From a phage, in assembly GCA_037431425.1 (NCBI GenBank), contig GCA_037431425.1_4129.2: a DNA stretch of 64,000 nucleotides. One strand, 5' to 3'. The notes under the pieces were generated by a model. The model worked only from the letters and a program-made list of their open reading frames with translations. It did not search any database and was not told the DNA's origin. The translations under genes were made by a program, and so were the position numbers. This document shows positions 1 through 64,000 of this stretch, in pieces (positions within the stretch are counted from its first letter, which is position 1; the number at the start of each line of letters is the position of its first letter).

Positions 1-2
1 CG

Positions 3-32
3 AAAAGGGAGAACATATGTTCTCCCTTTTTT
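3..32. terminator. Intrinsic-terminator-like palindrome at the 3' end of the 763-aa fibre gene
   Basis: Perfect palindrome AAAAGGGAGAACAT/ATGTTCTCCCTTTT (3-30) with T-run on plus strand; minus-strand fibre gene stop codon at 34-36. Confidence 0.4.
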
Positions 33-33
33 A

Positions 34-2325
34 TTATCTAATTGTTACCAATGTTCTTCCGTCGAAACGTACATCAGGAGTTGAAGGTATACTAAACACC
101 ACGTTAGTGCCGTTAAACGTCACGCTATCGACCTCAACACGAGTATATACACCAGGGCTAATCTGTTCCTGTATCTCTGCTGTAACGATGTTTGAGGCTG
201 TTACTGTAAGGGTGTATGAATCACCACTTAATACCCATGATGAAATAGTAAATGCGTCTGTCCTAACTGAACCTGAACCAATAGGAACCCATTGCCCTTT
301 TACCTTTTGCATAGAGGTTCGTTCGGATGTAGAGTATGCAATCATACCATCGACACCCACTGAGTTATCAATGCTTGCTAGTACTGGCAACTGAATACCA
401 TATCTATTAAAACGTGTACGGATAGTTCCATTATCATAGATACTTACATCAGCATAATTACCCATAGAAAGTTTCAAATCCGCTCCATCCAATGTCATTG
501 AACTTTGATTTGTATTACTTTCTAGTGTGAGTACACCGTTAGCTAATAAATTGATATTTTTAAATTTATTACTATTTCCTTTAAAAGTTGTATTAGCATT
601 AAAAGTACTTGCACCGTTAACTACAATAGTATTTTCTGCTGTGTCGCCTAATATGGTATTACCATTCAAAGTGGTTTCACCATCTACTACAATATTGGAT
701 TCGAAAGTACTATTACCATTTACTACAAGATTGGATTTAAAAGTTCCATCACCATCTACGTCTACAGTAGAATGGAAAGTACTCTTACCATTAACCACAA
801 TAGTATTTTCTGCGGTATCACCCAATATGGTATTACTATGAACAGTCAAATTACCACTGGTGGTAACATTACTAGCTAGTGTATCACCATTCAATGTACT
901 TGTTCCATCTACTACAATATTGGATTTGAAAGTACTTTTACCATTAACCACAATAGTATTTTCTGGGGTTTCACCCAATGTTGTATTACCATGAACATTC
1001 AAATTACCACTAGCAGTAATATTACTAGCTAATGTATCACCAACCAATGTACTAGTACCATCTACTACAATATTACCATGAAAAGCACTTTCACCATTTT
1101 TGAATTCAACTTGTTCTTTATTCATTGAACTAAATGAAATGATATTACTACTTGCACTTATTCCAACATTAGTATTAGTTGGATTATCGAATCTCAGAAC
1201 TGGCGTTGACGCAGGTGATGATGTTGATTGATATAATGTCAATGTCGAATTGTTAATTCTAATACGTTCAGTTCCAGAAGTACTGAATCCAATAGCATCA
1301 TCAGCAGGATGAAAAATACCAGTATTCGTGTCTGACCATTTTTCAGGGTCATTACCTGGGTTGCTTACTGGGTCGTATGGGCTATTGTTAAATGCAATTG
1401 CTGGTGCGGTAGCACTACCATAGGTCACACCAAATCTACCACCTCCTACTGTACCATCGTCGTACATGGAATCACCAGTCCTACGTAAGCATTCAATTAC
1501 AACGTTGTCGATTGATGTTTGAACGGTTCCTGCATTCGTTCTAAATGGACGATTATTTGCAATCATGATAGTATTATCATATAATACTGAAGCTGCTGAA
1601 ATACTAGTTCTTGATTGACGAAGGCGAATGTTTTTATCTTCAGTGATAATGATCCAATCACCATCTGATAGTGCTGTTTGGTTCATTGGTACACCGGATG
1701 CAAACGGTTTAGTTAAATCTTCATCAGTTGCTAAGTTTACTAGCCCACTATGACCAGTACTGGGAATGGCGGTAGATACAATTCTCGCAAAAGCATATGT
1801 TACGAGTTTAGCACCAGAAATATTTGGATTAGAATCAACATAATATAAAATTTCTACCCAATCACCCTGACCAGTTGGGTTAGTTGGAGTGAATGTCACT
1901 GTACTTGTTGTTGGTTTATTAGCTTCAAAGTGTGCTTGTGCTGCATCTATAATACCACGTACAACATAATAATCACCACTAAGTGATGCTGTAGGTGCAG
2001 GTAGTGGACTTTGTGCCAAAGGTGGGTCTATATCATCAGGGATTGGATTATACGTACCAACAAATTGTAAACCACTAGTTACTGAATCTGGTAACTGTGA
2101 TGTAAGAAGTTTGCCGTTAGCATCTAAGTTTGCAAAACGTCTATATGCCATCGAGCCATCTTCAAAATCCAGAACACCCTCGAATGATTTCCATTCTTTA
2201 TTGTATCTAATCATCCCTGATCTTATTACGTCAGCGGTTTCTTTTGATGGTGCTTTTGGTAACTCTAAAAAAGATTTACTATCAATAATTACACCACCAT
2301 CACCTCTAATTCGATTTATACTCAT
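34..2325 (-). CDS. Tail fibre protein (763 aa) with internal ~50-aa tandem repeats
   Basis: Long ORF, Gly/Ser/Thr/Asn-rich; repeats of the form NIVVDGTSTL-GDTLASN-T-SGNL-VH-NT-LG-T-ENTIVVNGKSTF (3-4 copies); RBS GAGGAAA upstream of ATG at 2325. Confidence 0.6.
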   Translation of the reverse strand: MSINRIRGDGGVIIDSKSFLELPKAPSKETADVIRSGMIRYNKEWKSFEGVLDFEDGSMAYRRFANLDANGKLLTSQLPDSVTSGLQFVGTYNPIPDDIDPPLAQSPLPAPTASLSGDYYVVRGIIDAAQAHFEANKPTTSTVTFTPTNPTGQGDWVEILYYVDSNPNISGAKLVTYAFARIVSTAIPSTGHSGLVNLATDEDLTKPFASGVPMNQTALSDGDWIIITEDKNIRLRQSRTSISAASVLYDNTIMIANNRPFRTNAGTVQTSIDNVVIECLRRTGDSMYDDGTVGGGRFGVTYGSATAPAIAFNNSPYDPVSNPGNDPEKWSDTNTGIFHPADDAIGFSTSGTERIRINNSTLTLYQSTSSPASTPVLRFDNPTNTNVGISASSNIISFSSMNKEQVEFKNGESAFHGNIVVDGTSTLVGDTLASNITASGNLNVHGNTTLGETPENTIVVNGKSTFKSNIVVDGTSTLNGDTLASNVTTSGNLTVHSNTILGDTAENTIVVNGKSTFHSTVDVDGDGTFKSNLVVNGNSTFESNIVVDGETTLNGNTILGDTAENTIVVNGASTFNANTTFKGNSNKFKNINLLANGVLTLESNTNQSSMTLDGADLKLSMGNYADVSIYDNGTIRTRFNRYGIQLPVLASIDNSVGVDGMIAYSTSERTSMQKVKGQWVPIGSGSVRTDAFTISSWVLSGDSYTLTVTASNIVTAEIQEQISPGVYTRVEVDSVTFNGTNVVFSIPSTPDVRFDGRTLVTIR
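600..1100 (-). repeat. In-frame tandem repeats (~150-bp unit, 3-4 copies) inside the 763-aa fibre gene
   Basis: Motif CCATTAACCACAATAGTATTTTCTG recurs ~150 bp apart (near 795 and 945); matches the ~50-aa protein repeats; boundaries approximate. Confidence 0.5.
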
Positions 2326-2359
2326 TTAAATATTTCCTCAGAATAGATTATATATGATG

Positions 2360-2367
2360 TATTTATT
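2360..2367 (-). promoter_or_regulatory. T4-late-promoter-like box (AATAAATA) upstream of the 763-aa fibre gene
   Basis: Reverse complement of 2360-2367 is AATAAATA, 35 nt upstream of ATG at 2325; same box and spacing recur before other late genes here. Confidence 0.4.
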
Positions 2368-2370
2368 TTA

Positions 2371-2404
2371 GATAAAAGAAAAGGCCAAGTATAGACCTGG
2401 CCTT
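2371..2404 (-). terminator. Intrinsic terminator after the 259-aa gene
   Basis: Hairpin AAGGCCA (2381-2387) / TGGCCTT (2398-2404); on the minus-strand transcript it is followed by UUCUUUUAUC. Confidence 0.45.
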
Positions 2405-2410
2405 TAAAAA

Positions 2411-3190
2411 TTATTTATTACGTTCAGGTATCTGAATACCTTCATATACCCATTTAGCAGCTTGTTGTGCTTTATAAATTGCATCTGGGTCAGAATCATC
2501 AACTGCATCAATCGCTGCACATTGCTCTTCACATTCAGAAAATAGTTTTTCTACCATTGCTGATACTTCAGTATATAGTTGTGTCATTTCTTCTGCGGTA
2601 AGTTTTACAATAGCATCATCCAGTATGATAGTGACATTTTCAGCACCCGACACTACTTGTGTATAATAATTAAGTAGCATTTGACGACCTGCAAGATCGG
2701 TATTGTAGAGATGTTCTTTGAATTCATAACCTGAATTAACACGAAATGCTCTCTCAGATAATGTTCTTTCTTTTAAATCTGATTTTACATCAGCAATTGG
2801 TACATCAACAAAATTATAAGTTTTAAGTACTGTTAATGCTTTATATTCATCAGTTGCATCTTCCAAAAATTCCACCACTGGTTGCTTTTCATCTTTCAAA
2901 CGAACATATTCCAATTGTTGGCCTTTTGAATTCACATTGCCGACATTTTTATATTCTAACCACCAAAAACCTTCTTCTTTTCTCACTACATCATTCGGCT
3001 CTACTGGTGAACCATCAACACTGGAAATTCCGTACAGAGTTCTAATATCACTATAAAGATAACGATAAGTCTGAGTATCATCGGGAGTTGCACCTGGACG
3101 TTCTTTAAGACCTTTAACACCAATTGGATTAGTAATAATATTACCCAATTCATAATTTTCTTTTGAATCACCTTTCACATATGTGAACAT
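2411..3190 (-). CDS. Hypothetical protein (259 aa) between two fibre genes; possible fibre accessory/assembly protein
   Basis: ORF with RBS GAGGTAG upstream of ATG; function guessed from position only. Confidence 0.5.
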   Translation of the reverse strand: MFTYVKGDSKENYELGNIITNPIGVKGLKERPGATPDDTQTYRYLYSDIRTLYGISSVDGSPVEPNDVVRKEEGFWWLEYKNVGNVNSKGQQLEYVRLKDEKQPVVEFLEDATDEYKALTVLKTYNFVDVPIADVKSDLKERTLSERAFRVNSGYEFKEHLYNTDLAGRQMLLNYYTQVVSGAENVTIILDDAIVKLTAEEMTQLYTEVSAMVEKLFSECEEQCAAIDAVDDSDPDAIYKAQQAAKWVYEGIQIPERNK

Positions 3191-3213
3191 ATAACTACCT
3201 CATTTGTTATGAT

Positions 3214-3238
3214 GGTGTCACCAAGTATAGGTGACACC
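3214..3238. other. Perfect 9-bp inverted repeat GGTGTCACC-N7-GGTGACACC between fibre cistrons
   Basis: Seen directly; followed by TTTTATTATAATT on the plus strand (terminator-like for antisense transcription); in the minus-strand mRNA it is an intercistronic stem-loop 15 nt after the upstream stop. Confidence 0.4.
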
Positions 3239-3252
3239 TTTTATTATAATTA

Positions 3253-6200
3253 TTAAGCGGTACGTTGAGCAATAAACATATCTGCTACTGAACTTACACC
3301 ATCGTAAATTACCTGATAGATAGTTACAGAGTTTGCAGTTTTATTTAGAGTCCCATCAACAACAGCATATGTACCATCAGTAGTAAAGTTTCTATTACCA
3401 GTTGCATCTTGTTTAACATAAATGTATACTGATGATGCTTTTCCACCACCGATTAGACCAGTGATTGGTGCTAGAGTAGTATCTTGATCAAGAGTGATGA
3501 AGTATACGTTGCTAGTACCGTCAGGGGTCCAAGTACCATTCGGTGCAATAACAGAGGAAGTTACTTTACTTGGAATAACATCATACTTTTTGGTAGTTAC
3601 GGTTGTAGTGGCGAGTTCTGCGTTGGTTGTAGTTAACTTACCAGTAACAGTTACTTCTTTATCAAACACCGCATTTTCTTTGAAAGTTGGTGTTGAATTA
3701 ACAGTTAGTGTGTCAGTATTAGTATTACCTAAAACCACACTACCACTTGCTGTCATCAAACCAGAAACAGTTAGTGTACCACCAATAGTTGCATTACCAG
3801 TTACTGATGCACTAGCAAGTGTAGCTGCACCAGATGTAGTTATTGTTGTAACAGATGCTGCCTCTAGTGTGGTTGCACCAGTTGCGGTAAGTTTACCATC
3901 AACTACTAGATCACCAGTTACGGATGCACCACCGGACATTGTTACTGCCCCACCGAATGAACCAGTTGTAATTACTTCAAGTGTGTTACCTTTTAGTAAT
4001 TCAGTTGCTGTGATACTTGTACCAGCGGTAATGCTTGTACCCGCAGAAACAGTATTAGTTGCAGTTAAGGACTTCACAGCTACATCAGAGTTAGCTTGGT
4101 TAAGTTTAGCATTTAGAGTACCTGTTACTGTGAAGTCACCGTTGTTAACAACATTACCATTGATAGTTAGGTTGTTATTTTGTGAACCGACATCACCAAT
4201 TGTTGCTGATTTAGAAATTAACTCAGCACCAGCGGTAATGTTGCCAGCAGCACTGATATTGTTTGCTGCAACAACTGCATAAGGTTCAATTGTTTGACCA
4301 CTAACATCAATATCTGCGTTAATACCACCATCAACACGCAAAGAACCAGCAATATATGTATTAGGGAAAATCTGAACAGTTTCAGTGTGTTCACCGACCT
4401 GTGTACCAACAATAACATTAGATCCAGTTTTCACTGCACCAGAAGTTGTTAGAGAACCTACTGTTGCTTTGCCAGTAACACCTAGTGTACCGCCAACAGT
4501 TGCATTATTAGTTACTGCCAATGCTGTTCCTTCACCATTCAGTGTAATTGATGGAGCAGTTGCTTTACCAGTTACATCTAGTGTACCACCAACAGTTGCA
4601 TTACCATCTGAATGTATTGTTGTTGCAACAGAAAGACTGTTTGCAATTACATCCGCACCAGTCAAATCCAATGCACCTGGTGTTAATGTACCAGTAATGT
4701 TAACATTATTACCAAAGGTTGCTGCACCAGTTACATCTAGTGTAGTGCTAAATGTACCAGAAGTTGCAGAGATTGCACCAGATTCAAGTGAACCAACAGT
4801 GGTTTTTCCAGTTACACCCAGTGTACCACCAACTGTTCCATTTGTTGTAACTTCTAGTGTTCCAGTACTTAGATCTTTTGCTGTCACTTTACCAGATGCG
4901 TTAACAGTTGTTGTTGTAACACCACCACTTAGGGTGCTTGTCCCAGTAACACTGAGTGTTTTTGCTGCACTAACGCTGTTTACAGTAAGATCAGCACCTG
5001 ATAGGTCTAAACCACCTTCAGGAATAAAATTACCCTTAACTGTTAGTTGTTGAACAGTACTGTCACCAGTTACATCTAGTGTAGAAGCAGTCAAACCACC
5101 ATTCATACTTGCTGCACCAGTTACATCTAGTGTAGTTGTTACAGTTGCACTGTTTAGTGTGGAGCTACCGGAAATATTAGCACTAGGTGCAGTAATAGAT
5201 CCTTTTACAACTTGTACATCACCCGCAACAACATCAATACCACCAGCATTAACTGTTAGTTTTTCAGCAGTATTCAACGTACTTGAAATTGTTGTTGCAC
5301 CAGTTAAGGTTGTAGTTCCAGCTACACTTATGTTTCCAGAGATAGATGGATTACCTGTAATGTCACCAGTAGTGAGAACCAATTCAGTACCTACAGTAGT
5401 AGAACCAGTACTTTCTAGTGTTACACCAACGATGTTTGCAGAACTTAGGTTAATAGTACCATCAACAGTTAAGTTACCGTGAACTGTCGCATCACCAAGT
5501 GAATTTAATGTTTTCACTGAAACATCAGTTTTACTAAGGTCAATTACACCCGCAGTAAGTGTTCCAGATACTGCCAAATTACCAGTTATTGCTGTATTTT
5601 TAGTAATAGATACTGTTTCTGATGCTGACGTAATGGAGCCAGCAGTAAGTGCCCCACCAATGGTTGCATTGTTAGTTACGGTTAACGCTGTTTCTTCACC
5701 AGATAGTGTTAAAGAAATACCATTCATTTCACCAGTAATATTTGCCGATGCCGCAGAAATATCACCAGCAACTACCGCATTTGTTGCGTTTAGGGTTGTT
5801 GTGGTAATTTCAGTACTTTTCACTTTAGGTAGTGCGTTGATACCATCTTTACTATTAACTGTAATAATACCAGTACTTGTTAGAGATTTAACAGATACAT
5901 CAGCACCACTTAAATCAACTGTACCAGAAACAACTAGATCGCCACCAATATTAGCTCCTTCTGTTGTAGTGATTGATTTTGCATTAACTTCAGTGTTACT
6001 CAAATCAATTGCACCAGGTGATACAGTTCCAGAAACTGTGAGATTACCAGTAACTGTAGTATCATTAGAAATAGATACACCATCATCATTGCTAATTGTT
6101 GGGGTTTCAATTGTAACAGCTTTAACTTTACCAGAAGAAGTCATGTCAGCAACAGTAGATGCACCAGTAACATTCAAATTAGTAATATTTGCAGTTGTTG

Positions 6201-8796
6201 AACCAAGGGTTGCAATAGTTGCATCAGTACTTTCTAGTTTAGGAAGAACACTAGCAATAGAAGATTCGTTACTAACAATTGCACCAGTACTAGTTAAAGA
6301 TTTGACAGTAACATCAGCCGTAGTAAGATCTACTGTACCATTAACAGTTAGGTTACCACCAATAGTTGCACCAGCAGTAGTAGTAATGGATTTAGCATTA
6401 ACATCAGTTGTTGCTAGATCGATAGAACCTGGAATAACTGCACCAGTAACGGTTAGGTCACCAGTTACATTTGTATTATTGGAAATAGTGACACCACTTG
6501 CATTTGAAATGGTTGGGGTAACCAACGATGCAGTTGTAGTTTCACCAGTTACAGTTAAAGTTGACCCAACTAGAACAGATGAGCTTGAGTAAATTGTACC
6601 CAAATTAGCAGATCCGGTAACAGTTATATCATCAGCATTAACAGTAGTTGCCGTTATGGTAGTACTATTAAGTACTGGAAGTACGTTAGCATTAACAAGA
6701 TCATTACTTTTAACAATACCAGAAGTAGTTAATGATTTAACATTAAGGTTGGCTGCTGATAAATCAAAAGAGCCTTGAACTACTAAATCACCACCTATAG
6801 TTGCACCAGCAGTAGTAGTGATTGATTTAGCATTAATATCGGTAGTGCTCAAGTCTAGAGAACCAACAGTTAAGCTACCAGTAATATCAACATTTTCTGT
6901 AAAGTTAGTATTACCACTAATAGTTGGTGCAGTCAGAGTTGTTGCACTAATATTAGTACCGTTAATTGTTTGCCCACTTACAGTTCCACTCGCAGTGATA
7001 GTAGGAGCCGTTACTTCAGTAGATGCACTAATTGTTGGTGCAGATACAGAAGTTGTACCAGTAATAGTACCAGAACTTACTGAACCAGCGGATAATGCAC
7101 CAGAAAGAGTTGCAGTTGTACCAGCAATATCACCAGTAACAGTTAGTTTAGCACCCACGGTAGTGTTACCAGTACTTTCAAGTGTTGCACCTTTAATATT
7201 TGCTGCCGCGACAACAGAATTAGGTGTTAGATCTTGACCACTAACATCAACAGTTAGTCCAGTTACTGTTCCAGTAAATTCAACATCATTAAGAATTGCC
7301 TTACCACCAACTGTAAGGTATGGTGTACTTGGGTCTTGAGTATCGTTACCAGTGATAGTTAGATAATCTAGTTTGTTTAGGCCGTTACCAGTAATACCAT
7401 AAGAAGATAGTGATGCATTACCAAAGGTAGCAGTTTTAAGTACTTTCAATGTTGCTGGGGAAACCAACTCAGATTGAACTTCATTAGGTAAAATAACAGT
7501 TGGACGTTGATCTTGTGCGGTATATGCAAAACCTAGTTTCACAGCAGAATCTTGTGAATTTTGACCTAAACTAATAGCTTTAAAAGAAGCAGTACCGTTT
7601 AAACCAGTAATATTAGATCCTAGTGTAACACCACCAACTAAAGAAGACGCACCCTTTATATTTAAAGTGTTTGCATCAATATCATCAAGTTGGAAATCAC
7701 CACCAAATGTACCGGAAACATTAATATTATTAAAATTAGCAGTACCAGTACTTTCAATATCTGGAATGGTTGCTGTTCCAGTAACCTCAAAATCAGCAAC
7801 TTTAGTTTTACCTTTTGTCACTTCTAGAAGTGGGGTGTCAGGTGATTGTGTATCGTTACCAGAAACGGTTAGATAATCTAGTTTGTTTAGACCATTACCA
7901 GTAATACCATAAGAAGACAATGATGCATTACCAAAAGTAGCAGAAGTTAAAACTGTCAATTTAGCAGGTGACATTAATTCAGATTGAATTTCATTTTGTA
8001 GAATTACTGTTGGACGTTTATCAGGAGCACTGTAAGGGAAGCTCAATCTGGAGGTTTGTGATTCAGAGTCGGTTCCGATACGGATATCTTTAAATGTAGC
8101 AGTGCTATTAATACCAGTTACGTTAGCACCAAAAGTTACCGCACCTTTTTGATTAGATGCACCAGTAACATTCAATGTTTCAGCGTTTAAATCAGAAAGA
8201 TTAAACTCGCCACCTAGTGTACCACTAATATTCACATCTTGAAACTCAGCAGTGCCAGTACTACTGATGTCTTTAATTTTTGCAGAATTGGCAGTAATTT
8301 TATCAAATGCGGCAGTAGTTCCAGAATACGCAACTAAGTCACCTTTCATGCTCAAGTTACCTTTTGTACTTAAGTCCCCTTCCACGTTTAATGTACCGTT
8401 CATTGTTGCTGTCTCAGCAACTTCCAATTGTTTAACTTTAGTTGCTTGAAGTGTTGTTTTACCCTCAGATTGAGTGAGATCTGCACCCACCGTAACAGTA
8501 CCGTTAAATGTGGCGTTTGCATTAATTGTTGCTGTATCAGAATCACCATCTTCACTACCGATTGTAGTATTACCTTTAATATCAAGACCACCACTTAGTG
8601 TTGCTTTTCCAGCAACATCTAATGTGGATGTAATATTGGCAGTTTCGGTTTCAATGGCAGTAAAAGTTGCATTTGTGAAAGATATACTACCATTTACAGT
8701 TAGGTTATTCTTGAATACAGCATTCCCTTTGACTAAAAGATCCTTACCAACCGTACCGGAGCCAGTAATATCTAAGTCAGTTTTTATTGAGTACAT
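3253..8796 (-). CDS. Very large fibrous protein (1847 aa), probable long tail fibre/adhesin
   Basis: 5.5-kb ORF; Thr/Ser/Gly/Asn/Val-rich low-complexity sequence; two families of long in-frame repeats; RBS GGAGGG 5 nt upstream of ATG at 8796. Confidence 0.65.
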   Translation of the reverse strand: MYSIKTDLDITGSGTVGKDLLVKGNAVFKNNLTVNGSISFTNATFTAIETETANITSTLDVAGKATLSGGLDIKGNTTIGSEDGDSDTATINANATFNGTVTVGADLTQSEGKTTLQATKVKQLEVAETATMNGTLNVEGDLSTKGNLSMKGDLVAYSGTTAAFDKITANSAKIKDISSTGTAEFQDVNISGTLGGEFNLSDLNAETLNVTGASNQKGAVTFGANVTGINSTATFKDIRIGTDSESQTSRLSFPYSAPDKRPTVILQNEIQSELMSPAKLTVLTSATFGNASLSSYGITGNGLNKLDYLTVSGNDTQSPDTPLLEVTKGKTKVADFEVTGTATIPDIESTGTANFNNINVSGTFGGDFQLDDIDANTLNIKGASSLVGGVTLGSNITGLNGTASFKAISLGQNSQDSAVKLGFAYTAQDQRPTVILPNEVQSELVSPATLKVLKTATFGNASLSSYGITGNGLNKLDYLTITGNDTQDPSTPYLTVGGKAILNDVEFTGTVTGLTVDVSGQDLTPNSVVAAANIKGATLESTGNTTVGAKLTVTGDIAGTTATLSGALSAGSVSSGTITGTTSVSAPTISASTEVTAPTITASGTVSGQTINGTNISATTLTAPTISGNTNFTENVDITGSLTVGSLDLSTTDINAKSITTTAGATIGGDLVVQGSFDLSAANLNVKSLTTSGIVKSNDLVNANVLPVLNSTTITATTVNADDITVTGSANLGTIYSSSSVLVGSTLTVTGETTTASLVTPTISNASGVTISNNTNVTGDLTVTGAVIPGSIDLATTDVNAKSITTTAGATIGGNLTVNGTVDLTTADVTVKSLTSTGAIVSNESSIASVLPKLESTDATIATLGSTTANITNLNVTGASTVADMTSSGKVKAVTIETPTISNDDGVSISNDTTVTGNLTVSGTVSPGAIDLSNTEVNAKSITTTEGANIGGDLVVSGTVDLSGADVSVKSLTSTGIITVNSKDGINALPKVKSTEITTTTLNATNAVVAGDISAASANITGEMNGISLTLSGEETALTVTNNATIGGALTAGSITSASETVSITKNTAITGNLAVSGTLTAGVIDLSKTDVSVKTLNSLGDATVHGNLTVDGTINLSSANIVGVTLESTGSTTVGTELVLTTGDITGNPSISGNISVAGTTTLTGATTISSTLNTAEKLTVNAGGIDVVAGDVQVVKGSITAPSANISGSSTLNSATVTTTLDVTGAASMNGGLTASTLDVTGDSTVQQLTVKGNFIPEGGLDLSGADLTVNSVSAAKTLSVTGTSTLSGGVTTTTVNASGKVTAKDLSTGTLEVTTNGTVGGTLGVTGKTTVGSLESGAISATSGTFSTTLDVTGAATFGNNVNITGTLTPGALDLTGADVIANSLSVATTIHSDGNATVGGTLDVTGKATAPSITLNGEGTALAVTNNATVGGTLGVTGKATVGSLTTSGAVKTGSNVIVGTQVGEHTETVQIFPNTYIAGSLRVDGGINADIDVSGQTIEPYAVVAANNISAAGNITAGAELISKSATIGDVGSQNNNLTINGNVVNNGDFTVTGTLNAKLNQANSDVAVKSLTATNTVSAGTSITAGTSITATELLKGNTLEVITTGSFGGAVTMSGGASVTGDLVVDGKLTATGATTLEAASVTTITTSGAATLASASVTGNATIGGTLTVSGLMTASGSVVLGNTNTDTLTVNSTPTFKENAVFDKEVTVTGKLTTTNAELATTTVTTKKYDVIPSKVTSSVIAPNGTWTPDGTSNVYFITLDQDTTLAPITGLIGGGKASSVYIYVKQDATGNRNFTTDGTYAVVDGTLNKTANSVTIYQVIYDGVSSVADMFIAQRTA
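5570..6910 (-). repeat. ~420-bp in-frame tandem repeat, 3 full copies plus a partial, inside the 1847-aa fibre gene
   Basis: Protein repeats beginning G-ID/LDLS-T-VNAKSITTT-GA-IGG-L-V-G-VDL; DNA motif GATTGATTTAGCATTAA recurs near 5980, 6400 and 6830; boundaries approximate. Confidence 0.5.
7250..8280 (-). repeat. ~510-bp direct duplication (2 copies, ~170 aa each) inside the 1847-aa fibre gene
   Basis: DNA motif GTTAGATAATCTAGTTTGTTTAG at ~7358 and ~7868; protein segments ...RPTVIL-NE-QSEL-SPA-L-VL-(S/T)ATFGNASLSSYGITGNGLNKLDYLT... nearly identical. Confidence 0.55.
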
Positions 8797-8868
8797 TTAT
8801 ACCCTCCATTATAACCTTGTTAATATGTATATATTTAGTTTTATTCTCCTGTTAACTAATAATTTATC

Positions 8869-8903
8869 AAAATAAAAAACCAGACTTATCTTAATAAGTC
8901 TGG
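8869..8903 (-). terminator. Intrinsic terminator (bidirectional) between the 300-aa and 1847-aa fibre genes
   Basis: 10-bp stem CCAGACTTAT (8880-8889) / ATAAGTCTGG (8894-8903), 4-nt loop, A-run upstream and T-run downstream. Confidence 0.6.
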
Positions 8904-8912
8904 TTTCATTTT

Positions 8913-9815
8913 TTACTTACCAGAGATAACAATCTTCCCACTGAATGTAACATCAGAAGTAAAGGTTACGTCACCTGTGTTGCTAATTTGTGTATCCGTT
9001 ACAACTAATTCAAATGGAGATAACGAAACACTGCCAGGTGTTTTATTTGCATAAATCGAAACATACAAATTTTCTGGTGATTGTTTGTGTTCAGATGCTG
9101 GAATCGTGATGATGAATTTATCCTCATCTTTATTAGAAATCCAATCAGCTTGGTTTACCAATTTACTATAAGGTGCTGTCATTGATGTTGCTCCTATAAT
9201 GTTTACTATAACATTTTTATAATCCGTAATTTCCCCAATTACATCTATTGTAATATCACCCGTACCGCTTACTACCACAGAGGTTTGAAATATTGTATCC
9301 AATGTTACACCACCAGGATCGCCATGTAGTTGTATCATGATATCTGCACCACGGCCATGAACAGATGCTGGTAATGTGTATGTATAATGATCAGTAGTGT
9401 CTGGTACTAATGTAAATTCAGAAACGGGTACAGTTTCTGATGTTACATATGAACTATCAGTTTGTTGTGCATTTCCTTTAAATGATTTCCAAATACCAAG
9501 ATCTTTAATATAAATTTGAAGAACATTAGTTTCATCAACTAAAAAATACACATTGCCATCTAACCCAATAGATTCATCCGGGGCACTGGTCCCACTCAAA
9601 ATACCAGAACTTCCAGAGCCACTATGTGCGTTTAGATATCCTAACGTAACCAGATGTGTGTTAGAGGTCGGTTCACCTGCTGAAATTGGAAGAAGTTTTG
9701 TTCCTGAGTAGTTTTGTATTTGCACGACACTACCATTTGTGGTAATCTGTGCACCATTCTTCCCAAGAATGAAGGATTTCTTCATTGTTCCTTCTAAATT
9801 AGAAAAAACTGCCAT
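8913..9815 (-). CDS. Receptor-binding-protein-like protein (300 aa) sharing an N-terminal module with the adjacent tailspike
   Basis: N-terminus MAVFSNLEGTMKKSFILGKNGAQI... parallels MAVFSNFEGTMKPKMILGKNGASI... of the 714-aa protein; RBS GGAG upstream. Confidence 0.55.
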   Translation of the reverse strand: MAVFSNLEGTMKKSFILGKNGAQITTNGSVVQIQNYSGTKLLPISAGEPTSNTHLVTLGYLNAHSGSGSSGILSGTSAPDESIGLDGNVYFLVDETNVLQIYIKDLGIWKSFKGNAQQTDSSYVTSETVPVSEFTLVPDTTDHYTYTLPASVHGRGADIMIQLHGDPGGVTLDTIFQTSVVVSGTGDITIDVIGEITDYKNVIVNIIGATSMTAPYSKLVNQADWISNKDEDKFIITIPASEHKQSPENLYVSIYANKTPGSVSLSPFELVVTDTQISNTGDVTFTSDVTFSGKIVISGK

Positions 9816-9831
9816 TTTAATTTAATCTCCT

Positions 9832-11973
9832 TTATGGTAGGGTTATGTACGTTACTGGCTGTGCGGCTTTTAATAATGCACCAGAGGCAGTTGCTGTTAT
9901 GATGGGATCTGCAATATCAATTCTATATACATTATTAACAACATATACTGCACGAGTTATATACGTTTTCAAATCATCACCATTTTCACCAGCACCAGAT
10001 ATAATGATCTCAGTTCCAGCCGCTTTTGCATATTGATTATCGCCCCATGACACACCCAATGCTTCTATATACGTTTGTCCTACCATCGTTTGTCTGATTG
10101 TGTCATATTTTCCAAAAAATGATCCACCCACTGTTACAATATATTTTCCACCCGATTTTTTATGTATAATCGTTCCTTCTGGGAAGTATCTTCCACCAGG
10201 GAAAGTATCATATGGAATATAATATTGTTCAACTACAGGTATTAGTACTGGGCCACGATGACCAGTACCGTCAATAGCAGTTGTTACTTTAAAATTATTA
10301 GATGATTGGTCGATTCTATCTACATACATTTTAGAAAAACTATATTTTGAAACATTACAATCATCTTGAACAACACAGTTAGTCCAATTAGTATAAGTAT
10401 ATTTAGAGCGAGTATACATTCCCCCACCCTCACCTTCAGTGGAAAGGTGTTGTCCTATTACATCTAATTCTTTTGTTCTGATATCACTAAACTTAGATGA
10501 AGATGGTAGACCACGCCAAAGAATTTTAGAACAAGTGATATTACTTAATTCTGTACTATTCAGCCAATTATCAGAACCAGAAGTATAAACGAATACGGAA
10601 GACTCTGGTATATAGAGATTGGAAATTTTAAAGTTTCTAGGTGGTCCAGCAAATCGACCAGCAGTTACCCCCCAGTTAATAGATACCATACGGTTTGTGA
10701 TTGTAGGATCATTAAGTAAATGTCCGGTTAAACCATCAATTACAAACTCTTTTGAGCCATAAGTTATCACACCAGCAGTTGTTAATCCTGTACCAACAGA
10801 AATTAAAGATGATGGGTACACCTCATTGTCAAGTATTTTGAAATCCATCCCCAATTCGACATGGATGCATTGTCTAACATTATAAAGTCTATTATTCTTA
10901 ATAACAAAGTTTCTAACATATTGAGTATCAGGGGCATCCAAATCATAAGGACCAGAACCAGCTACACCGATACCAATACCCCAGTTTGAAAGCGGGATTG
11001 GTGCATCAGAGCCATCAACATTTTCAATTATATTACCTTCGATCACAAAACCATCAGGATAATGTGAGTTAATAACGTTCAATTCAATTGCATCCCCGTA
11101 GATATCATGAATGTGGTTATATGAATAACGACCGACTTTCATTTTCTCACCAGTACCCTGTTGGAGAACGCCATATTTGCATTTAGTCATTTCATTAAAG
11201 CAAAAATCAATTGTACCTGGTTGAGTCATACCTTGCATCAAAAACGCAGCAGTACTGGTAATGTTTATAAATTTATTAAAATAAAATTTACCATCCCCAC
11301 CAAAGAATTTCAGATAACATCCAGTAAGTGTGGTGAATTGAATTTGTGAATTAATAACGGATATCATAGTACCACCATTACCAGTAATAGTGCCACCAAA
11401 CCAAGTTACATCTTCCAAATATACTGCTTTTTTGATACGATAATTACCACCTGCTTGAATTTGTATTTTATTTTCTTTGGCATAAGTTGCACACAAATTT
11501 ACAGCTTCAGTGTCATCGGTTTCCCCATCTCCTTTCGCACCAAATTCTTCTGGTGTTATATAGAACTGTGCTTGTTGAACTGTGCCACCAGTAATAAGGC
11601 CAATGAAATCACCACCATTTTTACTTGATAGTACTTTTTTATTAATGTATAGTGATTTAATCCATGTGCCATTTGTTTTTACGAAAATATCAACAATACC
11701 ATCTTCATCAATTTGAAAATAAGTGTTATTGTTTTTTCCAATATCACCAGACGGTGGTTGAACGCCAAATAAGGCATTTGGATTATCTTCAAGGTATCTA
11801 ACATTAACTGCTGAATCTTGGTCTGATGGTGTTCCTATCTTTAGTGGTAGGAACTTTTCACCGAGATAATCTTTTATCGATACGGAATCATTGACGAAAT
11901 TTATCGAAGCACCATTTTTACCCAATATCATTTTTGGTTTCATGGTTCCTTCAAAATTAGAAAATACTGCCAT
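9832..11973 (-). CDS. Tailspike/depolymerase-like protein (714 aa), pectate-lyase-superfamily beta-helix
   Basis: Motif ITPEEFGAKGDGETDDTEAVN typical of pectate-lyase-3 tailspikes; start moved from track 12168 to ATG at 11973 (RBS AAGGGGGA, homology to neighbour begins there). Confidence 0.6.
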   Translation of the reverse strand: MAVFSNFEGTMKPKMILGKNGASINFVNDSVSIKDYLGEKFLPLKIGTPSDQDSAVNVRYLEDNPNALFGVQPPSGDIGKNNNTYFQIDEDGIVDIFVKTNGTWIKSLYINKKVLSSKNGGDFIGLITGGTVQQAQFYITPEEFGAKGDGETDDTEAVNLCATYAKENKIQIQAGGNYRIKKAVYLEDVTWFGGTITGNGGTMISVINSQIQFTTLTGCYLKFFGGDGKFYFNKFINITSTAAFLMQGMTQPGTIDFCFNEMTKCKYGVLQQGTGEKMKVGRYSYNHIHDIYGDAIELNVINSHYPDGFVIEGNIIENVDGSDAPIPLSNWGIGIGVAGSGPYDLDAPDTQYVRNFVIKNNRLYNVRQCIHVELGMDFKILDNEVYPSSLISVGTGLTTAGVITYGSKEFVIDGLTGHLLNDPTITNRMVSINWGVTAGRFAGPPRNFKISNLYIPESSVFVYTSGSDNWLNSTELSNITCSKILWRGLPSSSKFSDIRTKELDVIGQHLSTEGEGGGMYTRSKYTYTNWTNCVVQDDCNVSKYSFSKMYVDRIDQSSNNFKVTTAIDGTGHRGPVLIPVVEQYYIPYDTFPGGRYFPEGTIIHKKSGGKYIVTVGGSFFGKYDTIRQTMVGQTYIEALGVSWGDNQYAKAAGTEIIISGAGENGDDLKTYITRAVYVVNNVYRIDIADPIITATASGALLKAAQPVTYITLP

Positions 11974-11986
11974 TATGACATCCCCC

Positions 11987-13114
11987 TTAAATATTGTCTT
12001 GGATAGGTTGGGCCGGAGCTTGCCATGAAAGAGTACAAATAATTTCCATTTTACCATAAGGACTGTTATTAACTGAATCATTAAAAACACATGAAATGAT
12101 TTCATCAACATCAGATACTTCATGATTTGTTTCATTAACAATAAAACGCATCTGGCGATTAATATCAAAGTAGGTTATTGGTGCAATGACTGTACCACCA
12201 ATATTTTCGTTGGCTTCACCACCAAATCGAACAAACATATCAGTTACTGGTTGTGAATAAGGTTGTAAAACATTTACATCTATATTAGAAACTACATATC
12301 CAGCAGGACAAGTCCCAATAACTAATAGAGCATTAGTCCATGATCTATCAATAACGTTTCTAATTGTTACAGTATCTTTGCCTGGTGTACCCGGTTCACC
12401 TTGCTTACCTTGAATACCTTGTGGACCTTCTTTGCCACGGAATAAAATACCACTACTCCATTCTTTTGATGGTGGGGTGGTAGTTGTTACTTCATCCACA
12501 TAATAAAGCTTGCCATCAGTGTTGTTATAGAAACAATAATCAATTGGGAGGTTTTCAATACTTGGAAATTGATCACCACTATCGTCAATATGAAAACGAC
12601 CACGTGGACCTTGCTCACCACGGAAAGGGACACCATCACTCCATGTAGCTGTTACTTTTTGATAAAAATATAGTTTACCATCTTGTGTATTGTAAAATGT
12701 ATAGTTATCAAAAAGACCAGAACTTGGAAAAGTAGTTCCTGCACTATCGATATGAAAAGGCTTACCAGCTTCACCAGTATCACCTTTACCAAATTCAACA
12801 CTAGTCCAAGTACTGGTTTCTTCTTGTGCATCATTTGATTTAAAATACAGAGTACTTGTGTTATTTGCCAAACTAAGATAGCACCAGCCAAGCGGTTCAC
12901 CAACTTTAAATTTATCAGATGGAACTTCAAAACCAATCTCATTAGGATAAAAGTTTTTACCGTTCTGACCATTTTGTCCCACAACAAGACCGAGATCTTG
13001 AATTGTATTATCTGTATATGTTACAATTAAATGACCAGCATTATTAATAACTAGACTTTTGATGCCTGAGTTATTACATGAACCACTGGACCCATTGTTA
13101 AATGTAATTGTCAT
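11987..13114 (-). CDS. Collagen-like tail fibre protein (375 aa)
   Basis: Gly-X-Y runs (GEQGPRGRF; GKEGPQGIQGKQGEPGTPGKD); internal duplication FYNTQDGKLYFYQKV / FYNNTDGKLYYVDEV; RBS AAGGGA. Confidence 0.55.
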   Translation of the reverse strand: MTITFNNGSSGSCNNSGIKSLVINNAGHLIVTYTDNTIQDLGLVVGQNGQNGKNFYPNEIGFEVPSDKFKVGEPLGWCYLSLANNTSTLYFKSNDAQEETSTWTSVEFGKGDTGEAGKPFHIDSAGTTFPSSGLFDNYTFYNTQDGKLYFYQKVTATWSDGVPFRGEQGPRGRFHIDDSGDQFPSIENLPIDYCFYNNTDGKLYYVDEVTTTTPPSKEWSSGILFRGKEGPQGIQGKQGEPGTPGKDTVTIRNVIDRSWTNALLVIGTCPAGYVVSNIDVNVLQPYSQPVTDMFVRFGGEANENIGGTVIAPITYFDINRQMRFIVNETNHEVSDVDEIISCVFNDSVNNSPYGKMEIICTLSWQAPAQPIQDNI

Positions 13115-13150
13115 AATATTTCCCTTTTATGAGTGAATGTCATATACCAA

Positions 13151-13158
13151 TATTTATC
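13151..13158 (-). promoter_or_regulatory. Late-promoter-like box (GATAAATA) for the minus-strand fibre operon
   Basis: Reverse complement of 13151-13158 is GATAAATA, 37 nt upstream of ATG at 13114. Confidence 0.4.
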
Positions 13159-13184
13159 AGTACGAAATACATTTCGTCACCATT

Positions 13185-13192
13185 AATAAATA
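13185..13192 (+). promoter_or_regulatory. Late-promoter-like box (AATAAATA) for the plus-strand three-gene operon
   Basis: AATAAATA 32 nt upstream of ATG at 13224; divergent from the box at 13151-13158. Confidence 0.4.
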
Positions 13193-13223
13193 AATGAAAG
13201 TTCACTACTAAAAGGGCTTAACA

Positions 13224-13721
13224 ATGGCATTAAGATCAAAAAACTTTCTTTTTAAAAGAAAAACAAAAGATGGTTCATGGCAAGATTTTCCTGAATCTGA
13301 CAGTTGGTATCCAGCCCAATTGGATTATCAATGGAATGAACAAACATTACCACTACCAAGCGGTGGATATTATGGCAGCACTACAGGTTTGCATACCATT
13401 TCATTTACACTACGTAATTTCATTGGAAGAATTTATGTATTAGCAACATTAGCCAGCAATCCAACAGATGATGATTGGTTCCCAATTAAATTCACTGAAA
13501 GTTGTAAATATTATCTAGAATTTACGGATATGGTTATTTTAAATCCAAACGGTGGTGATTTGATTAGACAACAAGGAACTACCGGAACATTTGCAGAGAC
13601 ATTAACAGGTAACTTTACATATCTTAAAGTTGGTATTGACCGAGATTATATCAGTAAGTACCCGTCAGATGTACAAAAAAGTTTAGCAGGTAAACTAGAA
13701 CAAATTTTAATTAACTACTAA
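13224..13721 (+). CDS. Hypothetical protein (165 aa), probably late/virion-associated
   Basis: ORF with RBS AAAGGG; late box upstream; no recognisable motif. Confidence 0.5.
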   Translation: MALRSKNFLFKRKTKDGSWQDFPESDSWYPAQLDYQWNEQTLPLPSGGYYGSTTGLHTISFTLRNFIGRIYVLATLASNPTDDDWFPIKFTESCKYYLEFTDMVILNPNGGDLIRQQGTTGTFAETLTGNFTYLKVGIDRDYISKYPSDVQKSLAGKLEQILINY

Positions 13722-13730
13722 GGATTAGAA

Positions 13731-14339
13731 ATGAAATTAGAAGCAGAACAACCAAAACTATTTGTTAAAGGTCATGTCCTAATTACTGACGTTACTGATC
13801 CATCAAATCAAAAAATCGTTTTAGATAAATCTAACGCTATTCACCCAGAAAATATGAGTACTGCAATTGCTAATGCGTTAGCATACAATCAAGATAGTAC
13901 CAGTATTCCTATTGGTTCAATTAGCGAAATGCGTTTTGGTAATGGTGGTACTGTAGTGTTAAGTACTGGACGAGTCACGTACAAAAAACCACGTGTGACT
14001 TCCTTTGGTGGATTGTATTCACAAACATATTTAAAAAAAATCAACCCAAGAATTACTGCTGGTATTGATTCACAGTATAATAACATCACAACAGTTCATA
14101 TCCCAGGACAATCATATACTGATATTGTATGTATTTGTACGCTTGGTTTGGGTGAACCATCAGACCAAGGTGTAAGTTCAGGCACAAGTATGGATGGCAC
14201 ATATGTATTTGATGAATTAGGGTTATATACTGATGGTGATAGTGGTATTCCATTGACACATATCATTTTTCACCCAGTTGAGAAAAGTGCTAACCGTGTG
14301 TTACAAATTAAATACACAGTTCGTGTACAACTACAATAA
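13731..14339 (+). CDS. Hypothetical protein (202 aa), probably virion structural
   Basis: ORF with RBS AAGGA; tightly coupled to flanking genes. Confidence 0.5.
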   Translation: MKLEAEQPKLFVKGHVLITDVTDPSNQKIVLDKSNAIHPENMSTAIANALAYNQDSTSIPIGSISEMRFGNGGTVVLSTGRVTYKKPRVTSFGGLYSQTYLKKINPRITAGIDSQYNNITTVHIPGQSYTDIVCICTLGLGEPSDQGVSSGTSMDGTYVFDELGLYTDGDSGIPLTHIIFHPVEKSANRVLQIKYTVRVQLQ

Positions 14340-14351
14340 TGGGGTCAAATT

Positions 14352-15452
14352 ATGAGTGTAAGTTATACAATTTATAGAAGCAATGGTAGTGTTTATGCTA
14401 CCATTCCAAATAATGTCATATTGGGGCCAAACCAACCAGGAAGTAACCCAGTTCCGTTGAATTTTGTCGGAAGAAATAAAGTAAGTTATGGACAAGCATG
14501 GAATGAAAACTTTTTACATTTAGTTGAGAATTTCAGTTCAGCTTCAGCACCACGCGGTAATGTGAACGGTCAACTGTGGTACAGAAATGCTGGCAGTACT
14601 GGTGAATTATTGATATCATTGGTTGACAATGCTAGACAACCATCAGATGTTGTGAGTGAAGCTGAGTGGGCGTCTATTCCAATGATTTCTGTGTTTAATA
14701 CCGTACCAGATGGTGAAAATAGTGTTATGGGTCGTATGGTATTAACCAGTAATGGTGACTCACTTCGTGTATTAATGAAAAATAAAGAATGGCGTGAAAT
14801 TCAAACATCACGTCCTGAGAATAAAGAATATACATCATTATTGGATATTAACTATGATAATGGTAAAAAATATATTGAGTTTACACAAAATAATAGTACT
14901 AAACCACTAGCATATTTTAACTTAGGAGGAACGTCACAAGTCGATACTAACAACTGGACAACCGTAACTAACGGAACTGGTGTTTTTGAATTTGGTAGTA
15001 ACTATTTCTATGAATTAAAAATTATGATTAGAGAGGTAAGCGATTCAACAGGTGAAATTGTATCAGTTCCACATAATTCAAAAACATTTTTAATCAAAGG
15101 TCAATTTTATGTAGATAACCAAGGTACGTTTGTCCCTGGTTCTGTGGGTGCAAGTCAAATGCCAGACCCCCGCAGGATTACACATCTAGAAACCATTAAA
15201 GATGTTATTACCAGTAGTCGCCCGAACTGGGATGTGAACATGGTTATCAATGATGTAGATCCATCACTACCTAATCCAAACGGCACATCTAAAGCAGATT
15301 ATGAAAACTGGGTTATTAACTCATTGAACTCTAATAAAAACTTAGGATTTAGAGTTGATGGTAGTATTAGCAATCTTGCACCAGGTGAATCTGTGAAATT
15401 ACAAGCATCAGTGTTGTTAAACATTACAGGTATTCCAATTATTGGTGTATAA
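14352..15452 (+). CDS. Hypothetical protein (366 aa), possible baseplate or fibre-attachment protein
   Basis: ORF in late operon; Asn/Ser/Thr/Gly-rich; guess from context only. Confidence 0.5.
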   Translation: MSVSYTIYRSNGSVYATIPNNVILGPNQPGSNPVPLNFVGRNKVSYGQAWNENFLHLVENFSSASAPRGNVNGQLWYRNAGSTGELLISLVDNARQPSDVVSEAEWASIPMISVFNTVPDGENSVMGRMVLTSNGDSLRVLMKNKEWREIQTSRPENKEYTSLLDINYDNGKKYIEFTQNNSTKPLAYFNLGGTSQVDTNNWTTVTNGTGVFEFGSNYFYELKIMIREVSDSTGEIVSVPHNSKTFLIKGQFYVDNQGTFVPGSVGASQMPDPRRITHLETIKDVITSSRPNWDVNMVINDVDPSLPNPNGTSKADYENWVINSLNSNKNLGFRVDGSISNLAPGESVKLQASVLLNITGIPIIGV

Positions 15453-15480
15453 AAAAAAGGAGCCATGTGGCTCCTTTTTT
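15451..15480. terminator. Bidirectional intrinsic terminator between convergent operons
   Basis: A8 - GGAGCCATGTGGCTCC palindrome - T6, between stops at 15452 (+) and 15479 (-). Confidence 0.65.
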
Positions 15481-15943
15481 AATATCTATATGGTAAACTA
15501 TTGACAAACTGTGTACCTTCACGTATACTTTCCCATAATGAGTAAAAATCTTTCATCAAGTTTGTGTTAAGCAATGTGTTTTTTGCACCAGGGTGTAATG
15601 GTTTAGGCCACGAGCCGATTTTAACCCATGCATATCCAGAGCTTTCATGATTTAATGTTGGTATAAACTCATTCTCAACTACGATAACAAATGAATAATA
15701 TTTAAATTTACCATTTTTTGTACAAAATACATCAAATGGTATAATATCAATAATATTTGGTATTGAGTCACCTAACTCTTCTTTAATTTCTCTCATAAGA
15801 CCTTGTAATGGTGTTTCGTCGCGTTCAAGCTTTCCACCAACAAATGCCCAATTGTTCGAATAGGTACTTCTTTCAGAACGTAAATTTAACATCATATGTC
15901 CGGTACTTTTTGATAAAAATATAGCACCAACAGCTTCATTCAT
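15479..15943 (-). CDS. Nudix hydrolase (154 aa)
   Basis: Nudix box GGKLERDETPLQGLMREIKEELG (G-x5-E-x7-REuxEExGu); RBS AAGGAGG 8 nt upstream. Confidence 0.7.
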   Translation of the reverse strand: MNEAVGAIFLSKSTGHMMLNLRSERSTYSNNWAFVGGKLERDETPLQGLMREIKEELGDSIPNIIDIIPFDVFCTKNGKFKYYSFVIVVENEFIPTLNHESSGYAWVKIGSWPKPLHPGAKNTLLNTNLMKDFYSLWESIREGTQFVNSLPYRY

Positions 15944-15955
15944 AACAACACCTCC

Positions 15956-17299
15956 TTATTTGTCAGTGAAAGTTATTTTCCAATATCCTTGACGATAAAC
16001 TGGCATAATACTTTTATGCCATTTAAATTTACCATTGTATCTATAATAACCATTATCTTCGTTGTTATAAATGTAATTACGCACAGTTGATGGGTCAATT
16101 AATTCAGCACCGTCGTTGGTAATTTTAAACAAATAATTCGAAGGAATTTCAGTTTCTTTGTAAATGATGTTATGTATACTGTTATTTACATAATATTGTT
16201 CAGGTATTGCGTCAAAAAGAACTGAGCTTTTTTGGACAAATCCATGAATAGTATAATCAACTGTATAGTTGCTACTATCAAGCTGAACGATAATTTTATT
16301 TGCATCTTCATCTTCACCATATGAAGAAATATAGCCTTTGAGTGGGTTATCTTCTTCGATTGATTGTTGAAATTTAATACCAACTTTTTTATCATCAAAA
16401 TTGGGTTCCAAATATTTAAGATATTTTTCCCATGAGTAGATACCACCATTAGGGGAAACATCGGACAATGACTGACTAACTAAAGTTAATTGATATGTAT
16501 CTGGCAAATTATATAAAGAATTAGTTATCTCTTCAACTTTAATACATAAGTTTTTTGGTGTAAAGACATCGGTGATGATATCAGAATAGTCAGACATTTC
16601 AATGTCAAATTCATCACGTGCACCTTTAATATTAGTAGTGATTTGTTGAATCAATTTTGGTTTTTCAACAATAGCTGGTAAAGAAAACCATATTGTTGTT
16701 TCAAATGTCAATACCATAATGTCTAAATCTTGGTCAGTTCCTTGTGGAAACCCACGAGTAGAGAACTGACAATCAATCAACTCTACATCACTTAGTGATG
16801 TCCAATCCAACGGGTTTTCAGATAACTGAAGTTGAATACTCGGTGAAAATAAAGTTGAAATTTGCTCAAATAATTCCATCTTTGTTTGTATTTGAGTTAC
16901 CCAGATATTCAAATCAAATGTAAATGTCCAAGGAACTGGGTTATGTCTTACGATTTTATATTGTGAATCGAGTTCTTTTTTGTATTCATTAATGGCAGGT
17001 GATGTGTTTGTACCCATAACTAATGTTTCATTCGCATTAGAACGTATACTTTTACGATCCAGCTTTAGTTGATTAACACTGATTGTCATAATTGGTGCAG
17101 ATGGAAGAACATTTTCACTATTACCATTGATAATTGCAGCAGCCATTCTTGATATATCCGCATAACGACATGGAACCTTTTTATATTTTGGGTTCCCATC
17201 AGCATCAACACCATTTTGTACTTGAAATTCACCAAAAACTCTGATAAGATGTTTCAGTACTCTGCGAAATTGGCCGTCATAATAATAATCTATTTTCAT
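15956..17299 (-). CDS. T4 gp15-like tail completion / sheath stabiliser protein (447 aa)
   Basis: N-terminus IDYYYDGQFRRVLKHLIRVFGEF...KYKKVPCRYADI...VLPSAPIMTISVNQL parallels T4 gp15 FGYFYNSSFRRYATLMGDLFSN...KFIRVPITYAS...ILPRINLHLVDF (from memory); 4-nt overlap with upstream gene. Confidence 0.5.
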   Translation of the reverse strand: MKIDYYYDGQFRRVLKHLIRVFGEFQVQNGVDADGNPKYKKVPCRYADISRMAAAIINGNSENVLPSAPIMTISVNQLKLDRKSIRSNANETLVMGTNTSPAINEYKKELDSQYKIVRHNPVPWTFTFDLNIWVTQIQTKMELFEQISTLFSPSIQLQLSENPLDWTSLSDVELIDCQFSTRGFPQGTDQDLDIMVLTFETTIWFSLPAIVEKPKLIQQITTNIKGARDEFDIEMSDYSDIITDVFTPKNLCIKVEEITNSLYNLPDTYQLTLVSQSLSDVSPNGGIYSWEKYLKYLEPNFDDKKVGIKFQQSIEEDNPLKGYISSYGEDEDANKIIVQLDSSNYTVDYTIHGFVQKSSVLFDAIPEQYYVNNSIHNIIYKETEIPSNYLFKITNDGAELIDPSTVRNYIYNNEDNGYYRYNGKFKWHKSIMPVYRQGYWKITFTDK

Positions 17300-18789
17300 T
17301 CTGTGTCCTTATGTATACGATAAGCTGTATTTGGTTTAACTGCGTCATGTAATGGAACTTTATTATCACTATTTACGAACTTAGTAAGTGCTAAATCTGC
17401 ACCTTCCCACGGTTTTCTACCACCGTAATCAAAAATAACCCATGAATTCTTAGTTGCATTGAATTCCCACAGTGTAACTGGTGTATAATCAGTACGGTAA
17501 AAGTAATCACCATCAACTGCATCAGTAGGGAACATGTTTCCTTCTGGAACTGTACCTCTTGCTGGTGGGATTTTAGGGCGATAATCCTGTTGTGCATCAA
17601 TATTTCCATATACACAACTTGATGTGAATGGGTCATTGACGTAAGTTACTTTTGGTTCGCCCCATTTACCATCATTGTACTGAAAAATGTGTGGTTCTTT
17701 ATAAAAAATACAAAAATCTTCAATATCTTTTGGTGGATTTTCACTGGTCGTGTATTCAACATCACAATTTAACCATTTTTTAACACTTTTATCGTACTGG
17801 TATAGTGTATACCCAGTTACATCTACATCATTCTCTTTAAAGAAGAAATCACCATCCATAGGTTTCTTAGGAAAAACGGTTCCACGCTTGACTTCCAGTG
17901 AAATCCATGTATCATTATCGTATTCTTTAAGTATTGGGTATGTTTTTTTCAAAAAATACATACCACTTGCAGGTTCTTCGGGGAAATCATATCCATTAAG
18001 CATATACTTTGACAAATCAACAGTATCACGACGGTCATCATACAAATGCTCGTTGGTATAATGAATATAAGGCACTTCATCATCAGCTTGCATAATGATA
18101 CGATTCATAATATCCATTTCATTACTATAGTTACTGTTATCAGATGTACCATCATCAGTGTTACCATTACCATTATTTGGATCATTTGGGTTATCAGGGT
18201 AATTGTTGTTTCCTAGTAAGTCGGAGTACTCAGGAGAGTCAGTCAATGGCTTTACTCGAAGTTTATAAATGTGATGTTGCCAAGTAACAGAGTAACCTTC
18301 TGCTGTACGAAACGCATCTTGGACCACATAGAAGCGATTCAGACCAGAATCTTTACCAAGAACATCATAATCACGTAAATTTGGTAGTTCAATTACATCA
18401 CCAGGCATGATTTTTCTACCCAATCGTTGCATCATGGTATTGTAGTGGATTGTAATGTCCATCGTATTGAAATTAAAGAACAAACCTGGAATTTTCAAGT
18501 CAGGTGTTGCTTCTTGAACTTGATAGACACAACTTAGTGTGATTGCTTCAAGATTATAGTTTCTATTTGGGGTGTCTCCAAAAATTAAATCACCAATACT
18601 TGACACAACCGATCCAGAAGATGTATAATCACCGCCATATGATAAGTCTTTGTTATCTGCAACTTGTTTTGGGCCGACATAAGCGTAAAGCCACATGTCA
18701 ACACCACCAATGTTGTATTGTTCAGCAATGGCAGAGTCAATGAACTTGTAATCATTGGTTCTACCTTTTTTCCACATTCTATATGTCAT
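17296..18789 (-). CDS. Hypothetical protein (497 aa), possibly a neck protein by position
   Basis: Start moved from track TTG at 18801 to ATG at 18789 (RBS GGAG 6 nt upstream); sits upstream of the gp15-like gene as gp13/14 do in T4. Confidence 0.5.
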   Translation of the reverse strand: MTYRMWKKGRTNDYKFIDSAIAEQYNIGGVDMWLYAYVGPKQVADNKDLSYGGDYTSSGSVVSSIGDLIFGDTPNRNYNLEAITLSCVYQVQEATPDLKIPGLFFNFNTMDITIHYNTMMQRLGRKIMPGDVIELPNLRDYDVLGKDSGLNRFYVVQDAFRTAEGYSVTWQHHIYKLRVKPLTDSPEYSDLLGNNNYPDNPNDPNNGNGNTDDGTSDNSNYSNEMDIMNRIIMQADDEVPYIHYTNEHLYDDRRDTVDLSKYMLNGYDFPEEPASGMYFLKKTYPILKEYDNDTWISLEVKRGTVFPKKPMDGDFFFKENDVDVTGYTLYQYDKSVKKWLNCDVEYTTSENPPKDIEDFCIFYKEPHIFQYNDGKWGEPKVTYVNDPFTSSCVYGNIDAQQDYRPKIPPARGTVPEGNMFPTDAVDGDYFYRTDYTPVTLWEFNATKNSWVIFDYGGRKPWEGADLALTKFVNSDNKVPLHDAVKPNTAYRIHKDTE

Positions 18790-18831
18790 ATTTGTCTCCA
18801 AAATAATTCGGGTATATCTTTATTTACCATG

Positions 18832-18859
18832 TAGACAAACCATAAGAATGTGATATAAT
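18832..18859 (+). promoter_or_regulatory. Sigma70-like (early-type) promoter for the ClpA-like gene
   Basis: TAGACA (18832-18837) - 16 nt - TGaTATAAT (18851-18859), ~40 nt upstream of ATG at 18898. Confidence 0.5.
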
Positions 18860-18897
18860 GTTTGTTAATTAGAGTGACGTGAATCACAGGAGAATAC

Positions 18898-21186
18898 ATG
18901 AATCTTACTCAATTGTTCAAAAAAAGCGACGAACTAGCAACATCCCTAGGTCATACTTTCTTGACTATTGACCATGTGAGTGCTACAGTACTGACTATTG
19001 ATAGTATCAAGGGCGTGTTCGAAGAAATGAACATCGATGCTGACAAGTTGCATAGTCGCCTGATGAACTATCTTAAAAATACAACGGTTCCAAGTGCACC
19101 AAAAAGCACACTCGATGAAGATGCCAACCGCACTTCACTTCTGGTGAACCGTGTTGTACATGAGCTTTCGAAAAAATCAGTCATTGAACAACTAAAAAGT
19201 GATGATTTTTCGATTGATGCATATTTTGTTCTATTTGAATGTTTATCATTCCCAAACACTGCACTTGAAGCTGCTTTGAAAGAAGAAGGTGTTAGCTGTA
19301 CCGAAGCTGCTCGTGCACTACAGAAACACGTTGAGGCACTGGAAAAGGGTATCAACCTTCAAAGTATCAATGACGAACCTACTGGAGATAAAAAAGTGGC
19401 TCAACCACAGCAATCATCTAAACAAAAAGGTTTAGCAGACTATACAACAAACCTAACGGCCCTTGCAAAAGAAGGCAAACTAGACCCAATGATTGGTCGC
19501 CAAAAAGAGCTATCTACATTGATTGAGACTCTTGCTCGCAAAACCAAAAAGAATGCCATCCTGACTGGTGAAGCTGGTGTTGGTAAAACACAAATCATCG
19601 ACGGTCTTGCACAAGCAATTGCTGATGGTAATGTACCAGAGCACTTAAAAGATGTTGAAATTCTTTCCCTAAATGTTGGTGCGTTGACTGCTGGGACTAA
19701 GTATCGTGGCGAATTTGAGGAACGTATCGATAATTTACTAAAAGAACTAAAGAAACGTGAAAACACAATTGTTTTCATTGATGAAATCCATATTATGGTC
19801 GGGGCAGGTTCTGCAAGCAACGGTTCAATGGACATGAGCAATATGCTTAAACCAGCACTATCACGTGGTGAGATTCGTGTAATTGGTGCAACAACATACG
19901 AAGAATATCGTAAAAACATCGAGAAAGATAGTGCATTGACTCGTCGTTTTATGAAAATTGATGTTGTTGAACCGTCAATCGATGAAACTCGTGAAATTGT
20001 GAACGGTCTTAAATCAACTTATGAAAAATTCCATAACGTTGAGTTTACAAAAGATGCAATGGATGCAGTAATTTCTCTCAGTGAGAAGTTCTTGAAAAAT
20101 AAACACTTCCCAGATAAAGCAATTGACCTAATGGATGCTGCTGCTGCGAAAGTGCGTTCACGTGATAATAATAGTAAGCTAATTACAGAGAATTTGATTC
20201 AAGAAGTTGTTGCTGGTATTGCTAACTTGGATATCAACGTGGTTGCATGTACAGAAAGTGAACGTATGCGTAATCTACCAGATGCACTACGTTCACGTGT
20301 TTACGGACAAGAAGAAGCGATTCAAAAATTGGTTGATAATGTAATGGTTGCTCGTGCTGGTCTACGTGATAAGTCGAGTGTTCAAGGTGCTTTTATGTTT
20401 GTTGGTCCGTCAGGTACTGGCAAAACAGAAATTACAAAAGCATTAGCTGAAGCAACGGGTTCAGAGCTTGTTCGTTTTGATATGTCTGAGTTTTCGCAAG
20501 AACATACTGTTTCAAAACTAATTGGTTCCCCTCCAGGTTATGTTGGTCACGATTCTGGTAATGGTTTGCTATTGGATAAGATTGAGCAGTTTCCTAATGC
20601 CATTCTACTACTCGATGAAATCGAGAAAGCAGATCGTAAAGTACTACTAACCTTCCTACAGGTTCTGGACGAAGGACGTTTGACTGGATCACAAGGTAAA
20701 ACTGTTTACTTCAATAACGTAACTGTTATTATGACAACCAACCTTGGTGCGGCTGATTCAACAAAGCGTAGTATTGGGATGAGTGGTAGTGAAAGTGCAC
20801 AAGACAAGGCAATTAAAGCATTCTTACCACCAGAATTCATTAACCGTATTGACAGTATTGTTACGTTTAATGAACTAAGTAGTGAAGCTATTGACAGTAT
20901 CATTGATAAATTCATGGGAAGTTTGAATGAACAAGTTAAACATCGCAACGTAAAAGTTTCACTAACGAAAGCTGCACGTGGATGGCTTGCAAAAAATGGT
21001 GTTCAGGTAGGTATGGGTGCACGACCAATGAAACGTACAATTGAACAAAACATTCGCGTACCACTAGCGAAGGAAATGTTGTGTGGTTCACTGGTAAATG
21101 GTGGTAACATTACATTTGATGTTATCAATGACAAACTTGGTATTAAACCAAAACGTACTAAAGCAGTTGAAAAAACACTAGCTTAA
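18898..21186 (+). CDS. clpA: ClpA-type AAA+ ATPase / unfoldase (762 aa)
   Basis: Clp N-domain; D1 GEAGVGKTQI, FIDEIH, ALSRGEIRVIGATT, PDKAIDL; no ClpB middle domain; D2 FMFVGPSGTGKTEITKALAE, LLLDEIEKA, MGARPM; loop KRSIGM aligns with E. coli ClpA ClpP-docking IGL. Confidence 0.85.
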   Translation: MNLTQLFKKSDELATSLGHTFLTIDHVSATVLTIDSIKGVFEEMNIDADKLHSRLMNYLKNTTVPSAPKSTLDEDANRTSLLVNRVVHELSKKSVIEQLKSDDFSIDAYFVLFECLSFPNTALEAALKEEGVSCTEAARALQKHVEALEKGINLQSINDEPTGDKKVAQPQQSSKQKGLADYTTNLTALAKEGKLDPMIGRQKELSTLIETLARKTKKNAILTGEAGVGKTQIIDGLAQAIADGNVPEHLKDVEILSLNVGALTAGTKYRGEFEERIDNLLKELKKRENTIVFIDEIHIMVGAGSASNGSMDMSNMLKPALSRGEIRVIGATTYEEYRKNIEKDSALTRRFMKIDVVEPSIDETREIVNGLKSTYEKFHNVEFTKDAMDAVISLSEKFLKNKHFPDKAIDLMDAAAAKVRSRDNNSKLITENLIQEVVAGIANLDINVVACTESERMRNLPDALRSRVYGQEEAIQKLVDNVMVARAGLRDKSSVQGAFMFVGPSGTGKTEITKALAEATGSELVRFDMSEFSQEHTVSKLIGSPPGYVGHDSGNGLLLDKIEQFPNAILLLDEIEKADRKVLLTFLQVLDEGRLTGSQGKTVYFNNVTVIMTTNLGAADSTKRSIGMSGSESAQDKAIKAFLPPEFINRIDSIVTFNELSSEAIDSIIDKFMGSLNEQVKHRNVKVSLTKAARGWLAKNGVQVGMGARPMKRTIEQNIRVPLAKEMLCGSLVNGGNITFDVINDKLGIKPKRTKAVEKTLA

Positions 21187-21191
21187 AAAAC

Positions 21192-21220
21192 AAAAGGAGA
21201 GCATTTTGCTCTCCTTTTTA
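21192..21220. terminator. Bidirectional intrinsic terminator between clpA-like gene and the giant ORF
   Basis: 9-bp stem AAGGAGAGC (21194-21202) / GCTCTCCTT (21208-21216), loop ATTTT, A-run upstream, T-run downstream. Confidence 0.65.
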
Positions 21221-24200
21221 TTACTTAACTATTAATATTTTTTGAATATCATTACCACGAACTCGTAGACTGTTAGTATACACAGAAAGGTCTATTGTAT
21301 AACTATTTTGAGTATAACGTTTAAACTTATCATAACCGCCCAAATTAATTCCGTTGAAAGAATATGTAGTATCATGTTTGAAATCGTGTTCTGCACTGTA
21401 CATTACTCCACGGAGTAAGTTGTTTGTATTTCTAACTTCAACTTTTTCATATCCAATCGATATAATGTCACTCTTGTTAGCAGCGGAGCCTGATAACACA
21501 TTATTTCTAACATTATAATGGCTTACGGAAAGAGGTTGTGCTACATAAGTTGTGTTTTCTTCACTAATGGTTGTTATGTTAGTGATGGTAGCGTCAGCCA
21601 CATCAATATACATACTATCAACCATTGGATATTCATACACCCACACACCTTCATTATTTTTTGTCGGTTTGATATCTTTCGCATCATATTCAATCACGTT
21701 AATTTCTAAACAATCCGGCATTTTAGTTCTTACTAATTCACTAAGAACACCTTCCCCTGTAATTGGTAGATTATAACCGTTGTCTATAGTAATACCATCA
21801 TCATTAAATATTTCATTTGATACAACCCAAACATCAACATCATCAGGTGTTACTCCGTCATTATACTTACCACCATTTAAAGTAGTATCATAAAAAACGT
21901 CATAATTAATCACATCAATGGTGTAATTTCTGTTTTGCTCATATAATTTAATATCACCCTTGGTAAATTCTGGGTCAGCAAATGTTCTAACACGAACAAT
22001 GTTCAATGCAAGATGTTGTACTGGCTGATTCAGTTGTCCAAGTGTGATGTTATCATATCGAAGAACATTACCAGAACTATCAACCAACTCAATTGTTTCT
22101 TTTCCTGTAGTTCTTACAGTGAATAGAATAGGAGTTGTATTATGTTTGATATTAGACACACGTAATATGGTTTCCCATGTACGATTTTGATATCGAATAA
22201 AATCTTCACCATCCGGCGTGAAAATCATCACCTTATCACCATCAGATAAGTCACTGTCAACGATTTCAGCCTCAGTTAAGCTATTAATAGAACGTACACG
22301 ATAGAAATATTTTTCTTCAAACGGTGATGCCGTTTTATTAATATCATGTTCAATCTTAGCATATGAAGGAATACTAACAATTGCTTCTGTATGTTTATAT
22401 GGGTTGATAATTGCCATACCCTCGGTTTTATATCTGCTATTATTACGCAATTGCACTAGTGATTCAGTATCAAATCCATAACCATCAACAGTGAATCTAA
22501 TATGCCCAACTGCACGACTAGCTGGATTTATTTCAGATATATCGATAATATAAGGATCAACTTCGTCATCTTTAACTTCCCATTTGATAGCTGAAGTTTG
22601 TGATTCTAATGCAAGGTTGTCAAATGCATTCATATCATTGAAGAACTTAGCTTCAGCAATACTATCAATTATATATTGATAATCCGAATACATAGGGTTA
22701 TTTTGATCTTGTGGTAAATCATCTAGATTTATTTCAGCAAGTTTAATCATTTCACCATTAGTAATGAAATAATCTTCCATGAAATCATCAATACTTTTAT
22801 CATCTGGTATACTTTGGTATTCACCATTGATATTTAAGTAGACATGTTTTCTTGGCATCATAGTAATAGCATAGATATCAATAGGTGTTTTTGAAAGAAT
22901 TTCTTCTGCTTTTTCATACATATCAGTAGAGTCTTTATCAAACAACCCTCTCATGGCTGCCAGTACATGGACCGCATCGGAATAGAAACGTGTATCACCA
23001 CCAATTTCATCATAACGATAAACATATACACCGTATTCAACTTCAAGTTTCACTTTAATATCATGTTCAGATGCATCTGGATATTTTTCTGTAATAAAAG
23101 AAATATATTTTTCATATAATTCTTTACTTATTTCAAAATATCCATAGTTATAATCATTACTTGAAGAAAAACCTAATGGTAGTCTAGTACTTGGGTTATC
23201 ATTATAAACCAAACCACTAAATCCACAGCCAACCTCATCATGAATCTTATCATCACTGATATCTTTATAAAGTTTCAAACGGTTTGCTAATGTATTGTAC
23301 TGAACATAGTGTCGAAGGTCAGTAAACATTTCATTATGCGTTGATTCGTTATAAATGCGTTCAAGTGTAGCAGTAAATTCATCAGTTGCTTCTAAATCAT
23401 CAGCATGTTCTTTATACCACTGGTTTACACCATTTGCAGTTCCTAGTGTTACATCTAATTCTGGATAGTACGTTTGTAATAGATACGCATTAACCAAGTC
23501 AAATGATTGTTCATTATACACAGGGTAAGAATATATATAACGTTGTAATTCATAGGTATTAACAGAATCTTTTTCATTTGATTGATACTTATTATTAACA
23601 CTAATCAACTCATTAATGTTTGCCAAATCTTTATTCGGTTTACATTGAATATTATCATAATGCATAATAATATCAATTTCTTGAAATCTTCTATTTGGTG
23701 CAATAAAATCACTAGGCAGAGAACCTACTTTCTCCCATTTTTTAGTGGTTTCATTATATTGAGCGTACTCATAATCCCAAATATCCTTTTCAGTTTTAAC
23801 CCACGAACCATCAACAAAAATATACCCATTAGGATCTAAATCATTACAAAGACCTTTGATTAAGTCATCATCAGACGTTTTTTGTTCTATCTGTGAACGG
23901 ATTTTTGTACGATATGGTTTCACCTCTTCAAAGTACTCAACAATTTGGTTAATCAAATTATCATTTGAATAGTTTTGTACCAAAGATTGTTCCAAACCAA
24001 CAATATAGATATAGGATGTTTTAAATACCCAATCAACAACACCCTGTTCTACGTGTACATATTTGACCATATCAAAAACAATTTCACTTTGGTGTAAATC
24101 GAAAGAATTTTTTAGCAAAGCAAGTGCTTTTCTAATATTAATTTCACGATTACTAAGTGAACCGTCCTCATTATGAACATTATAATCTACATAAAACAAA

Positions 24201-27200
24201 TCGTTAAGCTCAATAGTACTACGTTGTCGCCCAATAGCTTTCCAATAAATTGAATCACGTGATTGAGATTTGATATATAAAGTCCAAATGTTTTCACTAT
24301 CTGTGACTCTAATTATATCACCAACTTGATAGTTTTTAGCATTTGCTTCTTCTAAACTTATCTCTTGGATGTAAGCAGTTTTGCTATCATACCCAACATC
24401 ATACCAATCTGCATAAGACCAGTATTGAGTCATATCTAATGATGTTCCGAGTGATTCAACATAATCCGATTGCTTAATCATTTTATGTTGTCCTTCACCT
24501 TTATTTTCTAAAGTTATAGTAACAACACTACCTGCATTAGCTGGACTATTCATTAACTGAATATATCCGTTTTCATCGAAGTGAATAAAATAAACAGCAC
24601 TAGTTGATAATGGAGTCGGTAGATAACCGCTAGAACTTAAAATAACAGCGTCATTTTCTTTAAATTTATCCTTTTCAACTGCAATTACAAGTTCATTATT
24701 ATAAGTTAATACACGGAACGAAACCTCATTAGGGTTAACTTCTGTAGTTTTAACATTAAACACATCTTCCATAACAACACTATTAGTAGTTATGTTTTGT
24801 GATCTATAATAATTATTTGCACTTTCTACAAAGTTTCTACGTGCCTCTATTATATTCTGGAACCAAGTTTTATTAGAGCCTAAACCAGTGCCAACTTCTG
24901 GATATAATAAATCTACAACCTTACCTGACTTCGTAGTTTCTTGACCAATTAGAGAGTTCCACATAGAGTCCCAAATTAGTGGGTTAAAATTGTAACTTTC
25001 ACCCTCTTTACAAAGTTGATATTGATCATGTTTAACAACTTCTGTATTGTCCATATAGTAAGAAATAGTCAAAACACTAGTATCATCATTAACTTCAAAC
25101 TGCATATTACTAAGAATAAAAGAGTTTTCATTAATTGGTGCGAACCAAGGAATGTTCAACTGTGATGGATCTTTAATAATACGTGCAATGTCAGTACATG
25201 ATTTTGTTCTGGTATGAATAGGTGGTACATAAATTGTATCACGTACCCAGAAATAGTATTTTGTTACATAACTGTCAGTGGAGCTATCATATTCCAAAAA
25301 TGTACTATAATTATCTTCAAGTGCTGTTCCACTTGGAAGATACATATTATTATTTTTGTTTTTCTTAGCAACATCTTTACAGTACTTATCCCAGTTATAT
25401 GGTTCTACTGGTGAACAAACCCATTCCAACACATCAATAGTACTATGTGGCAACAAACGACCCCAGTTGTAACGTTTATATTCATTGGTTGCGTCAATAT
25501 CAACATTTCCATCTGCATCATAAATGGCACGAGTATAATCCAAATAAAAAGCGGTGCTAGTGTTCCACCATACTTGACCAACTTTTTCAGCACCCCACGC
25601 CTGAACCAATTCGCCATTACTATTATATTGAGCAGGGTCGATTGGTGAAGTATATGTTACGTTTTGCATTGCTGCACCAGGAATAACACCATTAATTGGG
25701 TCATAAACATTTAGATATAATGCAGTAATGTTTGTACGTTCATCATATGTAGTTGGACGTTCAAACAAAGTACTTTGTGGTGCTTTAAAACTATATTTTT
25801 TATCAATATATGCTTGACGCTCTTCAGTACTCACAAAACGCGAAACATAACGATACAAACGAGGGCGTGTATCTGGGTCAGTAAATTCGATATTAATTGA
25901 AGTATCAAATGGAACCACCATAACTTTGGAATCATCCCCAGCAGTATAATATTGACTTTCTACTGTTAAAGTATCTGGCATAAAGTTAGTTTCGTCCACA
26001 AAATAATAGTAATCACCATCTTCAAGAGGGATATCATCAGATAGAGTTACTTTACAGAATTTCTCAGCGTAAACATCTGTGGTTTCGATTGGTGTAATAG
26101 AAACCATTTTAACATTAGTGTCAATTAATTCAAAAATGTTCCATAACCCATTTCCATCTTTGAACATCCATACTGATTCAGGATTTTCACCTTTACCATT
26201 GATATACAACATACGGTCATTGAATGCAGTACTGAAATCTTTCGTAGTATAAGATACTTCATCTAATGTAACTGGACCAATATCAGGCAGTTGGATGTGT
26301 TCACTTCTACCACTACGCATTGGGAAAGAGAATTTACCATTTGGACGAGTAATCCATTGTGGGTCTTTTCCTTGTTCACCAAAGAATACAATATTGTTTC
26401 CATTGCCATTTGATGTTGCATTTTCATCAAAAGACATCATTTGTGGCTGCTGCTTAAATTGGTCATTAATCAATTTAAATTGAAGGTTTTTCTTTCCATC
26501 GATGTTACCATATGTACCAACTTTAAACGCCCATTCTTGTAATGCTTTATATTCATCAGTATCATAGGATTTAGAAACACGAAGAACACGTTCTAAAACT
26601 TGGTTTGTACCTTTGTCATGAATAAATCCTTTATAGAAATCAACACGACTTACATCACTACTAATCATACGTTGTAGATAATCACGAGATTGATAACCAA
26701 TCAAATGGCTAGACAATTCTTGTAATTGTACATCGCTAACGGGATGTTCATTGTCATAGTAATGTTGAAAATCTGTTACTAGAGTTTCAAATGATGGTAT
26801 TGTACCAGATTCCAAAATAATAAAACCAGGTGCTTGTAATCTACCAGTCCATGAACCAGTAATGTACCCATACATTTTAATTAGTTCCTGGATAGAACCA
26901 TAAGTTGGTTGATAGATATAATCACCAAAAATAGTCTTATCATCAAATATAACAGCATGTTCATATGAACACAAACTTAAACGGATTAATGCAATACGCT
27001 TATTAGAATCGGTTGTTCTAACAGTGAATATATTACCAATACGTGAAGTTTCGATTTCATATTGACGAATACCTTGGTTATTATCATCAAGCAATGACCA
27101 CACACCACCATTATTTTGTGTAATAGACTGTACTGAACCAAAATCCGAACCAAACTTAGCATTTGCAGCACTTGGTGTACAAGAGATAAATTCGCCAGTT

Positions 27201-30200
27201 ACCAGAGGACTCTGACTCCATATCACAAAATCTTTAGCAATAGTGTGCCAATCTTGCTGAATACCATCTTGATTAACATCTTCGAAAATCCAGCCATGTT
27301 CTTTAAGATACTCACCATATCCACAAATAAAAGTGTATACTTCTTGATAACTATTGAAAATAGTCCCATATTCAATAGAAGCCTCAGACTTCCATTCATT
27401 ATAATGAACAATATTACGGTTTTCCAATTTAAGAGTTACTTTTCTTCCATTTTTTACTGGAAGTTTATATTTAAATTTCGCACCAACCAAATCATATCCA
27501 TCAATTTGATATGCACTACCATTCCATGTAATTTTGATGGCACTCATCTGTTCATCGCGAATGTTATTCGAACGCACCAGACCAATCGTTTGGTTTTCTT
27601 GTGAAATAAGACCAAATGATTTAGCGTTGAATGTTAATTGATCTGCTTTAGTAAAGCCACCAATTTTATGTCCCACATTTACGTAAGACGAACGTACAAC
27701 ATCTCCATATTTTGTAGTAATATTTTTATTTTGATACATCAAATAATCACTAACAAACATTTGATATCCAATTGTTCTTGTGTTATCTTCACCATGAACA
27801 GTTGTGTTTTTATCAAAATTCACACGATTGCGGGTATCCCCGTACAGAAATTGTTCACCAGTGGTGATAATTTCTTTCAAATTGTCATTACGGGTATCCC
27901 AATAATAGTTGGCAAATTGTGCAGGTTTAGCTTTATACAAAAGTAACATTTGGTCATATGCAAACAATGTGGTGTTCATATACGTAAATTCCATATCACC
28001 CATGTCGCCATACGCCCAAGGTTCTGCTCGGTGAACTAAAGATCCAGACACTAATCCTAAAACTTCAGGAGCAATATACTCAACCACACAAATATCTACA
28101 CCGGATGATGTTTTATTTCCAGTTTTAGTAATTTTAAATGGTTGTACACCAAATCTTTTATATTTGTCATACTGACCACGGCGGTCGCCATATAAAATTG
28201 TCCCAGTACTACTATCGCCGATTGTATCATTTACATCCCAAAGTCCACTAGGAACCAAATCACCTTGTTCATCAGTTACAAGTGCCTCATATACATAAAC
28301 TACATCACCATCACGTTCACCAACTTGGACAGCGGTTGGTTCATACTCTTGGTTCCACCAAGTAGGACGTTGTGTAAACCCAAACATTTCCCATGGATGT
28401 GTAGCAGGGCGATATGTACCATATTGATCAGTATAGATTGCACGCCATGAACCACGAGCAGGAATTTCAGTACTTTTACCATCAACAACATAATAGGTTC
28501 CAGTATAGTTCCATGTTCTCCAGTTATTAGGATCATAATCATGTGTGCTATTACTAATACCATTAGATGCAGTGAAGTTAATATAACCACGTAATAGAAG
28601 TGTTTGTTTTTCTTCTGCACTATATTCAGTTTTTGTAAAATATGGCGTAGGGAAAAGATCATCACTATTCAATACAGGGACATAATCAACATCTTTGAAT
28701 TTATTGTCAATACTATTGAAAATTCTATTTTCAAGTTCATATACAACATCATCCATTTTATCAACACCATTGATAACACGGTATGCTTTAGAAATAATAC
28801 CAGTATGGCTGATATTATAATAGCTAGGTTTACTACCAGCAGTTAGGAATGTTGCTTTCTCAGGAACGTATGCTTGTAGAATACCTAAAAACTGTGGAGT
28901 TGGTGGTATAAATGCACGAATAAGACCAGATGTACTACCCACATTGTCATAATAGAATGGGAATGAACTATCACGACCCATATTAATAGTTGCCAAAATA
29001 GAATCAACGATGTTAGCTGCACTATTTTGTAAAAAGTTAGTTGGGTTTTCATTGTACATTCTAAGCATTTGTGTATTAAATTTATTAATGAATCTGAAAT
29101 ATTCAGATTGCATAAACATAGTTGCTTCAAATAAATCAATATCTTCATTTGCAGTATGAGCCATCAATGGGAGCATAGAAGCTTCATTTTGAATAATTTT
29201 AGTTCCTACTCCATTATTCACTAATCCCTTAGCTAAACGTTCTTCATAATCGTTGAAGTCATCAGCATAACCACTAGTGATATTCTGTTGAATAATATCC
29301 TGAAAATGAAGAGTATAGTCTCCTTGATTAATATATATAATATTGGAGTTATATGGGTTATTTTGTAAGTTAATTGGAACTTCATATGCACCTAATTCTT
29401 TATCAGGTGTTACAGTACTGCTATAAGTTCTAATTTGAATAACAGAATCATCATCCAATTCAACACTGTTATCGATTGTGATACTTTGCACTTGACCTTT
29501 TAATACATTCTTGGTATATTTGGAGATATTAACACCATCAACAACAACTTCAATAATATCAGAGTCATTGTCTAAAACTTTTTGTGCCAATTCAAAAGTA
29601 TGGTCATATTTTAAAACCTGAATACCATCACCACTAATTTGATGCCAGTCCAAATATGTTTCACGTTCAGCTTTATAGTACTGATATGTTTTATCAACTT
29701 CGATGACATATGCATACATACCCTCGACTGGTTCTTTAAACAGTTCCATATCATAAACAGAACTAAAGACTCGATACATATCAGTACGTTTGACTTGAGG
29801 TGTCTGTTTTACAAATTGTTTAGAGAATTCTTTTGAACGCACCCAATCAGTTTGAAGATTCATTTTATTATTTTCATCAATGATGTTATAATAATACAAA
29901 CCACCGATTTCAACTTCAACACCAAGATGGTCATATGTATAACGTTGTGATTGTAAAAAGTTTTCATAAGTGTAATAGTTATAATCACCAAGTTCAATGT
30001 TATACCCATATACACTATCAGCCGCGTAGTTATAGTTTATTTTAAATCCAAATAATGGTGAACCTTTAAATGTACTGGATGGGTACGTGGTGCTGTTATC
30101 TAGTTTGATTCCATTACGATCATAAAGTTGGAATTGAGGAAAGACGTTAACACTTGGCTTCGCCTGTGCACGAACCCATAATGTTCCATTCCAATACATA

Positions 30201-31204
30201 GAATTATTGCCGTACTCATTTCCTTTTGTGACCAAAACTACGTCACCATTTTGTGGTTCACCACTTGGACGGGACTCAGTTTCTTCATTTGGATCTAGTG
30301 CTAAGCCATAAACGCGTGTACCATCTTGCATTTTTTTAACATACACTTTATAAATTCTATTGTTTTCACCATCATTACCAATACTGGTGAATAGAATACG
30401 CATACCATCTTGTGGAATAATACCATCAATGCGAATACCGCTATTGACATCTTTTTGAATAATATCTTCAGGTTTGATACTATCAGAAAAAAGTTCAACT
30501 GTTCCACGGAATTTTGTACCGTAGTTAATTAGCTCGATATTTTTATTATATTCGATAATTGGTGCACGAGCACGAATAAAACGAGAATCTTGCATTAGCT
30601 CTTCAGTCAAGATAGAACCGTCTTCTAGTGTTTCACCTAAAGTATACCAAAAGTTTTGCAAAGACCATGTATTACCATTAAGTGCTCCACGTTCCATTAC
30701 AATGTAATCAGGTGTAATGATATTATAAGAGTTTTTGGTATCCCAAAGATACGAACTAAAATTGTTCATTTTATTTGGGTTAATTGCAGGAGTCCATGCA
30801 TAAAACTTACCGTTAAATAAACGACTTTCATTATCGGTTAGTGCTCCGTAATGACTCATGTATCCAACAAGATCATCATAAAATTGAATTGAACGAATTG
30901 TTGAATCATCATTTTTAGAGACATAAGCAGTGGACAACTGATATAGTTGACGTGCAACAGAACTTTCATGCAAGAAGATATTACCAGCGGCAGCCGGAGA
31001 ACCCATGTCACCAATATAACCGTCAACCAATTCGTTTTCAGCCGGATTAAACCATTGTTGAATAACATCATCACTGACTTTTTGAATATCTTCTAAGCCT
31101 TGCATCCACTCAGGCAATCTTTTGATAAAAAGCTTTTTCTGTACTGCTTCAGCCATCTGTGTAGGTTGAAACTTAAAATTATTAGTCATTTTTCTGGACT
31201 CCAT
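21221..31204 (-). CDS. Giant virion protein (3327 aa), possibly an expanded gp7-like baseplate wedge protein
   Basis: Uninterrupted 10-kb ORF; downstream of the gp25-like and gp6-like genes, the slot gp7/gpI occupies in other contractile-tail baseplate clusters; GGAG sits before the sixth codon (ATG at 31189), so the true start may be there. Confidence 0.6.
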   Translation of the reverse strand: MESRKMTNNFKFQPTQMAEAVQKKLFIKRLPEWMQGLEDIQKVSDDVIQQWFNPAENELVDGYIGDMGSPAAAGNIFLHESSVARQLYQLSTAYVSKNDDSTIRSIQFYDDLVGYMSHYGALTDNESRLFNGKFYAWTPAINPNKMNNFSSYLWDTKNSYNIITPDYIVMERGALNGNTWSLQNFWYTLGETLEDGSILTEELMQDSRFIRARAPIIEYNKNIELINYGTKFRGTVELFSDSIKPEDIIQKDVNSGIRIDGIIPQDGMRILFTSIGNDGENNRIYKVYVKKMQDGTRVYGLALDPNEETESRPSGEPQNGDVVLVTKGNEYGNNSMYWNGTLWVRAQAKPSVNVFPQFQLYDRNGIKLDNSTTYPSSTFKGSPLFGFKINYNYAADSVYGYNIELGDYNYYTYENFLQSQRYTYDHLGVEVEIGGLYYYNIIDENNKMNLQTDWVRSKEFSKQFVKQTPQVKRTDMYRVFSSVYDMELFKEPVEGMYAYVIEVDKTYQYYKAERETYLDWHQISGDGIQVLKYDHTFELAQKVLDNDSDIIEVVVDGVNISKYTKNVLKGQVQSITIDNSVELDDDSVIQIRTYSSTVTPDKELGAYEVPINLQNNPYNSNIIYINQGDYTLHFQDIIQQNITSGYADDFNDYEERLAKGLVNNGVGTKIIQNEASMLPLMAHTANEDIDLFEATMFMQSEYFRFINKFNTQMLRMYNENPTNFLQNSAANIVDSILATINMGRDSSFPFYYDNVGSTSGLIRAFIPPTPQFLGILQAYVPEKATFLTAGSKPSYYNISHTGIISKAYRVINGVDKMDDVVYELENRIFNSIDNKFKDVDYVPVLNSDDLFPTPYFTKTEYSAEEKQTLLLRGYINFTASNGISNSTHDYDPNNWRTWNYTGTYYVVDGKSTEIPARGSWRAIYTDQYGTYRPATHPWEMFGFTQRPTWWNQEYEPTAVQVGERDGDVVYVYEALVTDEQGDLVPSGLWDVNDTIGDSSTGTILYGDRRGQYDKYKRFGVQPFKITKTGNKTSSGVDICVVEYIAPEVLGLVSGSLVHRAEPWAYGDMGDMEFTYMNTTLFAYDQMLLLYKAKPAQFANYYWDTRNDNLKEIITTGEQFLYGDTRNRVNFDKNTTVHGEDNTRTIGYQMFVSDYLMYQNKNITTKYGDVVRSSYVNVGHKIGGFTKADQLTFNAKSFGLISQENQTIGLVRSNNIRDEQMSAIKITWNGSAYQIDGYDLVGAKFKYKLPVKNGRKVTLKLENRNIVHYNEWKSEASIEYGTIFNSYQEVYTFICGYGEYLKEHGWIFEDVNQDGIQQDWHTIAKDFVIWSQSPLVTGEFISCTPSAANAKFGSDFGSVQSITQNNGGVWSLLDDNNQGIRQYEIETSRIGNIFTVRTTDSNKRIALIRLSLCSYEHAVIFDDKTIFGDYIYQPTYGSIQELIKMYGYITGSWTGRLQAPGFIILESGTIPSFETLVTDFQHYYDNEHPVSDVQLQELSSHLIGYQSRDYLQRMISSDVSRVDFYKGFIHDKGTNQVLERVLRVSKSYDTDEYKALQEWAFKVGTYGNIDGKKNLQFKLINDQFKQQPQMMSFDENATSNGNGNNIVFFGEQGKDPQWITRPNGKFSFPMRSGRSEHIQLPDIGPVTLDEVSYTTKDFSTAFNDRMLYINGKGENPESVWMFKDGNGLWNIFELIDTNVKMVSITPIETTDVYAEKFCKVTLSDDIPLEDGDYYYFVDETNFMPDTLTVESQYYTAGDDSKVMVVPFDTSINIEFTDPDTRPRLYRYVSRFVSTEERQAYIDKKYSFKAPQSTLFERPTTYDERTNITALYLNVYDPINGVIPGAAMQNVTYTSPIDPAQYNSNGELVQAWGAEKVGQVWWNTSTAFYLDYTRAIYDADGNVDIDATNEYKRYNWGRLLPHSTIDVLEWVCSPVEPYNWDKYCKDVAKKNKNNNMYLPSGTALEDNYSTFLEYDSSTDSYVTKYYFWVRDTIYVPPIHTRTKSCTDIARIIKDPSQLNIPWFAPINENSFILSNMQFEVNDDTSVLTISYYMDNTEVVKHDQYQLCKEGESYNFNPLIWDSMWNSLIGQETTKSGKVVDLLYPEVGTGLGSNKTWFQNIIEARRNFVESANNYYRSQNITTNSVVMEDVFNVKTTEVNPNEVSFRVLTYNNELVIAVEKDKFKENDAVILSSSGYLPTPLSTSAVYFIHFDENGYIQLMNSPANAGSVVTITLENKGEGQHKMIKQSDYVESLGTSLDMTQYWSYADWYDVGYDSKTAYIQEISLEEANAKNYQVGDIIRVTDSENIWTLYIKSQSRDSIYWKAIGRQRSTIELNDLFYVDYNVHNEDGSLSNREINIRKALALLKNSFDLHQSEIVFDMVKYVHVEQGVVDWVFKTSYIYIVGLEQSLVQNYSNDNLINQIVEYFEEVKPYRTKIRSQIEQKTSDDDLIKGLCNDLDPNGYIFVDGSWVKTEKDIWDYEYAQYNETTKKWEKVGSLPSDFIAPNRRFQEIDIIMHYDNIQCKPNKDLANINELISVNNKYQSNEKDSVNTYELQRYIYSYPVYNEQSFDLVNAYLLQTYYPELDVTLGTANGVNQWYKEHADDLEATDEFTATLERIYNESTHNEMFTDLRHYVQYNTLANRLKLYKDISDDKIHDEVGCGFSGLVYNDNPSTRLPLGFSSSNDYNYGYFEISKELYEKYISFITEKYPDASEHDIKVKLEVEYGVYVYRYDEIGGDTRFYSDAVHVLAAMRGLFDKDSTDMYEKAEEILSKTPIDIYAITMMPRKHVYLNINGEYQSIPDDKSIDDFMEDYFITNGEMIKLAEINLDDLPQDQNNPMYSDYQYIIDSIAEAKFFNDMNAFDNLALESQTSAIKWEVKDDEVDPYIIDISEINPASRAVGHIRFTVDGYGFDTESLVQLRNNSRYKTEGMAIINPYKHTEAIVSIPSYAKIEHDINKTASPFEEKYFYRVRSINSLTEAEIVDSDLSDGDKVMIFTPDGEDFIRYQNRTWETILRVSNIKHNTTPILFTVRTTGKETIELVDSSGNVLRYDNITLGQLNQPVQHLALNIVRVRTFADPEFTKGDIKLYEQNRNYTIDVINYDVFYDTTLNGGKYNDGVTPDDVDVWVVSNEIFNDDGITIDNGYNLPITGEGVLSELVRTKMPDCLEINVIEYDAKDIKPTKNNEGVWVYEYPMVDSMYIDVADATITNITTISEENTTYVAQPLSVSHYNVRNNVLSGSAANKSDIISIGYEKVEVRNTNNLLRGVMYSAEHDFKHDTTYSFNGINLGGYDKFKRYTQNSYTIDLSVYTNSLRVRGNDIQKILIVK

Positions 31205-31227
31205 ATAATTCGTTCATTCATTTGATT

Positions 31228-31235
31228 TATTTATT
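31228..31235 (-). promoter_or_regulatory. Late-promoter-like box (AATAAATA) for the giant ORF
   Basis: Reverse complement of 31228-31235 is AATAAATA, 39 nt upstream of ATG at 31189. Confidence 0.4.
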
Positions 31236-31239
31236 AGAT

Positions 31240-31263
31240 AAAAAAGGCGTTCCGAAGAACGCC
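31240..31263 (-). terminator. Intrinsic terminator between the gp6-like gene and the giant ORF
   Basis: Stem GGCGTTC (31246-31252) / GAACGCC (31257-31263), loop CGAA; on the minus transcript it is followed by U6. Confidence 0.55.
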
Positions 31264-31270
31264 GATATTA

Positions 31271-34200
31271 TTAAGAACCGATATTAATATTACTTTTAGC
31301 TAATGAGTTAACTATTTGAACATTTTCAACCGATGCAGTACTCAAGAATATTTGGTCCGAGCGTGAAGGTATTTCAAACAAAGAACCAAATTTGGAATTC
31401 GGATTTTGTGCAACTATAACAATTGTACTAATATGTCTTCCTAGTTGGGAATGTATATAAGTACATAAATCGGTATAATAGAAACTTTCACCAAAATCCC
31501 AGTTATCAACATTAAAATATTCATTCGTTAATGCTATCACATTTTGACGAATTTCATCATCACTCATCGTGCTATTTGGTAGCTTAACAACTTTAAAATC
31601 AGCTTTATAATCTTCCGCAGCACTGTTCCCAAATAATGGTAGATACTCTGCACTATGCCAGATAATACTATCACTGATGACTATTTTTTGTTCGACATCT
31701 TTGAACATATTTTTCAATTCAACTGATGTTGGAGGCTTCGGCATACTTCCAACTGCATTATTTTTTAACCACACATCAACTTCAGTTTTGTATGAGTTTG
31801 TTAGTACATACATATCAATTAGGTTTGTTCTACTAGGATCAATACGGTTATCATCAGGTGCATAATGTTTCCAATGGAAATCTATACTGGTACGAGCATT
31901 CGTCTTAACCGTATATTGCGATGTAACATCTTTATAACCATAATAATCCAACTTCTGATTCTCATCAGCATTAGTACCCATGTTATTAATTGAACGATAA
32001 AACGCAAGTTCAGGACTAATAGTTCCGGTATCATCGGAATATGTCAAATTACTGATTAATTGCCCCAAACGATCATTGTTATTACCAACAGTTTGTTCAA
32101 TAAAATAATATTTACCATCATATTTAAAACACACTAAGAATCCAGAGCCTTTACTATACAATCCACTCAATGTGTTAGAACGAATTGCATTATTTCGTAC
32201 AAATTCGGTTCTTTTATATGTATTAGGTTCAGCTAATGCTTGTTCCATCGTATAAGACCATGACGTATCCAGTAGTGAGAATGTATCATTTGGTAATGAC
32301 AGTACTGAAATTGTAAAATCATTATTTTCCTTGAATATCAATATACCACCGTATTTTAATGCATCAGAACCTGACCATTCTGGAACAATATCTTTAAATT
32401 GATTCGGTTCCAACGGTATACCATTACTATCTACTTTTCTAGAGGTGACAATAATACGAGAACCATCCAGATATCCATTTTCTTGCTGTATTGTGTCATA
32501 AATTTGAAAATCTATATTACTTGTTAGACCTGAGTTACTTGTGCTTGTTGTGTTGGATGATAAAATTTCAATTTTATCACTTTGAACTGTACCAGAACTA
32601 ATATCAGTTATTTTTTTGGATGAAACGAAATAGAATTTGACTTTATTACCACCAACAAATATATATTCAATACCATTTGCATCAAATTCCCAGGTTTCTG
32701 CTGTATATTTAACGTTTATTACAACTAAAACTTCGTGACCATTGTAAACAATAGTATCATCATTTGTACTAATTTCTACTGGAACCCATGAAGTTGTTTC
32801 TTTATCATGAACAATAACAAAATCAGTTTTTTTATCAAGCATTGCAGAAATAGACTGAACCTCAACCGAATCAAATCTTGTTCTATATGGTAATATATAA
32901 TCAATTGCTTGCATTTTACTAGAAACTGGCGTACTTAATACATAAAACCCATTATCTAAAACACTAATAACACTTGCCCATATAGTTGTTGTAGAGTTGG
33001 AGAACTTAATTAAAGTGCCAACCTGATACGAATTATATACTGTCCCAGATGATCCCATGATTCTTCCATATGTATTGGTAGTATAATTCGAATTATAAAC
33101 AGGTGTCCATGATTGTTGAAGTTCAATTCCAATAGTATTTGGTGGATATGCTTGATAACGTTGTATCACAGCATTTTCACCAATTAGTGGTTGAATATTG
33201 TCAATTACGATACTGGCATTTGTTTTTGTAGTTGGTAGTAATAAAGATTTATTAAATTTAGTATTTTCTTTATATAATGCACCATCATCACTAAAAACAT
33301 CAGTATTTTGATATTTTCCAGTAGGGTCATTAATATCAATGAATCGAGACTGTCCACTATAAATTCTATTAATAGCTTTTGACTTAAGTACAGTGTTACC
33401 TAAACTGAGTGGAGCAATATTATAATCTTCACCATTAACAAAACGGTTTTGTGTGTAATACATTTGTGGTGCTCGTGCTTTAATTTGCTCAATAGTCTCA
33501 GCACTTTGTGCACGATCTGATTCGTATTGTAATGAAAAGCGTACATCTAGTGTGCTTGATTCATAACTGGATTGTGTTTTAGTACGATACGTATATTTTA
33601 CACTTTTATTTTGAATTTCTGACGTTTTGATGTTATATGTTTTACCATTACTAACACGATACCACACACGGAATGTACCACGCGGAACAACACCACTTCT
33701 GGAATCTGGATATTTAATTGTTATTTGATCTTTATCACGAGTTGTAACTGCAAAAATTGTTTTAAGCTGGCGATTGACCGTGTTGTATGCAATACTTTCC
33801 ATGGATGGAACTTTTGTCCATTTGGTACGAACAATACCATCTTCATTGATTTCTTGTACCCAAACATCAGTTTCATTTATGTTATCAACGTTTACCTCTT
33901 GTATTCTATTTTCTTCACGAATATTATATTGGTAATCTTGATATGTCAATGTTCCTTGGATAAAATACACAAAAAAACCAGTATTTGGTGAACTGAATCC
34001 ATTACCATCATTTTGGTACACAATATATTTTTGCTCTTGTGGTTCTGGATGTCTCTCTTCAACACCAACAGATGTAATGTCAGGGTTAACCACTTCAAAT
34101 GTCATTGATTCACCATTAACAGTTGCAACAAATGGTATACTTGGAGCACTCATAGGAATAGTATTCATTCGATAAAGCTGACGTGACACCCCATTGACAT

Positions 34201-34732
34201 CAATACGTTTAACTGGATTACCGAACTGATTAGTACTAACAAATGAACTATTCATAACAAGAATAAAGTTTTCATACCAATTCGCATCCATTGGGTCGTT
34301 CCAACGAATAATTTTATCTTTTAATGATTCATTAAAACTATTACGAACATCTTGGTTTGTTTTAATTTCTGTTAATTTTGCTACTGCACGACCTGGATAT
34401 GAGCGACGTGGTGTATACGAAATCATTTTGGCTAATTTTAGAACCGATGCACGGCGTGTAGCAGTATCTAAGAAGTTTTCACGCGTGTTCAAATCCATAC
34501 GAAATGCCAAGTTCTGACCCAGCATTGAAATGGTATCAAGAATAAAAATAAACTGATCGTTTTCAATCCAGTCATTAAATGAATCAGGATACGTTTGACG
34601 CAAATAATCAATCATACTCTGGCGAATAGTATCAAAGTCAAATGCCGTGAGATTGATTTTATAAAAACTTTCATATACTTGTGTCCAATCTTCACCACTA
34701 TATAAATTTGATTGCCTTTTTTGTTGTGACAT
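31271..34732 (-). CDS. Baseplate wedge protein, T4 gp6-like (1153 aa)
   Basis: N-terminal segment NDQFIFILDTISMLGQNLAFRMDLNTRENFLDTATRRASVLKLAKMISYTPRRSYPGRAVAKLTEI parallels T4 gp6 YDFEGSRLNVLCDLLAYNTLYIQQFGNAAVYESFMRTANLRSSVVQAAQDNGYLPTSKSAAQTEI (from memory); RBS AAGGA. Confidence 0.55.
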   Translation of the reverse strand: MSQQKRQSNLYSGEDWTQVYESFYKINLTAFDFDTIRQSMIDYLRQTYPDSFNDWIENDQFIFILDTISMLGQNLAFRMDLNTRENFLDTATRRASVLKLAKMISYTPRRSYPGRAVAKLTEIKTNQDVRNSFNESLKDKIIRWNDPMDANWYENFILVMNSSFVSTNQFGNPVKRIDVNGVSRQLYRMNTIPMSAPSIPFVATVNGESMTFEVVNPDITSVGVEERHPEPQEQKYIVYQNDGNGFSSPNTGFFVYFIQGTLTYQDYQYNIREENRIQEVNVDNINETDVWVQEINEDGIVRTKWTKVPSMESIAYNTVNRQLKTIFAVTTRDKDQITIKYPDSRSGVVPRGTFRVWYRVSNGKTYNIKTSEIQNKSVKYTYRTKTQSSYESSTLDVRFSLQYESDRAQSAETIEQIKARAPQMYYTQNRFVNGEDYNIAPLSLGNTVLKSKAINRIYSGQSRFIDINDPTGKYQNTDVFSDDGALYKENTKFNKSLLLPTTKTNASIVIDNIQPLIGENAVIQRYQAYPPNTIGIELQQSWTPVYNSNYTTNTYGRIMGSSGTVYNSYQVGTLIKFSNSTTTIWASVISVLDNGFYVLSTPVSSKMQAIDYILPYRTRFDSVEVQSISAMLDKKTDFVIVHDKETTSWVPVEISTNDDTIVYNGHEVLVVINVKYTAETWEFDANGIEYIFVGGNKVKFYFVSSKKITDISSGTVQSDKIEILSSNTTSTSNSGLTSNIDFQIYDTIQQENGYLDGSRIIVTSRKVDSNGIPLEPNQFKDIVPEWSGSDALKYGGILIFKENNDFTISVLSLPNDTFSLLDTSWSYTMEQALAEPNTYKRTEFVRNNAIRSNTLSGLYSKGSGFLVCFKYDGKYYFIEQTVGNNNDRLGQLISNLTYSDDTGTISPELAFYRSINNMGTNADENQKLDYYGYKDVTSQYTVKTNARTSIDFHWKHYAPDDNRIDPSRTNLIDMYVLTNSYKTEVDVWLKNNAVGSMPKPPTSVELKNMFKDVEQKIVISDSIIWHSAEYLPLFGNSAAEDYKADFKVVKLPNSTMSDDEIRQNVIALTNEYFNVDNWDFGESFYYTDLCTYIHSQLGRHISTIVIVAQNPNSKFGSLFEIPSRSDQIFLSTASVENVQIVNSLAKSNINIGS

Positions 34733-34834
34733 AATTTATTCCTTTAAATCAGTAAAGTACTAGTTCAGTACTGGGAATTATATAGAAATATTTATTCAAA
34801 AAGAAAAGCACCCCGAAGAGTGCTTTTTTAATAT

Positions 34835-35230
34835 CTACAAAGACGATACTGAATATGTTGCCATTCTATTATTACTTCTTGCATCAAATACAATAGAAAG
34901 TTCCTCTACAGTATTCAATACTACATAATGCAATACTATGTTCATTTGATATCCATATTCTATCCTTGAAATTTGTATTTTTTTAAGATTCAAACGTGGA
35001 TCTAAAGAAATAATCCTTCTGGCATCTGCTTCCAAAAGGTTCATAGTATTATAACCTTCCAATTCAAACAACAAATCCCATGCAATAAAACCATAGTCTG
35101 CATCAAATGCCCTTTCGCCTTTTTTTGTATTGAAATGGTTCATTAAATCCTGACGAACCAGTTCAGTATCGTACAATGTTTCCGTTCTACCCACAACTGG
35201 TGTGGAGAAACCTTTAAAAACAACTGCCAT
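34835..35230 (-). CDS. 25: Baseplate wedge protein, T4 gp25-like (131 aa)
   Basis: FDADYGFIAWDLLFE...LLEADARRIISLDPRLNLKKIQI parallels T4 gp25 FDPEFGCDLSDQLFE...TADTVERNIESAVRNYEPRIDKLAV; RBS AAGGA. Confidence 0.6.
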   Translation of the reverse strand: MAVVFKGFSTPVVGRTETLYDTELVRQDLMNHFNTKKGERAFDADYGFIAWDLLFELEGYNTMNLLEADARRIISLDPRLNLKKIQISRIEYGYQMNIVLHYVVLNTVEELSIVFDARSNNRMATYSVSSL

Positions 35231-35243
35231 TGTCTATTTCCTT

Positions 35244-35732
35244 TTATACGGATTCGACGATTCGTGCCATCTTTTCCGCTCTAGAAGTGGTTTGTTTATA
35301 CCAGGTACTATCACGCAATTCTTTACCAGCAGTTTTATAATCAGCATTACCCAATGCGGTCATTGCTTTTTTAAATTTCAAAACTTTGGCTTTGCCCATT
35401 TGGAACACCATCATCCACAAAACACGCTGTACTTGTACTGGTGCAGTCATGCCAAATTGCTCATAAATTGATTTTGCGTCATTGTACGCGGCCTGAGCAT
35501 CTTTAATAAGAAGTTGTTCAGCTTGTTCTTCAGTTAAGCCATTTTTGAAGTTTTCACCAGGAAGAACTAAATGACCATAACCAATAGTATCAAGTCCCAA
35601 GCTATCTTTATATACCCAAAACTTATCATTTTTAAAATAACCAAGTTTTTTCTGATAAGCAATAGTTCCTTCAAATTCTTTGATTTCATTAAAAAATTGC
35701 TCATCTGTATTTTTAATTTCCCATTTACTCAT
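35244..35732 (-). CDS. T4-lysozyme-type (GH24) lysozyme, stand-alone (162 aa)
   Basis: Catalytic-region motifs EFEGTIAY ... YKDSLGLDTIGYGHLV match T4 lysozyme E11/D20/T26 context; ~55% identical by eye to the C-terminal domain of the adjacent spike gene. Confidence 0.8.
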   Translation of the reverse strand: MSKWEIKNTDEQFFNEIKEFEGTIAYQKKLGYFKNDKFWVYKDSLGLDTIGYGHLVLPGENFKNGLTEEQAEQLLIKDAQAAYNDAKSIYEQFGMTAPVQVQRVLWMMVFQMGKAKVLKFKKAMTALGNADYKTAGKELRDSTWYKQTTSRAEKMARIVESV

Positions 35733-35768
35733 AAAGACATCCTTATATTATTTATAGTACTAAAATAT

Positions 35769-38432
35769 TTATTGACATGCCTCTAAACGACGAGCCATTA
35801 ATTCAGCACGGCGTGTTGTTTGACGATACCAAGCCGAATTTCGTATTTGAGCAGCAGCTTGTTTATAGTTTCCTTTGGCTAATTCAGACAACATGGTCTT
35901 AAATTTAAGGACACCCCCTTTACCCATCTGGAATACCATTTGACATAGAACTTGTTGTGCCATGTAAGGAGTTTTCATGTTATATGATGCATAAATTGCC
36001 TTAGCATCATAAATTGCTTTACTACTGTCTCTAACAAGCATATCATTGGCTTCTTGTTCAGTTATACCTGACGAAAAGTTCTCACCGCTAACAATTAAGT
36101 GACCGTATCCAATAGTAGGGAATCCACGACTATCTAAGTAACGCCAGAATTTACCATTACGGTAATATCCTTTTGCTTGTTGATATTGTATTGTACCCTC
36201 ATATTCTTTTAATTCCGAAATAAACTGAGCATCACCTGGGACGATTTTCCAATCTATTGCTGTTTTATCTACGTTACCAACATTATATGTAGGTTGTTCA
36301 ACTGGCGTTGATGATACACTTCTACGTTGTGTTCTTCTTTTGCGTGGTACATGTCGTGAACCACGCTGAGAATAACCAGTCCCAATTGTTTTAATTTTAG
36401 TAGTTACTACTAATTCATCACTATCTACTGACGGTTGCACAACTGCTTGCGGTGACGATTGATTAGTTGCTTTTCCAGCAATCAAGGTTTTATTAGCTGC
36501 ATCTGCTCCAATTCCAGTTTGTGATGCATAGAACAATCCCGGATCAACTGAACCACTAAACCCAAGTACATTTGCAGACGTTACACGTATTTCAAATTGA
36601 ATAACACCTTTAGCTTTACCTATAACTTGTCCTTTTTGAACAACATCTTTATTCAATAAATCAGTTTGAATATTATAAAATATAGATTTATATCCAGATT
36701 TGTGTTGTATTAAAATACCACCATTGGTGATTGAAACAACACCACCATCTGGTGCAACAACATCACCTTTGCATTGTATTTCCCATCCAGAACGATCTGC
36801 TTTTCCACCGTTTTGTGTTGGAATACCTTTCCCCCAGTAACCATATTGACGAATTGTCCCACTACATGGCATATACATATGTAAACCTTCATATGTGATA
36901 CTATATCCAGTCATCCCAGCATCAGATACCATCAAATCTTGTGTTTGTACTTGTTCTGTTTCAGGGGTATAGTTAATAAACTGTATAGCTTCAGTTTCTT
37001 GAGCTTCTGGAATTTCTGGTGTAACATCATTAGCAGGTTGTGGCTGTACTGGTGATTCACTTGAAATCTTCCCACCGCCTTGTCTCGGTGGTTCAACAGT
37101 ACTACCATGTTTTTCTGCATTAACCCAAGCAGAAATGTCATGAATGTGTTCATTTAGACCCGTAGATGGTGTTTTAAAGTTAGGAGCAGTAAATTCAGCA
37201 GTTCCGCTGTTTCCTCCACTGTTAACAGTCAATGTTTGACCACCACCACTAATTATTGCTGATGATGAACCAATTAAATTTGCGGAAGTAGAAGCAGATA
37301 TAGATGCATTTGAACCTGCGGTAATATCAGTACTACTACCACTTTGCATACGCAATGATGCAGCAGTAACTAATCGGAGATCTGCACCAGAATTAACAAC
37401 AACCTGACCACCAACTTTTGCATCAAGTGCACCAATTAAATCCAACTTAGTATTTGCACCAACACGTGCATTGAAATCTTGACCAGATTCAATATTATAT
37501 GAACGACCAGCAATCATATTAATATCCTGACCAGCACGAATATTGATATTCTTATCACAATGCATATCAATATCACCTTCACCTGTAAATTTTATGCGTG
37601 CTGTTCCGTCACGGTTAATTAACAGAACGTCGCCTGTTGCTTCTGACAGTAATAGCTGTGCACCACTGCGAGTTTTTATAACAACTCCTTCATTTTTACG
37701 GGAACCAACACGTGTATCGTTTACTGGGTTATTAAATTGTGTATCCTGATAACCATCTGGATCTTGATCCCATGTAGGTGCGGTTAATTCCTCTTCAGTA
37801 TATCCATCATCGATAATAAAACTATTTCCACGTGGTGACGACATGCCATATACAGTACTGGTTGTCTGGCGGGTGCTACTGCGATTAGCAAGACCTGCTT
37901 CTTCATCATATAAAAGGTTTTGTTTTTTCAAACCAGCAATGATTGGAACGTTTGCATACTTATCTTGCATGTCCGTTGTGATTGTGTTACGATCATAATC
38001 AGTAACAGGGATAGGCATATCCGTTCCGCTATAACTACTAACTTCAGTTGCCATGCCTGGAACCATAGTATTCATGCGATGGTCATATACACAGCCAATC
38101 CAATATGCCTGAAATGTACGTGCCTGTGCGAAAATCACAATAACAGTGCACCCAACATCAGGCGGTACAGCCCAGAATCCATAGCCTTTGGGATATTGAC
38201 CATATGCATCGGCACTTGGAATACCTGGTGTTTTGCCAGCAAATGGTGACATATATGATGCTTCAATCCATGATTCTTTGGAATTTTTATCACTTTGTGA
38301 ACCTTGTATCCAAACTTTCAATTTTCCTGATTTAGTTGGATCTCTATTATCCATAACCGTTGCTAACTGTGGGTAAGATGGGTCAAAACGACCCAACTGT
38401 TGTTGTGCATACTTTTTACTTGTATCTGCCAT
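35769..38432 (-). CDS. Baseplate central spike, gp5-like (887 aa): OB-fold N-domain, beta-helix, M23-like domain and C-terminal lysozyme domain
   Basis: N-terminal VMDNRDPTKSGKLKVWIQGSQSD...GFWAVPPDVGCTVIVIF (gp5/VgrG-type); repetitive beta-helix segment; LytM-fold block ILIQHKSGYKSIFYNIQ...KGQVIGKAKGVIQFEIR; C-terminal EYEGTIQY...LDSRGFPTIGYGHLI lysozyme. Confidence 0.7.
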   Translation of the reverse strand: MADTSKKYAQQQLGRFDPSYPQLATVMDNRDPTKSGKLKVWIQGSQSDKNSKESWIEASYMSPFAGKTPGIPSADAYGQYPKGYGFWAVPPDVGCTVIVIFAQARTFQAYWIGCVYDHRMNTMVPGMATEVSSYSGTDMPIPVTDYDRNTITTDMQDKYANVPIIAGLKKQNLLYDEEAGLANRSSTRQTTSTVYGMSSPRGNSFIIDDGYTEEELTAPTWDQDPDGYQDTQFNNPVNDTRVGSRKNEGVVIKTRSGAQLLLSEATGDVLLINRDGTARIKFTGEGDIDMHCDKNINIRAGQDINMIAGRSYNIESGQDFNARVGANTKLDLIGALDAKVGGQVVVNSGADLRLVTAASLRMQSGSSTDITAGSNASISASTSANLIGSSSAIISGGGQTLTVNSGGNSGTAEFTAPNFKTPSTGLNEHIHDISAWVNAEKHGSTVEPPRQGGGKISSESPVQPQPANDVTPEIPEAQETEAIQFINYTPETEQVQTQDLMVSDAGMTGYSITYEGLHMYMPCSGTIRQYGYWGKGIPTQNGGKADRSGWEIQCKGDVVAPDGGVVSITNGGILIQHKSGYKSIFYNIQTDLLNKDVVQKGQVIGKAKGVIQFEIRVTSANVLGFSGSVDPGLFYASQTGIGADAANKTLIAGKATNQSSPQAVVQPSVDSDELVVTTKIKTIGTGYSQRGSRHVPRKRRTQRRSVSSTPVEQPTYNVGNVDKTAIDWKIVPGDAQFISELKEYEGTIQYQQAKGYYRNGKFWRYLDSRGFPTIGYGHLIVSGENFSSGITEQEANDMLVRDSSKAIYDAKAIYASYNMKTPYMAQQVLCQMVFQMGKGGVLKFKTMLSELAKGNYKQAAAQIRNSAWYRQTTRRAELMARRLEACQ

Positions 38433-38442
38433 ATTTTATTCC

Positions 38443-40692
38443 TTAATCAACTATACTATCTTGACGTTTAAGTGCACGGATTACAATTGCAGCTTGAATT
38501 TGTTGTGTGAAAGAACCACCTGCTCCAAAGTCATGCACAATTTTATTAACACGATAAATGGTTTGATTAAACGTGGTTGGTGTATTAATATCCAATACAC
38601 CCGTGTTATCATTAATTGATACTACAGGTTGTAATTTAAGTAAAAGGTATGCTTCAGATGTTATATAGTTTGCTACATGATAATCATCTGGATTAATTTC
38701 CATATCTTCCCCATTAATTACTTGCTCTAGATATTGTAAGTACGAATAATCACTCCATCCAAGCCAATATGGGTCACCAACAACTCGCATATCAAGTTTA
38801 CACAAAAAAGGTCTATTGTAATAGTTGTCACGTATTTTACGTCTATCCATTTCATATGTACTACTGTTATCATTTAATGAAGCAGACAGTGTGGTTTCGT
38901 TGTTAGTTGCTTCAGTTGGCATAGTGAATATTTGACCATATCGATGACCAACGCCGTCAGTACCTTCATCAGTTTCTTCATATGTGGAGACATAATCTTC
39001 AATATATTGTGGTAATACATTTACTTGATAATTATTATAACGATCCTGCTCTTCTGCATTTCCAACCTGCATTTGGTTTTTAGCTAATGTGTCAATATCA
39101 TTTAATAAATCTTGCTGATCTTTGGTTAGCATACCACCCATATCACGTGTAACACGCAAATCGCTTGTTTTCGCCCATGCATCTGGTATACTATTATATT
39201 GTACACCTTGTATATTCAATTCTTGTGAGTTATGTGTACCTGAATGGTTTGCTACGTCTTGTATTGGACCAGGGTTGCGAGTAGTAGCTACAAAAAATTG
39301 CTGGTCAAATTTCAAATCCAAATCAAGTATCTCACTATTAAGTCCACTAAACTGATAATTATAAGTTTTCATGTTTATTTTAGGTTTTTGATCAATAGGA
39401 TCTACGTATTTTTCTGCGTTCTCAAAAAAGTACTCAAATGTGAAATTTTCTGGTTTCAAGTCAGATTCATGTACAATGTCACCTATTTTAAATTTAACTA
39501 TGTAAAAAATTACTTTATAAACAGATGTATTACGATAATTATCAAAACCTATATATTGTTTTATTGGTATAATATTAACAAATTGTCTTACACTAGTACT
39601 CTCATCCGCTTGTACAGTACAAGTGTCGATAACATCATCAATAATTCTTGATATTGGTGTGCTTGGGTTCCATGAAAAGTTTTTAGAACCTTGTGTTCCA
39701 CTTTTAGTCGTTCCTGCTTCTGCCATTTGTTTTGAATCATAGTTGATAAAAAGATCTTGTAAATCAGGAGCTACTTTAAATTCAAAAAATTTACCATCGG
39801 ATAATTCACCAAATTTATATCTTAGATAGCCATATTGTTGATCTGCCATTTGATTTAATTTATCTTCTAAATCAAAACAGAAATCACCAAAGTTTTCAGC
39901 CGTACAGTTAAATGGTTCTTTTAATGTCCATTCCATGTTGTCAACTAATGCTGCTCTATTATGAACTAAACTCATAGTATATAGCATAGTACTACCACTT
40001 TGTGATGCACTTGCTGTAATACTATTAATTTTTACAGACCATCTTCTCGTGGTTTCTGGTATAATCTCAGGTATTCCATTCTTATTAAAACCAACAAACT
40101 TTAACTCTAAGATTAAAGGTAAGTCCATGAATTTATGAAATCTAAGTTTGTTACTTAAAGATACTAATTCGTCATATAGACTCATACTGTTATTCTCAGA
40201 CATATTAAGAACTGCGGTATTAAAACAATAATTCGTTGTCATTCCTGGTGTGGATGGTCCTGCTTGTGTCATTTGAACACTTGTTATATTATATTTTCCA
40301 CTAACGCCACTTTCTGATATAACATAGCGTTGTACCTCTGCATCAGGGTAAAGCCAAAAGTTTTTGAAATCATCTTTATCTAAAGCAAACAGACAAAAAT
40401 GCCAAGTTGGGTTGTCATATTTTAATAACTTATTCTCATATGGTATTACAAACTGACTTAAATCCAAATCTTCATAAACTTGGTCCATTCCGGCACTTTG
40501 TGATGGTAATGATTCAACATTACTAACGTTTGCTTTATAATTATTTTTCGTGATAGTTTTTACATCATTTTGTAATGTATTGGTGGTGGCTTTCAAATTA
40601 TCAAGTGAATTATTTGCAGTTGTTTTTGTCTTACCAGTGATATTTGATATATCATTTTGAAAATTATCAACTGTACTTCGTAAATCTGCCAT
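38443..40692 (-). CDS. Hypothetical baseplate protein (749 aa), possibly gp27-like hub by position
   Basis: ORF with RBS GGAG; sits between the LysM-like gene and the spike gene; no motif recognised. Confidence 0.5.
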   Translation of the reverse strand: MADLRSTVDNFQNDISNITGKTKTTANNSLDNLKATTNTLQNDVKTITKNNYKANVSNVESLPSQSAGMDQVYEDLDLSQFVIPYENKLLKYDNPTWHFCLFALDKDDFKNFWLYPDAEVQRYVISESGVSGKYNITSVQMTQAGPSTPGMTTNYCFNTAVLNMSENNSMSLYDELVSLSNKLRFHKFMDLPLILELKFVGFNKNGIPEIIPETTRRWSVKINSITASASQSGSTMLYTMSLVHNRAALVDNMEWTLKEPFNCTAENFGDFCFDLEDKLNQMADQQYGYLRYKFGELSDGKFFEFKVAPDLQDLFINYDSKQMAEAGTTKSGTQGSKNFSWNPSTPISRIIDDVIDTCTVQADESTSVRQFVNIIPIKQYIGFDNYRNTSVYKVIFYIVKFKIGDIVHESDLKPENFTFEYFFENAEKYVDPIDQKPKINMKTYNYQFSGLNSEILDLDLKFDQQFFVATTRNPGPIQDVANHSGTHNSQELNIQGVQYNSIPDAWAKTSDLRVTRDMGGMLTKDQQDLLNDIDTLAKNQMQVGNAEEQDRYNNYQVNVLPQYIEDYVSTYEETDEGTDGVGHRYGQIFTMPTEATNNETTLSASLNDNSSTYEMDRRKIRDNYYNRPFLCKLDMRVVGDPYWLGWSDYSYLQYLEQVINGEDMEINPDDYHVANYITSEAYLLLKLQPVVSINDNTGVLDINTPTTFNQTIYRVNKIVHDFGAGGSFTQQIQAAIVIRALKRQDSIVD

Positions 40693-40704
40693 GTGTTACT
40701 CCAT

Positions 40705-41019
40705 TTAGCCTATATTTCGAGTACCATTAAGATAGTTTTGTACTCTTTGATTTGCTGGTATTCTAATTGTTACCCCACTTTTAAAATTATATATTGGGTC
40801 TTCTCCTAATATGTCTGGATTTAATAACGCAAAGATATAATATAATCGTTCATTTCCGTACATTTCGTATGCCAAACGCCATGGTTGGTATTCATATTTC
40901 AATGGTATCTCATAAAAATCATCAGTATCTGCCGGAATGATGTCACGTGGTAAATTATACCCAAGATACCATGTTTGTTTCACCTTAGCATAAGGTGAGT
41001 ATTGACTATAGTTGGACAT
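40705..41019 (-). CDS. LysM-like small baseplate protein (104 aa), gp53/gpX-like
   Basis: WRLAYEMYGNERLYYIFALLNPDILGEDPIYNFKSGVTIRIP resembles LysM and T4 gp53 (ANAIYGNPQLYWVLLMCNDNYDPYY); RBS GGAGGA; 1-nt stop/start overlap with upstream gene. Confidence 0.5.
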   Translation of the reverse strand: MSNYSQYSPYAKVKQTWYLGYNLPRDIIPADTDDFYEIPLKYEYQPWRLAYEMYGNERLYYIFALLNPDILGEDPIYNFKSGVTIRIPANQRVQNYLNGTRNIG

Positions 41020-41750
41020 TAAATAAATCCTCCGTTGCGTAATAGTTCACCTCGCTTAAAAGCATTTAGGTTGAATGTTTTAGTCATATAATCGGAAGTA
41101 GGTTGTTCTTCAAGCTGTATCATAACCGATATTTTTTGTGGAACCCAAACCTCATCTTGTGGGTTCATATACCCAGTACTTCTAAGTTGTTCAAAGAATT
41201 TCCTACTATCCATATCGGATAAGTTAAATGTACTGTCACTACTATTCAAAGGAACTTGAATATAAGAAACATCATTTGGATATGTAAAATTATAAGATTT
41301 TAAAATAACAGGAATATCATTATATGTATATCGCCCATACCCACTTAAAAGTAAGATTGGTGGTGGAGCACCTGCAATTGCAAGTTCTGGGTTATTCGCT
41401 GAAGCAGCTTGTCTACCAAAATCCATCAATGAAACTGAACGTATAAAATGGATACATGCTAATGTGTACATAGCTTCTGCTGCTGTGTTAGCATAAAACT
41501 CACCCTGAATGGTGAAAACAGTATTAGAAGTGTTCTTATAGTTGTTATAGTTACTGTTGGTATGTATCGGTGACTGTGTTTCATACTGAATTGACCTTTG
41601 TTCAGTAATTATTGGTGTTACAGTCCATACCAACCCATTAGTTGGACGCAGAAACGAAAGTAGTGTGGGTTCAGAACTATCTCCGAAATCTCCATATACA
41701 TAGTTAGCACCTGCGGCTTTAGGTCGTAATCGAATTCTACGATCAATCAT
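41019..41750 (-). CDS. Hypothetical baseplate/tail protein (243 aa)
   Basis: Start moved from track 41777 to ATG at 41750 (GGAG 8 nt upstream); a late box then sits 34 nt upstream. Confidence 0.5.
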   Translation of the reverse strand: MIDRRIRLRPKAAGANYVYGDFGDSSEPTLLSFLRPTNGLVWTVTPIITEQRSIQYETQSPIHTNSNYNNYKNTSNTVFTIQGEFYANTAAEAMYTLACIHFIRSVSLMDFGRQAASANNPELAIAGAPPPILLLSGYGRYTYNDIPVILKSYNFTYPNDVSYIQVPLNSSDSTFNLSDMDSRKFFEQLRSTGYMNPQDEVWVPQKISVMIQLEEQPTSDYMTKTFNLNAFKRGELLRNGGFI

Positions 41751-41783
41751 TTTTGATTCTCCATAATAAGGGAACATTTGATG

Positions 41784-41791
41784 TATTTATG
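41784..41791 (-). promoter_or_regulatory. Late-promoter-like box (CATAAATA) for the minus-strand baseplate operon
   Basis: Reverse complement of 41784-41791 is CATAAATA, 34 nt upstream of ATG at 41750. Confidence 0.4.
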
Positions 41792-41794
41792 GGT

Positions 41795-41822
41795 GGGACA
41801 AACTGGTTCTTAGTGCTATAAT
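41795..41822 (+). promoter_or_regulatory. Sigma70-like promoter with extended -10 for the gp55-gp47-gp46 operon
   Basis: GGGACA (41795-41800) - 16 nt - TGcTATAAT (41814-41822); weak -35, strong extended -10. Confidence 0.45.
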
Positions 41823-41831
41823 AACATTGAT

Positions 41832-41848
41832 GGTACAAGGATTGTACC
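41832..41848. promoter_or_regulatory. Palindrome GGTACAA-GGA-TTGTACC just downstream of the gp55 promoter
   Basis: 7-bp perfect inverted repeat at the predicted transcription start / 5' UTR; candidate operator or RNA hairpin. Confidence 0.35.
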
Positions 41849-41879
41849 TATTGGATTAGAACATGGAGAGTGTAACACA

Positions 41880-42719
41880 ATGACAAGTAGACCAAAGCGT
41901 AAAAAGTATCTCAACAATGCAGATTTACTTCGTGAAATACAAAAAAGTAAGATTTCATACTGCTGGTTATTAGATAAATCATATAGTATGTATGATTATA
42001 TTGTCTTTCATGAATCTGAAATCACGGCTGAGTTACTTGAAAAAGCTAAAGCAGCACGAATTAAAAGACTCAACAATGAAATGCTTGAAAGTATTCGTGC
42101 AAAGGAAAACATGAGTGCAAAAAAAGCAAAGGAATATGCAGAAGAGAATAATTTAGTTATTACTGACGTTCCAATTGATGAAGTTGTTATTCGTGTTATT
42201 ACTGATGAACACATTCCACCAGATACTAGAGTTAACTTTGAACCATTCAAGCATTATATTGTGGATAATGAAGGTATCCTTTATGAAGTTTGTCGTTCTC
42301 ACTGGAAAGGTGACCTAGAAACTGGTGAATTCTGCACTATTCACGGTAAAATTACTAATGAATTGGGTAAAATGTTCATTAAACTTGCAGAGGAAATCTC
42401 ACATAAATCTAATTATAGAAACTATACTTACTTAGATGAAATGATGGGCGATGCAAGAATTCAATTAGTTAAAAATGCACTACTCTTTAAAGAGAGTATT
42501 CTTTATAAAAAAGATAAACCAGCCGTACAATTAAATCCTTTCTCTTACTATACATCGTTTGTAAACAATAGCTTTCGTTCTATTTTGAATAGTGAGAAAA
42601 ATGTTCGAAATATACGTGATGATTTACTCGAAATGCATGGTTTTACACCATCACACACACGTCAAATTGAAATTGAATTGAACATGATTGAAAGGAAAAA
42701 TGAAGATGGCTCTATTTGA
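41880..42719 (+). CDS. 55: Late-transcription sigma factor, T4 gp55-like (279 aa, with a ~100-aa insertion)
   Basis: N-terminal KKYLNNADLLREIQ parallels T4 gp55 KYNYVNNKELLQAII; C-terminal NPFSYYTSFVNNSFRSILNSEKNVRNIRDD parallels [28 protein letters not shown]; T4 gene order 55-47-46 preserved. Confidence 0.7.
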   Translation: MTSRPKRKKYLNNADLLREIQKSKISYCWLLDKSYSMYDYIVFHESEITAELLEKAKAARIKRLNNEMLESIRAKENMSAKKAKEYAEENNLVITDVPIDEVVIRVITDEHIPPDTRVNFEPFKHYIVDNEGILYEVCRSHWKGDLETGEFCTIHGKITNELGKMFIKLAEEISHKSNYRNYTYLDEMMGDARIQLVKNALLFKESILYKKDKPAVQLNPFSYYTSFVNNSFRSILNSEKNVRNIRDDLLEMHGFTPSHTRQIEIELNMIERKNEDGSI

Positions 42720-43737
42720 TAAAGCAATTACATTCACTGATATTCACTTGGGATTAAAGAATAACAGTAAACAACACAATGAAGATTGTTTAAACTTCAT
42801 TAAATTTATGATAGATGAGGCAAAAAAGAATAATATCAAAGTTTGTGTTTTTATGGGAGATTATTTTCATAATAGAAGTAATATCAACATTCAAACACTA
42901 AACTATGGTTTACAGATTCTTCAACTACTGAATGACAATTTTGAAAAAGTATATTTTCTTGTTGGGAATCATGATATGTACCATAAGAACAAACGTGATA
43001 TCACAAGTATCAATATGGCTCAAGTATATGAAAATATCGAGTTCATCAATGAAATCACAACATTTGACGATTGTACATTCATTCCATTTATGATTGAAGA
43101 TGAATATAAACTATTACCTCAACTAAAAAGTAAGTATGTTTTCGGTCACTTAGAATTACCAGGGTACTTACTTAATAAGATGGTAGAAATGCCAGACCAT
43201 GGGAAAGAAACCGATGGTTCTTTTAGTGGGTGTGAATATGTTTTTAGTGGGCATTTTCATAAAAGGCAAGCAAAAACAACATCTAAAGGAACTCGTGTTG
43301 TTTATACTGGTAATTGCTTCCCACATAATTTTTCCGATACGTGGGATGATGCAAGAGGTGTAATGATTCTCGAACACGATAAAGAACCAATTTTTAAATC
43401 GTGGGATAGTGCACCAAAATATCGAACATTCACACTTTCCGAATTATTGACTGACCCCAGTTATTATCTTCAAGATAATACAATTTCTAAAGTTCAAATT
43501 GATATATCAATAACAACGGATGAGATTAGTTTTATTCGTGATACTTTTACTAAACTATACAACATTAGAGAGTTTAATGTTGTAACAAGTAAACAAAATG
43601 TATCAGAATTAATTGAAGATGGTGTCAATTTTGAAAGTACTGAATCAGTTGATGAGATTGTTTTACAACAAATCATGGAAATTGATTCACCAATGTTTGA
43701 TAAAAATCTTCTAATCCAAATTTACAGATCATTATAA
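42706..43737 (+). CDS. 47: Recombination endonuclease subunit, T4 gp47 / Mre11 (SbcD)-like
   Basis: Phosphoesterase motifs TDIHLG, GDYFH, GNHDMYHKN, GHLELPGY, FSGHFH; start moved from track TTG at 42688 to ATG at 42706 (RBS AAAGGA). Confidence 0.8.
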   Translation: MALFDKAITFTDIHLGLKNNSKQHNEDCLNFIKFMIDEAKKNNIKVCVFMGDYFHNRSNINIQTLNYGLQILQLLNDNFEKVYFLVGNHDMYHKNKRDITSINMAQVYENIEFINEITTFDDCTFIPFMIEDEYKLLPQLKSKYVFGHLELPGYLLNKMVEMPDHGKETDGSFSGCEYVFSGHFHKRQAKTTSKGTRVVYTGNCFPHNFSDTWDDARGVMILEHDKEPIFKSWDSAPKYRTFTLSELLTDPSYYLQDNTISKVQIDISITTDEISFIRDTFTKLYNIREFNVVTSKQNVSELIEDGVNFESTESVDEIVLQQIMEIDSPMFDKNLLIQIYRSL

Positions 43738-43745
43738 GGGACTAT

Positions 43746-45893
43746 ATGCTAAACATTACACGTATATCTATGCGAAACTTCTTTTCATTCGGTAATGCAC
43801 CACAAATTATTGAATTGAATAGTTCTGACATTTCATTAGTACTGGGTCAAAATAATGATGCAGTTATTGAAGGCGGTGACAGTTCTGGACGACGAAATGG
43901 TGTAGGAAAAAGTGCAATTATTCAAGGATTAGTTTTTGGATTATTTGGAAAAAGTATTGGGAATGATATTAAAATCCCCAACTTAGTTAATAAAACTAAT
44001 GGGAAAAATTGCGAAGTTGTGGTGGAGTTTGAAAAAGACGGTGTGCAATATATTGTTGAGCGTGGGAGAAGTCCCACGTATTTCAATCTTGTTACTTTAG
44101 GTAAAGATGACAAAATTGAAGATGAATCAAGGGGTGAAAAGAAAGACACTCAAGAAGATTTGAATGAAATTCTTGGAATATCCCAATTATTATTTGAACA
44201 TATTGTAGTACTGAATGCAAACGTTGAACCTTTCTTGGCGTTATCCACACAAAAACAACGTGATATGATAGAAGAACTTCTAGGTATAACACAGTTAACA
44301 GAAAAAGCCGAAATATTAAAGGAGATGTACAAGGATACTAAACGCTTAGCAGAGCAAGAAAAGTTTAAAAATGAAACAGTTGCTGCAAGTAACGAACGTA
44401 TTCAAAAAAGTATTGAGGTTCTTCAAGAACAGGCAAACCAATTTGAGATCGATAAAAGTAATAGAGTAGCGAAGTTAAATGAAGAGTTGAATATTTATAA
44501 AACTTTCGACTTCAATGAACTCTATAAAGCTGCTGAAGAGAAAGAGAAAGCTCTTATTCATAACACAAAGCGTAATGAAATAGAACGCCGTGTACAAGAT
44601 TTAGCTTTAAAATTTGATGCATATGACCGTGAGATTGAATCATCCAAACGTGCACTAAAACTAAGCATTGATAAACTAAAAACTATTGATATTAGTGCTG
44701 AGTTGGAAAATCATAATGAACTAGAGATATGGAAACAGTTAGAAGACATTCTTAAAGAGAATAATAACCAAAAACGTTTCAAAGAGCAAAAGCTAAACTC
44801 ACTAAAAGTTGCATTAAAAGGGTATGAATGTTCAATTAATGCTGAAATTGACAAATTATCAACCGTTGAAAATAGTAAATGTCCACTTTGTATGTCAGAA
44901 TTGGAACATAATGAACATACTTCTTCAATTAAAGATAAAATTCAAAGTACTATTGACGATCTTCAAGCCAAAATTGACAGTTCTTCTTCTGAAATTGAGA
45001 TTTTACTTAAAGAAATTGAGAGTATTGAGATTTTTGATATGCCACCTAAGCCTGTGACATATTATAATACACTTTCAGAAGCACAAATGCATGAACATAA
45101 GCTTCAAGAATTGATCAAAAAGAGTGAAGAAGAGCCAATAAACATCTATGCAAATGAACTTATGTCATCATATGATGAACTTAACTCATATGAACTAATG
45201 GAAGTTCCAGATACATTAAACAAATATGAAGTTAAAGAGTTGGAAATGACCGTAAATTCATTATCACAGCAATTAGATCGTGAATTGAAGACTACTAACA
45301 CATTTATTAGTCAAATTAATACCCTGAAGACTGATTCTTTAGTACCAATCGATTATAGTGACTATAATAATCTTGATAAAATGTCAAATCACCAAGATTT
45401 CTTGGTTAAATTACTTTTAAACAAGGATTCTTATGTCCGTAAACGTATTATTGAGCAAAATATCTCATATTTGAATACACGACTTCAGTACTATATCGAT
45501 ATGTGCGGTTCTGAGCATAATGTTGTGTTTTTGAATGATTTGAGTGTTGAAATTGAGAAGAGTGGGCAGTACTTTGACTATAAACAGCTTAGTCGTGGTG
45601 AGCGTACAAGGGTAAACATCGCATTATCTTGTGCTTTCCGTGATACATACGAGTCATTATATCAAAGTATCAATCTAATAGCACTAGATGAAGCTTGTGA
45701 TGTTGGTCTTGATTCAAGTGGTGTTGTTAAAGTGTGGTCAATCTTCAATGACATGGCTGCTATCAGAAATAAAAATGTATATATCATCTCACATAGAGAA
45801 GAACTAGTTTCTAAGACTGAACATATACTTAAAGTAACCAAAGAAGATGGTTTTAGTACTATAAGTTACTGTACAATTGATGATATCTATTAA
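43746..45893 (+). CDS. 46: Recombination ATPase, T4 gp46 / Rad50 (SbcC)-like (715 aa)
   Basis: Walker A GRRNGVGKS near N-terminus, long coiled-coil middle with CPLC zinc hook, C-terminal signature LSRGERTRVNIALSCAF and Walker B IALDEA. Confidence 0.8.
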   Translation: MLNITRISMRNFFSFGNAPQIIELNSSDISLVLGQNNDAVIEGGDSSGRRNGVGKSAIIQGLVFGLFGKSIGNDIKIPNLVNKTNGKNCEVVVEFEKDGVQYIVERGRSPTYFNLVTLGKDDKIEDESRGEKKDTQEDLNEILGISQLLFEHIVVLNANVEPFLALSTQKQRDMIEELLGITQLTEKAEILKEMYKDTKRLAEQEKFKNETVAASNERIQKSIEVLQEQANQFEIDKSNRVAKLNEELNIYKTFDFNELYKAAEEKEKALIHNTKRNEIERRVQDLALKFDAYDREIESSKRALKLSIDKLKTIDISAELENHNELEIWKQLEDILKENNNQKRFKEQKLNSLKVALKGYECSINAEIDKLSTVENSKCPLCMSELEHNEHTSSIKDKIQSTIDDLQAKIDSSSSEIEILLKEIESIEIFDMPPKPVTYYNTLSEAQMHEHKLQELIKKSEEEPINIYANELMSSYDELNSYELMEVPDTLNKYEVKELEMTVNSLSQQLDRELKTTNTFISQINTLKTDSLVPIDYSDYNNLDKMSNHQDFLVKLLLNKDSYVRKRIIEQNISYLNTRLQYYIDMCGSEHNVVFLNDLSVEIEKSGQYFDYKQLSRGERTRVNIALSCAFRDTYESLYQSINLIALDEACDVGLDSSGVVKVWSIFNDMAAIRNKNVYIISHREELVSKTEHILKVTKEDGFSTISYCTIDDIY

Positions 45894-45900
45894 TAACAGA

Positions 45901-45927
45901 AAAGGGGGCTTATGCTCCCTTTTTTAT
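45901..45927. terminator. Intrinsic terminator after gp46-like gene
   Basis: Stem AGGGGGC / GCTCCCT (one G-U pair), loop TTAT, followed by T6. Confidence 0.55.
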
Positions 45928-46002
45928 TATCATTATATCTATTGTTTCCATACATCCTACATCGAACTAGATTTTGTAAGATATAGGATTGGTAATGTGT
46001 TT

Positions 46003-46497
46003 TTATTTTGTATCTCTTTTTACATCAACCATGTTTAATTTACCGTCCTTAATTAGCTTTCTAGCTTGTTTTACACGAGCAGTAGTGTTGCTACCAGGGA
46101 CGACACCTAACCCTTCCAGAATTGCGTTTTGCTGCGTTGCTGGAAGCCTTTTAAACTTATTCACATCTACTGTTAGTGCTGTGTGATGTATCACTTGCTC
46201 TTCTAGTGGGATGTTGTTGTTCTTTTCAAGATAATCTGCCAGATTTCTTAGTACTTCATGTAAAGGCATATCAGTTAAATGCTTTCCATATCGGTTCCAT
46301 GCGTTGGAAACTTTACCTTCAAATGCGTTTATTTCATTCTGTAGAACTTCACGACAGTGTTGGTTACCATAATGGTAGTGATCCAGTACTGGTTTAGTTA
46401 TTGGTTCCTTAATTATAGGATCAATTCCTTTTTGCTTCTTTAGTAATTCATTACGATAGTTTGCAGCTTCTTTACTATCTTTTAATCTTTTCTTCAT
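46003..46497 (-). CDS. Endonuclease VII (T4 gp49)-like protein (164 aa), lacking the zinc-binding cysteines
   Basis: PVLDHYHYGNQHC...NAFEGKV...HEVLRNLADYLEKN parallels T4 endo VII HLDHDHELNG...CNAAEGQ...GVDYLEWLENLLTYLK; sits after the 55/47/46 block as gene 49 does in T4; only one Cys present. Confidence 0.45.
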   Translation of the reverse strand: MKKRLKDSKEAANYRNELLKKQKGIDPIIKEPITKPVLDHYHYGNQHCREVLQNEINAFEGKVSNAWNRYGKHLTDMPLHEVLRNLADYLEKNNNIPLEEQVIHHTALTVDVNKFKRLPATQQNAILEGLGVVPGSNTTARVKQARKLIKDGKLNMVDVKRDTK

Positions 46498-46527
46498 AAA
46501 TCCCCACCAAACTAATTTTTATAAAAA

Positions 46528-46535
46528 TATTTATG
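46528..46535 (-). promoter_or_regulatory. Late-promoter-like box (CATAAATA) for the endo VII-like gene
   Basis: Reverse complement of 46528-46535 is CATAAATA, 31 nt upstream of ATG at 46497. Confidence 0.35.
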
Positions 46536-46588
46536 AGTTACATTAGAGAACAATAATTATGTGTTTTTTGATAAATAAATTTAAATTA

Positions 46589-46618
46589 TTTGAGACAACT
46601 TTGAAGTTTGTGCTATAA
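46589..46618 (+). promoter_or_regulatory. Strong sigma70-like promoter firing into an ORF-free interval
   Basis: TTGAGA (46589-46594) - 18 nt - TGcTATAAT (46610-46618); no ORF of 60 aa or more downstream until the terminator at 47069-47093. Confidence 0.5.
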
Positions 46619-46624
46619 TGTTTG

Positions 46625-47093
46625 ATGTAGTAATGACAATCCTGTTGAATGCAGAAATGCATATAAATTAGAACCTGATCCTATCGAAAATGTAGATGGC
46701 AGATGAGCAGTTCAACAGTGCGATGAGCAGAAGAAACCCGTCAGAAGTGGGCATAGTTTGAACCCCTCACGGCAATGCGGCTCAATAAAGAACTCCGATA
46801 AGCATACAGAGAGTTCCTAGATAGACATATAAGGAATCACACCTTACCAGATTTGCTAAGGGAGTTTATTAATTGATTTTAATAAACAGCCTGAAGTTTG
46901 ATTGTATAGACTTTCAGGTGAGTGCTGGGATGAAAAGACCAGTGACCGTTGCATATGACCGTGATAGGGAGAAACAGAGCAACCCGCTTCCGTTTGTGAT
47001 TGATCATTTTACAATATAGATCCGTCCAAAATTCACGATACAATAAATGCTGAAACCATCAGCGTCAAGAAGAGACTTAATTGTCTCTTTTTT
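46625..47093 (+). ncRNA. Candidate ~470-nt non-coding transcript (promoter-to-terminator unit without a credible ORF)
   Basis: Bounded by the promoter at 46589-46618 and the terminator at 47069-47093; relatively GC-rich, several short stem-loops; only ORFs of 35 codons or fewer with poor RBS. Confidence 0.3.
47069..47093 (+). terminator. Intrinsic terminator ending the candidate ncRNA
   Basis: Stem AAGAGAC (47069-47075) / GTCTCTT (47082-47088), loop TTAATT, then T6. Confidence 0.6.
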
Positions 47094-47309
47094 ATTACTT
47101 TCATTCCCCTGCGGGGGGATGAAAATGTCCTCAACAAATCCCGTCAAGTTTTAAATCTTTAAAAGTTCTTTCTAAATTAATTTAATGAAATGAATATGAG
47201 TTACGTAGTAACGAATATTCTTCAGGTAACGAATGAAATGAGTTAGCTGAATCCAATATATTAAAATTAATCTTTCATAATTCAATTCAAATAATTCTGT
47301 AGTTTAAAA

Positions 47310-47339
47310 AAACAAAAAAAACCAGCAACAATGTGCTGG
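47310..47339 (-). terminator. Intrinsic terminator after the 69-aa gene
   Basis: Stem ACCAGCA / TGCTGGT (47320-47339); on the minus transcript it is followed by U8. Confidence 0.55.
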
Positions 47340-47351
47340 TAATTATGTGAT

Positions 47352-47561
47352 TTAGTGCTTCTCGTTTTGTTTTTTAATTTTCTTATTAAAAGACTTAACT
47401 AATAAGTCTCTATCTATTAAAGGCATATTAAGAAGTGTTCCATAGTCAATATTATCCATATAAACAGAACACTCCATTAGTGCTTGTTTGATTTCTGACT
47501 TATTCAGTTCTATCTCCCTTATGACTTCTTGTATTTCTTCAGGAGTTGACTGGAGAAGCAT
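47352..47561 (-). CDS. Small hypothetical protein (69 aa)
   Basis: ORF translationally coupled to upstream gene (1-nt stop/start overlap at 47561); followed by a terminator. Confidence 0.45.
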   Translation of the reverse strand: MLLQSTPEEIQEVIREIELNKSEIKQALMECSVYMDNIDYGTLLNMPLIDRDLLVKSFNKKIKKQNEKH

Positions 47562-48397
47562 TACTCGAAAAAATGACTAGGATCATATTTTAGTCCATCA
47601 ATTTCCCATTGATGATTACAGTTACTACATTCAACTTCCATAGTATGGGAGACACCAATCTCAAGTACTTCATCCATTTTTTCACGAATTAGTTTAAGAA
47701 CTCCCTTCGATTGTTGACCGAGCCATTCATTAATAAATTCCTTTTCAACTACTTCATCACCGTCTGGTGTTATAATTTTTGCAATAACTCCACCAATCAT
47801 ATCAAAATTAAGTTGAGCCATACTTTCAAAAACTTCTGAAAATATTTTTACTTTTTCATCCTTGTCAATATCAGCAGTTTCAAGAAACTTGGTTTTTTGT
47901 TGTTCGTTGAACATGCGTTCTGCAAAAGATGAATATTCTTTCCATGTAAGTGGTTTAAATTCCAAACGTAGACCGTTATCCAAATCAACAGAAGGAATTT
48001 CACTAAATGATTTCGCAGTTTCAAGTAGATATGATAGATTACGCTCAAAGCGTCCCTCTTTTTCACATTCAGGACATACTACGTTAATGTCATATGTTTC
48101 TTCTTTCGAAGCAACTTTAATTGCAATAAGAAGCATTTCAACATCATTTACATATAGTTCATCTGCATCAATTACATTCGGAACACAGTTCTCAATCACA
48201 CGTGATACTGCATCACCATTTAGTAGCATATCTGGTGTATTCAGTGTCATTTCATCACGTGCACTACGTGCACAAACTCCGCACTTGACACCTTTTGGTC
48301 CTAGTACTCCATCTTTATAAGGAATAACACCGTTTGTAACCAACTTAGTACTGATCTCTTCAATTTTAGTGTACTTAGCAAGTGGATTCATAGCCAT
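47561..48397 (-). CDS. Hypothetical late protein with three CxxC motifs (278 aa)
   Basis: Start moved from track 48502 to ATG at 48397 (RBS GGAG; late box 36 nt upstream); CGVC, CPEC, CSNC motifs suggest Zn-ribbon(s). Confidence 0.55.
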   Translation of the reverse strand: MAMNPLAKYTKIEEISTKLVTNGVIPYKDGVLGPKGVKCGVCARSARDEMTLNTPDMLLNGDAVSRVIENCVPNVIDADELYVNDVEMLLIAIKVASKEETYDINVVCPECEKEGRFERNLSYLLETAKSFSEIPSVDLDNGLRLEFKPLTWKEYSSFAERMFNEQQKTKFLETADIDKDEKVKIFSEVFESMAQLNFDMIGGVIAKIITPDGDEVVEKEFINEWLGQQSKGVLKLIREKMDEVLEIGVSHTMEVECSNCNHQWEIDGLKYDPSHFFE

Positions 48398-48432
48398 TTT
48401 GTTAAATCTCCATGTAATAAATGTGTTTATAG

Positions 48433-48440
48433 TATTTATA
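48433..48440 (-). promoter_or_regulatory. T4-type late promoter box (TATAAATA) for the 278-aa gene
   Basis: Reverse complement of 48433-48440 is exactly TATAAATA, 36 nt upstream of ATG at 48397. Confidence 0.45.
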
Positions 48441-48480
48441 ATACTAAAATCAAACAATTTTTTTATATTATATATAGTTT

Positions 48481-48488
48481 CATAAATA
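48481..48488 (+). promoter_or_regulatory. Late-promoter-like box (CATAAATA) for the 733-aa gene / portal operon
   Basis: CATAAATA 33 nt upstream of ATG at 48521. Confidence 0.4.
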
Positions 48489-48520
48489 TTTCTATAATAC
48501 ATCTATTAAAAGGGAATGTT

Positions 48521-50722
48521 ATGGCTGGAAATACAAGTGATTACCTACTACAACAGTTGGTTAATCAAACTAAAGATAACAATGATAGCTTGAGTGCTAT
48601 ACGTGAGTTATTGGCTGAAAATATAAAAAATGACAGAAAGAAATCCGGTTCTAAAAGTAGAAAACATAACGAAAGAACTTCATCTGGTTCTGGGAATCGT
48701 GGTTCTAAAGCTAATAATGTAGATGGTGGTAAAGAATTTGGTAAAATATTCAAATCATTATCATCTGAAGTATCAAATGTTGGAAAAACAATGATGAGTA
48801 CATCTGCTAACGTCAGCAACGTTGTCAATTCACTGGGAATGAGTGCATCTTCATTTGCTGGTTCATTGGCAATGATTCCTGGGCCAGTTGGTGCAGCCGC
48901 AACTGCTTTTAAAATGGTCGCTGACGTTGGTATGGCAGTATATAATGTATTAAATGCACAACTTGAAGTTTATAATAGAATAAACAGTGCTGGTGTTGCC
49001 CTATCTGAAGGATATGGTTCCATATTAAAAGGTGCAGGTGCATCAATGATGAGTGTTGATGCATTTGGTGAAGCATTACAAACACATAGTTCTGTTGTTG
49101 CACAATTGGATGGAGCATATGGTGATGGTGTATCCACATTTGGTAAATTATTGGGTACTGTACAACAGGCACAAAATCAATTGGGTTTATATGGAGTTTC
49201 ACAAAAAACACTAACTGATTTAACTGCACGTAATATTAAATTCCAAAAGCAATTTGGTGGAAGAGAAATGTTACGTAGTATGGATCAAGCAAAAAGTACT
49301 GAACAGTTTATCATGAGCATGACTAAGTTCAGTAAAAGTATGGGTGAGTCGGTTGATGCACTATTAAATAAAACACAAAACTTAGATAAATCATTAGATA
49401 CACGTTCAATGCAAATAGCATTACAGAACTATTCTGGGCTATCAGGTAAAGCAGCAGTCGAAACGTCAAAAGCATTTAACGAAGCTGCTGCGAGTATGGG
49501 TGATGCTGGTGCAGATTTCCTACGTTTAATTTCACATCGTTTAACCATTGGTGGTGTACCAGATGATTTATTGACTCCAGTACTTAATCAATTTGCTGAC
49601 TTAGGTGAGAACTTGGTACGTAGTGGTGTTACTGATTCGCAAGAAATTCGCCGCCAGCAGATAGAATTTGTTAAAAAGAACAAAGAATTAATAAAGCAAG
49701 ATTTATTACATCAGATTAATTTAGGAAACACTACTGCTGCAATCTTCAACCAACAACTACTCGATATGGAAGCTGCGATAAACGATCCTAAGAGTCAACC
49801 AGCAGATAAATTAACACAATTCACTGATAGATTCAACAGATGGATTAGTAAAGAGTTTACTGGACCATTTAATAAAATGTATGCAGATACACAAAATTCT
49901 ATTGCGGATTACCTTACTGATATTGCTGATAGTACTGATGGTGCATGGGAATTCATCGGAAAGTTAGCACTTGATGGTTTTGGTTTGGTTCCTATTGCGA
50001 AAGATGCCGTTGTGTATTTGGATAGGATCGGTGGTGAGTTTGAGCAGTGGTTAGAAGGGTTAGGTACTGAAATTTTTGGTAGTGGATATAATAAAGTTTC
50101 AGAAGCATTCAATAGTTTTATGAATAACTTAATGGATTTACCTGGAAAACTATGGGATTCTGTAAAAGGTTGGTTTGGTGGTTCGAAAGATAAACCAAAA
50201 GTTGATAATAATTCAGTCACCGATGGAGTAGAAAAAGTTAATAGCTACTTCGAAGATAAAATGAATTCATTTGGGGATTATATTTCCAATTCATTTGACC
50301 ATTTTTTGAAATGGAATTCAAGTAGGAACTTTAAACAACCTAAACCACTTGATGGTTCAGTTGCAGAAAAACTTATTGGTACTGGTATTGATAGTAAACC
50401 CACAACAACTACTAGAATCGAAAAATCTGAACACGTTGCTCCGTATGTTACCATTACACCAAAAACTTTTGATAAGTCAGCATGGGGACCGAATGAACCG
50501 CCAGTTCAAGCTCAACCGGACGATAATGAGGCTATGAAAGCGATGATAAATAATGGTAGTAGTATGGCAAATATTAATAATAATGCCACAATATCAGAAG
50601 ATATGAAAGAGTTACTTAAAAAACTTGCTGATGTTAACGAGCAATCACTATCTGCTGTACAACAGACAAATAACTATCTAAGAACTATCTCTGAAAACAC
50701 TCAAGGTGAGAGAAACAGTTAA
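48521..50722 (+). CDS. Alpha-helical virion protein (733 aa), tape-measure-like or internal/ejection protein
   Basis: Ala/Ser/Gly/Gln-rich, predicted largely helical, basic N-terminus; no ATPase or nuclease motifs, so not a terminase; immediately upstream of portal. Confidence 0.5.
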   Translation: MAGNTSDYLLQQLVNQTKDNNDSLSAIRELLAENIKNDRKKSGSKSRKHNERTSSGSGNRGSKANNVDGGKEFGKIFKSLSSEVSNVGKTMMSTSANVSNVVNSLGMSASSFAGSLAMIPGPVGAAATAFKMVADVGMAVYNVLNAQLEVYNRINSAGVALSEGYGSILKGAGASMMSVDAFGEALQTHSSVVAQLDGAYGDGVSTFGKLLGTVQQAQNQLGLYGVSQKTLTDLTARNIKFQKQFGGREMLRSMDQAKSTEQFIMSMTKFSKSMGESVDALLNKTQNLDKSLDTRSMQIALQNYSGLSGKAAVETSKAFNEAAASMGDAGADFLRLISHRLTIGGVPDDLLTPVLNQFADLGENLVRSGVTDSQEIRRQQIEFVKKNKELIKQDLLHQINLGNTTAAIFNQQLLDMEAAINDPKSQPADKLTQFTDRFNRWISKEFTGPFNKMYADTQNSIADYLTDIADSTDGAWEFIGKLALDGFGLVPIAKDAVVYLDRIGGEFEQWLEGLGTEIFGSGYNKVSEAFNSFMNNLMDLPGKLWDSVKGWFGGSKDKPKVDNNSVTDGVEKVNSYFEDKMNSFGDYISNSFDHFLKWNSSRNFKQPKPLDGSVAEKLIGTGIDSKPTTTTRIEKSEHVAPYVTITPKTFDKSAWGPNEPPVQAQPDDNEAMKAMINNGSSMANINNNATISEDMKELLKKLADVNEQSLSAVQQTNNYLRTISENTQGERNS

Positions 50723-50733
50723 GGACGAAAATA

Positions 50734-52473
50734 ATGAGTTGGAAACGACATATGACAATGGGAAGGTCTAAATTATCGACCATCCCAAATCAGTCCAGTA
50801 ATAGCAATAAATCAACGGGAACTAAAACAAATTTCGCTTCCTATCTACCAGTTGTATATAATGGATTGGCAAATCGCACTGAACGTTATAGTCAGTACGA
50901 GCAAATGGACCAAGACCCTGAAATTAGAACTGCATTAAATATCATTGCTGACTTCTGTACACAAAGTACTGAAGACTATGGTTTGCCATATAAAATTAAA
51001 TACAAAGATGATATTGGTGATACAGAAGTAACTACAATTGAAGACCGTTTGGATGCTTGGACTGAACAAAATGATTTTAAAACACGAATGTATGAAATTG
51101 TACGTGGTCTTCTTAAATATGGCGACCAGTTTTTTATTCGTGACCCAGAAACATTTGATTGGTATTGGGTGAGTCCAAAAAACGTTGAACAAGTGTTTGT
51201 TAACGAAGCTACTGGAAAAACACCAGTAATTTATTACATACGAGATGTGTCATTGAACCTGAAAGATAAGGTTTTTAGTAACCTACAAGTAGGATTTGAT
51301 AAAACAGCTTATCCTGGTGCGATCCCTACAACAATGGGTGGGGGTGGTTCAGTAGCTGCGGGTGGTGCGTCTGGATTTACCAGCCAAGGAAATACTGCTG
51401 ACCCATTCAGTACTAATGGACAATTGGACGTTATTCCTGTTGGTGCAGAACACGTAATTCATCTAACACTAAATACAGGACAAGATGGGGTATGGCCTTT
51501 TGGAACAAGTATACTTGAGGACGTATTTAAAGTCTATAAGCAAAAAGAACTTCTGGAAGATAGTATTATAATTTATCGCGTACAACGTGCACCGGAACGT
51601 CGTGTGTTTAAAATTGATGTTGGTGATATGCAAGCACACCAAGCAATGGCTTATGTGGAAAGATTTAAAAATGAAATCCACCAGCGTAGAATACCTTCGA
51701 ACAAAGGTGGAAGCACTTCATTGATGGATGCTGCATATAATCCATTAAGCATTTTAGAAGATTACTTTTTTCCACAAACTTCCGAAGGTCGTGGTTCTGA
51801 TGTCCAAACACTACCTGGTGGTGATAACTTGGGACAAATTGATGACTTACGTTATTTTAATAATAAATTGATTCGTGGTCTTCAAATACCAGCTTCATAT
51901 CTACCACAAGGTCCAGATGATGGCGGTGTTTCGCTATTTGGTGATGGTGCTACACAAGCTATGGCAAGTGAATTGCGATTCAATAATCAATGTATGCGTT
52001 ATCAGCGTTTGGTTGCAAAACACTTTGATGCTGAGTTTAAAAGATTTATGGTTAAAAATGGTTATAATATTAGTACTTCATCTTTTGAGGTTATAATGAA
52101 TCCACCTATTAACTTGGCTTCTTATCGTAAAGCAGAGTTGGATGCTAAATTGATTAACACCTATCTTCCTCTTAATGATTTGCCTTATATGGCTAAACAA
52201 ACAATTCTTGAAAAAATGGGATTTTCTAAATCTGATATTGTCAAGAATGAACAATTGTGGTTACAAGAAAATCCACAAGATGGTTCTCAACCTACTGGTG
52301 ATGAAGAAGAATCAGCAGGTTTGCAGTCTGTTGGTATTGACGCACCAAATGACCCTGGAATGGATCTTGGTATTGATAGCGATGGTAATTTGGAAAGTGC
52401 TGATGCAGAATATCAAGAACAACAAAGTGGAAGTGACGGTTTCGACCCGAATAATTTAGGCAATTCTTTTTAA
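50734..52473 (+). CDS. 20: Portal vertex protein, T4 gp20-like (579 aa)
   Basis: SIIIYRVQRAPERRVFKIDVGDMQAH...TLPGGDNLGQIDDLRYFNNKLIRGLQIP parallels T4 gp20 [27 protein letters not shown]...[28 protein letters not shown]. Confidence 0.85.
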   Translation: MSWKRHMTMGRSKLSTIPNQSSNSNKSTGTKTNFASYLPVVYNGLANRTERYSQYEQMDQDPEIRTALNIIADFCTQSTEDYGLPYKIKYKDDIGDTEVTTIEDRLDAWTEQNDFKTRMYEIVRGLLKYGDQFFIRDPETFDWYWVSPKNVEQVFVNEATGKTPVIYYIRDVSLNLKDKVFSNLQVGFDKTAYPGAIPTTMGGGGSVAAGGASGFTSQGNTADPFSTNGQLDVIPVGAEHVIHLTLNTGQDGVWPFGTSILEDVFKVYKQKELLEDSIIIYRVQRAPERRVFKIDVGDMQAHQAMAYVERFKNEIHQRRIPSNKGGSTSLMDAAYNPLSILEDYFFPQTSEGRGSDVQTLPGGDNLGQIDDLRYFNNKLIRGLQIPASYLPQGPDDGGVSLFGDGATQAMASELRFNNQCMRYQRLVAKHFDAEFKRFMVKNGYNISTSSFEVIMNPPINLASYRKAELDAKLINTYLPLNDLPYMAKQTILEKMGFSKSDIVKNEQLWLQENPQDGSQPTGDEEESAGLQSVGIDAPNDPGMDLGIDSDGNLESADAEYQEQQSGSDGFDPNNLGNSF

Positions 52474-52546
52474 ACATAAATAATATTGTATAAAAGTGAG
52501 GGTGAAATTAAACCCTCATTTATAATGCATATTTCAAGGAGATTGA

Positions 52547-52774
52547 ATGTTAAAGGACATCTTTGAATCTAGCAGTGATTCAATGTACGACCCTGAAGAT
52601 GATCAGAACGTATATAAAATTACTGATTCCAGAAAACCGAAACTGACATTACAAGTACTAAACAATTTAAGAAAGTATCGTGAATTTAAAGCACATGAAG
52701 AACAACGCCGCAAAAATGTGGTTGCAGTTGTTTATGCCGCTGCACCATCTGGTGACGGTTCTGGACTAATGTAA
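52547..52774 (+). CDS. Small prohead-core-like protein (75 aa), in the position of T4 gp67
   Basis: Small acidic/basic ORF between portal and protease genes with RBS AAGGAG; assignment by synteny only. Confidence 0.4.
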   Translation: MLKDIFESSSDSMYDPEDDQNVYKITDSRKPKLTLQVLNNLRKYREFKAHEEQRRKNVVAVVYAAAPSGDGSGLM

Positions 52775-52864
52775 GTTAAAAAATCGCACTTTTTGAAGCT
52801 TTTAAAAAAGGCGATTTTATTCAGTACTAAATAATATCATACTTTATACGAATATAATATATCT

Positions 52865-53713
52865 ATGGAGGATATAATGGCGAATTTAAAACTACTACAA
52901 GAAGCAATTGCGGCGTTTGCAAATGGCGAGCAAGATATTGCTGATAAAAAAATGCGTAAGTATTTTGTTGAACAAGCACAAGAAATTAACAAAAAGCTAG
53001 AAGAAAGCATGGAAGACGAAGAAAGCATTGAAGATGAAGACGTCGAAGATGAAGAAAAGCTTGATGAAGATTTTGACGTACAACCAGATGCAGGTCTTAA
53101 TGCAGAAATCCAATACACCCTTGGTGAAGAAGATGAAAGTGCAGAAGACGAAGTTGAGATTTCTGCTGATGCAGATGCCGATGGTGAAGATGATGTTGAT
53201 GTTGATGTAAAAGCAGATGCTGAAGTTCCTTCTGAAGATCAATGGGAATCAATTCAAGATGCTTTCCGTGGTCTACAGCAAATGTTTGATGAAATTGGTG
53301 ATGGTGAAGTTGACCTAGACTCCGATGAAGAAGTCGAAGATAGTGAAGAAGAAGTTGGTGTTGATGGTGATGATGAATTCGCTGATATTGAATTTGGTGA
53401 TGAAAAAATCGGTGAATCATTCAAACTAGAAAAAGTTGCACCAGTTGATAAGAAAGAAAAAGCAGGAACTCATACTAAATCACCAGTTGCACCAGAAGCT
53501 AAATCACCAGTAGATGGTGTAGAACCAGTTAAATTCGCTAAGAAAACTGATCAAGCACCACTAGTTGATCTTGATGATAAATCTGTTCTACCAAAAGATA
53601 ATCTAGATCTTGGTAAAAACGCTCGTGGTGAAATGAAAGATGTCAAAGAACCAAAAACTACTGCATCTAAGTCCAAATCACCACTAAGCAAAGCACAACC
53701 TAAACTAAAATAA
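52865..53713 (+). CDS. Extremely acidic protein (282 aa), prohead core / internal protein candidate (gp68 position)
   Basis: Asp/Glu-rich N-terminal two thirds, Lys/Pro-rich C-terminus; GGAGGA lies between first ATG (52865) and second ATG (52877), so the start may be 52877. Confidence 0.5.
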   Translation: MEDIMANLKLLQEAIAAFANGEQDIADKKMRKYFVEQAQEINKKLEESMEDEESIEDEDVEDEEKLDEDFDVQPDAGLNAEIQYTLGEEDESAEDEVEISADADADGEDDVDVDVKADAEVPSEDQWESIQDAFRGLQQMFDEIGDGEVDLDSDEEVEDSEEEVGVDGDDEFADIEFGDEKIGESFKLEKVAPVDKKEKAGTHTKSPVAPEAKSPVDGVEPVKFAKKTDQAPLVDLDDKSVLPKDNLDLGKNARGEMKDVKEPKTTASKSKSPLSKAQPKLK

Positions 53714-53733
53714 ATATCTGAAAGGAGATCATT

Positions 53734-54357
53734 ATGAGTAGTATGATTCGTGAATGGTCTTCATTCAATGATTCTAAAGTTGTTTTGGAACATCGTGATA
53801 ATGGATTTGGTGGGCGTGATTGCTATCTTCGTGGCATTGCTATTCAAGCTGACCAACGAAATTTGAACGAGAGAATTTACCCTTTATCTGAAATTACAAG
53901 GGCAGTAAATAACATGAACCAGCGTTTAGCTAAAGGTGAAAGCATTCTTGTTGAATGTGACCATCCAGAAACATTAACTATTAATCTGGACCGAGTAGCA
54001 GCAATGATTACTAAGGTTTGGATGGAAGGTGCTAATGGTATGGCAGAAATCAAATTACTTGATACTGCACATGGTCAAAATATCCGTAAAATGCTAGAGG
54101 CTGGTGTGAAACTTGGTGTAAGTTCTCGCGGTTCCGGTAACGTTGATTATAATGGAATAGTTTCTGATTTTGAAATTATCACTATTGATATTGTTGCTCA
54201 ACCTAGTGCTCCAGAAGCATACCCAACAGCGGTATTTGAATCTCTGATGAGTAAGTACGGATCACCTTGTAAAAGTTCTAAAAAAATCACTGAATCTAAA
54301 AAGGTAAATAACTTAGATTCTGAAATATACGATTTTTTCAAGAAATTAAAAGGTTAA
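53734..54357 (+). CDS. 21: Prohead protease, T4 gp21-like (207 aa)
   Basis: NLNERIYP, VECDHP, GVSSRGSG, IDIVAQPSAPEAYP parallel T4 gp21 NRNKRLYP, GELNHP, GVSSRGLG, VDAVWGPSAPDAWV; RBS AAAGGAG. Confidence 0.8.
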   Translation: MSSMIREWSSFNDSKVVLEHRDNGFGGRDCYLRGIAIQADQRNLNERIYPLSEITRAVNNMNQRLAKGESILVECDHPETLTINLDRVAAMITKVWMEGANGMAEIKLLDTAHGQNIRKMLEAGVKLGVSSRGSGNVDYNGIVSDFEIITIDIVAQPSAPEAYPTAVFESLMSKYGSPCKSSKKITESKKVNNLDSEIYDFFKKLKG

Positions 54358-54368
54358 CATTTTAAAAA

Positions 54369-54376
54369 TATAAATA
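54369..54376 (+). promoter_or_regulatory. T4-type late promoter box (TATAAATA) upstream of scaffold gene
   Basis: Exact TATAAATA 47 nt upstream of ATG at 54424; overlaps a 10-bp inverted repeat AATATCTGTA/TACAGATATT (54373-54400). Confidence 0.45.
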
Positions 54377-54423
54377 TCTGTATATTGAAGTACAGATATT
54401 TCAGTACTTAAAGGAGAGAACGA

Positions 54424-55539
54424 ATGTCTAAATTAGAAAAGCTTCTAAAAGAATCATCTCTTTCTGATGAGGCAAAACAGCTAATTCAGGAAGCATGGAA
54501 TGAAGAAAAGAATACACTAGCCGCAGAGATGCGTGAAGAAATGAAAGGTCGTTACCAGCAAGATTTGGCTGAACTAACTGAAGGTTTGAATACTATGGTT
54601 ACTCAAGTCATTGCTGAAGAAATGGGTGCTGTATATGAAGAGAAAAAACGTCTTGTAGAAGATCGTGTAACTCTACGTAAAACACTAAGTAATTTCTCTG
54701 CGTTTTCAAACTCTGTATTGGCAGAAGAAGTTAAACAAATGCGTAAAGAACGTAAGCATCTTCATGAATGTATGGGTAAATTTGTTAATTTTTCTAACGG
54801 TATCCTAGCAGAAGAGCTAAAAGAATTCCACAATGAAAAACGTCAACTAGTTGAAACACGTGTAAAACTACTTGCTGAAGGTTCACGTCAAATTGCTGAA
54901 GCTCGTAATAACTTCATCAAACGTACATCTGAAAGTGCTGCTAAATATATTGCAGAGACAACTCAGAAGAATCTATATGCGTTAAAACAAGATCTAGTGG
55001 AAGCGAAACAAAATATGTTTGGTCGTAAAATCTTTGAAGCATTTGCTCAAGAATTTAATGTCAAACAATTCAATGAAAATTCATTGCTACGTTCACTAAC
55101 TGAAACAATTAAATCTAAAGAAGATGAAATTGATCAAGTTAAGCAAGAACTACATGAAACTGTTAATGCGGTCAAAGCTGCTAAAACTAAACTACGTATT
55201 ATGGAAGATGCACAAGCCCGTAATGCGATTATGTCTGAACTAGTAAAACCACTAACAGCACAGCAAAAACAAATTATGGAATCCCTTCTAGCAACTTCAC
55301 CTACTGAAAAGCTTAAAGAAGATTTCAATAAGTACCATAAGTCAGTTCTTAACGGTACTAAAGTAAATGAATCTGCTACCACTCGTCAAGCAGTTCAGTC
55401 TTCCGCTAAGAAAACTCTTGCAGAAGGTAAAGTAATCACTGGCAACCGTCAGGCTATTGTTGAAAGCGAAGAAATGACCGCTGACGATATGGCATTCCTA
55501 AAAGAACTTGATGTTCTTTCTGGTATCAATAAAAAATAA
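54424..55539 (+). CDS. 22: Prohead scaffold protein, T4 gp22-like (371 aa)
   Basis: Glu/Lys-rich, predicted all-helical; located between protease and major capsid genes as in T4. Confidence 0.65.
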   Translation: MSKLEKLLKESSLSDEAKQLIQEAWNEEKNTLAAEMREEMKGRYQQDLAELTEGLNTMVTQVIAEEMGAVYEEKKRLVEDRVTLRKTLSNFSAFSNSVLAEEVKQMRKERKHLHECMGKFVNFSNGILAEELKEFHNEKRQLVETRVKLLAEGSRQIAEARNNFIKRTSESAAKYIAETTQKNLYALKQDLVEAKQNMFGRKIFEAFAQEFNVKQFNENSLLRSLTETIKSKEDEIDQVKQELHETVNAVKAAKTKLRIMEDAQARNAIMSELVKPLTAQQKQIMESLLATSPTEKLKEDFNKYHKSVLNGTKVNESATTRQAVQSSAKKTLAEGKVITGNRQAIVESEEMTADDMAFLKELDVLSGINKK

Positions 55540-55577
55540 ATATTTTAAAGCATTTTAATAATCAAATTTTTCAGTTC

Positions 55578-55585
55578 TATAAATA
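55578..55585 (+). promoter_or_regulatory. T4-type late promoter box (TATAAATA) upstream of major capsid gene
   Basis: Exact TATAAATA 45 nt upstream of ATG at 55631. Confidence 0.5.
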
Positions 55586-55630
55586 ATAACATACTGAAAA
55601 ACGAATATAACATCTTTAAGGAGATATATA

Positions 55631-56806
55631 ATGTCACAACTACTAAATGAATCCAAATGGGTAGCAGTAAAAGAGAAACTAGTTGAAGGTCTACAGGGTA
55701 CTCGTAAGTCTGTAATGGAAACTGTTCTTGATAACCATCGTAAAGTTATGCTAACTGAATCTGCAACTTCTGGTGCAACTACTGCTGGTAACATCGCTAC
55801 TCTAAACAAAGTGATTCTACCAATTATGCGTCGTGTAATGCCAACTGTTATTGCTAACGAAATTATCGGTGTTCAACCAATGACTGGTCCAGTTGGTCAG
55901 ATTCACACCCTACGTGTGCAATATGCTGATAATGCACCTGGTGTTATTGCTGGTGAAGAAATGCTTTCTCCATACAAAATTGCAAAATCCTACTCTGGTG
56001 AACTAAATTCTGATAATAGCAACCCACAAGCTGCACCTACTAGTCAACTAGAAGGTACTATGGGTCGTCGCGTAAATATCCGTATCCTACGTGAAACTGT
56101 TGAAGCGAAATCACGCCGTCTATCTGCACGTTGGACTGTTGAATCTGCACAAGATGCACAATCTCAACATGGTGTTGATGTTGAAGCTGAACTAATGGCA
56201 GCAATTGCACAAGAAGTTACTGTAGAAATCGACCAAGAACTACTAAGCCGTCTACGTGCACTACCAGGTGCTGCTGCTGTAACTTATGACCAATCTAAAG
56301 TTACTGGTGTTGCAACTTTCGTAGGTGATGAACACGCTGCTCTAGCTACCCTAATCAACCGTCAAGCAAACGAAGTTGCTCGTCGTACCAAGCGTGGTGC
56401 AGCAAACTGGGCTGTTGTTTCCCCAACTGCTCTAACCATTCTACAGTCTGCAACTACTTCTAGCTTTGCACGTACCACTGAAGGTACTTTTGAAGCACCA
56501 ACTAACGTTAAGTTTGTAGGTACTCTAAACAGCACCATGCGTATCTTTGTTGATACCTATGCAAGTGATTCTGAAGATATCCTAATTGGTTATAAAGGTA
56601 ATGCTGAAACTGATGCTGGTGTATTCTATTGCCCATACATCCCACTAATGGCATCCGGTACTGTTATGGACCCTAACACTGGTGAATTGGTTACAACTTT
56701 CCTAACTCGTTATGGTTACGTACAATTGACCGACAGCACTTCCTCTCTTGGTAACGCTGCTGACTACTATAGCAAAATCGCTATCAAAAACGTTACTTTC
56801 ATGTAA
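55631..56806 (+). CDS. 23: Major capsid protein, T4 gp23-like (391 aa)
   Basis: GVQPM motif; TVEAKSRRLSARWTVESAQDAQSQHGVDVEAEL parallels T4 gp23 VIEAKSRQLKAAYSIELAQDLRAVHGMDADAEL; N-terminal VMLTE/SA resembles the gp21 cleavage site; RBS AAGGAG. Confidence 0.9.
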   Translation: MSQLLNESKWVAVKEKLVEGLQGTRKSVMETVLDNHRKVMLTESATSGATTAGNIATLNKVILPIMRRVMPTVIANEIIGVQPMTGPVGQIHTLRVQYADNAPGVIAGEEMLSPYKIAKSYSGELNSDNSNPQAAPTSQLEGTMGRRVNIRILRETVEAKSRRLSARWTVESAQDAQSQHGVDVEAELMAAIAQEVTVEIDQELLSRLRALPGAAAVTYDQSKVTGVATFVGDEHAALATLINRQANEVARRTKRGAANWAVVSPTALTILQSATTSSFARTTEGTFEAPTNVKFVGTLNSTMRIFVDTYASDSEDILIGYKGNAETDAGVFYCPYIPLMASGTVMDPNTGELVTTFLTRYGYVQLTDSTSSLGNAADYYSKIAIKNVTFM

Positions 56807-56848
56807 TTATAATCGATTTAAAAAAATAATCAAGAAATTAAAAACAAA

Positions 56849-56878
56849 AAGGGACTCTGATGAGTCCCTTTTCTTTTA
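56849..56878 (+). terminator. Intrinsic terminator after the major capsid gene
   Basis: Stem AAGGGACTC / GAGTCCCTT, loop TGAT, followed by TTTTCTTTTATC. Confidence 0.65.
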
Positions 56879-56886
56879 TCTAAATA

Positions 56887-56916
56887 TTGACAAACAGTAC
56901 TGAAACATGTTATGCT
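56887..56916 (+). promoter_or_regulatory. Sigma70-like promoter for the endonuclease-like gene
   Basis: Consensus TTGACA (56887-56892) - 18 nt - TGtTATGCT (56908-56916). Confidence 0.4.
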
Positions 56917-56948
56917 TATGTAAATATAGTAACTATAGAGGAATTTAA

Positions 56949-58547
56949 ATGCTTGGTGAAATCAAACAGTTTTTGAAGACGAAAAAGTTAAGAGGTGTAA
57001 AATCTGCACTTCAAGCAAAACCATTATATGTTGATTACTTAAAAGAAATTTATGGTGATATCGAACTGAATGTTATCATTTACATGGTATTGAATGATAT
57101 TAAAGAAATTCCAAAAGCAAAATGTGGTAACGATGTAAAGTTTGTTAATTTAATTGAGGGATTCAGTGACAGATGTAATCTACCGTTTCAGGGAAAAAAT
57201 AAATGTAAAGTTTGTTCTGTAATGATTTCTGAAAAAAGAAAAAGTACATACAAGAATAAAACTGGGTATGATAATCCCGGACAGAATCCAGACGTTCGTG
57301 ACAAGATGTCAAGAACTAATATTAATCGTTACGGAACTACTGTTCCCCAGCAGACCGATGTTGTCAAAAAACGTTCAATTGAGACAAATATTCTTAAGTA
57401 CGGAGTTGAACATCCCTCAATGTTGGAAGAAAACAAAGAGAAACGCCAAAAAACTGTTTTTGAAAAGTATGGTGTAGATAATGTACTTAAAACTACACAT
57501 AAACGCCTTGAAGAACGTTATATGAATTTCAAGAAAAAATATGAATATTCTGGAAAATATACATTACTTAGTTCAATTGAAGAGTATGATTCTTCTGTTA
57601 ATGGTGTTAAAAGTATTCTTTTATGGAAATGTAATACTTGCAACAATACTTTCAATAAAGTTGCACCGTGTTTAAGATGTCCTAAATGTGAACCATACTC
57701 TTCCAGTACTGAAGAAGTTGAATTATATGAATATATTTCATCAATCTATGACGGTGTAATTATCCAGAATAGTAGGAATATTATCACAGGTAATGAGATT
57801 GATATTTTCATTCCAGAACTGAAACTTGGTATTGAGTTCAATGGTGAGTACTGGCACAGAGACGAAGTGCGTGGTAATAATTATCATCAGAGCAAATATA
57901 TTCGTATGAAGGAAAATGGCAACAAACTTATTACTATATATAGTAATGAATGGCGTAATAAAACTGACATCGTTAAGCGTAGATTAAAAAGCATTTTAAA
58001 TACTGATAATAGAGTGTACGCTCGTAAGTGTACTATCGGTTTAGTTCAGAATGATGTATGTGATGAGTTTTTGAATACATATCATATACAGGGTAAGTGT
58101 AGTTCTTCGATTCGCGTAGGTCTGTATTTGGAAACAGAACTTGTTGCAGTAATGACATTCGGTAAACCAAGATTTAACAAAGAATATGAATATGAACTAC
58201 TCCGTTATTGTTCCAAAGATACAGTGGTTGGTGGTGCTTCAAAACTGTTAAAATATTTCGAAATTACACATGTTCCAAAATCTTTGATATCTTATGCTGA
58301 TATGAACTGGAGTTCTGGTAATCTATATGAAGCAATTGGGTTTCAATTTGTTGAAATGACGAAACCTGGATATTTCTATTATGATAAAAAAACAGAAACC
58401 ACATATTCCAGATACCAATGTCAAAAGCAAAAATTAATATCAAAGTTTGGATTTCCTAATACAATGACAGAGAATGAAATGACACGATCACTTGGTTATT
58501 ACAAAATATATGATTGTGGTAATTTAGTATATAAAAAAGAATACTAA
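56949..58547 (+). CDS. Putative free-standing homing-endonuclease-like protein (532 aa): triple 23-aa repeat, zinc ribbon, Vsr/DUF559-type nuclease core
   Basis: Repeats NPDVRDKMSRTNINRYG / QTDVVKKRSIETNILKYG / EENKEKRQKTVFEKYG; CNTCN...CLRCPKC; EIDIFIPELKLGIEFNGEYWH resembles the PD-(D/E)xK core of Vsr-like endonucleases; inserted between capsid and fibre genes. Confidence 0.4.
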   Translation: MLGEIKQFLKTKKLRGVKSALQAKPLYVDYLKEIYGDIELNVIIYMVLNDIKEIPKAKCGNDVKFVNLIEGFSDRCNLPFQGKNKCKVCSVMISEKRKSTYKNKTGYDNPGQNPDVRDKMSRTNINRYGTTVPQQTDVVKKRSIETNILKYGVEHPSMLEENKEKRQKTVFEKYGVDNVLKTTHKRLEERYMNFKKKYEYSGKYTLLSSIEEYDSSVNGVKSILLWKCNTCNNTFNKVAPCLRCPKCEPYSSSTEEVELYEYISSIYDGVIIQNSRNIITGNEIDIFIPELKLGIEFNGEYWHRDEVRGNNYHQSKYIRMKENGNKLITIYSNEWRNKTDIVKRRLKSILNTDNRVYARKCTIGLVQNDVCDEFLNTYHIQGKCSSSIRVGLYLETELVAVMTFGKPRFNKEYEYELLRYCSKDTVVGGASKLLKYFEITHVPKSLISYADMNWSSGNLYEAIGFQFVEMTKPGYFYYDKKTETTYSRYQCQKQKLISKFGFPNTMTENEMTRSLGYYKIYDCGNLVYKKEY

Positions 58548-58566
58548 AATACATTATTGAAACAAG

Positions 58567-58926
58567 GTGGTTTCGGTGTTAACTGTATATATTTTTAAGA
58601 AAGAAGAGTACTTAAAGAGTCAGTACTCTAAAATTGAGATTAACGTTCCCTATGGAACATTGGTTGGTTATGACGAATCTAGCGAAACCTTGTTTTATAA
58701 TGATGATAAACTTGACTATAGCATTGATTCATTTATTGAAGATATACTTGATTGTAATACAGAAGATATGTTGTATGAAGAATACTTAGATGCGTACAGA
58801 GAACGTATGTCAAAGTTACATGCTGACGCTCCAGTACTAAACATTACACAAAAATCTTCTGAATTTGAACCACATAATCCGTTTCAACGTTTAATTGATA
58901 TTGGTTTAAAATTCACTATTAATTGA
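58567..58926 (+). CDS. Hypothetical protein (~117-119 aa)
   Basis: Track start is GTG at 58567; an in-frame GTG at 58576 has a better RBS (AAGGTGG); no motif recognised. Confidence 0.4.
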   Translation: MVSVLTVYIFKKEEYLKSQYSKIEINVPYGTLVGYDESSETLFYNDDKLDYSIDSFIEDILDCNTEDMLYEEYLDAYRERMSKLHADAPVLNITQKSSEFEPHNPFQRLIDIGLKFTIN

Positions 58927-58965
58927 TAGATAAATATCTCCATATTAATGATGGAGATTGAATCT

Positions 58966-59274
58966 ATGTCACAAATATGTTATGTTATCATAAATTCTGC
59001 GTGGCCTGATTATGTTAAGATTGGGTTCACATCAAAATCCGAAATGACTGAGCGTTTGAGAACATATCAGACAGCTACACCTTTCAGAGATTTTGAGGTA
59101 TACCATGAGGTGTATTTTGATGATGCACGTTTGGCTGAAAAAGAAATTCATAAAAGACTAAAGCAAATGAATGCAATTAGACAACCGAACACTGAGTGGT
59201 TTAAAATGTCTAAAAAGATCGCCGCAAACATTATTGACTCCATAAGGGATGATATGGATAATGATATGTTATAG
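58966..59274 (+). CDS. T5orf172-domain (GIY-YIG superfamily-like) small protein (~102 aa)
   Basis: ICYVIINSAWPDYVKIGFTS...RL..YQT...EWF pattern typical of the T5orf172 domain; start taken at third ATG (58966), 9 nt after GGAG; track start 58948. Confidence 0.45.
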   Translation: MSQICYVIINSAWPDYVKIGFTSKSEMTERLRTYQTATPFRDFEVYHEVYFDDARLAEKEIHKRLKQMNAIRQPNTEWFKMSKKIAANIIDSIRDDMDNDML

Positions 59275-59275
59275 G

Positions 59276-59283
59276 AATAAATA
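59276..59283 (+). promoter_or_regulatory. Late-promoter-like box (AATAAATA) upstream of the collar-domain fibre gene
   Basis: AATAAATA 31 nt upstream of ATG at 59315. Confidence 0.4.
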
Positions 59284-59314
59284 TAGTATATATTAATCAT
59301 AAAGGGATTTATAC

Positions 59315-60928
59315 ATGAGCATAAGTTTTAATAACCCACTGGATACAATGACCAGTACTGGTGCTAATGGTTCTTTGGAACTAATAGTGCTTGGTGGTAC
59401 ACCAACTAACCCAAGACCTATTCGTTTTAATTCATCATCAGTTATTATGCCAGTAAAAACATTACCGACTGGTGAACAAGGTGCAATGGTTTTTGATAGA
59501 AACGAATTAGTGTTAAAGTATCATAATGGTACTAGTTGGATTGCAATATACGACAATGATACTATTTTAGAACCAATTAGGGTTTCGTTGGATGAAGTAA
59601 ACAGAAAATTAAACTTAAAGGTTGAAAGTGTAACATACAGTAGTAGTTCTGTTCCAAGTGCAAGTATCAGTGGAACAAACTTAAACATCGTATTCCCTAC
59701 TGTTTCTAGTGGTGGTGGTTCAGGGCCAACTGGCCTTTATACTTCACTTAAACCTGGTGTTATCACACAGTACGCATTGACTTCTGGTCAAAACGTTGCT
59801 AGTATACGTGAACAAATGTCTGGACAAACCAATGGTCAAAATGGACGAAATGGTTCGCAAGCTGCTCCATGGAAAACATCAGATGGATGGTGCTTTGCTG
59901 ATGGTATGTGGTGGCAATGGGAAGGTGAAAATGGCACAGTTACTAAACAAGTACCAAATCTTAACAGAAACGCGTATTTAAAAGGGATATCCACATCAGG
60001 GGTAACCAAAACGGATAGTGTTATTGGGAGCAGTGGTAACATTAGCGGAACTGTTTTGAGTGTAGCACAATTGCCTTCACATTCATTTAGTTTTAGCGGA
60101 AGAACTGATGCTGCTGGTCGCCACAGCCATAGTCAAGCACTAAAAGGTATGGACCGAAGTGGTCTAAATGCGTTAACATCAAGTAATGATAACGGTATAC
60201 CAACAGTAATTAGTAACATTAATGAAGCACCAGACCATGTTCACTCATTTAGTGGAAACACAAACACACTTGGTGGGAATCAGCCACATTATCATGGTAT
60301 CAGTAATGTTGATGTTGAGCACTTTAACGTGGCATATTTATATAACATTGCAGAATCAAACGTAGCACTGAGTGAAAAAGTAGCAAATACGCGTTATGTA
60401 CTGAAATCAGGTGATACAATGACTGGTTCTTTAACTATTGCCAACAGTGCATCTATTAAGTCTAATGATACATCATTAGTTCTATATTTCCGTAACGCAA
60501 GCGGCGGTGAACGTGCGGCTGTTTACCATAATTCATCAAACAACACGTTGCGATTACGTTCCGGTGGTGCTGAAGTAGCAGTAAACTCTTCAGGTAACTT
60601 GTCTGCTCCTTCATTAACTGTTTCTAATAATTCAGCTACTGTTGGTGGTAAAAATATTGTTCGCACTATCAATGGTACAGCGGCTGATGGTAATGGTAAT
60701 GTTTCATTGCAAATTAATTCGAATAACGTACAAAGTATTCGTTTGAGTGCAAGAATTGAAACAAGTAAAATTCCAGATTCTTCATGGACATACGCACCTG
60801 AAGGTGCACTCATGGATGGTGTATGGATTTCAGTGAACGGTAGTTCAGGAACTCATTTGGAACGTATTAGCTATCGTTATATTCAAATGCAGGTAAATGG
60901 CAATTGGGAAACGGTACGACAACAATAA
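59315..60928 (+). CDS. Tail fibre protein with tail-collar / gp12-like receptor-binding region (537 aa)
   Basis: WCFADGMWWQWEG and histidine clusters (LPSHSFSFSG, HSHS, HVHSF, PHYHG) resemble the collar domain and the T4 gp12 C-terminal region; followed by a chaperone-like gene. Confidence 0.55.
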   Translation: MSISFNNPLDTMTSTGANGSLELIVLGGTPTNPRPIRFNSSSVIMPVKTLPTGEQGAMVFDRNELVLKYHNGTSWIAIYDNDTILEPIRVSLDEVNRKLNLKVESVTYSSSSVPSASISGTNLNIVFPTVSSGGGSGPTGLYTSLKPGVITQYALTSGQNVASIREQMSGQTNGQNGRNGSQAAPWKTSDGWCFADGMWWQWEGENGTVTKQVPNLNRNAYLKGISTSGVTKTDSVIGSSGNISGTVLSVAQLPSHSFSFSGRTDAAGRHSHSQALKGMDRSGLNALTSSNDNGIPTVISNINEAPDHVHSFSGNTNTLGGNQPHYHGISNVDVEHFNVAYLYNIAESNVALSEKVANTRYVLKSGDTMTGSLTIANSASIKSNDTSLVLYFRNASGGERAAVYHNSSNNTLRLRSGGAEVAVNSSGNLSAPSLTVSNNSATVGGKNIVRTINGTAADGNGNVSLQINSNNVQSIRLSARIETSKIPDSSWTYAPEGALMDGVWISVNGSSGTHLERISYRYIQMQVNGNWETVRQQ

Positions 60929-60940
60929 GGAAATGTGCAA

Positions 60941-61450
60941 ATGCAACTAACTAATTTTAAGATGTACGATAAAGAAGATGGAAATCCAAATTCTTTGTAT
61001 ATGATGTCCGATGAAGGCATGGATTGGTATGAATCTCGTGGTCTGTTTGACATTAACAAAGCCAAATTTATGTATGATGCCAATGGATTGATAGTTTCTG
61101 CATCATATGACATTTATGATCTAGTACCTTTGGGGTTTAGTGTTTCTGAAATTGAGTACGATGGTGACGTTAACAAACTTTATGGTATGATTTATGATGG
61201 TAAAACTATCAAGGAGTATGTAGAAACCAAAGAAGAAAAGATTGAACGTCTTAAGATTGAATTGGAAAAATTAAAATACTCTGCAATTCAACAGCTTGGG
61301 CATTTGAAAACAGCTATGGATCTTGAGTTAGCATCAGATGAAGAAGCTGTATTGTTTGCAAAATTAAAAGAGTATGTAACACAATTGTCGTCAATTAAAC
61401 CAGTAGATATGGTCAAAAAAACATTTTCATTTCCAGTCAAACCTGAATAA
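60941..61450 (+). CDS. Tail fibre assembly chaperone-like protein (~169 aa)
   Basis: C-terminal KEEKIERLKIELEKLKYSAIQQLGHLKTAMDLELASDEEAVLFAKLKEYVTQL resembles Tfa/gp38-type chaperones; follows a fibre gene; track start GTG at 60935, ATG at 60941 has RBS AAGGAA. Confidence 0.5.
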   Translation: MQLTNFKMYDKEDGNPNSLYMMSDEGMDWYESRGLFDINKAKFMYDANGLIVSASYDIYDLVPLGFSVSEIEYDGDVNKLYGMIYDGKTIKEYVETKEEKIERLKIELEKLKYSAIQQLGHLKTAMDLELASDEEAVLFAKLKEYVTQLSSIKPVDMVKKTFSFPVKPE

Positions 61451-61486
61451 AAATTGAGACAGCACTGAAATGTATGATACAATTTA

Positions 61487-61522
61487 GTCATCTCACCAGC
61501 GGTGGTGAGGTGACATTTTTTT
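61487..61522 (+). terminator. Intrinsic terminator after the chaperone-like gene
   Basis: 11-bp stem GTCATCTCACC / GGTGAGGTGAC (one G-U pair), loop AGCGGT, then A + T7. Confidence 0.6.
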
Positions 61523-61547
61523 CAAAACAAACATGGAGAAATACAAA

Positions 61548-61850
61548 ATGGCTAAATCCAAAAAAGAAGTTAAAGTTGAAATTCGTGATCTAAACGATGA
61601 ACAGCGTAAACGTCTCGGTGATGCACTTAACAACATCGTAGTCCAACTAACTTTTATCGATGATACTAAAGCATCTTTATCTGATTTTGTTTCTAGTGTT
61701 TCAGACGAACTTGGTATTGATGCATCCGATATCAAACAAGCGGCACAACGTATGTACAAAGGTGATTACTTTGACAAACAAAGTAAACTAGATAATATTG
61801 AAACTATTCTAAGTGTTACCAACAATCTTCCACAAGCAGACGATTACTAA
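61548..61850 (+). CDS. Hypothetical small acidic protein (~100 aa)
   Basis: ORF; GGAG lies inside the track's first codons, so start moved to ATG at 61548; followed by a terminator. Confidence 0.45.
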   Translation: MAKSKKEVKVEIRDLNDEQRKRLGDALNNIVVQLTFIDDTKASLSDFVSSVSDELGIDASDIKQAAQRMYKGDYFDKQSKLDNIETILSVTNNLPQADDY

Positions 61851-61874
61851 TTTGTAATAAAAATATATTAAATT

Positions 61875-61902
61875 GCCTCCATGGACGGAGGCATTATTTT
61901 TA
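61875..61902 (+). terminator. Intrinsic terminator upstream of the DNA polymerase gene
   Basis: Stem GCCTCC / GGAGGC, loop ATGGAC, followed by ATTATTTTTA. Confidence 0.55.
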
Positions 61903-61930
61903 ACTTAATAAACGTAAGGGAATACTAACG

Positions 61931-64000
61931 ATGTATATCGATGCTTATATGGAACGTAAACGTACTGGTGATATTCTTCATGTTGTTGAACGTAAAAATG
62001 GTAAACGTATTCTACGTGAATTAGATCCAGTATATGAATATTACGTTGAATCTCCCCAAGGTACACACAAAACTGTGTATGGTACAATGGCTAAACATTT
62101 TGAGTTTCAAACACAAGCTCAAATGAATAAAAGTGTAGAGCAGCACAAAAGTGAAGGTCTACGTATTTTTGAAAGTGATTGTAACATTACATTTAAAACA
62201 CTAGCAAAAGAATATATGGGGAAAGGCTCACCGGACTTGAATATTGTTTTCTTCGATATCGAGACTGATTTCCATAAGAAATTTGGCTATGCCCCGCCAT
62301 CAGACCCATTCAACCGTGTAACAGCCATTTCCCTATATCAATCATGGACCGGAAAAGATTATGTACTTACTTTACCACCTGATGATATGGAAATTTATGA
62401 AGCACAGGACATTGTTCGTAAACTAAATGAAGAAACAAACGATCCTAACAGTACTGTAATTCTATATACAGACGAAAAGGAAATGTTTATGGAATTCTTT
62501 AGTTTAATTGATGATTCTGATATTATTTCAGGATGGAATAGTGAATTCTTTGATATTCCATATATGATCAATAGAACTAAAAAAATCTTCAATGAAGCAA
62601 CAACTGCACGTTGGTGTTTGTGGAATAAAAAACCAACTTCGCGTGAAGCCGATAACTTTGGAAAAATAGTTCAAACTTATGATCTGATTGGTCGTGTTCA
62701 TCTTGACTACTTGGCATTGTATAAAAAACATGCTGGTCAGGTTGAACAATCTTATAAACTGGATTATATTGCAGAAAAAGTAACTAAAGAAAATAAAGTA
62801 TCATATGAAGGTTCACTAGATAAACTTTACAGAGAAGATTATATTACTTTCTTACGATATTCCAAACAAGATAGCATTCTACTTAAAAAGATTGATGCAA
62901 AGTGTGACTACATCAACCTGCACAATCGCCTGGCACATAAAGAATGCGTTCTTATTAGTACAACAATGGGTTCTGTTGCACTTATTGACACAGCTATTAT
63001 TAACTTAGCACATGCACGTGGTGAAGTTGTTTTTAACAAAGCACCCAAAGATGATGTTGAGTTTGATCCTGAAATGGAATATTATGGTGAAGATGGAATT
63101 GATGGAGAAGAGAAAATCAGTGCAAAAGCAGCAGGGGCATGGGTACAAGATCCAGTACTAGGACTTGTGAGTGACCTTGGGTGTACTGACTTTAACTCAC
63201 TTTATCCTACTGTCCTACGTACTTTAGGTATGAGTACTGAATGTATTCTTGGACAACTACGACAAGATTACACAGATGCGTATCTTGCAGCTAAAATCCA
63301 GGAACAGAAGAGCAAATCTAAATCAAAATCATTTGAACCTGATTGGACTGCTGCATGGCATGGTTTGTTTGCCGCAGTAGAGTTTACAATGGTCCATGAA
63401 AAGTCAGAAGAAACATTGATTGTGGACTTAGAAGATGGTAGTTCCTTCAAAGCAACTGGTAAGGAACTATATGATATTATTTTTGCAGAAGATAGCACGA
63501 TTGTTCTTAGTGCAAACGGAACATTGTTTGATAAATCTAAATCAGGTGTAATTCCAGATATTCTTACACAATGGTATTCTGAACGTAAAGCCCAGCAAAA
63601 AATGGTTATTGATTACAAACATATGTGTACGGATGGCTGGGAGTTTAATGGTCATGAAAAAGTTGAACCATTGCTATCCAACTATACACATGGAACTATG
63701 TTTAGAACCAATATCCATGATAACGATCCAGTATACTTACTTCGTAAAGAAATTGGTAAAGGACAATGGGATGAAGTTGCTAAGTTGATTGTTGAAAACG
63801 GCTTAATCCTAAAAGAAGGTCGCATTTTTTGTCCAAACGAAGAAAAAGAGTACTTTAAACAGCGTAGTGCTTTCTGGAAACAGAACCAACAGATTCGTAA
63901 AATTCTTCTAAACAGTCTATATGGTGCACTATTGAACAAAGGTTCTCGTTTCTTTGATAAACGTTTAGGTCAATCTGTTACATTAACTGGTCGTTCAATG
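61931..64000 (+). CDS. 43: Family-B DNA polymerase, T4 gp43-like (5' partial; first 690 codons, continues beyond window)
   Basis: Open frame from ATG 61931 to the window end (not in the ORF track because no stop is reached); exonuclease motifs FFDIETD, SGWNSEFFDIPYM, YSKQDSILL; polymerase motif A DFNSLYPTV and motif B KILLNSLYGAL; RBS AAGGGA. Confidence 0.9.
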   Translation, partial: MYIDAYMERKRTGDILHVVERKNGKRILRELDPVYEYYVESPQGTHKTVYGTMAKHFEFQTQAQMNKSVEQHKSEGLRIFESDCNITFKTLAKEYMGKGSPDLNIVFFDIETDFHKKFGYAPPSDPFNRVTAISLYQSWTGKDYVLTLPPDDMEIYEAQDIVRKLNEETNDPNSTVILYTDEKEMFMEFFSLIDDSDIISGWNSEFFDIPYMINRTKKIFNEATTARWCLWNKKPTSREADNFGKIVQTYDLIGRVHLDYLALYKKHAGQVEQSYKLDYIAEKVTKENKVSYEGSLDKLYREDYITFLRYSKQDSILLKKIDAKCDYINLHNRLAHKECVLISTTMGSVALIDTAIINLAHARGEVVFNKAPKDDVEFDPEMEYYGEDGIDGEEKISAKAAGAWVQDPVLGLVSDLGCTDFNSLYPTVLRTLGMSTECILGQLRQDYTDAYLAAKIQEQKSKSKSKSFEPDWTAAWHGLFAAVEFTMVHEKSEETLIVDLEDGSSFKATGKELYDIIFAEDSTIVLSANGTLFDKSKSGVIPDILTQWYSERKAQQKMVIDYKHMCTDGWEFNGHEKVEPLLSNYTHGTMFRTNIHDNDPVYLLRKEIGKGQWDEVAKLIVENGLILKEGRIFCPNEEKEYFKQRSAFWKQNQQIRKILLNSLYGALLNKGSRFFDKRLGQSVTLTGRSM

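Follow-up and report, generated by a model that had tools for sequence, protein, structure and literature searches.

Diverged tandem modules in the giant tail-fibre gene of an Asteriusvirus and the gain of whole units among its relatives

Results

The window examined here, a stretch of phage DNA of 64,000 nucleotides, comes from an Asteriusvirus (a 121Q/PBECO4/phAPEC6-like E. coli jumbo myophage), and it carries a giant tail-fibre gene whose features are collected in Table 1. The gene is 99.3% identical in nucleotide sequence to that of ph0011 and ~87% identical to those of 121Q, phAPEC6 and G17, all of them Asteriusvirus; across the full length of the protein the amino acid identities are 96% to ph0011 and 86% to phAPEC6/121Q. 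That this is a fibre gene, as an earlier note on this DNA had it, is borne out both by the match of the protein to PHROG 4549 'tail fiber' (E = 1.8e-218) and by the finding of its 86% identical orthologue, phAPEC6 gp256, in virions by mass spectrometry, with 15 unique peptides (PMC7247149). Ten peptides of the CBB homologue, CBB_226, are likewise on record from CBB virions. The protein has 24 homologues at E ≤ 1e-96, and its homology runs the full length of the Asteriusvirus/Rak2-like giant fibre family (PHROG 4549; phAPEC6 gp256, 121Q gp571, CBB_226). A search of NCBIfam with the fibre protein gave no match, and one of Pfam gave only a weak match to Bactofilin, which is taken up below; PF26209 is a precomputed Pfam assignment on homologues of the protein, and some relatives are annotated 'YadA domain protein' or 'autotransporter'.

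The gene lies inside a baseplate/fibre cluster, in which it adjoins a colanic-acid-degrading tailspike, a baseplate wedge and a hub-lysozyme gene; structural genes lie downstream of it, with a 300-aa structural protein and the tailspike upstream. The order of genes is identical in ph0011, UB, CRJP21, 121Q and UE-S1, and the PHROG matches of the adjoining genes in the window agree with the neighbourhood known for the family.

Table 1. Features of the fibre gene and of the strand opposite it, in window coordinates
Feature	Position	Strand	Remarks
Giant tail-fibre gene, 1847 aa	3253..8796	-	ORF; orthologue of phAPEC6 gp256, 121Q gp571, ph0011 WAE77162
Conserved N-terminal region, aa 1-129, MYSIKTDL...	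8410..8796	-	Nearly invariant columns in 25 homologues; common to all family members
Isolate-specific 18-aa insertion, aa 130-147, ATMNGTLNVEGDLSTKGN	8335..8409	-	Overlaps 18-bp tandem array
Repeat A1, aa 175-344, 170 aa	7765..8274	-	HMM domain, 332.6 bits
Repeat A2, aa 345-514, 170 aa	7255..7764	-	HMM-defined; block closest to A1 is 7336-7512 vs 7846-8022, 82%
Junction motif VDVSGQDLTPNSV, aa 516-528	7213..7251	-	Motif map
Repeat B1, aa 614-757, 432 bp	6526..6957	-	HMM 207 bits; 48% aa identity to B2, 44% to B3
Repeat B2, aa 758-895, 414 bp	6112..6525	-	HMM 195 bits; 56% aa identity to B3, z = 25; DNA offset 414 reaches 73%
Repeat B3, aa 896-1038, 429 bp	5683..6111	-	HMM 217 bits
Repeat B4, partial, degenerate	5392..5682	-	HMM 47 bits; z = 8 vs B3; DNA offset 465 reaches 64%
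Repeat C1, aa 1241-1353, 113 aa	4738..5076	-	HMM 167 bits; 51% aa identity to C2, z = 14
Repeat C2, aa 1354-1465, 112 aa	4402..4737	-	Unit type duplicated in PBECO4 lineage
Conserved C-terminal domain, aa 1662-1847, ...TWTPDGTSNVY...FIAQRTA	3256..3813	-	Kept in all 24 family members; homologous to phiTE long tail fibre C-terminus
Spurious antisense ORFs 3494-4282, 4385-5053, 5159-5482, 5633-6592, 6818-7237, also 8474-8875	3494..7237	+	All in one frame

Both termini of the protein (MYSIKTDL... and ...TWTPDG...FIAQR) are nearly invariant in an alignment of 25 sequences, the N-terminal region presumably being the end by which the fibre is attached. At the other terminus, phmmer against PDB chain 9cuy_g aligned chain residues 617-792 to residues 1662-1844 of the query (i-Evalue 3.3e-11). 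Directly after the N-terminal region stands an insertion specific to this isolate, missing from ph0011, 121Q, UE-S1 and UB; here the window is only 37-39% identical in nucleotide sequence to ph0011, UE-S1 and 121Q. It adds exactly three hexapeptides, giving the consecutive series NGTLNV, EGDLST, KGNLSM and KGDLVA, and Tandem Repeats Finder reports an 18-bp period in 2.6 copies at 8335-8381.

Between the termini lie head-to-tail homologous units in contiguous arrays of two (A), three and a half (B) and two (C). The earlier note had described an in-frame duplication of about 510 bp at ~7250-8280, and we recover it as two HMM-defined units of exactly 170 aa (510 bp) each, at 7255-8274. These share 62% of their amino acids and 66% of their nucleotides, with an alignment score 40 SD above that of residue shuffles and a self-BLASTP E of 2e-48; the best 150-nt DNA diagonal, at an offset of 510, is 83% identical, where 20 codon-shuffled genes reached at most 0.567. 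Within each A unit, certain Gly, Asp, Tyr and Asn residues never vary (DYL..GN). Homologues with an overall identity of no more than ~30-39%, such as Salmonella P0005 and metagenome proteins, still have two A units, and by tblastn (E ≤ 1e-10) CBB and GAP32 have two A places, phages of Erwinia, Serratia, Yersinia and Xanthomonas one.

The B family, described previously as a unit of about 420 bp repeated 3.5 times at ~5570-6910, is likewise real and in frame, with limits that move by ~50-180 bp to give an array that begins at 5392 or 5683, depending on whether the partial unit is counted, and ends at 6957. It consists of three full units of 138-144 aa and a partial one, in which the HMM finds a match at aa 1057-1135 to positions 1-85 of the 144-position unit. 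The full units share 44-56% of their amino acids (z = 17-25; self-BLASTP E = 6e-37), and the DNA diagonals of the family, at offsets 414, 435, 849, 465 and 879, are 63-73% identical. Further towards the C-terminus we observed a third long family, C, which the earlier note had not named separately.

The motif that follows the A array is the best-conserved module boundary of the fibre family; a degenerate form of it recurs inside every B and C unit, and the long tail fibre of phage phiTE has three such motifs with which it can be aligned. The shorter periodicity said to pervade the gene also exists, albeit weakly, as a period of six residues along the protein, seen in the autocorrelation of hydrophobic residues (lags 6, 12 and 18) and in that of residue identity (lag 6, z = 4.1).

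Given the composition of this protein (T 18.5%, G 11.4%, S 10.3%), and the many weak off-diagonal matches of 25-35% identity that link nearly all parts of its shaft, it is reasonable to ask whether the apparent repeats are nothing but the compositional similarity of a low-complexity protein rich in Thr, Gly, Ser and Val. We regard this reading as refuted, its remaining probability being negligible: residue-shuffle z-scores are 14-40 for pairs within a family and only 1.8-4.6 between families, the DNA diagonals (63-83%) stand above every codon-shuffled control (maximum 56.7%), and the boundaries of the units are sharp and reproducible, with relatives that differ by exact units. The repeats thus hold as true repeats, as previously claimed, and they are in frame, since all significant DNA offsets are multiples of 3.

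Several observations point to modules that are old and much diverged. The copies are 57-66% identical at the nucleotide level, that is, they differ at 34-43% of their nucleotides; at four-fold residues that are identical, the third positions of two copies agree in no more than 42-55% of cases; and exact matches between copies extend to 23 nt at most. Tandem Repeats Finder, run on the window, listed three short arrays only; the long repeats escape it, their copies being too diverged. A BLASTP search of the intact protein with itself gave the identity match only, such that the self-comparison is based on 120-aa fragments searched by BLASTP against the whole protein. Repeats of the high-frequency contingency kind, near-identical and prone to slippage, were considered and rejected on the same figures for identity and exact matches, together with the want of a long array in the Tandem Repeats Finder output.

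Long intragenic repeats are a classic cause of mis-assembly, and the number of units in the window might for that reason be an artefact of collapse or expansion. We consider this very improbable, as with at most 23 identical bases between copies that otherwise differ so widely, short reads resolve the units and a collapse is unlikely. Furthermore, the numbers of units are the same in ph0011, which was isolated independently in Brazil and is ~100% identical over 2301-8271, and the reading frame is intact across 5.5 kb.

The earlier note attributed the long antisense open reading frames of this gene to its repeats, an attribution that does not survive. The frame in which these lie is interrupted by 29 stops, compared with 122 and 222 for the remaining plus-strand frames, and those 29 fall only opposite Tyr, Gln and His (2.9% of residues) or opposite the stop codon of the gene. 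Codon-shuffled genes free of repeats behave alike, with open antisense runs of 232 +/- 70 codons (370 observed). The antisense frames are therefore long because Tyr, Gln and His are scarce in the fibre protein. In PBECO4 such spurious frames have been deposited as genes.

As to whether copy number varies among related isolates, which had been proposed as a check on the repeats, the answer differs by family. The A family varies: alignment shows that the 170 additional residues of CRJP21 are a third A unit, and a tblastn count finds three A places in JP4. So does the C family, with 112 additional residues in UB and CRJP21 that align as an extra C unit and an extra C2-type unit by tblastn count in JP4, PBECO4 and SD-6_S16. 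For the 420-bp family B, no change of copy number was seen among ~20 close relatives. CRJP21/JP4 have 282 extra residues relative to 121Q/phAPEC6, and every aligned insertion is an exact unit. Third A copies arose independently at least three times, and extra C copies occur throughout the PBECO4 lineage.

The extra copies also retain the marks of their origin. In the middle A copy of CRJP21, nt 1-330 of the unit are 85-100% identical to copy 3 and nt 330-510 are 88-97% identical to copy 1; in the middle C copy of UB, nt 1-210 are 87-98% identical to copy 3 and nt 240-336 are 88-95% identical to copy 1. Each of the two thus switches from copy-3-like to copy-1-like sequence, and the crossover in CRJP21 maps to the block in which A1 and A2 are most alike. 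These extra copies are 5'/3' hybrids of the copies that flank them and are thereby direct evidence of unequal crossing-over in CRJP21 (A) and UB (C), in agreement with the earlier proposal that such a gene changes its length by unequal recombination. Mosaic exchange between the fibre gene and other Asteriusvirus genomes is also shown. In the window itself, further unequal exchange should be infrequent, since its repeats share at most 23 identical bases.

Discussion

We consider it highly probable that the gene encodes a giant Asteriusvirus virion fibre of serial modules, which originated by old tandem duplications and occasionally gains a whole unit by unequal recombination. Such a fibre would be laid out as an N-terminal attachment region, two 170-aa A units, a linker, 3.5 B units of ~140 aa, further beta-repeat sequence, two 112-aa C units and a C-terminal domain, with a shaft that is probably rich in beta strands and has a six-residue beat. 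The modules would have arisen by ancient in-frame tandem duplication and then diverged to amino acid identities of 44-62%, leaving patches of 80-87% nucleotide identity between neighbouring units; because these patches survive, misaligned homologous recombination during phage replication could occasionally add (and presumably remove) one whole unit and leave a hybrid copy at the junction, each event changing the protein by one exact module. At ~0.05-0.065 nm per residue, an A unit would lengthen the fibre by ~9-11 nm, a B unit by 7-9 nm and a C unit by 6-7 nm, and the length of the fibre may affect adsorption or host range. Against such an effect, the hosts overlap: UB and JP4, with the extra C unit, and E9.1, without it, all infect E. 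coli O157:H7.

It is also conceivable that each module has a fixed role in structure or docking, for instance as an attachment node for other fibre or tailspike proteins, with a copy number under purifying selection; the extra units would then be accidents, neutral or slightly harmful, and not an adaptive way to a new host range. The persistence of two A units in homologues down to ~30% identity, the invariant residues of each A unit and the constancy of B in Asteriusvirus would all be expected of docking elements, as would the placement of the gene beside several further genes for fibres, tailspikes and structural proteins of a heavily decorated virion, and the long tail fibre of phiTE has been proposed to contact two other fibres. 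Against this, third A copies persist in three or more separate lineages and extra C copies throughout the PBECO4 lineage, which argues that extra units are tolerated and inherited, and we consider the docking explanation as a whole unlikely. The number of B units does not change among close relatives, and much of the family keeps two A units; selection may therefore preserve the number of modules instead of drawing on its variation, which counts against the main reading.

The only solved relative of this fibre is the long tail fibre of phiTE (LTF; PDB 9CUY/9MJN, 793 aa), which is found with E = 1e-26 by phmmer and E = 7e-70 by the family profile. The two have in common one A-like unit (chain residues 180-352), three 'VDGxDIxPxSV' junction modules and the C-terminal domain. 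The LTF of this Pectobacterium myophage is, however, less than half as long as the fibre described here, it has one A-like unit, the B and C arrays are not recognisable in it, and its N-terminal anchor (modelled residues 14-171) does not align to the MYSIKTDL N-terminus. The LTF sits as a trimer on the baseplate wedge; its distal, homologous part is unmodelled in the cryo-EM map and is an extended beta-helix by AlphaFold3 prediction.

For the fibre itself, AlphaFold2 monomers built from 25-sequence alignments had a mean pLDDT of 50.8 in the A region (aa 161-528) and of 58.4 in the B region (aa 593-1139), and a Foldseek search of the PDB with the higher-pLDDT model, that of the B region, gave nothing with E < 1; its top weak matches were the left-handed beta-helix enzymes GlmU and LpxD, which we do not count as evidence. 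A trimeric, beta-helical shaft is accordingly proposed by analogy, with hints of such a fold in the hydrophobic period of 6/12/18 residues and the insertion of three whole hexapeptides. The Pfam match to Bactofilin (PF04519) reaches 40.8 bits for the whole sequence against a cutoff of 27.9, a score summed over weak stretches, none of which passes the 0.01 limit and five of which reach E ≤ 1; for the homologue P0001, which is 86% identical, the score falls to 12.9 bits. Bactofilin is a right-handed beta-helix with turns of ~18 residues, to which the six-residue period and the 18-aa quantum of insertion seen here are alike, but it is a cytoskeletal protein with one domain of ~100 aa, whereas the fibre is a virion protein of 1847 aa.

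In GenBank, several orthologues are called 'long tail fiber proximal subunit', after T4 gp34. T4 gp34 resembles the protein described here in being a very long myophage fibre protein, in its internal repeats and probably in a shaft that is mostly beta. Kinship to T4 gp34 or gp37 was examined and rejected (BLASTP E = 1.4 and 0.15, respectively); no gp34 chain was found in sequence or profile searches of the PDB, nor any gp34-family match in Pfam or NCBIfam. The label is a habit of annotation that sequence comparison does not support.

Other parallels are of a more general kind. Repeat number varies in the shaft of the adenovirus fibre and in the neck/stalk repeats of BadA-type trimeric autotransporter adhesins, and Sandmeier is said to have described motif shuffling in T-even gp37 in 1994; in these systems, in-frame serial modules set the length of a trimeric rod and change by recombination between units. 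No homology to adenovirus fibre, gp37 or BadA-type adhesins was found in Pfam or NCBIfam. Compared with the adenovirus shaft, T-even gp37 and BadA stalks, the present fibre has long units (112-170 aa) that have diverged strongly, and a change in their number is therefore rare.

Jumbo phages of the phAPEC6 and CBB type bear hair-like 'whiskers' of ~120 nm, and we tentatively entertain, as a rather unlikely reading, that the protein forms these and not one of the six short fibres of the baseplate. At 0.054-0.065 nm per residue, 1847 residues would span about 100-120 nm. One source of this rate is T4 gp34; the other is the phiTE LTF, with 512 A for 793 aa. The whiskers of CBB measure 119 +/- 10 nm and its baseplate fibres 28.6 nm, and the difference between the N-terminus here and the baseplate anchor of the LTF is also in keeping with a whisker. 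Weighing on the other side, GAP32 has a homologue and no reported whiskers, and the sole solved relative, the LTF, is bound to the baseplate. Were the protein the whisker, whisker length would be set by how many A, B and C modules it contains.

Modular tail fibres that are built of repeats and change by recombination are textbook phage biology, and the gain of modules by unequal crossing-over is in that sense a real but ordinary form of fibre-length change. In the literature that we searched, no description of repeats or of copy-number variation in this fibre was found. The present work provides a precise module map of the largest Asteriusvirus fibre protein, in jumbo phages that are under development for therapy, along with corrections to its annotation: the gp34-like label is unsupported, and the antisense frames are spurious and have their cause in amino acid composition, not in the repeats. 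The natural hybrid junction units show that unequal crossing-over still works between units that are ~60-66% identical. Finally, the natural series of two or three A units and two or three C units (121Q/phAPEC6 versus UB versus CRJP21/JP4) is well suited to tests of fibre length and adsorption, and the same variants could help to assign the fibre protein to a visible appendage of the virion.

Results

The fibre gene is a minus-strand ORF (3253-8796) encoding 1847 residues, with its start codon fixed by an N-terminus (MYSIKTDL) that is family-wide. Matches to its DNA are restricted to jumbo myophages of E. coli and Salmonella, the annotated records falling in the genus Asteriusvirus; identity is 99.3% across 91% of the gene with phage ph0011, and ~87% with 121Q, phAPEC6, G17, Sharanji and others. 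The protein matches PHROG 4549 ('tail fiber protein', E = 1.8e-218). Its phAPEC6 orthologue, gp256 (180 kDa, 86% identical), is among three candidate tail-fibre proteins and yielded 15 unique peptides from purified virions (PMC7247149), and CBB_226, a homologue from the more distant phage CBB, was likewise detected in virions (PMC5259590). Because both were recovered from virions, the fibre gene encodes a genuine virion protein. Comparison with T4 gp34 (BLASTP E = 1.4) and gp37 (E = 0.15) lends no support to the label 'long tail fiber proximal subunit' used in GenBank.

Comparison of 120-aa fragments with the whole protein gave one diagonal at an offset of 170 aa (residues 181-300 versus 351-470, 61% identity, E = 2e-48) and another at 138-143 aa (747-840 versus 885-978, 65% identity, E = 6e-37), with residues 605-719 and 748-864 being 51% identical. 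Unit limits were set by HMMs trained on the copies in the window.

Repeat units of the fibre protein
Unit	Residues (aa)	Window position (nt)	Limits
A1	175-344	7765-8274	HMM
A2	345-514	7255-7764	HMM
B1	614-757	6526-6957	HMM
B2	758-895	6112-6525	HMM
B3	896-1038	5683-6111	HMM
B4, partial	1039-1135	5392-5682	HMM match 1057-1135

In global alignment, A1 and A2 scored 40 SD above residue shuffles and the B pairs 17-25 SD, while between-family pairs reached just 1.8-4.6 SD. In a DNA dot-plot, the in-frame diagonals show identities over 150 nt of 83% (offset 510), 73% (414), 70% (435), 69% (849), 64% (465) and 63% (879), all above the maximum of 56.7% found in 20 codon-shuffled versions of the gene, which argues that these are true repeats and not short compositional similarity. 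The earlier note had placed a duplicated ~510-bp unit at 7250-8280, and these limits prove essentially exact; the ~420-bp array that it drew at 5570-6910 likewise consists of real repeats, the B units, but its limits were off by 50-180 bp. A third family, C, at 4402-5076 had not been singled out; its two units, C1 and C2, are ~112 aa long and share 51% identity (z = 14). The pervasive shorter periodicity is also real: hydrophobic residues are autocorrelated at lags of 6, 12 and 18, and the z-score for residue identity at lag 6 is 4.1. Junction motifs of the type (V/I/L)D(L/V)S..D....S(V/I/L) occur once or twice in each unit of families B and C.

The repeats are ancient duplications and not recent expansions, nor are they something that a short-read assembler would collapse. 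This follows from the low identity of the copies (57-66% in nucleotides, and only 42-55% at the third positions of identical four-fold-degenerate residues), from the shortness of the exact matches between copies (23 nt at most), and from the retention of A units in distant homologues: most homologues have two, at overall identities as low as ~30%, including the Salmonella-derived P0005 and metagenome proteins, and tblastn finds two A places in CBB and GAP32, and one at E <= 1e-10 in more distant phages of Erwinia, Serratia, Yersinia and Xanthomonas. Phage ph0011, which was isolated independently, is ~100% identical over 2301-8271 and has the same unit counts.

Among orthologues, the length differences seen in global alignments are exact units. 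CRJP21 (2129 aa) has an additional 170 aa within the A array and 112 aa within the C array, and UB (1959 aa) has the 112 aa within the C array; HMM counts accordingly give three A units in CRJP21 and three C units in both phages. In a wider survey of a phage collection, in which tblastn 'places' were counted per genome, 18 close relatives have two A units and CRJP21 and JP4 have three, an extra C2-type unit is found in PBECO4, UB, CRJP21, JP4 and SD-6_S16, and family B keeps the same copy number in every close relative. Three A units also occur in the more distant metagenomic homologues P0002, P0011 and P0013, and the identity matrix indicates at least three independent origins of third A copies. 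The fEgEco12/vB_Ec-M-J branch of Asteriusvirus has four to five A-unit places per genome; vB_Ec-M-J encodes another fibre protein, P0004, which is shorter (1049 aa) and has two A units of its own as well as B-like units; P0004 may be distinct from EcMJ_304 (583 aa; 8445-10193 of the vB_Ec-M-J record).

The extra units in CRJP21 (A) and UB (C) are hybrids of their neighbours. Over unit nt 1-330 the middle A copy of CRJP21 follows the third copy (A2 type; 85-100% identity), and over nt 330-510 the first (A1 type; 88-97%); the switch point lies in the block of greatest A1/A2 likeness (in the window, 7336-7512 versus 7846-8022, 82% identity). Similarly, the middle C copy of UB follows the third copy over nt 1-210 (87-98% identity) and the first over nt 240-336 (88-95%). 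Unequal crossing-over between neighbouring units of two misaligned genomes leaves just such a hybrid, with one in-frame switch from one unit to the other and the register kept.

Identity along the gene further reveals a recombinational mosaic. The near-complete identity with ph0011 falls abruptly to 37-90% over 8272-~9500, the breakpoint at 8272 lying no more than 3 nt from where A1 starts, and 121Q is ~100% identical only at 6301-7300 (72-94% elsewhere). The window also has its own 18-aa insertion (residues 130-147; 8335-8409), which produces a hexapeptide run (NGTLNV, EGDLST, KGNLSM, KGDLVA), overlaps an 18-bp tandem array at 8335-8381 and is lacking in ph0011, 121Q, UE-S1 and UB. A 5-aa deletion is found a little downstream, at residue ~175.

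Six long plus-strand ORFs lie opposite the fibre gene, all in one frame, and the earlier note had attributed them to the repeats. A stop in this frame requires a sense codon starting with TA or CA and a suitable preceding third base; all 29 of its stops face Tyr (10), Gln (17), His (1) or the gene's own stop codon, and these three residues constitute 2.9% of the protein. Codon shuffling removes the repeats and keeps the composition, yet the antisense frame still stays open for 232 +/- 70 codons (maximum 510; observed 370). The ORFs are therefore explained by amino-acid composition, not by the repeats. In PBECO4 (KC295538/NC_027364) the fibre gene is unannotated in both GenBank and RefSeq. It appears to span the two ends of the linear record, in which positions 115-450 are annotated as a 'YadA domain protein' CDS. 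Three 'hypothetical protein' CDSs (317-1363, 1679-1969 and 4250-4993) on the strand opposite the window's fibre gene appear by position to be spurious antisense ORFs, two of them at the positions of window ORFs 3494-4282 and 6818-7237.

The window (33-38% G+C) holds a baseplate/fibre cluster with baseplate wedge, hub-lysozyme and tail-sheath-related proteins, a 3327-aa virion protein and a colanic-acid-degrading tailspike. The gene directly downstream of the fibre gene, 2411-3190 (minus strand), specifies a structural protein of 259 aa. This protein has a DUF4376 domain (E = 8.8e-8), matches tail-fibre PHROGs weakly, and could act as the fibre's distal partner or form its tip. The tailspike ORF as called mechanically (9832-12168, minus strand) has a TTG start and overlaps the upstream tail gene (11987-13114, minus strand) by ~180 nt; because relatives annotate it at 2142 bp (713 aa), translation probably begins at an internal ATG close to 11973. 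The 3327-aa ORF (21221-31204, minus strand) has a full-length match to PHROG 10938 ('virion structural protein') and, judged by size and gene order, is probably the orthologue of phAPEC6 gp245 (382 kDa), which is found in virions (PMC7247149).

Discussion

Five residues (T, G, S, A and V) account for 59% of the fibre protein. Bactofilin, a beta-helix family, was its sole Pfam hit, with a summed 40.8 bits and no single stretch significant, and an NCBIfam search gave no match; precomputed Pfam annotation of homologues P0001-P0025 lists PF26209 (plus PF26208 in P0025). Only one relative has a solved structure, the phiTE long tail fibre, from a Pectobacterium phage (9CUY/9MJN; phmmer E = 1e-26, family-profile E = 7e-70). 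The two proteins have in common a single A-like unit (residues 180-352 of the phiTE chain), three of the junction modules, and the C-terminal domain. The phiTE fibre is a trimer on the baseplate wedge, of which only residues 14-171 are modelled; for the rest, AlphaFold3 predicted an extended beta-helix that has flexible points, the total length being 512 A (PMC11972413). AlphaFold2 monomer models of our protein were of low confidence (pLDDT 50.8 for the A region and 58.4 for the B region), and Foldseek with the better of the two, that of the B region, returned nothing significant. Homology, the 6/18-residue periodicity and the 18-aa indel suggest that the fibre is a beta-helical trimer.

At ~0.054-0.065 nm per residue, the protein should form a rod of ~100-120 nm, and each additional unit would lengthen it by ~9-11 nm (A), 7-9 nm (B) or 6-7 nm (C). 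As a lead only, the predicted rod agrees better with the 'whiskers' of CBB (119 nm) than with the baseplate fibres of that phage (28.6 nm; PMC5259590). Fibre length may matter for adsorption or host range; hosts overlap with and without the extra C unit, E9.1 (without) and UB and JP4 (with) all being on O157:H7. No discussion of these repeats was found in the literature searched.

The repeats reported in the earlier note are thus confirmed, and its interpretation is upheld in part: the antisense ORFs have another explanation, and the proposed unequal recombination is directly supported for families A and C by the hybrid middle copies. The fibre gene adds a new, well-resolved case to a known type, the modular fibre genes that evolve through unequal crossing-over.

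Follow-up and report, generated by a model that had tools for sequence, protein, structure and literature searches.

The closest described counterparts of the locus examined here are found in Asteriusvirus phages, in which gp572, gp573 and gp574 of 121Q and their orthologues in PBECO4, ph0011, UE-S1 and SHEFM2K form a trio of genes in the same order, annotated as 'colanic acid degradation', 'virion structural protein' and 'tail protein'. Outside this group, Xu et al. (2025; cited in PMC13450770) reportedly found that gp150 of phage phi92 (PDB 6E0V/6E0W) hydrolyses colanic acid.

The window analysed, a 64,000-nucleotide stretch of phage DNA (GenBank assembly GCA_037431425.1), derives from an Asteriusvirus-like jumbo myophage (a 121Q/PBECO4-like coliphage) and has 95% identity to phage ph0011 and 86% identity to 121Q and PBECO4. 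Three closely spaced minus-strand genes occupy positions 8913-13114, and no substantial difference from the 121Q-type trio was observed (86-95% nucleotide identity across the Asteriusvirus relatives; ~94% for the spike protein). The features of the region are as follows.

11987..13114, minus strand: gene for the 375-aa collagen-like 'tail protein', first gene of the unit
9832..11973, minus strand: gene for the 713-aa predicted colanidase tailspike (ATG at 11973, stop codon at 9832-9834; from the ORF listing and ribosome-binding site)
11779..11973, minus strand: domain A of the 713-aa protein (residues 1-65), proposed N-terminal attachment domain
11650..11778, minus strand: domain B of the 713-aa protein (residues ~66-108), one repeat copy
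9835..11649, minus strand: predicted colanidase body of the 713-aa protein (residues ~109-713), with neck, right-handed beta-helix and C-terminal domains
8913..9815, minus strand: gene for the 300-aa conserved virion structural protein (module plus two predicted beta-sandwich domains)
9477..9815, minus strand: module in the 300-aa protein (residues 1-113; domain A 1-65, domain B 66-113), from BLASTP and HMM matches
8916..9458, minus strand: C-terminal region of the 300-aa protein (residues ~120-300), two predicted beta-sandwich domains
8876..8907, minus strand: terminator-like hairpin with a 14-bp stem followed by a T-run, directly after the 300-aa gene (consensus scan)
3253..8796, minus strand: gene for a 1847-aa long-tail-fibre-like protein (PHROG 4549 tail fibre, E=1.8e-218)

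The pattern-matched hairpin 3' of the 300-aa gene suggests that the genes for the 375-, 713- and 300-aa proteins may constitute one transcription unit. The first-pass annotation of this DNA counted five or more fibre or spike proteins within 13 kb, a number that roughly agrees with the annotation; the branched adhesin apparatus proposed alongside may be envisaged purely by analogy with RaK2 and phiKp24.

The middle protein had initially been described as 714 aa long, which is one residue too many. The ATG at 11973 lies behind a AAGGGGGA ribosome-binding site and the gene therefore spans 9832-11973; the resulting length agrees with that of the 713-aa gp573 of 121Q. Orthologues in 121Q and PBECO4 are 86-94% identical to the protein. 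A HMMER search aligned residues 101-712 with chain residues 16-623 of PDB 6E0V (phi92 gp150; E=1.5e-235, ~57% identity), residues 94-712 matched PHROG 6117 'colanic acid degradation' (E=2.9e-258), and tblastn comparison with phi92 gene 150 gave 56.6% identity from query residue 96 onwards. The pectate-lyase-type beta-helix claimed for this protein from the letters alone was borne out, with FGAKGDGETDDTEAV found at residues ~147-161. This motif lies inside a weak match to Pfam PF12708 (residues 144-252; 19.8 bits, E=7e-4, below the 27-bit gathering score) and, more decisively, inside the full-length match to the solved phi92 colanidase, homology to which implies a right-handed beta-helix fold. 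The possibility that the motif marked a non-enzymatic beta-helix only had been raised at the outset. Given that phi92 gp150, a close homologue, is an experimentally active depolymerase tailspike, an enzymatic function is predicted for the 713-aa protein, and the putative substrate of its body is the colanic acid exopolysaccharide of enterobacteria.

BLASTP comparison of the 300-aa and 713-aa proteins gave a score of 85.5 bits (E=9e-23; 37% identity over 147 columns), with true homology spanning residues 1-~109 (about 105-110 residues) at ~41% identity. The N-terminal similarity first noticed by eye is thus significant on formal alignment. The complete divergence described for the remainder also holds, in that the C-termini are unrelated and no significant similarity between the two proteins was detected by BLASTP beyond the shared N-terminus. 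Searches with blastp, tblastn and hmmsearch found no further copy of the module in any other ORF or frame of the window. Conservation across both paralogue classes was observed at 29 module positions, including 14 of the first 21 residues, and residues 1-21 are the best-conserved part of the module in both; a further set of 13 positions is conserved in a class-specific manner. The module of the 300-aa protein is 59-66% identical to those in GAP32, CBB and RaK2. That of the predicted colanidase is roughly equidistant (33-43%) from every 300-aa-family module, so either the duplication happened long ago or a different lineage supplied the module. Because the two copies are only ~41% identical and differ at the 13 class-specific positions, they may no longer fit the same socket. 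Judged by its homologies, the 713-aa protein would be a chimeric depolymerase tailspike in which a phi92-gp150-type colanidase body is joined to a borrowed module.

The module itself consists of two parts, a ~65-aa N-terminal domain A with the consensus MA-[IV]-[FY]-S-N-x-x-G-T-[MF] ... [IL]-G-K-x-G ... P and a ~40-aa domain B, which is one copy of the repeat G..G..Y....D....(I/L)(Y/F).K..G.W. Domain A of the 713-aa protein aligned without gaps to 14 other N-termini, and in library-wide searches its HMM matched unrelated spikes and fibres from their first residue onwards (best E=3.7e-14). It heads other spikes and fibres in uncultured phages and, on one uncultured 120-kb phage contig, two different spikes start with domain A at ~60% identity by eye. 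The searches found domain A covered by no solved structure and no Pfam family, and it is a new N-terminal domain in this sense. The domain B repeat is widespread and typical of collagen-like fibre proteins; surface and fibre proteins of the collagen-like type carry 3-12 tandem copies matching profile positions 63-108. An AlphaFold2 model of the 300-aa protein (60-sequence alignment, mean pLDDT 82.6) placed strands at positions equivalent to domain B, and its first ten residues were of low confidence in the monomer, as might be expected of a peptide that binds a partner. When the whole 300-aa model was used as query, fold searches gave nothing convincing, and such queries cannot isolate the module. 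The docking role originally suggested for the N-terminus common to both proteins is still the most economical reading, by which it would be an attachment module, and the same domain heads the two spikes of the uncultured contig.

The 300-aa protein matched PHROG 10468 over residues 1-300 (E=6.4e-87). Its 80 homologues are 36-97% identical to it, and all but one are 284-309 aa long (the exception being a 203-aa partial sequence). Among phages of Escherichia, Cronobacter, Erwinia, Yersinia and Salmonella, the C-terminal parts share 37-54% identity, and Xanthomonas phages likewise carry a gene of this type; sequence conservation within the family is higher for the module than for the C-terminal part (e.g. 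63% versus 45%). Residues ~120-300 were modelled by AlphaFold2 as nearly all beta-strand, mostly at pLDDT >85. This agrees with the short beta-rich domain assigned to the protein at first, and the region can be read as two beta-sandwich domains. The orthologues CBB_227 (5 peptides) and ENKO_256c (LC-MS/MS) are present in virions by mass spectrometry. On the strength of its conservation, the protein is probably a core structural component of all Rak2-like jumbo phages.

The genes on either side of the module protein are themselves conserved. The 375-aa protein, which matched PHROG 13565 'tail protein' (E=6e-217), contains a short Gly-X-Y stretch at residues 227-245, and its orthologues CBB_228 and ENKO_257c have been detected in virions by mass spectrometry. 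The collagen-like gene lies directly upstream of the module-protein gene in GAP32, CBB, RaK2, K64-1, Munch and fENko-Kae01; XaC1 has a small opposite-strand gene between the two, and in 121Q-type phages and this window the predicted colanidase gene lies exactly between them. The 375-aa protein is a candidate socket for the module. The order collagen-like gene, module protein, long tail fibre was observed in 121Q, GAP32, CBB, Munch, fENko-Kae01 and XaC1. A fibre orthologue of ~1560-1850 aa always follows the ~290-aa module protein, and the orthologue of the 1847-aa protein, 121Q gp571, carries the annotation 'long tail fiber proximal subunit'. The module protein measures 285-300 aa where this fibre gene is present and 113-115 aa where it is absent (RaK2, K64-1 and contig L017), RaK2 ORF061 and K64-1 gp067 being stand-alone modules of 115 aa; on contig L020, a module protein of 193 aa with one beta-sandwich occurs with no large fibre gene. 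From this synteny and co-variation, the 1847-aa protein is proposed as the partner of the 300-aa protein, and the two C-terminal beta-sandwich domains of the latter most likely connect to the downstream long tail fibre, a link based on two loss events only.

Every Rak2-like phage carries one copy of the module. Two copies were found only in the colanidase-bearing E. coli phages of the group and in four Salmonella SD- records, and only the predicted colanidase is a lineage-specific member of the pair. The explanation that we favour, with a probability of roughly 60%, is that the 713-aa protein is a chimeric colanidase tailspike built on a diverged resident module and that the 300-aa protein is the ancestral module carrier and a fibre connector. 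By this explanation, the ancestral phage of the E. coli (and Salmonella SD-) lineage would have duplicated its resident module, and a horizontally acquired colanidase body would have been inserted between the collagen-like and 300-aa genes, behind one module copy. The module would be responsible for trimerisation and for fixing its carrier in the tail or baseplate, probably beside or onto the co-conserved collagen-like 375-aa protein. We infer that the enzyme would thus be mounted on the virion, where colanic acid could be cleared before the fibres reach their receptors.

Interchangeability of the two proteins as receptor binders, as put forward in the first-pass annotation, would make them alternatives that compete for or share one baseplate site and so give mixed virions. 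Homologous modules with 29 positions common to both classes, an apparently single transcription unit and the paired spikes of the uncultured contig are all consistent with a shared site, but distal parts that vary with host were not found in the 300-aa protein, the C-terminus of which is conserved across at least five host genera. Given its full-length conservation over many host genera and a size that tracks the long-tail-fibre gene, this protein is a poor fit to a swappable receptor binder and appears to behave as an adaptor or connector, not as a host-specific receptor binder. The extent of divergence between the modules also fits specialisation after duplication, and we consider a shared site unlikely. 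Co-trimerisation of the two chains through their homologous N-termini into one hybrid fibre is very improbable. Such mixed oligomers would accord with adjoining, apparently co-transcribed genes and with a repeat typical of trimeric collagen-like fibres, but beta-helix tailspikes of the phi92 colanidase type are, as far as is generally known, homotrimers, and the phi92-type body crystallised alone (PDB 6E0V). Moreover, the 300-aa protein has no colanidase partner in any other Rak2-like phage, and 41% identity is low for co-assembly.

A further alternative, somewhat less probable than a shared site, is that the colanidase is a soluble non-virion enzyme, either intracellular or released at lysis, and that its module is a leftover of the insertion. 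No proteomic record of the 713-aa protein in virions was found for Asteriusvirus phages. The protein is missing from the proteome list of phAPEC6, an absence that says nothing because neither the 713-aa nor the 300-aa gene is annotated in the phAPEC6 record. A distant colanidase-like protein lies among non-structural genes in GAP32, and the JNE01 lineage carries a 1-nt insertion exactly at the module/body junction, with the body frame still open and the 141-aa product seen on 28 contigs. This frameshift could mean that anchoring is dispensable. Against a soluble enzyme, every one of the ~30 intact orthologues retains the module intact and under constraint, although the two groups have diverged by 22% at the nucleotide level; the gene lies inside a block of virion genes, and its nearest homologues (phi92 gp150 and further proteins named 'tailspike colanidase') encode tail proteins that have N-terminal anchors of their own.

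If the 713-aa protein is a chimeric tailspike on a diverged resident module, placing a ready-made colanidase body behind a module copy would be a possible route by which a 350-kb coliphage could gain a capsule- and biofilm-degrading enzyme. Residue ~108 would represent a natural fusion point, and other depolymerases could be displayed on Asteriusvirus particles in the same way. The label 'virion structural protein' of the 300-aa protein can be replaced by 'probable fibre connector', and RaK2 ORF061 can be described as a putative stand-alone attachment module. A broader and tentative proposal, which we hold to be rather less likely than its converse, is that domain A with its beta-hairpin repeat is an undescribed universal plug by which diverse fibres and spikes of Rak2-like and unrelated uncultured phages enter a common socket. 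The socket may then be the co-conserved collagen-like protein and the 115-aa ORF061 of RaK2 the bare plug; if so, fusion of any body behind residue ~108 would lead to its display on the virion, giving a simple rule for the retargeting of jumbo phages.

The baseplate of T4 holds the long tail fibre through gp9, a trimeric protein of 288 aa. The resemblance of gp9 to the 300-aa protein is a functional analogy only, based on similar size, multi-domain beta structure and a gene that adjoins the long-tail-fibre gene (PMC10253068); sequence and fold searches found no sequence or structural similarity between the two, and the only PDB sequence match named 'tail fiber gp9' was to a short motif (E=0.32). 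The shared-anchor arrangement is an ordinary modular tail-fibre design and leaves the general understanding of tail-fibre modularity unchanged, while the module common to gp572 and gp573 is itself mentioned in none of the database records or literature searched. TSP1-4 of CBA120, gp526-534 of RaK2, the spikes of phiKp24 and those of the Klebsiella KP32 type likewise combine a conserved N-terminal anchor with an exchangeable enzymatic or binding body, with several anchored spikes per virion, and the same design principle may apply here. The most direct comparison is with phi92 gp150. The two bodies are homologous from the neck to the C-terminus, but the first ~187-190 residues of the 804-aa gp150 are unmatched by the 713-aa protein, which has in their place a ~108-aa module of the Rak2-like structural protein; the virion of phi92 is that of a 148-kb rV5-like myophage, whereas the present lineage is a 350-kb jumbo phage.

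The three genes studied, and the hairpin that follows them, are arranged as listed here.

Genes at 8913-13114 and adjoining hairpin
11987-13114, minus strand: 375-aa protein, collagen-like over a short stretch (ORF listing)
9832-11973, minus strand: beta-helix protein of 713 aa (ORF listing, start revised to ATG)
8913-9815, minus strand: 300-aa protein (ORF listing)
8876-8907: strong terminator-like hairpin after the 300-aa gene (pattern match)

The ORF listed for the beta-helix protein (778 aa, TTG start) runs into the upstream gene, and the ATG at 11973 is preceded by a AAGGGGGA ribosome-binding site. The true start was thus assigned to this ATG, giving a protein as long as 121Q gp573 (713 aa) instead of the 714 aa of the first-pass annotation. 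The genes are separated by gaps of 13 and 16 nt and, because the terminator-like hairpin follows the last of them, look like one transcription unit, as judged from this pattern match alone.

Megablast comparison related the window to the genus Asteriusvirus, Rak2-like myophages of ∼350 kb: identity was 95% with Escherichia phage ph0011, 94% with UE-S1, and 86% with 121Q, PBECO4, and phAPEC6. This result ruled out an N4-like phage, which had been suspected from a 3327-aa ORF. The adjacent genes encode tail and baseplate components: a T4 gp15-like tail protein, the virion protein of 3327 aa, a baseplate wedge (1153 aa), and a lysozyme-bearing hub. The 3327-aa ORF (21221-31204, minus) lies between ClpA-like and baseplate wedge genes and matches PHROG 10938 (“virion structural protein”) over its full length; its phAPEC6 counterpart (382 kDa) has been found in virions. 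Residues 666-759 of a 1847-aa long-tail-fiber-like protein (3253-8796, minus) match Pfam Bactofilin (E = 2.7e-10), which probably reflects repetitive beta-helix rungs and not a cytoskeletal role. A 162-aa ORF (35244-35732, minus) is 52% identical (E = 3e-58) to the lysozyme domain at the C terminus (residues 728-886) of the neighboring 887-aa baseplate hub/tail lysozyme (35769-38432, minus). This stand-alone copy is the second instance in the window of a domain duplicated beside its parent gene.

The first instance involves the 713-aa and 300-aa proteins. The first-pass annotation had proposed that they share an N terminus and then diverge, and BLASTP bore this out: residues 1 to ∼109 are homologous (E = 9e-23, 41% identity), and no significant match was obtained past residue ∼109. 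Searches by blastp, tblastn, and profile revealed no further copy of this module in the 64-kb window. The two genes hardly differ over their first 36 coding nucleotides. Recent gene conversion between the 5′ ends was considered and rejected, given that K64-1 has the same codons with synonymous differences; the near-identity thus reflects amino acid constraint and AT-rich codon use. A similarity between the 300-aa and 375-aa proteins, suggested by a 375-aa BFVD match, was not detected by BLASTP.

Residues 101-712 of the 713-aa protein align end to end with the crystallized “colanidase tailspike” gp150 of phi92 (PDB 6E0V/6E0W, E = 1.5e-235), with 56.6% identity to the phi92 gene from residue 96 (tblastn), and the protein belongs to PHROG 6117, “colanic acid degradation” (E = 2.9e-258). 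Given that the alignment begins near residue 188 of the 804-aa gp150, the phi92 protein carries its own, different N terminus. The FGAKGDGETDDTEAV motif, from which a pectate-lyase fold had been proposed, is present. According to a 2026 article on phi92 (PMC13450770, citing Xu et al. 2025), gp150 hydrolyzes colanic acid at its beta-1,4 glucose-fucose bond; homology to a reported hydrolase argues against a merely non-enzymatic beta-helix, and we infer a colanic-acid-degrading activity for the 713-aa protein. Two related sequences were also observed. A 201-aa protein filed under an E. coli assembly (P0004, “TPA hypothetical protein [Escherichia coli]”) is an internal-deletion colanidase in which the sequence from the module through the neck into the beta-helix (as far as GAKGDGET) is joined straight to the last ∼50 residues. 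GAP32_128 (JN882285.1, 3683-5704) is a distant colanidase-like gene (26% identity) without the module, located among PhoH, GroES, and tyrosyl-tRNA synthetase genes, far from the GAP32 fiber cassette.

When 1.84 billion representative proteins were searched exhaustively with a profile, 143 matches were returned (an earlier word-indexed protein database search gave 6 proteins), and these resolved the module into two parts. Domain A (positions 1-∼67) matches about 18 further protein clusters, whose bodies are unrelated, at the extreme N terminus; they include the following.

Carriers of domain A
780-aa pectate-lyase spike with an endosialidase-type chaperone domain
705-aa beta-helix spike
1200-1366-aa fibers, at least one of which (P0025) has BNR repeats
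741-aa protein with a Peptidase_G2 domain

Fifteen domain A N termini gave an almost gapless alignment of 66 columns. Both the 780-aa and 705-aa spikes are encoded in a five-gene fiber cassette on one 120-kb uncultured phage contig (SRR18476386_53, 119.9 kb; 10001-20688), which repeats the window's pattern of module sharing. In the same cassette, 902-aa and 919-aa proteins share another N terminus, MSKKI.G.L.V..., such that this cassette seems to use two separate anchor families. Domain B (positions ∼63-108) is a single copy of the repeat G..G..Y....D....(I/L)(Y/F).K..G.W, which occurs 3-12 times in collagen-like fiber proteins and one Gram-positive surface protein, an assignment consistent with the collagen-like and tail-collar proteins among the BFVD fold matches. 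Neither domain matches a Pfam family, and the PDB yielded a short non-significant fiber motif only. Single-sequence AlphaFold2 prediction was uninformative (pLDDT 33). No carrier of the P0025 N terminus was found among isolated phages by tblastn, nor was anything retrieved for P0025 in IMG/VR; a locus search with the related protein P0022 gave partial matches only.

The 300-aa protein (PHROG 10468, E = 6.4e-87) has 80 homologs at 36-97% identity, 79 of which are 284-309 aa long (one is a 203-aa partial), and its orthologs CBB_227 and ENKO_256c have been detected in virions by mass spectrometry. The module occurs once per Rak2-like phage searched, across phages of Cronobacter, Erwinia, Pectobacterium, Yersinia, Serratia, Xanthomonas, Klebsiella, and Salmonella; two copies were observed only in E. 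coli phages of the group and four Salmonella SD- records, where the colanidase is also present. In GAP32, CBB, Munch, fENko-Kae01, and XaC1, a collagen-like gene is followed by those for a ∼290-aa module protein and a ∼1560-aa long tail fiber, then, in the first four, by those for a DUF4376 protein and a ∼640-aa protein. The colanidase gene of 121Q-type phages lies exactly between the collagen-like and module-protein genes.

RaK2, K64-1, and one metagenomic relative encode the bare module (113-115 aa), and the long-fiber and DUF4376 genes are absent there. The RaK2/K64-1 ORF is not a frameshifted N terminus of the receptor-binding protein gp098, which lies elsewhere; RaK2 ORF061 is closed at 115 aa, and 164 nt separate it from the next gene, a distinct one of 510 aa. 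A more distant metagenomic lineage has a 193-aa protein (module plus first sandwich) and small proteins instead of the big fiber gene. In two uncultured Rak2-like contigs of this lineage (L020 and L021), the collagen-like protein is just 159 aa, and the fiber gene is replaced by small proteins, two with Pfam PF26209 (Phage_phiTE_241_C), and then a 689-aa protein. All other lineages examined have a 285-300-aa module protein with the fiber gene directly after it. The C-terminal sandwiches thus go with the long fiber, and the module persists without it, a co-variation seen in two loss events only. Because of this co-variation, we read the 300-aa protein as a likely fiber connector, of which the module would be the virion-embedded part.

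The following scheme is proposed. The module would trimerize and anchor its carrier to the tail or baseplate, with its extreme N terminus as the contact element. The ancestral carrier would have been the 300-aa protein, linked to the long fiber; the colanidase would have acquired a copy of the module and thereby a place on the virion, from which it could strip colanic acid so that the fibers reach the cell surface. Drawn from the homologies, boundaries, and distributions observed, this scheme as a whole, with the attachment, partner, and virion presence that it supposes, is assigned a probability of about 0.6. Identity between the colanidase-type module and each of the 300-aa-family modules is 33-43%, its own neighbor (43.5%) being barely closer than distant members; such near-equal distances suggest that the duplication is old or that the copy is fast-evolving. 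Comparison of five colanidase-type with 60 family modules identified 29 positions that both classes conserve, of which 14 fall in the first 21 residues, and 13 conserved differently between the classes. This pattern fits a common attachment mode with possible specialization of the socket. Occupation of one shared site by the 300-aa and 713-aa proteins is considered unlikely, and assembly of the two chains into mixed trimers highly improbable.

That the colanidase is instead a soluble enzyme with a vestigial module is slightly more doubtful than a shared site. In its favor, a 1-nt insertion (aacgga[c]ggagat) in the ortholog of Escherichia phage vB_EcoM_JNE01 (4838-6986) interrupts the gene precisely where module and body meet, yielding a module protein of 141 aa, with the body frame (∼590 aa) still open. 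Given that 28 contigs of several origins carry the 141-aa product, the split gene probably reflects a genuine variant in circulation rather than an error in sequencing. In the phAPEC6 record (MK817115.1, 7001-10200), the colanidase and 300-aa genes are not annotated as CDSs: the locus tags jump from gp253 to gp256, although the DNA is 86.5% identical to the window. Nothing can thus be read from the absence of both proteins in the published virion proteome. A virion-anchored colanidase remains the preferred reading.

Orthologs of the genes studied are annotated in 121Q and PBECO4, and the enzyme body of the 713-aa protein belongs to a solved and characterized family. A conserved anchor with an exchangeable body is the textbook tailspike design, already worked out for the tailspikes of CBA120, RaK2, and phiKp24. 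In the literature searched, no description was found of the module sharing, of its core status in the Rak2-like group, or of domain A in other spikes. What appears to be new is that one module is common to gp572-type and gp573-type proteins, that it is a core element across the Rak2-like group and stands alone in RaK2, and that its domain A heads other spikes in uncultured phages.

Follow-up and report, generated by a model that had tools for sequence, protein, structure and literature searches.

The clpA-like gene considered here encodes a 762-residue unfoldase of the ClpA family, and our preferred reading, to which we assign a probability of roughly 0.6, is that its product serves as the unfoldase in a ClpA-ClpP(-ClpS) protease that is encoded by the phage and expressed before the late genes. 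The window, that is, the entire 64-kb stretch of DNA that was analyzed, derives from an Asteriusvirus jumbo coliphage that is 99.3% identical to ph0011, a 348-kb E. coli jumbo phage. Both a phage ClpP and a ClpS-like adaptor are encoded elsewhere in the genome, and their presence suggests that the protease is probably made by the phage rather than being simply hijacked from the host. The initial annotation of this DNA had proposed that the unfoldase commandeers host ClpP. Given the ClpP and the ClpS-like adaptor of the phage and the divergence of the docking surfaces, a simpler reading than this is now available.

The gene itself is already known. About 35 genomes in public databases have it annotated as ClpA, including those of 121Q, slurp01, SP27, Sharanji, and GAP32, and it figures in two comparative papers. 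ClpA was described as highly conserved in most Rak2-like phages (Attai 2018, PMC6102473), and clpA is also mentioned in a survey of jumbo phages (Iyer 2021, PMC7824862). The suggestion that it was undescribed is thus incorrect. A literature search for functional work on phage-encoded ClpA, ClpS, ClpP, ClpX, or unfoldases returned nothing relevant, in keeping with the statement that no phage ClpA has been characterized. The interest of the system lies in the fact that strong purifying selection maintains three Clp genes, unlinked to one another, in a whole clade of 350-kb phages, and that the ClpA-ClpP contact surface in this clade differs from that of the host.

Overall architecture of the phage ClpA

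The features of the locus and of the putative partner genes are listed in Table 1.

Table 1 Coordinates of clpA, its signals and domains, and related genes. Positions refer to the window unless ph0011 is indicated.
Feature	Position	Strand	Remarks
sigma70-type promoter of clpA	18832..18859	+	TAGACA, 16-nt spacer, TG-extended -10 TATAAT; 11/12 matches
Ribosome-binding site	18888..18892	+	AGGAG, 5 nt 5' of ATG; read from the sequence
clpA-like gene, 762 aa	18898..21186	+	class-I Clp/Hsp100 AAA+ unfoldase without M-domain
N-domain, aa 1-150	18898..19347	+	divergent; 17% identity to E. coli ClpA N-domain
D1 AAA+ module, aa 181-440	19438..20217	+	Walker A/B, pore-loop, and Arg-finger motifs; 52% identity to E. 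coli D1
D1 Walker A	19567-19590	+	GEAGVGKT
D2 AAA+ module and D2-small domain, aa 441-745	20218..21132	+	45% identity to E. coli D2
D2 Walker A	20404-20427	+	GPSGTGKT
IGM tripeptide, aa 626-628	20773..20781	+	aligns with I617-G618-L619 of E. coli ClpA (IGL docking loop)
Bidirectional intrinsic terminator	21192..21218	.	perfectly paired stem of 12 bp, loop of 3 nt, a U-tract in each direction
T4 gp21-type head protease	53734-54357		gene separate from clpP
Phage ClpP	ph0011 84302-84997		PF00574, E 1.6e-41; single copy
ClpS-like protein	ph0011 259249-259794		family profile matches only ClpS in the PDB, E about 1e-7 (1.1e-7)

Judged by sequence comparison, the phage gene is a genuine, intact member of the ClpA family, as was originally proposed. 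The top-scoring family is TIGR02639 (ClpA), with 754.7 bits over residues 3 to 740, and in a comparison across families the ClpA score of 755 bits exceeds those of 631, 549, and 471-483 bits for the ClpC/ClpB/ClpV (TssH)/ClpG-K group. PHROG 4871 is matched over the full length. Among solved structures the best match is E. coli ClpA (E 2e-178), with residues 17-744 aligning to 20-737 in a single unbroken stretch, whereas the matches to ClpB and ClpC break into two, which shows that the phage protein has no M-domain. On the basis of domain continuity and family scores, identity as ClpB, ClpV, or ClpC was ruled out. E. coli ClpA (PDB 1KSF/1R6B, 6W1Z, 7UIV) displays the same order of N-domain, D1, and D2, likewise without an M-domain, over the 728-residue alignment, and its length of 758 residues is close to the 762 of the phage protein. 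ClpC, ClpB, ClpV (TssH), and ClpG-K share the class-I Hsp100 double-AAA+ fold, but they carry an M-domain insertion, and ClpB and ClpV have no ClpP-docking loop. Overall identity to E. coli ClpA is 40.5%. Note that the scores lie below the NCBIfam equivalog cutoffs (754.7 versus 993.15 for TIGR02639 and 646.6 versus 1350 for NF008263), and thus by the NCBI standard the phage protein is a divergent family member rather than a ClpA equivalog.

In addition to the Walker A motifs, D1 contains a Walker B motif (FIDEIH), a pore loop (KYRG, 268-271), and Arg fingers (RRF), and D2 contains a Walker B motif (LLDEIEKA), a pore loop (GYVG, 547-550), the Arg finger (NRID), and sensor-2 (GARPM). The Walker A/B and sensor motifs were described in the initial annotation as canonical, and the Walker A/B, sensor-1/2, and Arg-finger motifs of both AAA+ modules all align with the corresponding residues of E. 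coli ClpA, which shares the pore-loop motifs as well. The catalytic motifs are invariant in 117 phage-clade ClpA homologues. The resemblance noted earlier between the C-terminal region and bacterial ClpA is also evident, with MGARPM being the same in E. coli ClpA and GSLVNGG pairing with GSLVDGG. The N-domain is all-helical in the AlphaFold2 (AF2) model. Its match to Clp_N (PF02861) amounts to 23.6 bits, against a cutoff of 20.7, and covers residues 11-59 only; the PF02861 search gave no sequence match in this domain for the second Clp_N repeat.

The phage-encoded ClpP and ClpS-like proteins

As was noted at the outset, neither clpP nor clpS is located within the 64-kb window. The inspection of ph0011, which covered all but about 8 kb of that genome (148001-150773 and 343001-348217), revealed a clpP gene and a gene for a ClpS-like protein, both of which lie beyond the window, each about 86 kb from clpA and one per side. 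The phage ClpP is 34-35% identical to E. coli ClpP, its catalytic triad (S97/H122/D171) is intact, and it scores 156 bits against the model for bona fide ClpP versus 52 bits against that for head-maturation ClpP-like proteins. The ClpP proteins of enterobacterial Rak2-like phages carry a C-terminal extension.

The gene for the ClpS-like protein of Asteriusvirus was missed by tblastn with E. coli ClpS and was found via its GAP32 homologue. Its single-sequence score is under the Pfam cutoff (20.2 versus 23). The AF2 model is of low confidence (pLDDT 66), and of the three parts of the protein only the core domain was used for matching, for which the fold corresponds to that of E. coli ClpS with a probability of 1.00, a TM score of 0.66-0.72, and an rmsd of 1.9 Å over about 70 residues. 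The N-degron pocket of ClpS is, we assume, formed by N34, D35, D36, and H66, with M40 as the gatekeeper. At these positions the phage protein displays N34D, D36P, M40A (an invariant Ala), and H66N (an invariant Asn), with D35 kept. The canonical N-degron pocket is thus not present, and the specificity of the ClpS-like protein is therefore probably unlike the classical N-degron rule. At three further positions, to which we presume a role in ClpS, E79 is kept and the changes are E82I and K84F. A literature search for a paper giving the contact residues between ClpS and the ClpA N-domain found none. The ClpS-like gene would be co-transcribed with an IF-3 homologue and has a consensus sigma70 promoter. 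Across the Rak2-like phages, ClpA, ClpP, and the ClpS-like protein show near-identical genus counts and parallel divergence.

The docking interface and the proposed protease

The IGM tripeptide occupies the ClpP-docking position, as the initial annotation had it, and lies in a flexible loop formed by residues 624-630 (pLDDT <50 in the AF2 model). E. coli ClpA likewise has a flexible I-G-hydrophobic docking loop. The description of this loop as intact is only partly borne out. The hydrophobic-Gly-hydrophobic pattern is found where expected, but the third residue differs from the canonical [LIV]-G-[FL] form, and IGM was seen in just one of the 143 ClpA-family representatives from outside the phage clade. 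About 93% of these representatives have a tripeptide ending in F or L, versus about 17% of the phage clade. Within the clade the tripeptide varies by genus (IGM, IGV, LGM, or MNM), and MGM, IGG, IGA, and MSM occur in some members.

The pocket of E. coli ClpP consists of L23, L48, F49, A52, Y60, Y62, F82, I90, M92, F112, L114, and L189 (bioRxiv 10.1101/820209). Of these twelve residues only Y62 and M92 are kept in the phage ClpP, and four phage genera have the changes Y60T, F82S, F112L, and L114G in common. Where the ClpA of a phage retains x-G-F, its ClpP retains an aromatic residue at position 112. This covariation of tripeptide and pocket comes down to what is essentially a single evolutionary branch and does not represent repeated, independent changes. 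In E. coli ClpA a fourth residue, I620, also contacts the pocket (bioRxiv 10.1101/820209), and its position is occupied by a serine in the phage protein, such that IGL-I in the bacterial enzyme corresponds to IGM-S in that of the phage. From these alignments, both the docking tripeptide of ClpA and the pocket of the phage ClpP have diverged from those of the host.

In the scheme that we favor, host RNA polymerase with sigma70 would transcribe clpA as a single-gene unit ahead of the late structural genes. By homology with E. coli ClpAP, the protein would form hexamers, and the use of ATP by D1 and D2 would lead to the unfolding of proteins held by the KYR and GYVG pore loops. The IGM loops would dock, most likely, onto the phage's own ClpP tetradecamer with its remodeled pocket, and substrates would be threaded into ClpP and degraded. 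The ClpS-like protein probably binds to the N-domain of ClpA and biases the choice of substrate; possible substrates are host proteins, defense proteins, phage regulators, and misfolded giant phage proteins. From the present analysis we infer the ClpA-ClpP pairing, the formation of hexamers, the timing of expression, and the adaptor function of the ClpS-like protein. Several observations speak against a phage-made protease. The genes for ClpA, ClpP, and the ClpS-like protein are unlinked, and clpA does not adjoin clpS as it does in the bacterial clpS-clpA arrangement. Additionally, IGM is chemically near IGL. The occurrence of IGG, IGA, MSM, and MNM in some members of the clade could mean, instead of co-evolution, that constraint has been relaxed or that ClpA acts independently of ClpP. 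The single-branch nature of the covariation, the different promoter arrangements of clpP outside Asteriusvirus, the altered N-degron pocket and sub-cutoff Pfam score of the ClpS-like protein, and the ClpA scores below the equivalog cutoffs also count against this reading.

Because IGM is close to IGL, docking onto host ClpP must be weighed, although we regard it as unlikely. The phage ClpA would then compete with host ClpA and ClpX, and host proteolysis would be redirected to substrates of the phage's choice, for example antitoxins, defense proteins, or regulators. Of the docking residues, I617 and G618 are identical and L619M is conservative, host ClpP is abundant, and the predicted pre-late expression, dependent on host RNA polymerase, would suit a takeover function. 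All of the data presented here would be compatible with the use of both ClpP proteins, that of the host and that of the phage. On the other hand, the phage possesses its own catalytically intact ClpP, conserved together with ClpA across the clade, the I620 position is a serine, and the N-domain is just 17% identical to that of the host protein. Moreover, the tripeptide varies widely among the enterobacterial phages (IGM, IGV, LGM, MGM, MNM, IGA, IGG). The ClpP proteins of their Enterobacteriaceae hosts are assumed here to be near-identical, and against a pocket thus taken as constant such variation would be unexpected if host ClpP were the target. Should the phage ClpA work with host ClpP instead, the original idea of host takeover would stand.

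For the phage-made protease, a more far-reaching form may be put forward tentatively, although we consider it doubtful. The enterobacterial Rak2-like phages might carry a self-contained Clp protease orthogonal to that of the host, with docking and adaptor interfaces that have co-diverged and with insulation from host ClpX, ClpA, and ClpS. If so, it would allow the degradation, before the late phase, of host, defense, or phage proteins of the phage's choosing. A protease that is truly insulated would constitute a natural orthogonal AAA+ protease, through which one could study how a jumbo phage reshapes the proteome of the cell it infects, and from which synthetic biology could draw orthogonal parts for protein degradation.

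Transcription signals and genomic setting

The sole plus-strand gene between the minus-strand blocks at 15479-18801 and 21221-41777 is clpA, and the segment 18832..21220 is the exact span from its promoter to its terminator. The full promoter core, TGTAGACAAA-N9-TGTGATATAAT, begins at 18830. It precedes both clpA and the phage clpP and occurs at no other site in ~343 kb. The clpA promoter is conserved in 121Q, and equivalent extended -10 promoters are found 5' of clpA in KP13-7/Muenster, GAP32/CBB, SE_PL, Vibrio 2.275.O, PA5oct, and Atu_ph07; a sigma70-type promoter is kept at this location in seven lineages. Sharing of the promoter between clpA and clpP throughout the clade was ruled out, for it is true of Asteriusvirus, whereas the clpP genes of CBB and SE_PL lie inside operons. 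In Alcyoneusvirus, clpA and clpP each have their own promoter. The terminator (dG -16.8 kcal/mol, z -6.5) is common to clpA and the convergent gene for a 3327-aa protein, and equivalent hairpins occur 3' of clpA in Muenster, GAP32, CBB, Vibrio 2.275.O, and PA5oct. The arrangement recognized in the initial annotation, namely a lone plus-strand gene with its own sigma70-type promoter and bidirectional terminator, is accordingly correct, and both signals are conserved in relatives. The local GC content at clpA is slightly elevated, at 0.38 versus about 0.33-0.35.

Since the accessible part of the PA5oct RNA-seq paper (PMC7318152) does not report when the ClpA homologue, as an individual gene, is expressed, the predicted pre-late timing of clpA is based on the promoter prediction only. 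A literature search for Asteriusvirus transcriptomics returned nothing.

E. coli ClpA remodels RepA without ClpP, and the phage protein could similarly serve as a ClpP-independent chaperone or assembly factor that unfolds, disaggregates, or remodels giant phage structural proteins, such as the adjacent 3327-aa virion protein, in tail/baseplate assembly. To this possibility we give a low likelihood. The gene does lie within the tail/baseplate module. It adjoins the gene for a giant virion protein in Asteriusvirus, Alcyoneusvirus, Mimasvirus, and SE_PL and is one small gene away from that for a giant structural protein in PA5oct, and dnaJ adjoins clpA in PA5oct and Atu_ph07. The IGG and IGA tripeptides of some relatives could signify a weak need for ClpP, and a role in virion assembly has been proposed (Iyer 2021, PMC7824862). 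However, clpA is on the opposite strand and has a sigma70-type rather than the late ATAAATA-type promoter, and it is thus probably not co-expressed with its neighbors. Most relatives keep a hydrophobic docking-loop tripeptide, ClpP and the ClpS-like adaptor co-occur with ClpA throughout the clade, and the conserved position may just mirror a gene order that is frozen across the structural module. The virion data fit the phage-made protease: in CBB, ClpA is not a virion protein, and its neighbors 233, 234, 236, and 237 are; in PA5oct, ClpA is without an ESI-MS/MS virion tag, and the neighboring genes are tagged.

Conservation and gene history

The phage ClpA is 99.9% identical to that of ph0011 (WAE77172), 95% to those of 121Q/PBECO4, 75% to RaK2-like, 61% to GAP32/CBB, and 46% to Vibrio phage 2.275.O proteins. 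The Rak2-like ClpA proteins (121Q gp581, RaK2_00069, GAP32_229, CBB_235, SE_PL gp166; PHROG 4871) represent the same gene, with the same orientation, flanking genes, promoter type, and terminator; it is the docking tripeptide that varies by genus. Every Rak2-like genome examined carries clpA in the same slot beside the block of the gp15-like tail-sheath stabilizer. In Asteriusvirus, Alcyoneusvirus, and Mimasvirus the slot is bounded on its other side by the gene for a ~3300-aa virion protein. The flanking genes match on both sides in the enterobacterial genera and on the gp15/NUDIX side only in the Vibrio phage, where the downstream neighbor is another protein. In comparison with 121Q, the dN/dS ratio for clpA is 0.045, and the gene is under purifying selection. 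A neighbor-joining (NJ) tree places the phage ClpA in a clade apart from gammaproteobacterial ClpA; being distance-based and without support values, it is read only as indicating that the phage proteins are not nested within the latter.

As seen from these alignments and gene orders, clpA has long belonged to its phage clade, in which it is conserved, and is not a recent insert. That it might be a recently acquired host gene, the moron of the initial annotation, or a decaying passenger without a dedicated role is extremely improbable, and the comparative data already refute a recent insertion. A separate promoter and terminator, its orientation opposite to the neighbors, and its GC content (0.38 versus about 0.33-0.35) would fit, but the 40.5% identity to E. 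coli ClpA, the position apart from gammaproteobacterial ClpA in the NJ tree, the same genomic slot down to 46% identity, the dN/dS of 0.045 with all catalytic motifs invariant, and the lack of sporadic presence among the Rak2-like genomes examined all argue against it.

Several Clp components per genome are likewise encoded by Atu_ph07 (ClpA/ClpP/ClpS/ClpX/ClpB) and PA5oct (ClpA/ClpX/ClpS/ClpP/FtsH), and in other jumbo phages with Clp parts ClpA is likewise beside structural genes. In the NJ tree the ClpA proteins of Atu_ph07 and PA5oct fall outside the core Rak2-like clade, and, unlike the protein described here with its IGM, keep the canonical IGF; their ClpP proteins, 63% and 49% identical to that of E. 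coli, respectively, have largely canonical pockets. In the survey of jumbo phages, ClpP and ClpS were treated as alternatives in different phages (Iyer 2021, PMC7824862), whereas in the present case ClpA, ClpP, and a ClpS-like protein co-occur in one genome.

Identity of the gene product

The open reading frame at 18898..21186 on the plus strand encodes a protein of 762 amino acid residues. Its top NCBIfam model is ClpA (TIGR02639; 754.7 bits over residues 3-740), followed by ClpB (631 bits) and ClpV (549 bits), with every one of these scores lying below the curated equivalog cutoff. The Pfam domains are AAA (D1), AAA_lid_9, AAA_2 (D2), and ClpB_D2-small, and a Clp_N repeat was detected once the N-terminus was scanned by itself. 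The best PDB match is E. coli ClpA (E 2e-178), with an unbroken alignment of residues 17-744 to 20-737. ClpB and ClpC align in two pieces, and thus the M-domain is absent. As the full set of ATPase, arginine-finger, sensor, and pore-loop motifs is also present, the ClpA architecture without an M-domain proposed in the initial annotation is upheld.

The tripeptide IGM (residues 626-628), which had been assigned to the ClpP-docking loop, indeed aligns with I617-G618-L619 of E. coli ClpA. In the AlphaFold model (mean pLDDT 79), the closest structural matches of which are ClpC and ClpA chains, IGM lies in a low-confidence loop (624-630) flanked by a D2 strand and helix, a predicted placement as expected for the docking loop.

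Genomic setting and age of clpA

The 2.4-kb clpA region is 99.3% identical in nucleotide sequence to that of Escherichia phage OP557969 (hereafter ph0011; Asteriusvirus, 348 kb, the annotation of which was surveyed over ~340 kb) and ~88.7% identical to that of ~32 more jumbo coliphage and Salmonella phage genomes (121Q, PBECO4, slurp01, phAPEC6, SP27, Sharanji, and others). As had been noted initially, clpA is the sole plus-strand gene between two minus-strand structural blocks and has its own promoter and bidirectional terminator, and a scan of the window for clpP and clpS revealed neither.

Features of the clpA locus and of related genes. Positions refer to the window unless marked ph0011 (window position = ph0011 position - 151942); L011 and L005 are segments of ph0011.
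Feature	Position	Strand	Remarks
T4 gp15-like tail-sheath stabiliser	15956-17299	-	PF16724, E 1e-20
497-aa protein	17296-18789	-	no Pfam match; CBB homologue CBB_234 in virion
clpA promoter	18832-18859	+	TAGACA-16-(TG)TATAAT, sigma70-type
clpA ribosome-binding site			AGGAG
Terminator	21192-21218	both	perfect 12-bp hairpin, U-tracts each side, dG -16.8 kcal/mol, z -6.5
3327-aa ORF	21221-31204	-	convergent with clpA; homologue CBB_236 a virion protein by mass spectrometry
T4 gp21-type prohead protease	53734-54357	+	Peptidase_S77, E 1e-20
Phage clpP	ph0011 84302-84997 (L011:35302-35997)		outside window; catalytic triad intact; ~86 kb from clpA
IF-3 homologue and ClpS-like gene	ph0011 258732-259794 (L005:3733-4795)		outside window; apparent single operon, TTGACA-17-TATAAT promoter

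The start of the 497-aa gene is the annotated ATG at 18789; a mechanical ORF list runs on to a TTG at 18801. Upstream of this divergent structural gene, the minus strand carries GTAAATAAAG (18800-18830), with one mismatch to the late-type ATAAATA motif, and in phages GAP32 and CBB an exact ATAAATA occupies the equivalent spot. Given this motif opposite the clpA promoter, the intergenic region appears to hold back-to-back promoters of two different classes.

The slot and orientation of clpA are the same in ph0011, Klebsiella phages Muenster and KP13-7 (Alcyoneusvirus; 75% ClpA amino acid identity), Salmonella phage SE_PL (69%), and Cronobacter phage GAP32 and Pectobacterium phage CBB (Mimasvirus; 61%). 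One flank comprises the ~497-aa virion protein, the gp15-like stabiliser (PF16724), and a NUDIX gene, the latter two confirmed in ph0011, Muenster, GAP32, CBB, and the Vibrio phage discussed below (the short KP13-7 and SE_PL flanks reach only the ~497-aa gene). The other comprises a ~3300-aa virion protein and then a baseplate wedge gene, the giant ORF adjoining clpA in Asteriusvirus, Alcyoneusvirus, Mimasvirus, and SE_PL. Vibrio phage 2.275.O (ClpA 46%) has the orientation and the gp15/NUDIX flank in common; downstream, the place of the giant protein is taken by a 604-aa parallel beta-helix protein. In PA5oct (42%) and Atu_ph07 (38%) the order is dnaJ, clpA, structural genes, with dnaJ directly upstream.

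A distance tree of 153 ClpA sequences, calculated without support values, places the enterobacterial Rak2-like and Vibrio phage proteins in a group of their own, far from the E. coli/gammaproteobacterial group, and PA5oct and Atu_ph07 elsewhere. Comparison of the window with 121Q gave dS 0.60 and dN 0.027 (dN/dS 0.045). By these comparisons clpA is an old gene, inherited vertically in its phage clade. The initial annotation had regarded it as a moron; the slot shared across Rak2-like genera, the dN/dS value, and an identity to E. coli ClpA of only 40.5% rule out both recent acquisition as a moron and a passenger gene in decay.

A phage ClpP and a ClpS-like protein

A search of the rest of the genome, as proposed initially, was productive: a local tblastn of ph0011 located exactly one gene each for ClpA-like, ClpP-like, and ClpS-like proteins. 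The ClpP matches PF00574 with E 1.6e-41 and PDB ClpP entries with E 1e-31 to 4e-36, and scores 156 bits with the true ClpP model versus 52 bits with a ClpP-related head-maturation model. With its triad S97/H122/D171, it is, as judged from sequence, a genuine ClpP. Several GenBank records label it a head-maturation protease, an assignment that was rejected given that the gp21-type Peptidase_S77 is a separate gene. In four enterobacterial Rak2-like genera the protein has a conserved C-terminal extension of 22-25 residues (...KRRGGVEEWV) past the C-terminal strand of the pocket.

The ClpS-like gene likewise lies ~86 kb from clpA in ph0011, and its pairing with IF-3 recurs in GAP32. The single-sequence score of the 181-residue protein falls slightly under the Pfam cutoff; a profile from 13 relatives had ClpS chains as its sole PDB matches (E 1.1e-7, positions 63-139). 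The predicted model superimposes on E. coli ClpS with TM 0.66-0.72 and an rmsd of 1.9 Å over ~70 residues. The protein consists of an extra N-terminal ~65 residues, the ClpS core, and a C-terminal helical part of ~40 residues. The positions that we take to be pocket residues, including the presumed gatekeeper M40, are non-canonical: D36P, an invariant Ala at M40, and an invariant Asn at H66.

Phage records with ClpA/ClpP/ClpS-like matches (tblastn) are near-equal in number for Escherichia (33/34/34), Klebsiella (11/10/10), and Erwinia (8/8/8), and the three proteins diverge in parallel. The best-supported reading, to which we assign a probability of roughly 0.6, is that ClpA and ClpP form a phage-encoded protease, served by a ClpS-like adaptor and produced ahead of late gene expression. 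By homology to E. coli ClpAP, ClpA would unfold a substrate and dock on ClpP, where the substrate would be degraded.

The docking interface

The tripeptide was tallied in 143 ClpA-family representatives from outside the phage clade: ~90% have IGF, LGF, VGF, MGF, PGF, or IGL, ~93% have F or L as the last residue, and IGM occurs once. The 111 phage-clade homologues display MGM, IGM, IGV, IGA, LGM, LGL, MSM, IGG, MNM, and others, with a final F or L in ~17%. Some metagenomic and SE_PL-like homologues have IGG, IGA, MSM, or MNM, and by the canonical rule such ClpAs should be poor ClpP binders.

In the cryo-EM structure of E. coli ClpAP, ClpA residues I617, G618, L619, and I620 are received by a ClpP pocket formed by L23, L48, F49, A52, Y60, Y62, F82, I90, M92, F112, L114, and L189 (bioRxiv 10.1101/820209). 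Only Y62 and M92 are unchanged in the phage ClpP. The changes Y60T, F82S/N/C, F112L, and L114G are common to four genera, and in ph0011 this ClpA/ClpX docking pocket has Y60T, F82S, F112L, L114G, and A52S.

ClpA tripeptides and the corresponding ClpP pocket residues.
Source	ClpA	ClpP 60/82/112/114
E. coli	IGL	Y F F L
Atu_ph07	IGF	Y F Y L
PA5oct-like	IGF	S Y Y S
XaC1	VGF	T M F T
ph0011	IGM	T S L G
KP13-7	IGV	T S L G
CBB	LGM	T N L G
SE_PL	MNM	T C L G

The phage loop and pocket thus may have co-diverged, a pattern that is suggestive rather than statistical evidence because it covers approximately one evolutionary branch. That the phage Clp protease is insulated from, and orthogonal to, that of the host is a tentative extension. 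The initial annotation had instead proposed that phage ClpA hijacks host ClpP. The closeness of IGM to IGL would allow this, but it is less economical for a phage with its own ClpP, and the tripeptide varies among phages whose hosts presumably have near-identical ClpPs; we consider it unlikely.

Promoters and virion data

The core TGTAGACAAA-N9-TGTGATATAAT is identical in the clpA (18830-18859) and clpP (ph0011 84238-84267, L011:35238-35267) promoters; no other TAGACA/extended -10 site occurs in ~343 kb of ph0011. Like clpA, ph0011 clpP is a single-gene unit, closed by its own terminator (L011:36009-36030); in CBB and SE_PL it lies within an operon. The promoter of the infC-like/clpS-like pair matches the consensus at 12/12 positions. 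The clpA promoter is retained in 121Q, and sigma70-type promoters with an extended -10 precede clpA in KP13-7/Muenster (TTGACA-17-TGATATAAT), SE_PL, the Vibrio phage, PA5oct, and Atu_ph07. GAP32/CBB have TGTGCTATAAT as the -10, and their -35, TGGAACG, is similar to TGAAACG of the "divergent RpoD-like" class; in the CBB paper this class was linked to DNA-synthesis genes, and structural genes have ATAAATA. Together, these promoters support probable expression of clpA, clpP, and the infC-like/clpS-like genes by host RNA polymerase before the late genes, and putative co-regulation of clpA and clpP in Asteriusvirus.

The CBB virion proteome contained CBB_233, 234, 236, and 237 but not CBB_235 (ClpA), and a single peptide of its ClpP, CBB_104 (PMC5259590). 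The PA5oct record carries an ESI-MS/MS tag on neighbors of the ClpA homologue and none on the homologue itself. From these data, ClpA is not part of the virion. A ClpP-independent role as an assembly chaperone would accord with the conserved position beside the giant virion protein gene and with the adjacent dnaJ in distant relatives; the non-late promoter and the co-inheritance of ClpP and ClpS with ClpA make it improbable.

Relation to previous work

Phage clpA is already known; of the initial annotation, the label "undescribed" and the moron fell, while the identity as ClpA stood. Attai et al. 2018 (PMC6102473) reported ClpX, ClpA, ClpB, ClpP, and ClpS in Atu_ph07, with ClpA highly conserved in most Rak2-like phages. 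Iyer et al. 2021 (PMC7824862) considered that ClpA and ClpX may act as translocases or help in assembly, and treated ClpP and ClpS as alternative host-directed factors of patchy distribution. PHROGs holds full-length families for ClpA (phrog_4871) and the ClpS-like protein (phrog_15940). A literature search of incomplete coverage yielded no experimental work on phage ClpA, nor did we find stated the joint presence of all three Clp parts across the enterobacterial Rak2-like clade, the clpA/clpP shared promoter in Asteriusvirus, or the diverged docking interface; these three are offered as hypotheses for the bench.

Outside the window, ph0011 encodes more proteostasis-related proteins (79377-79604, 218433-218732, and 269976-270302), namely a 75-aa DnaJ-type zinc-finger (CXXCXGXG) protein and two GroES-like co-chaperonins.
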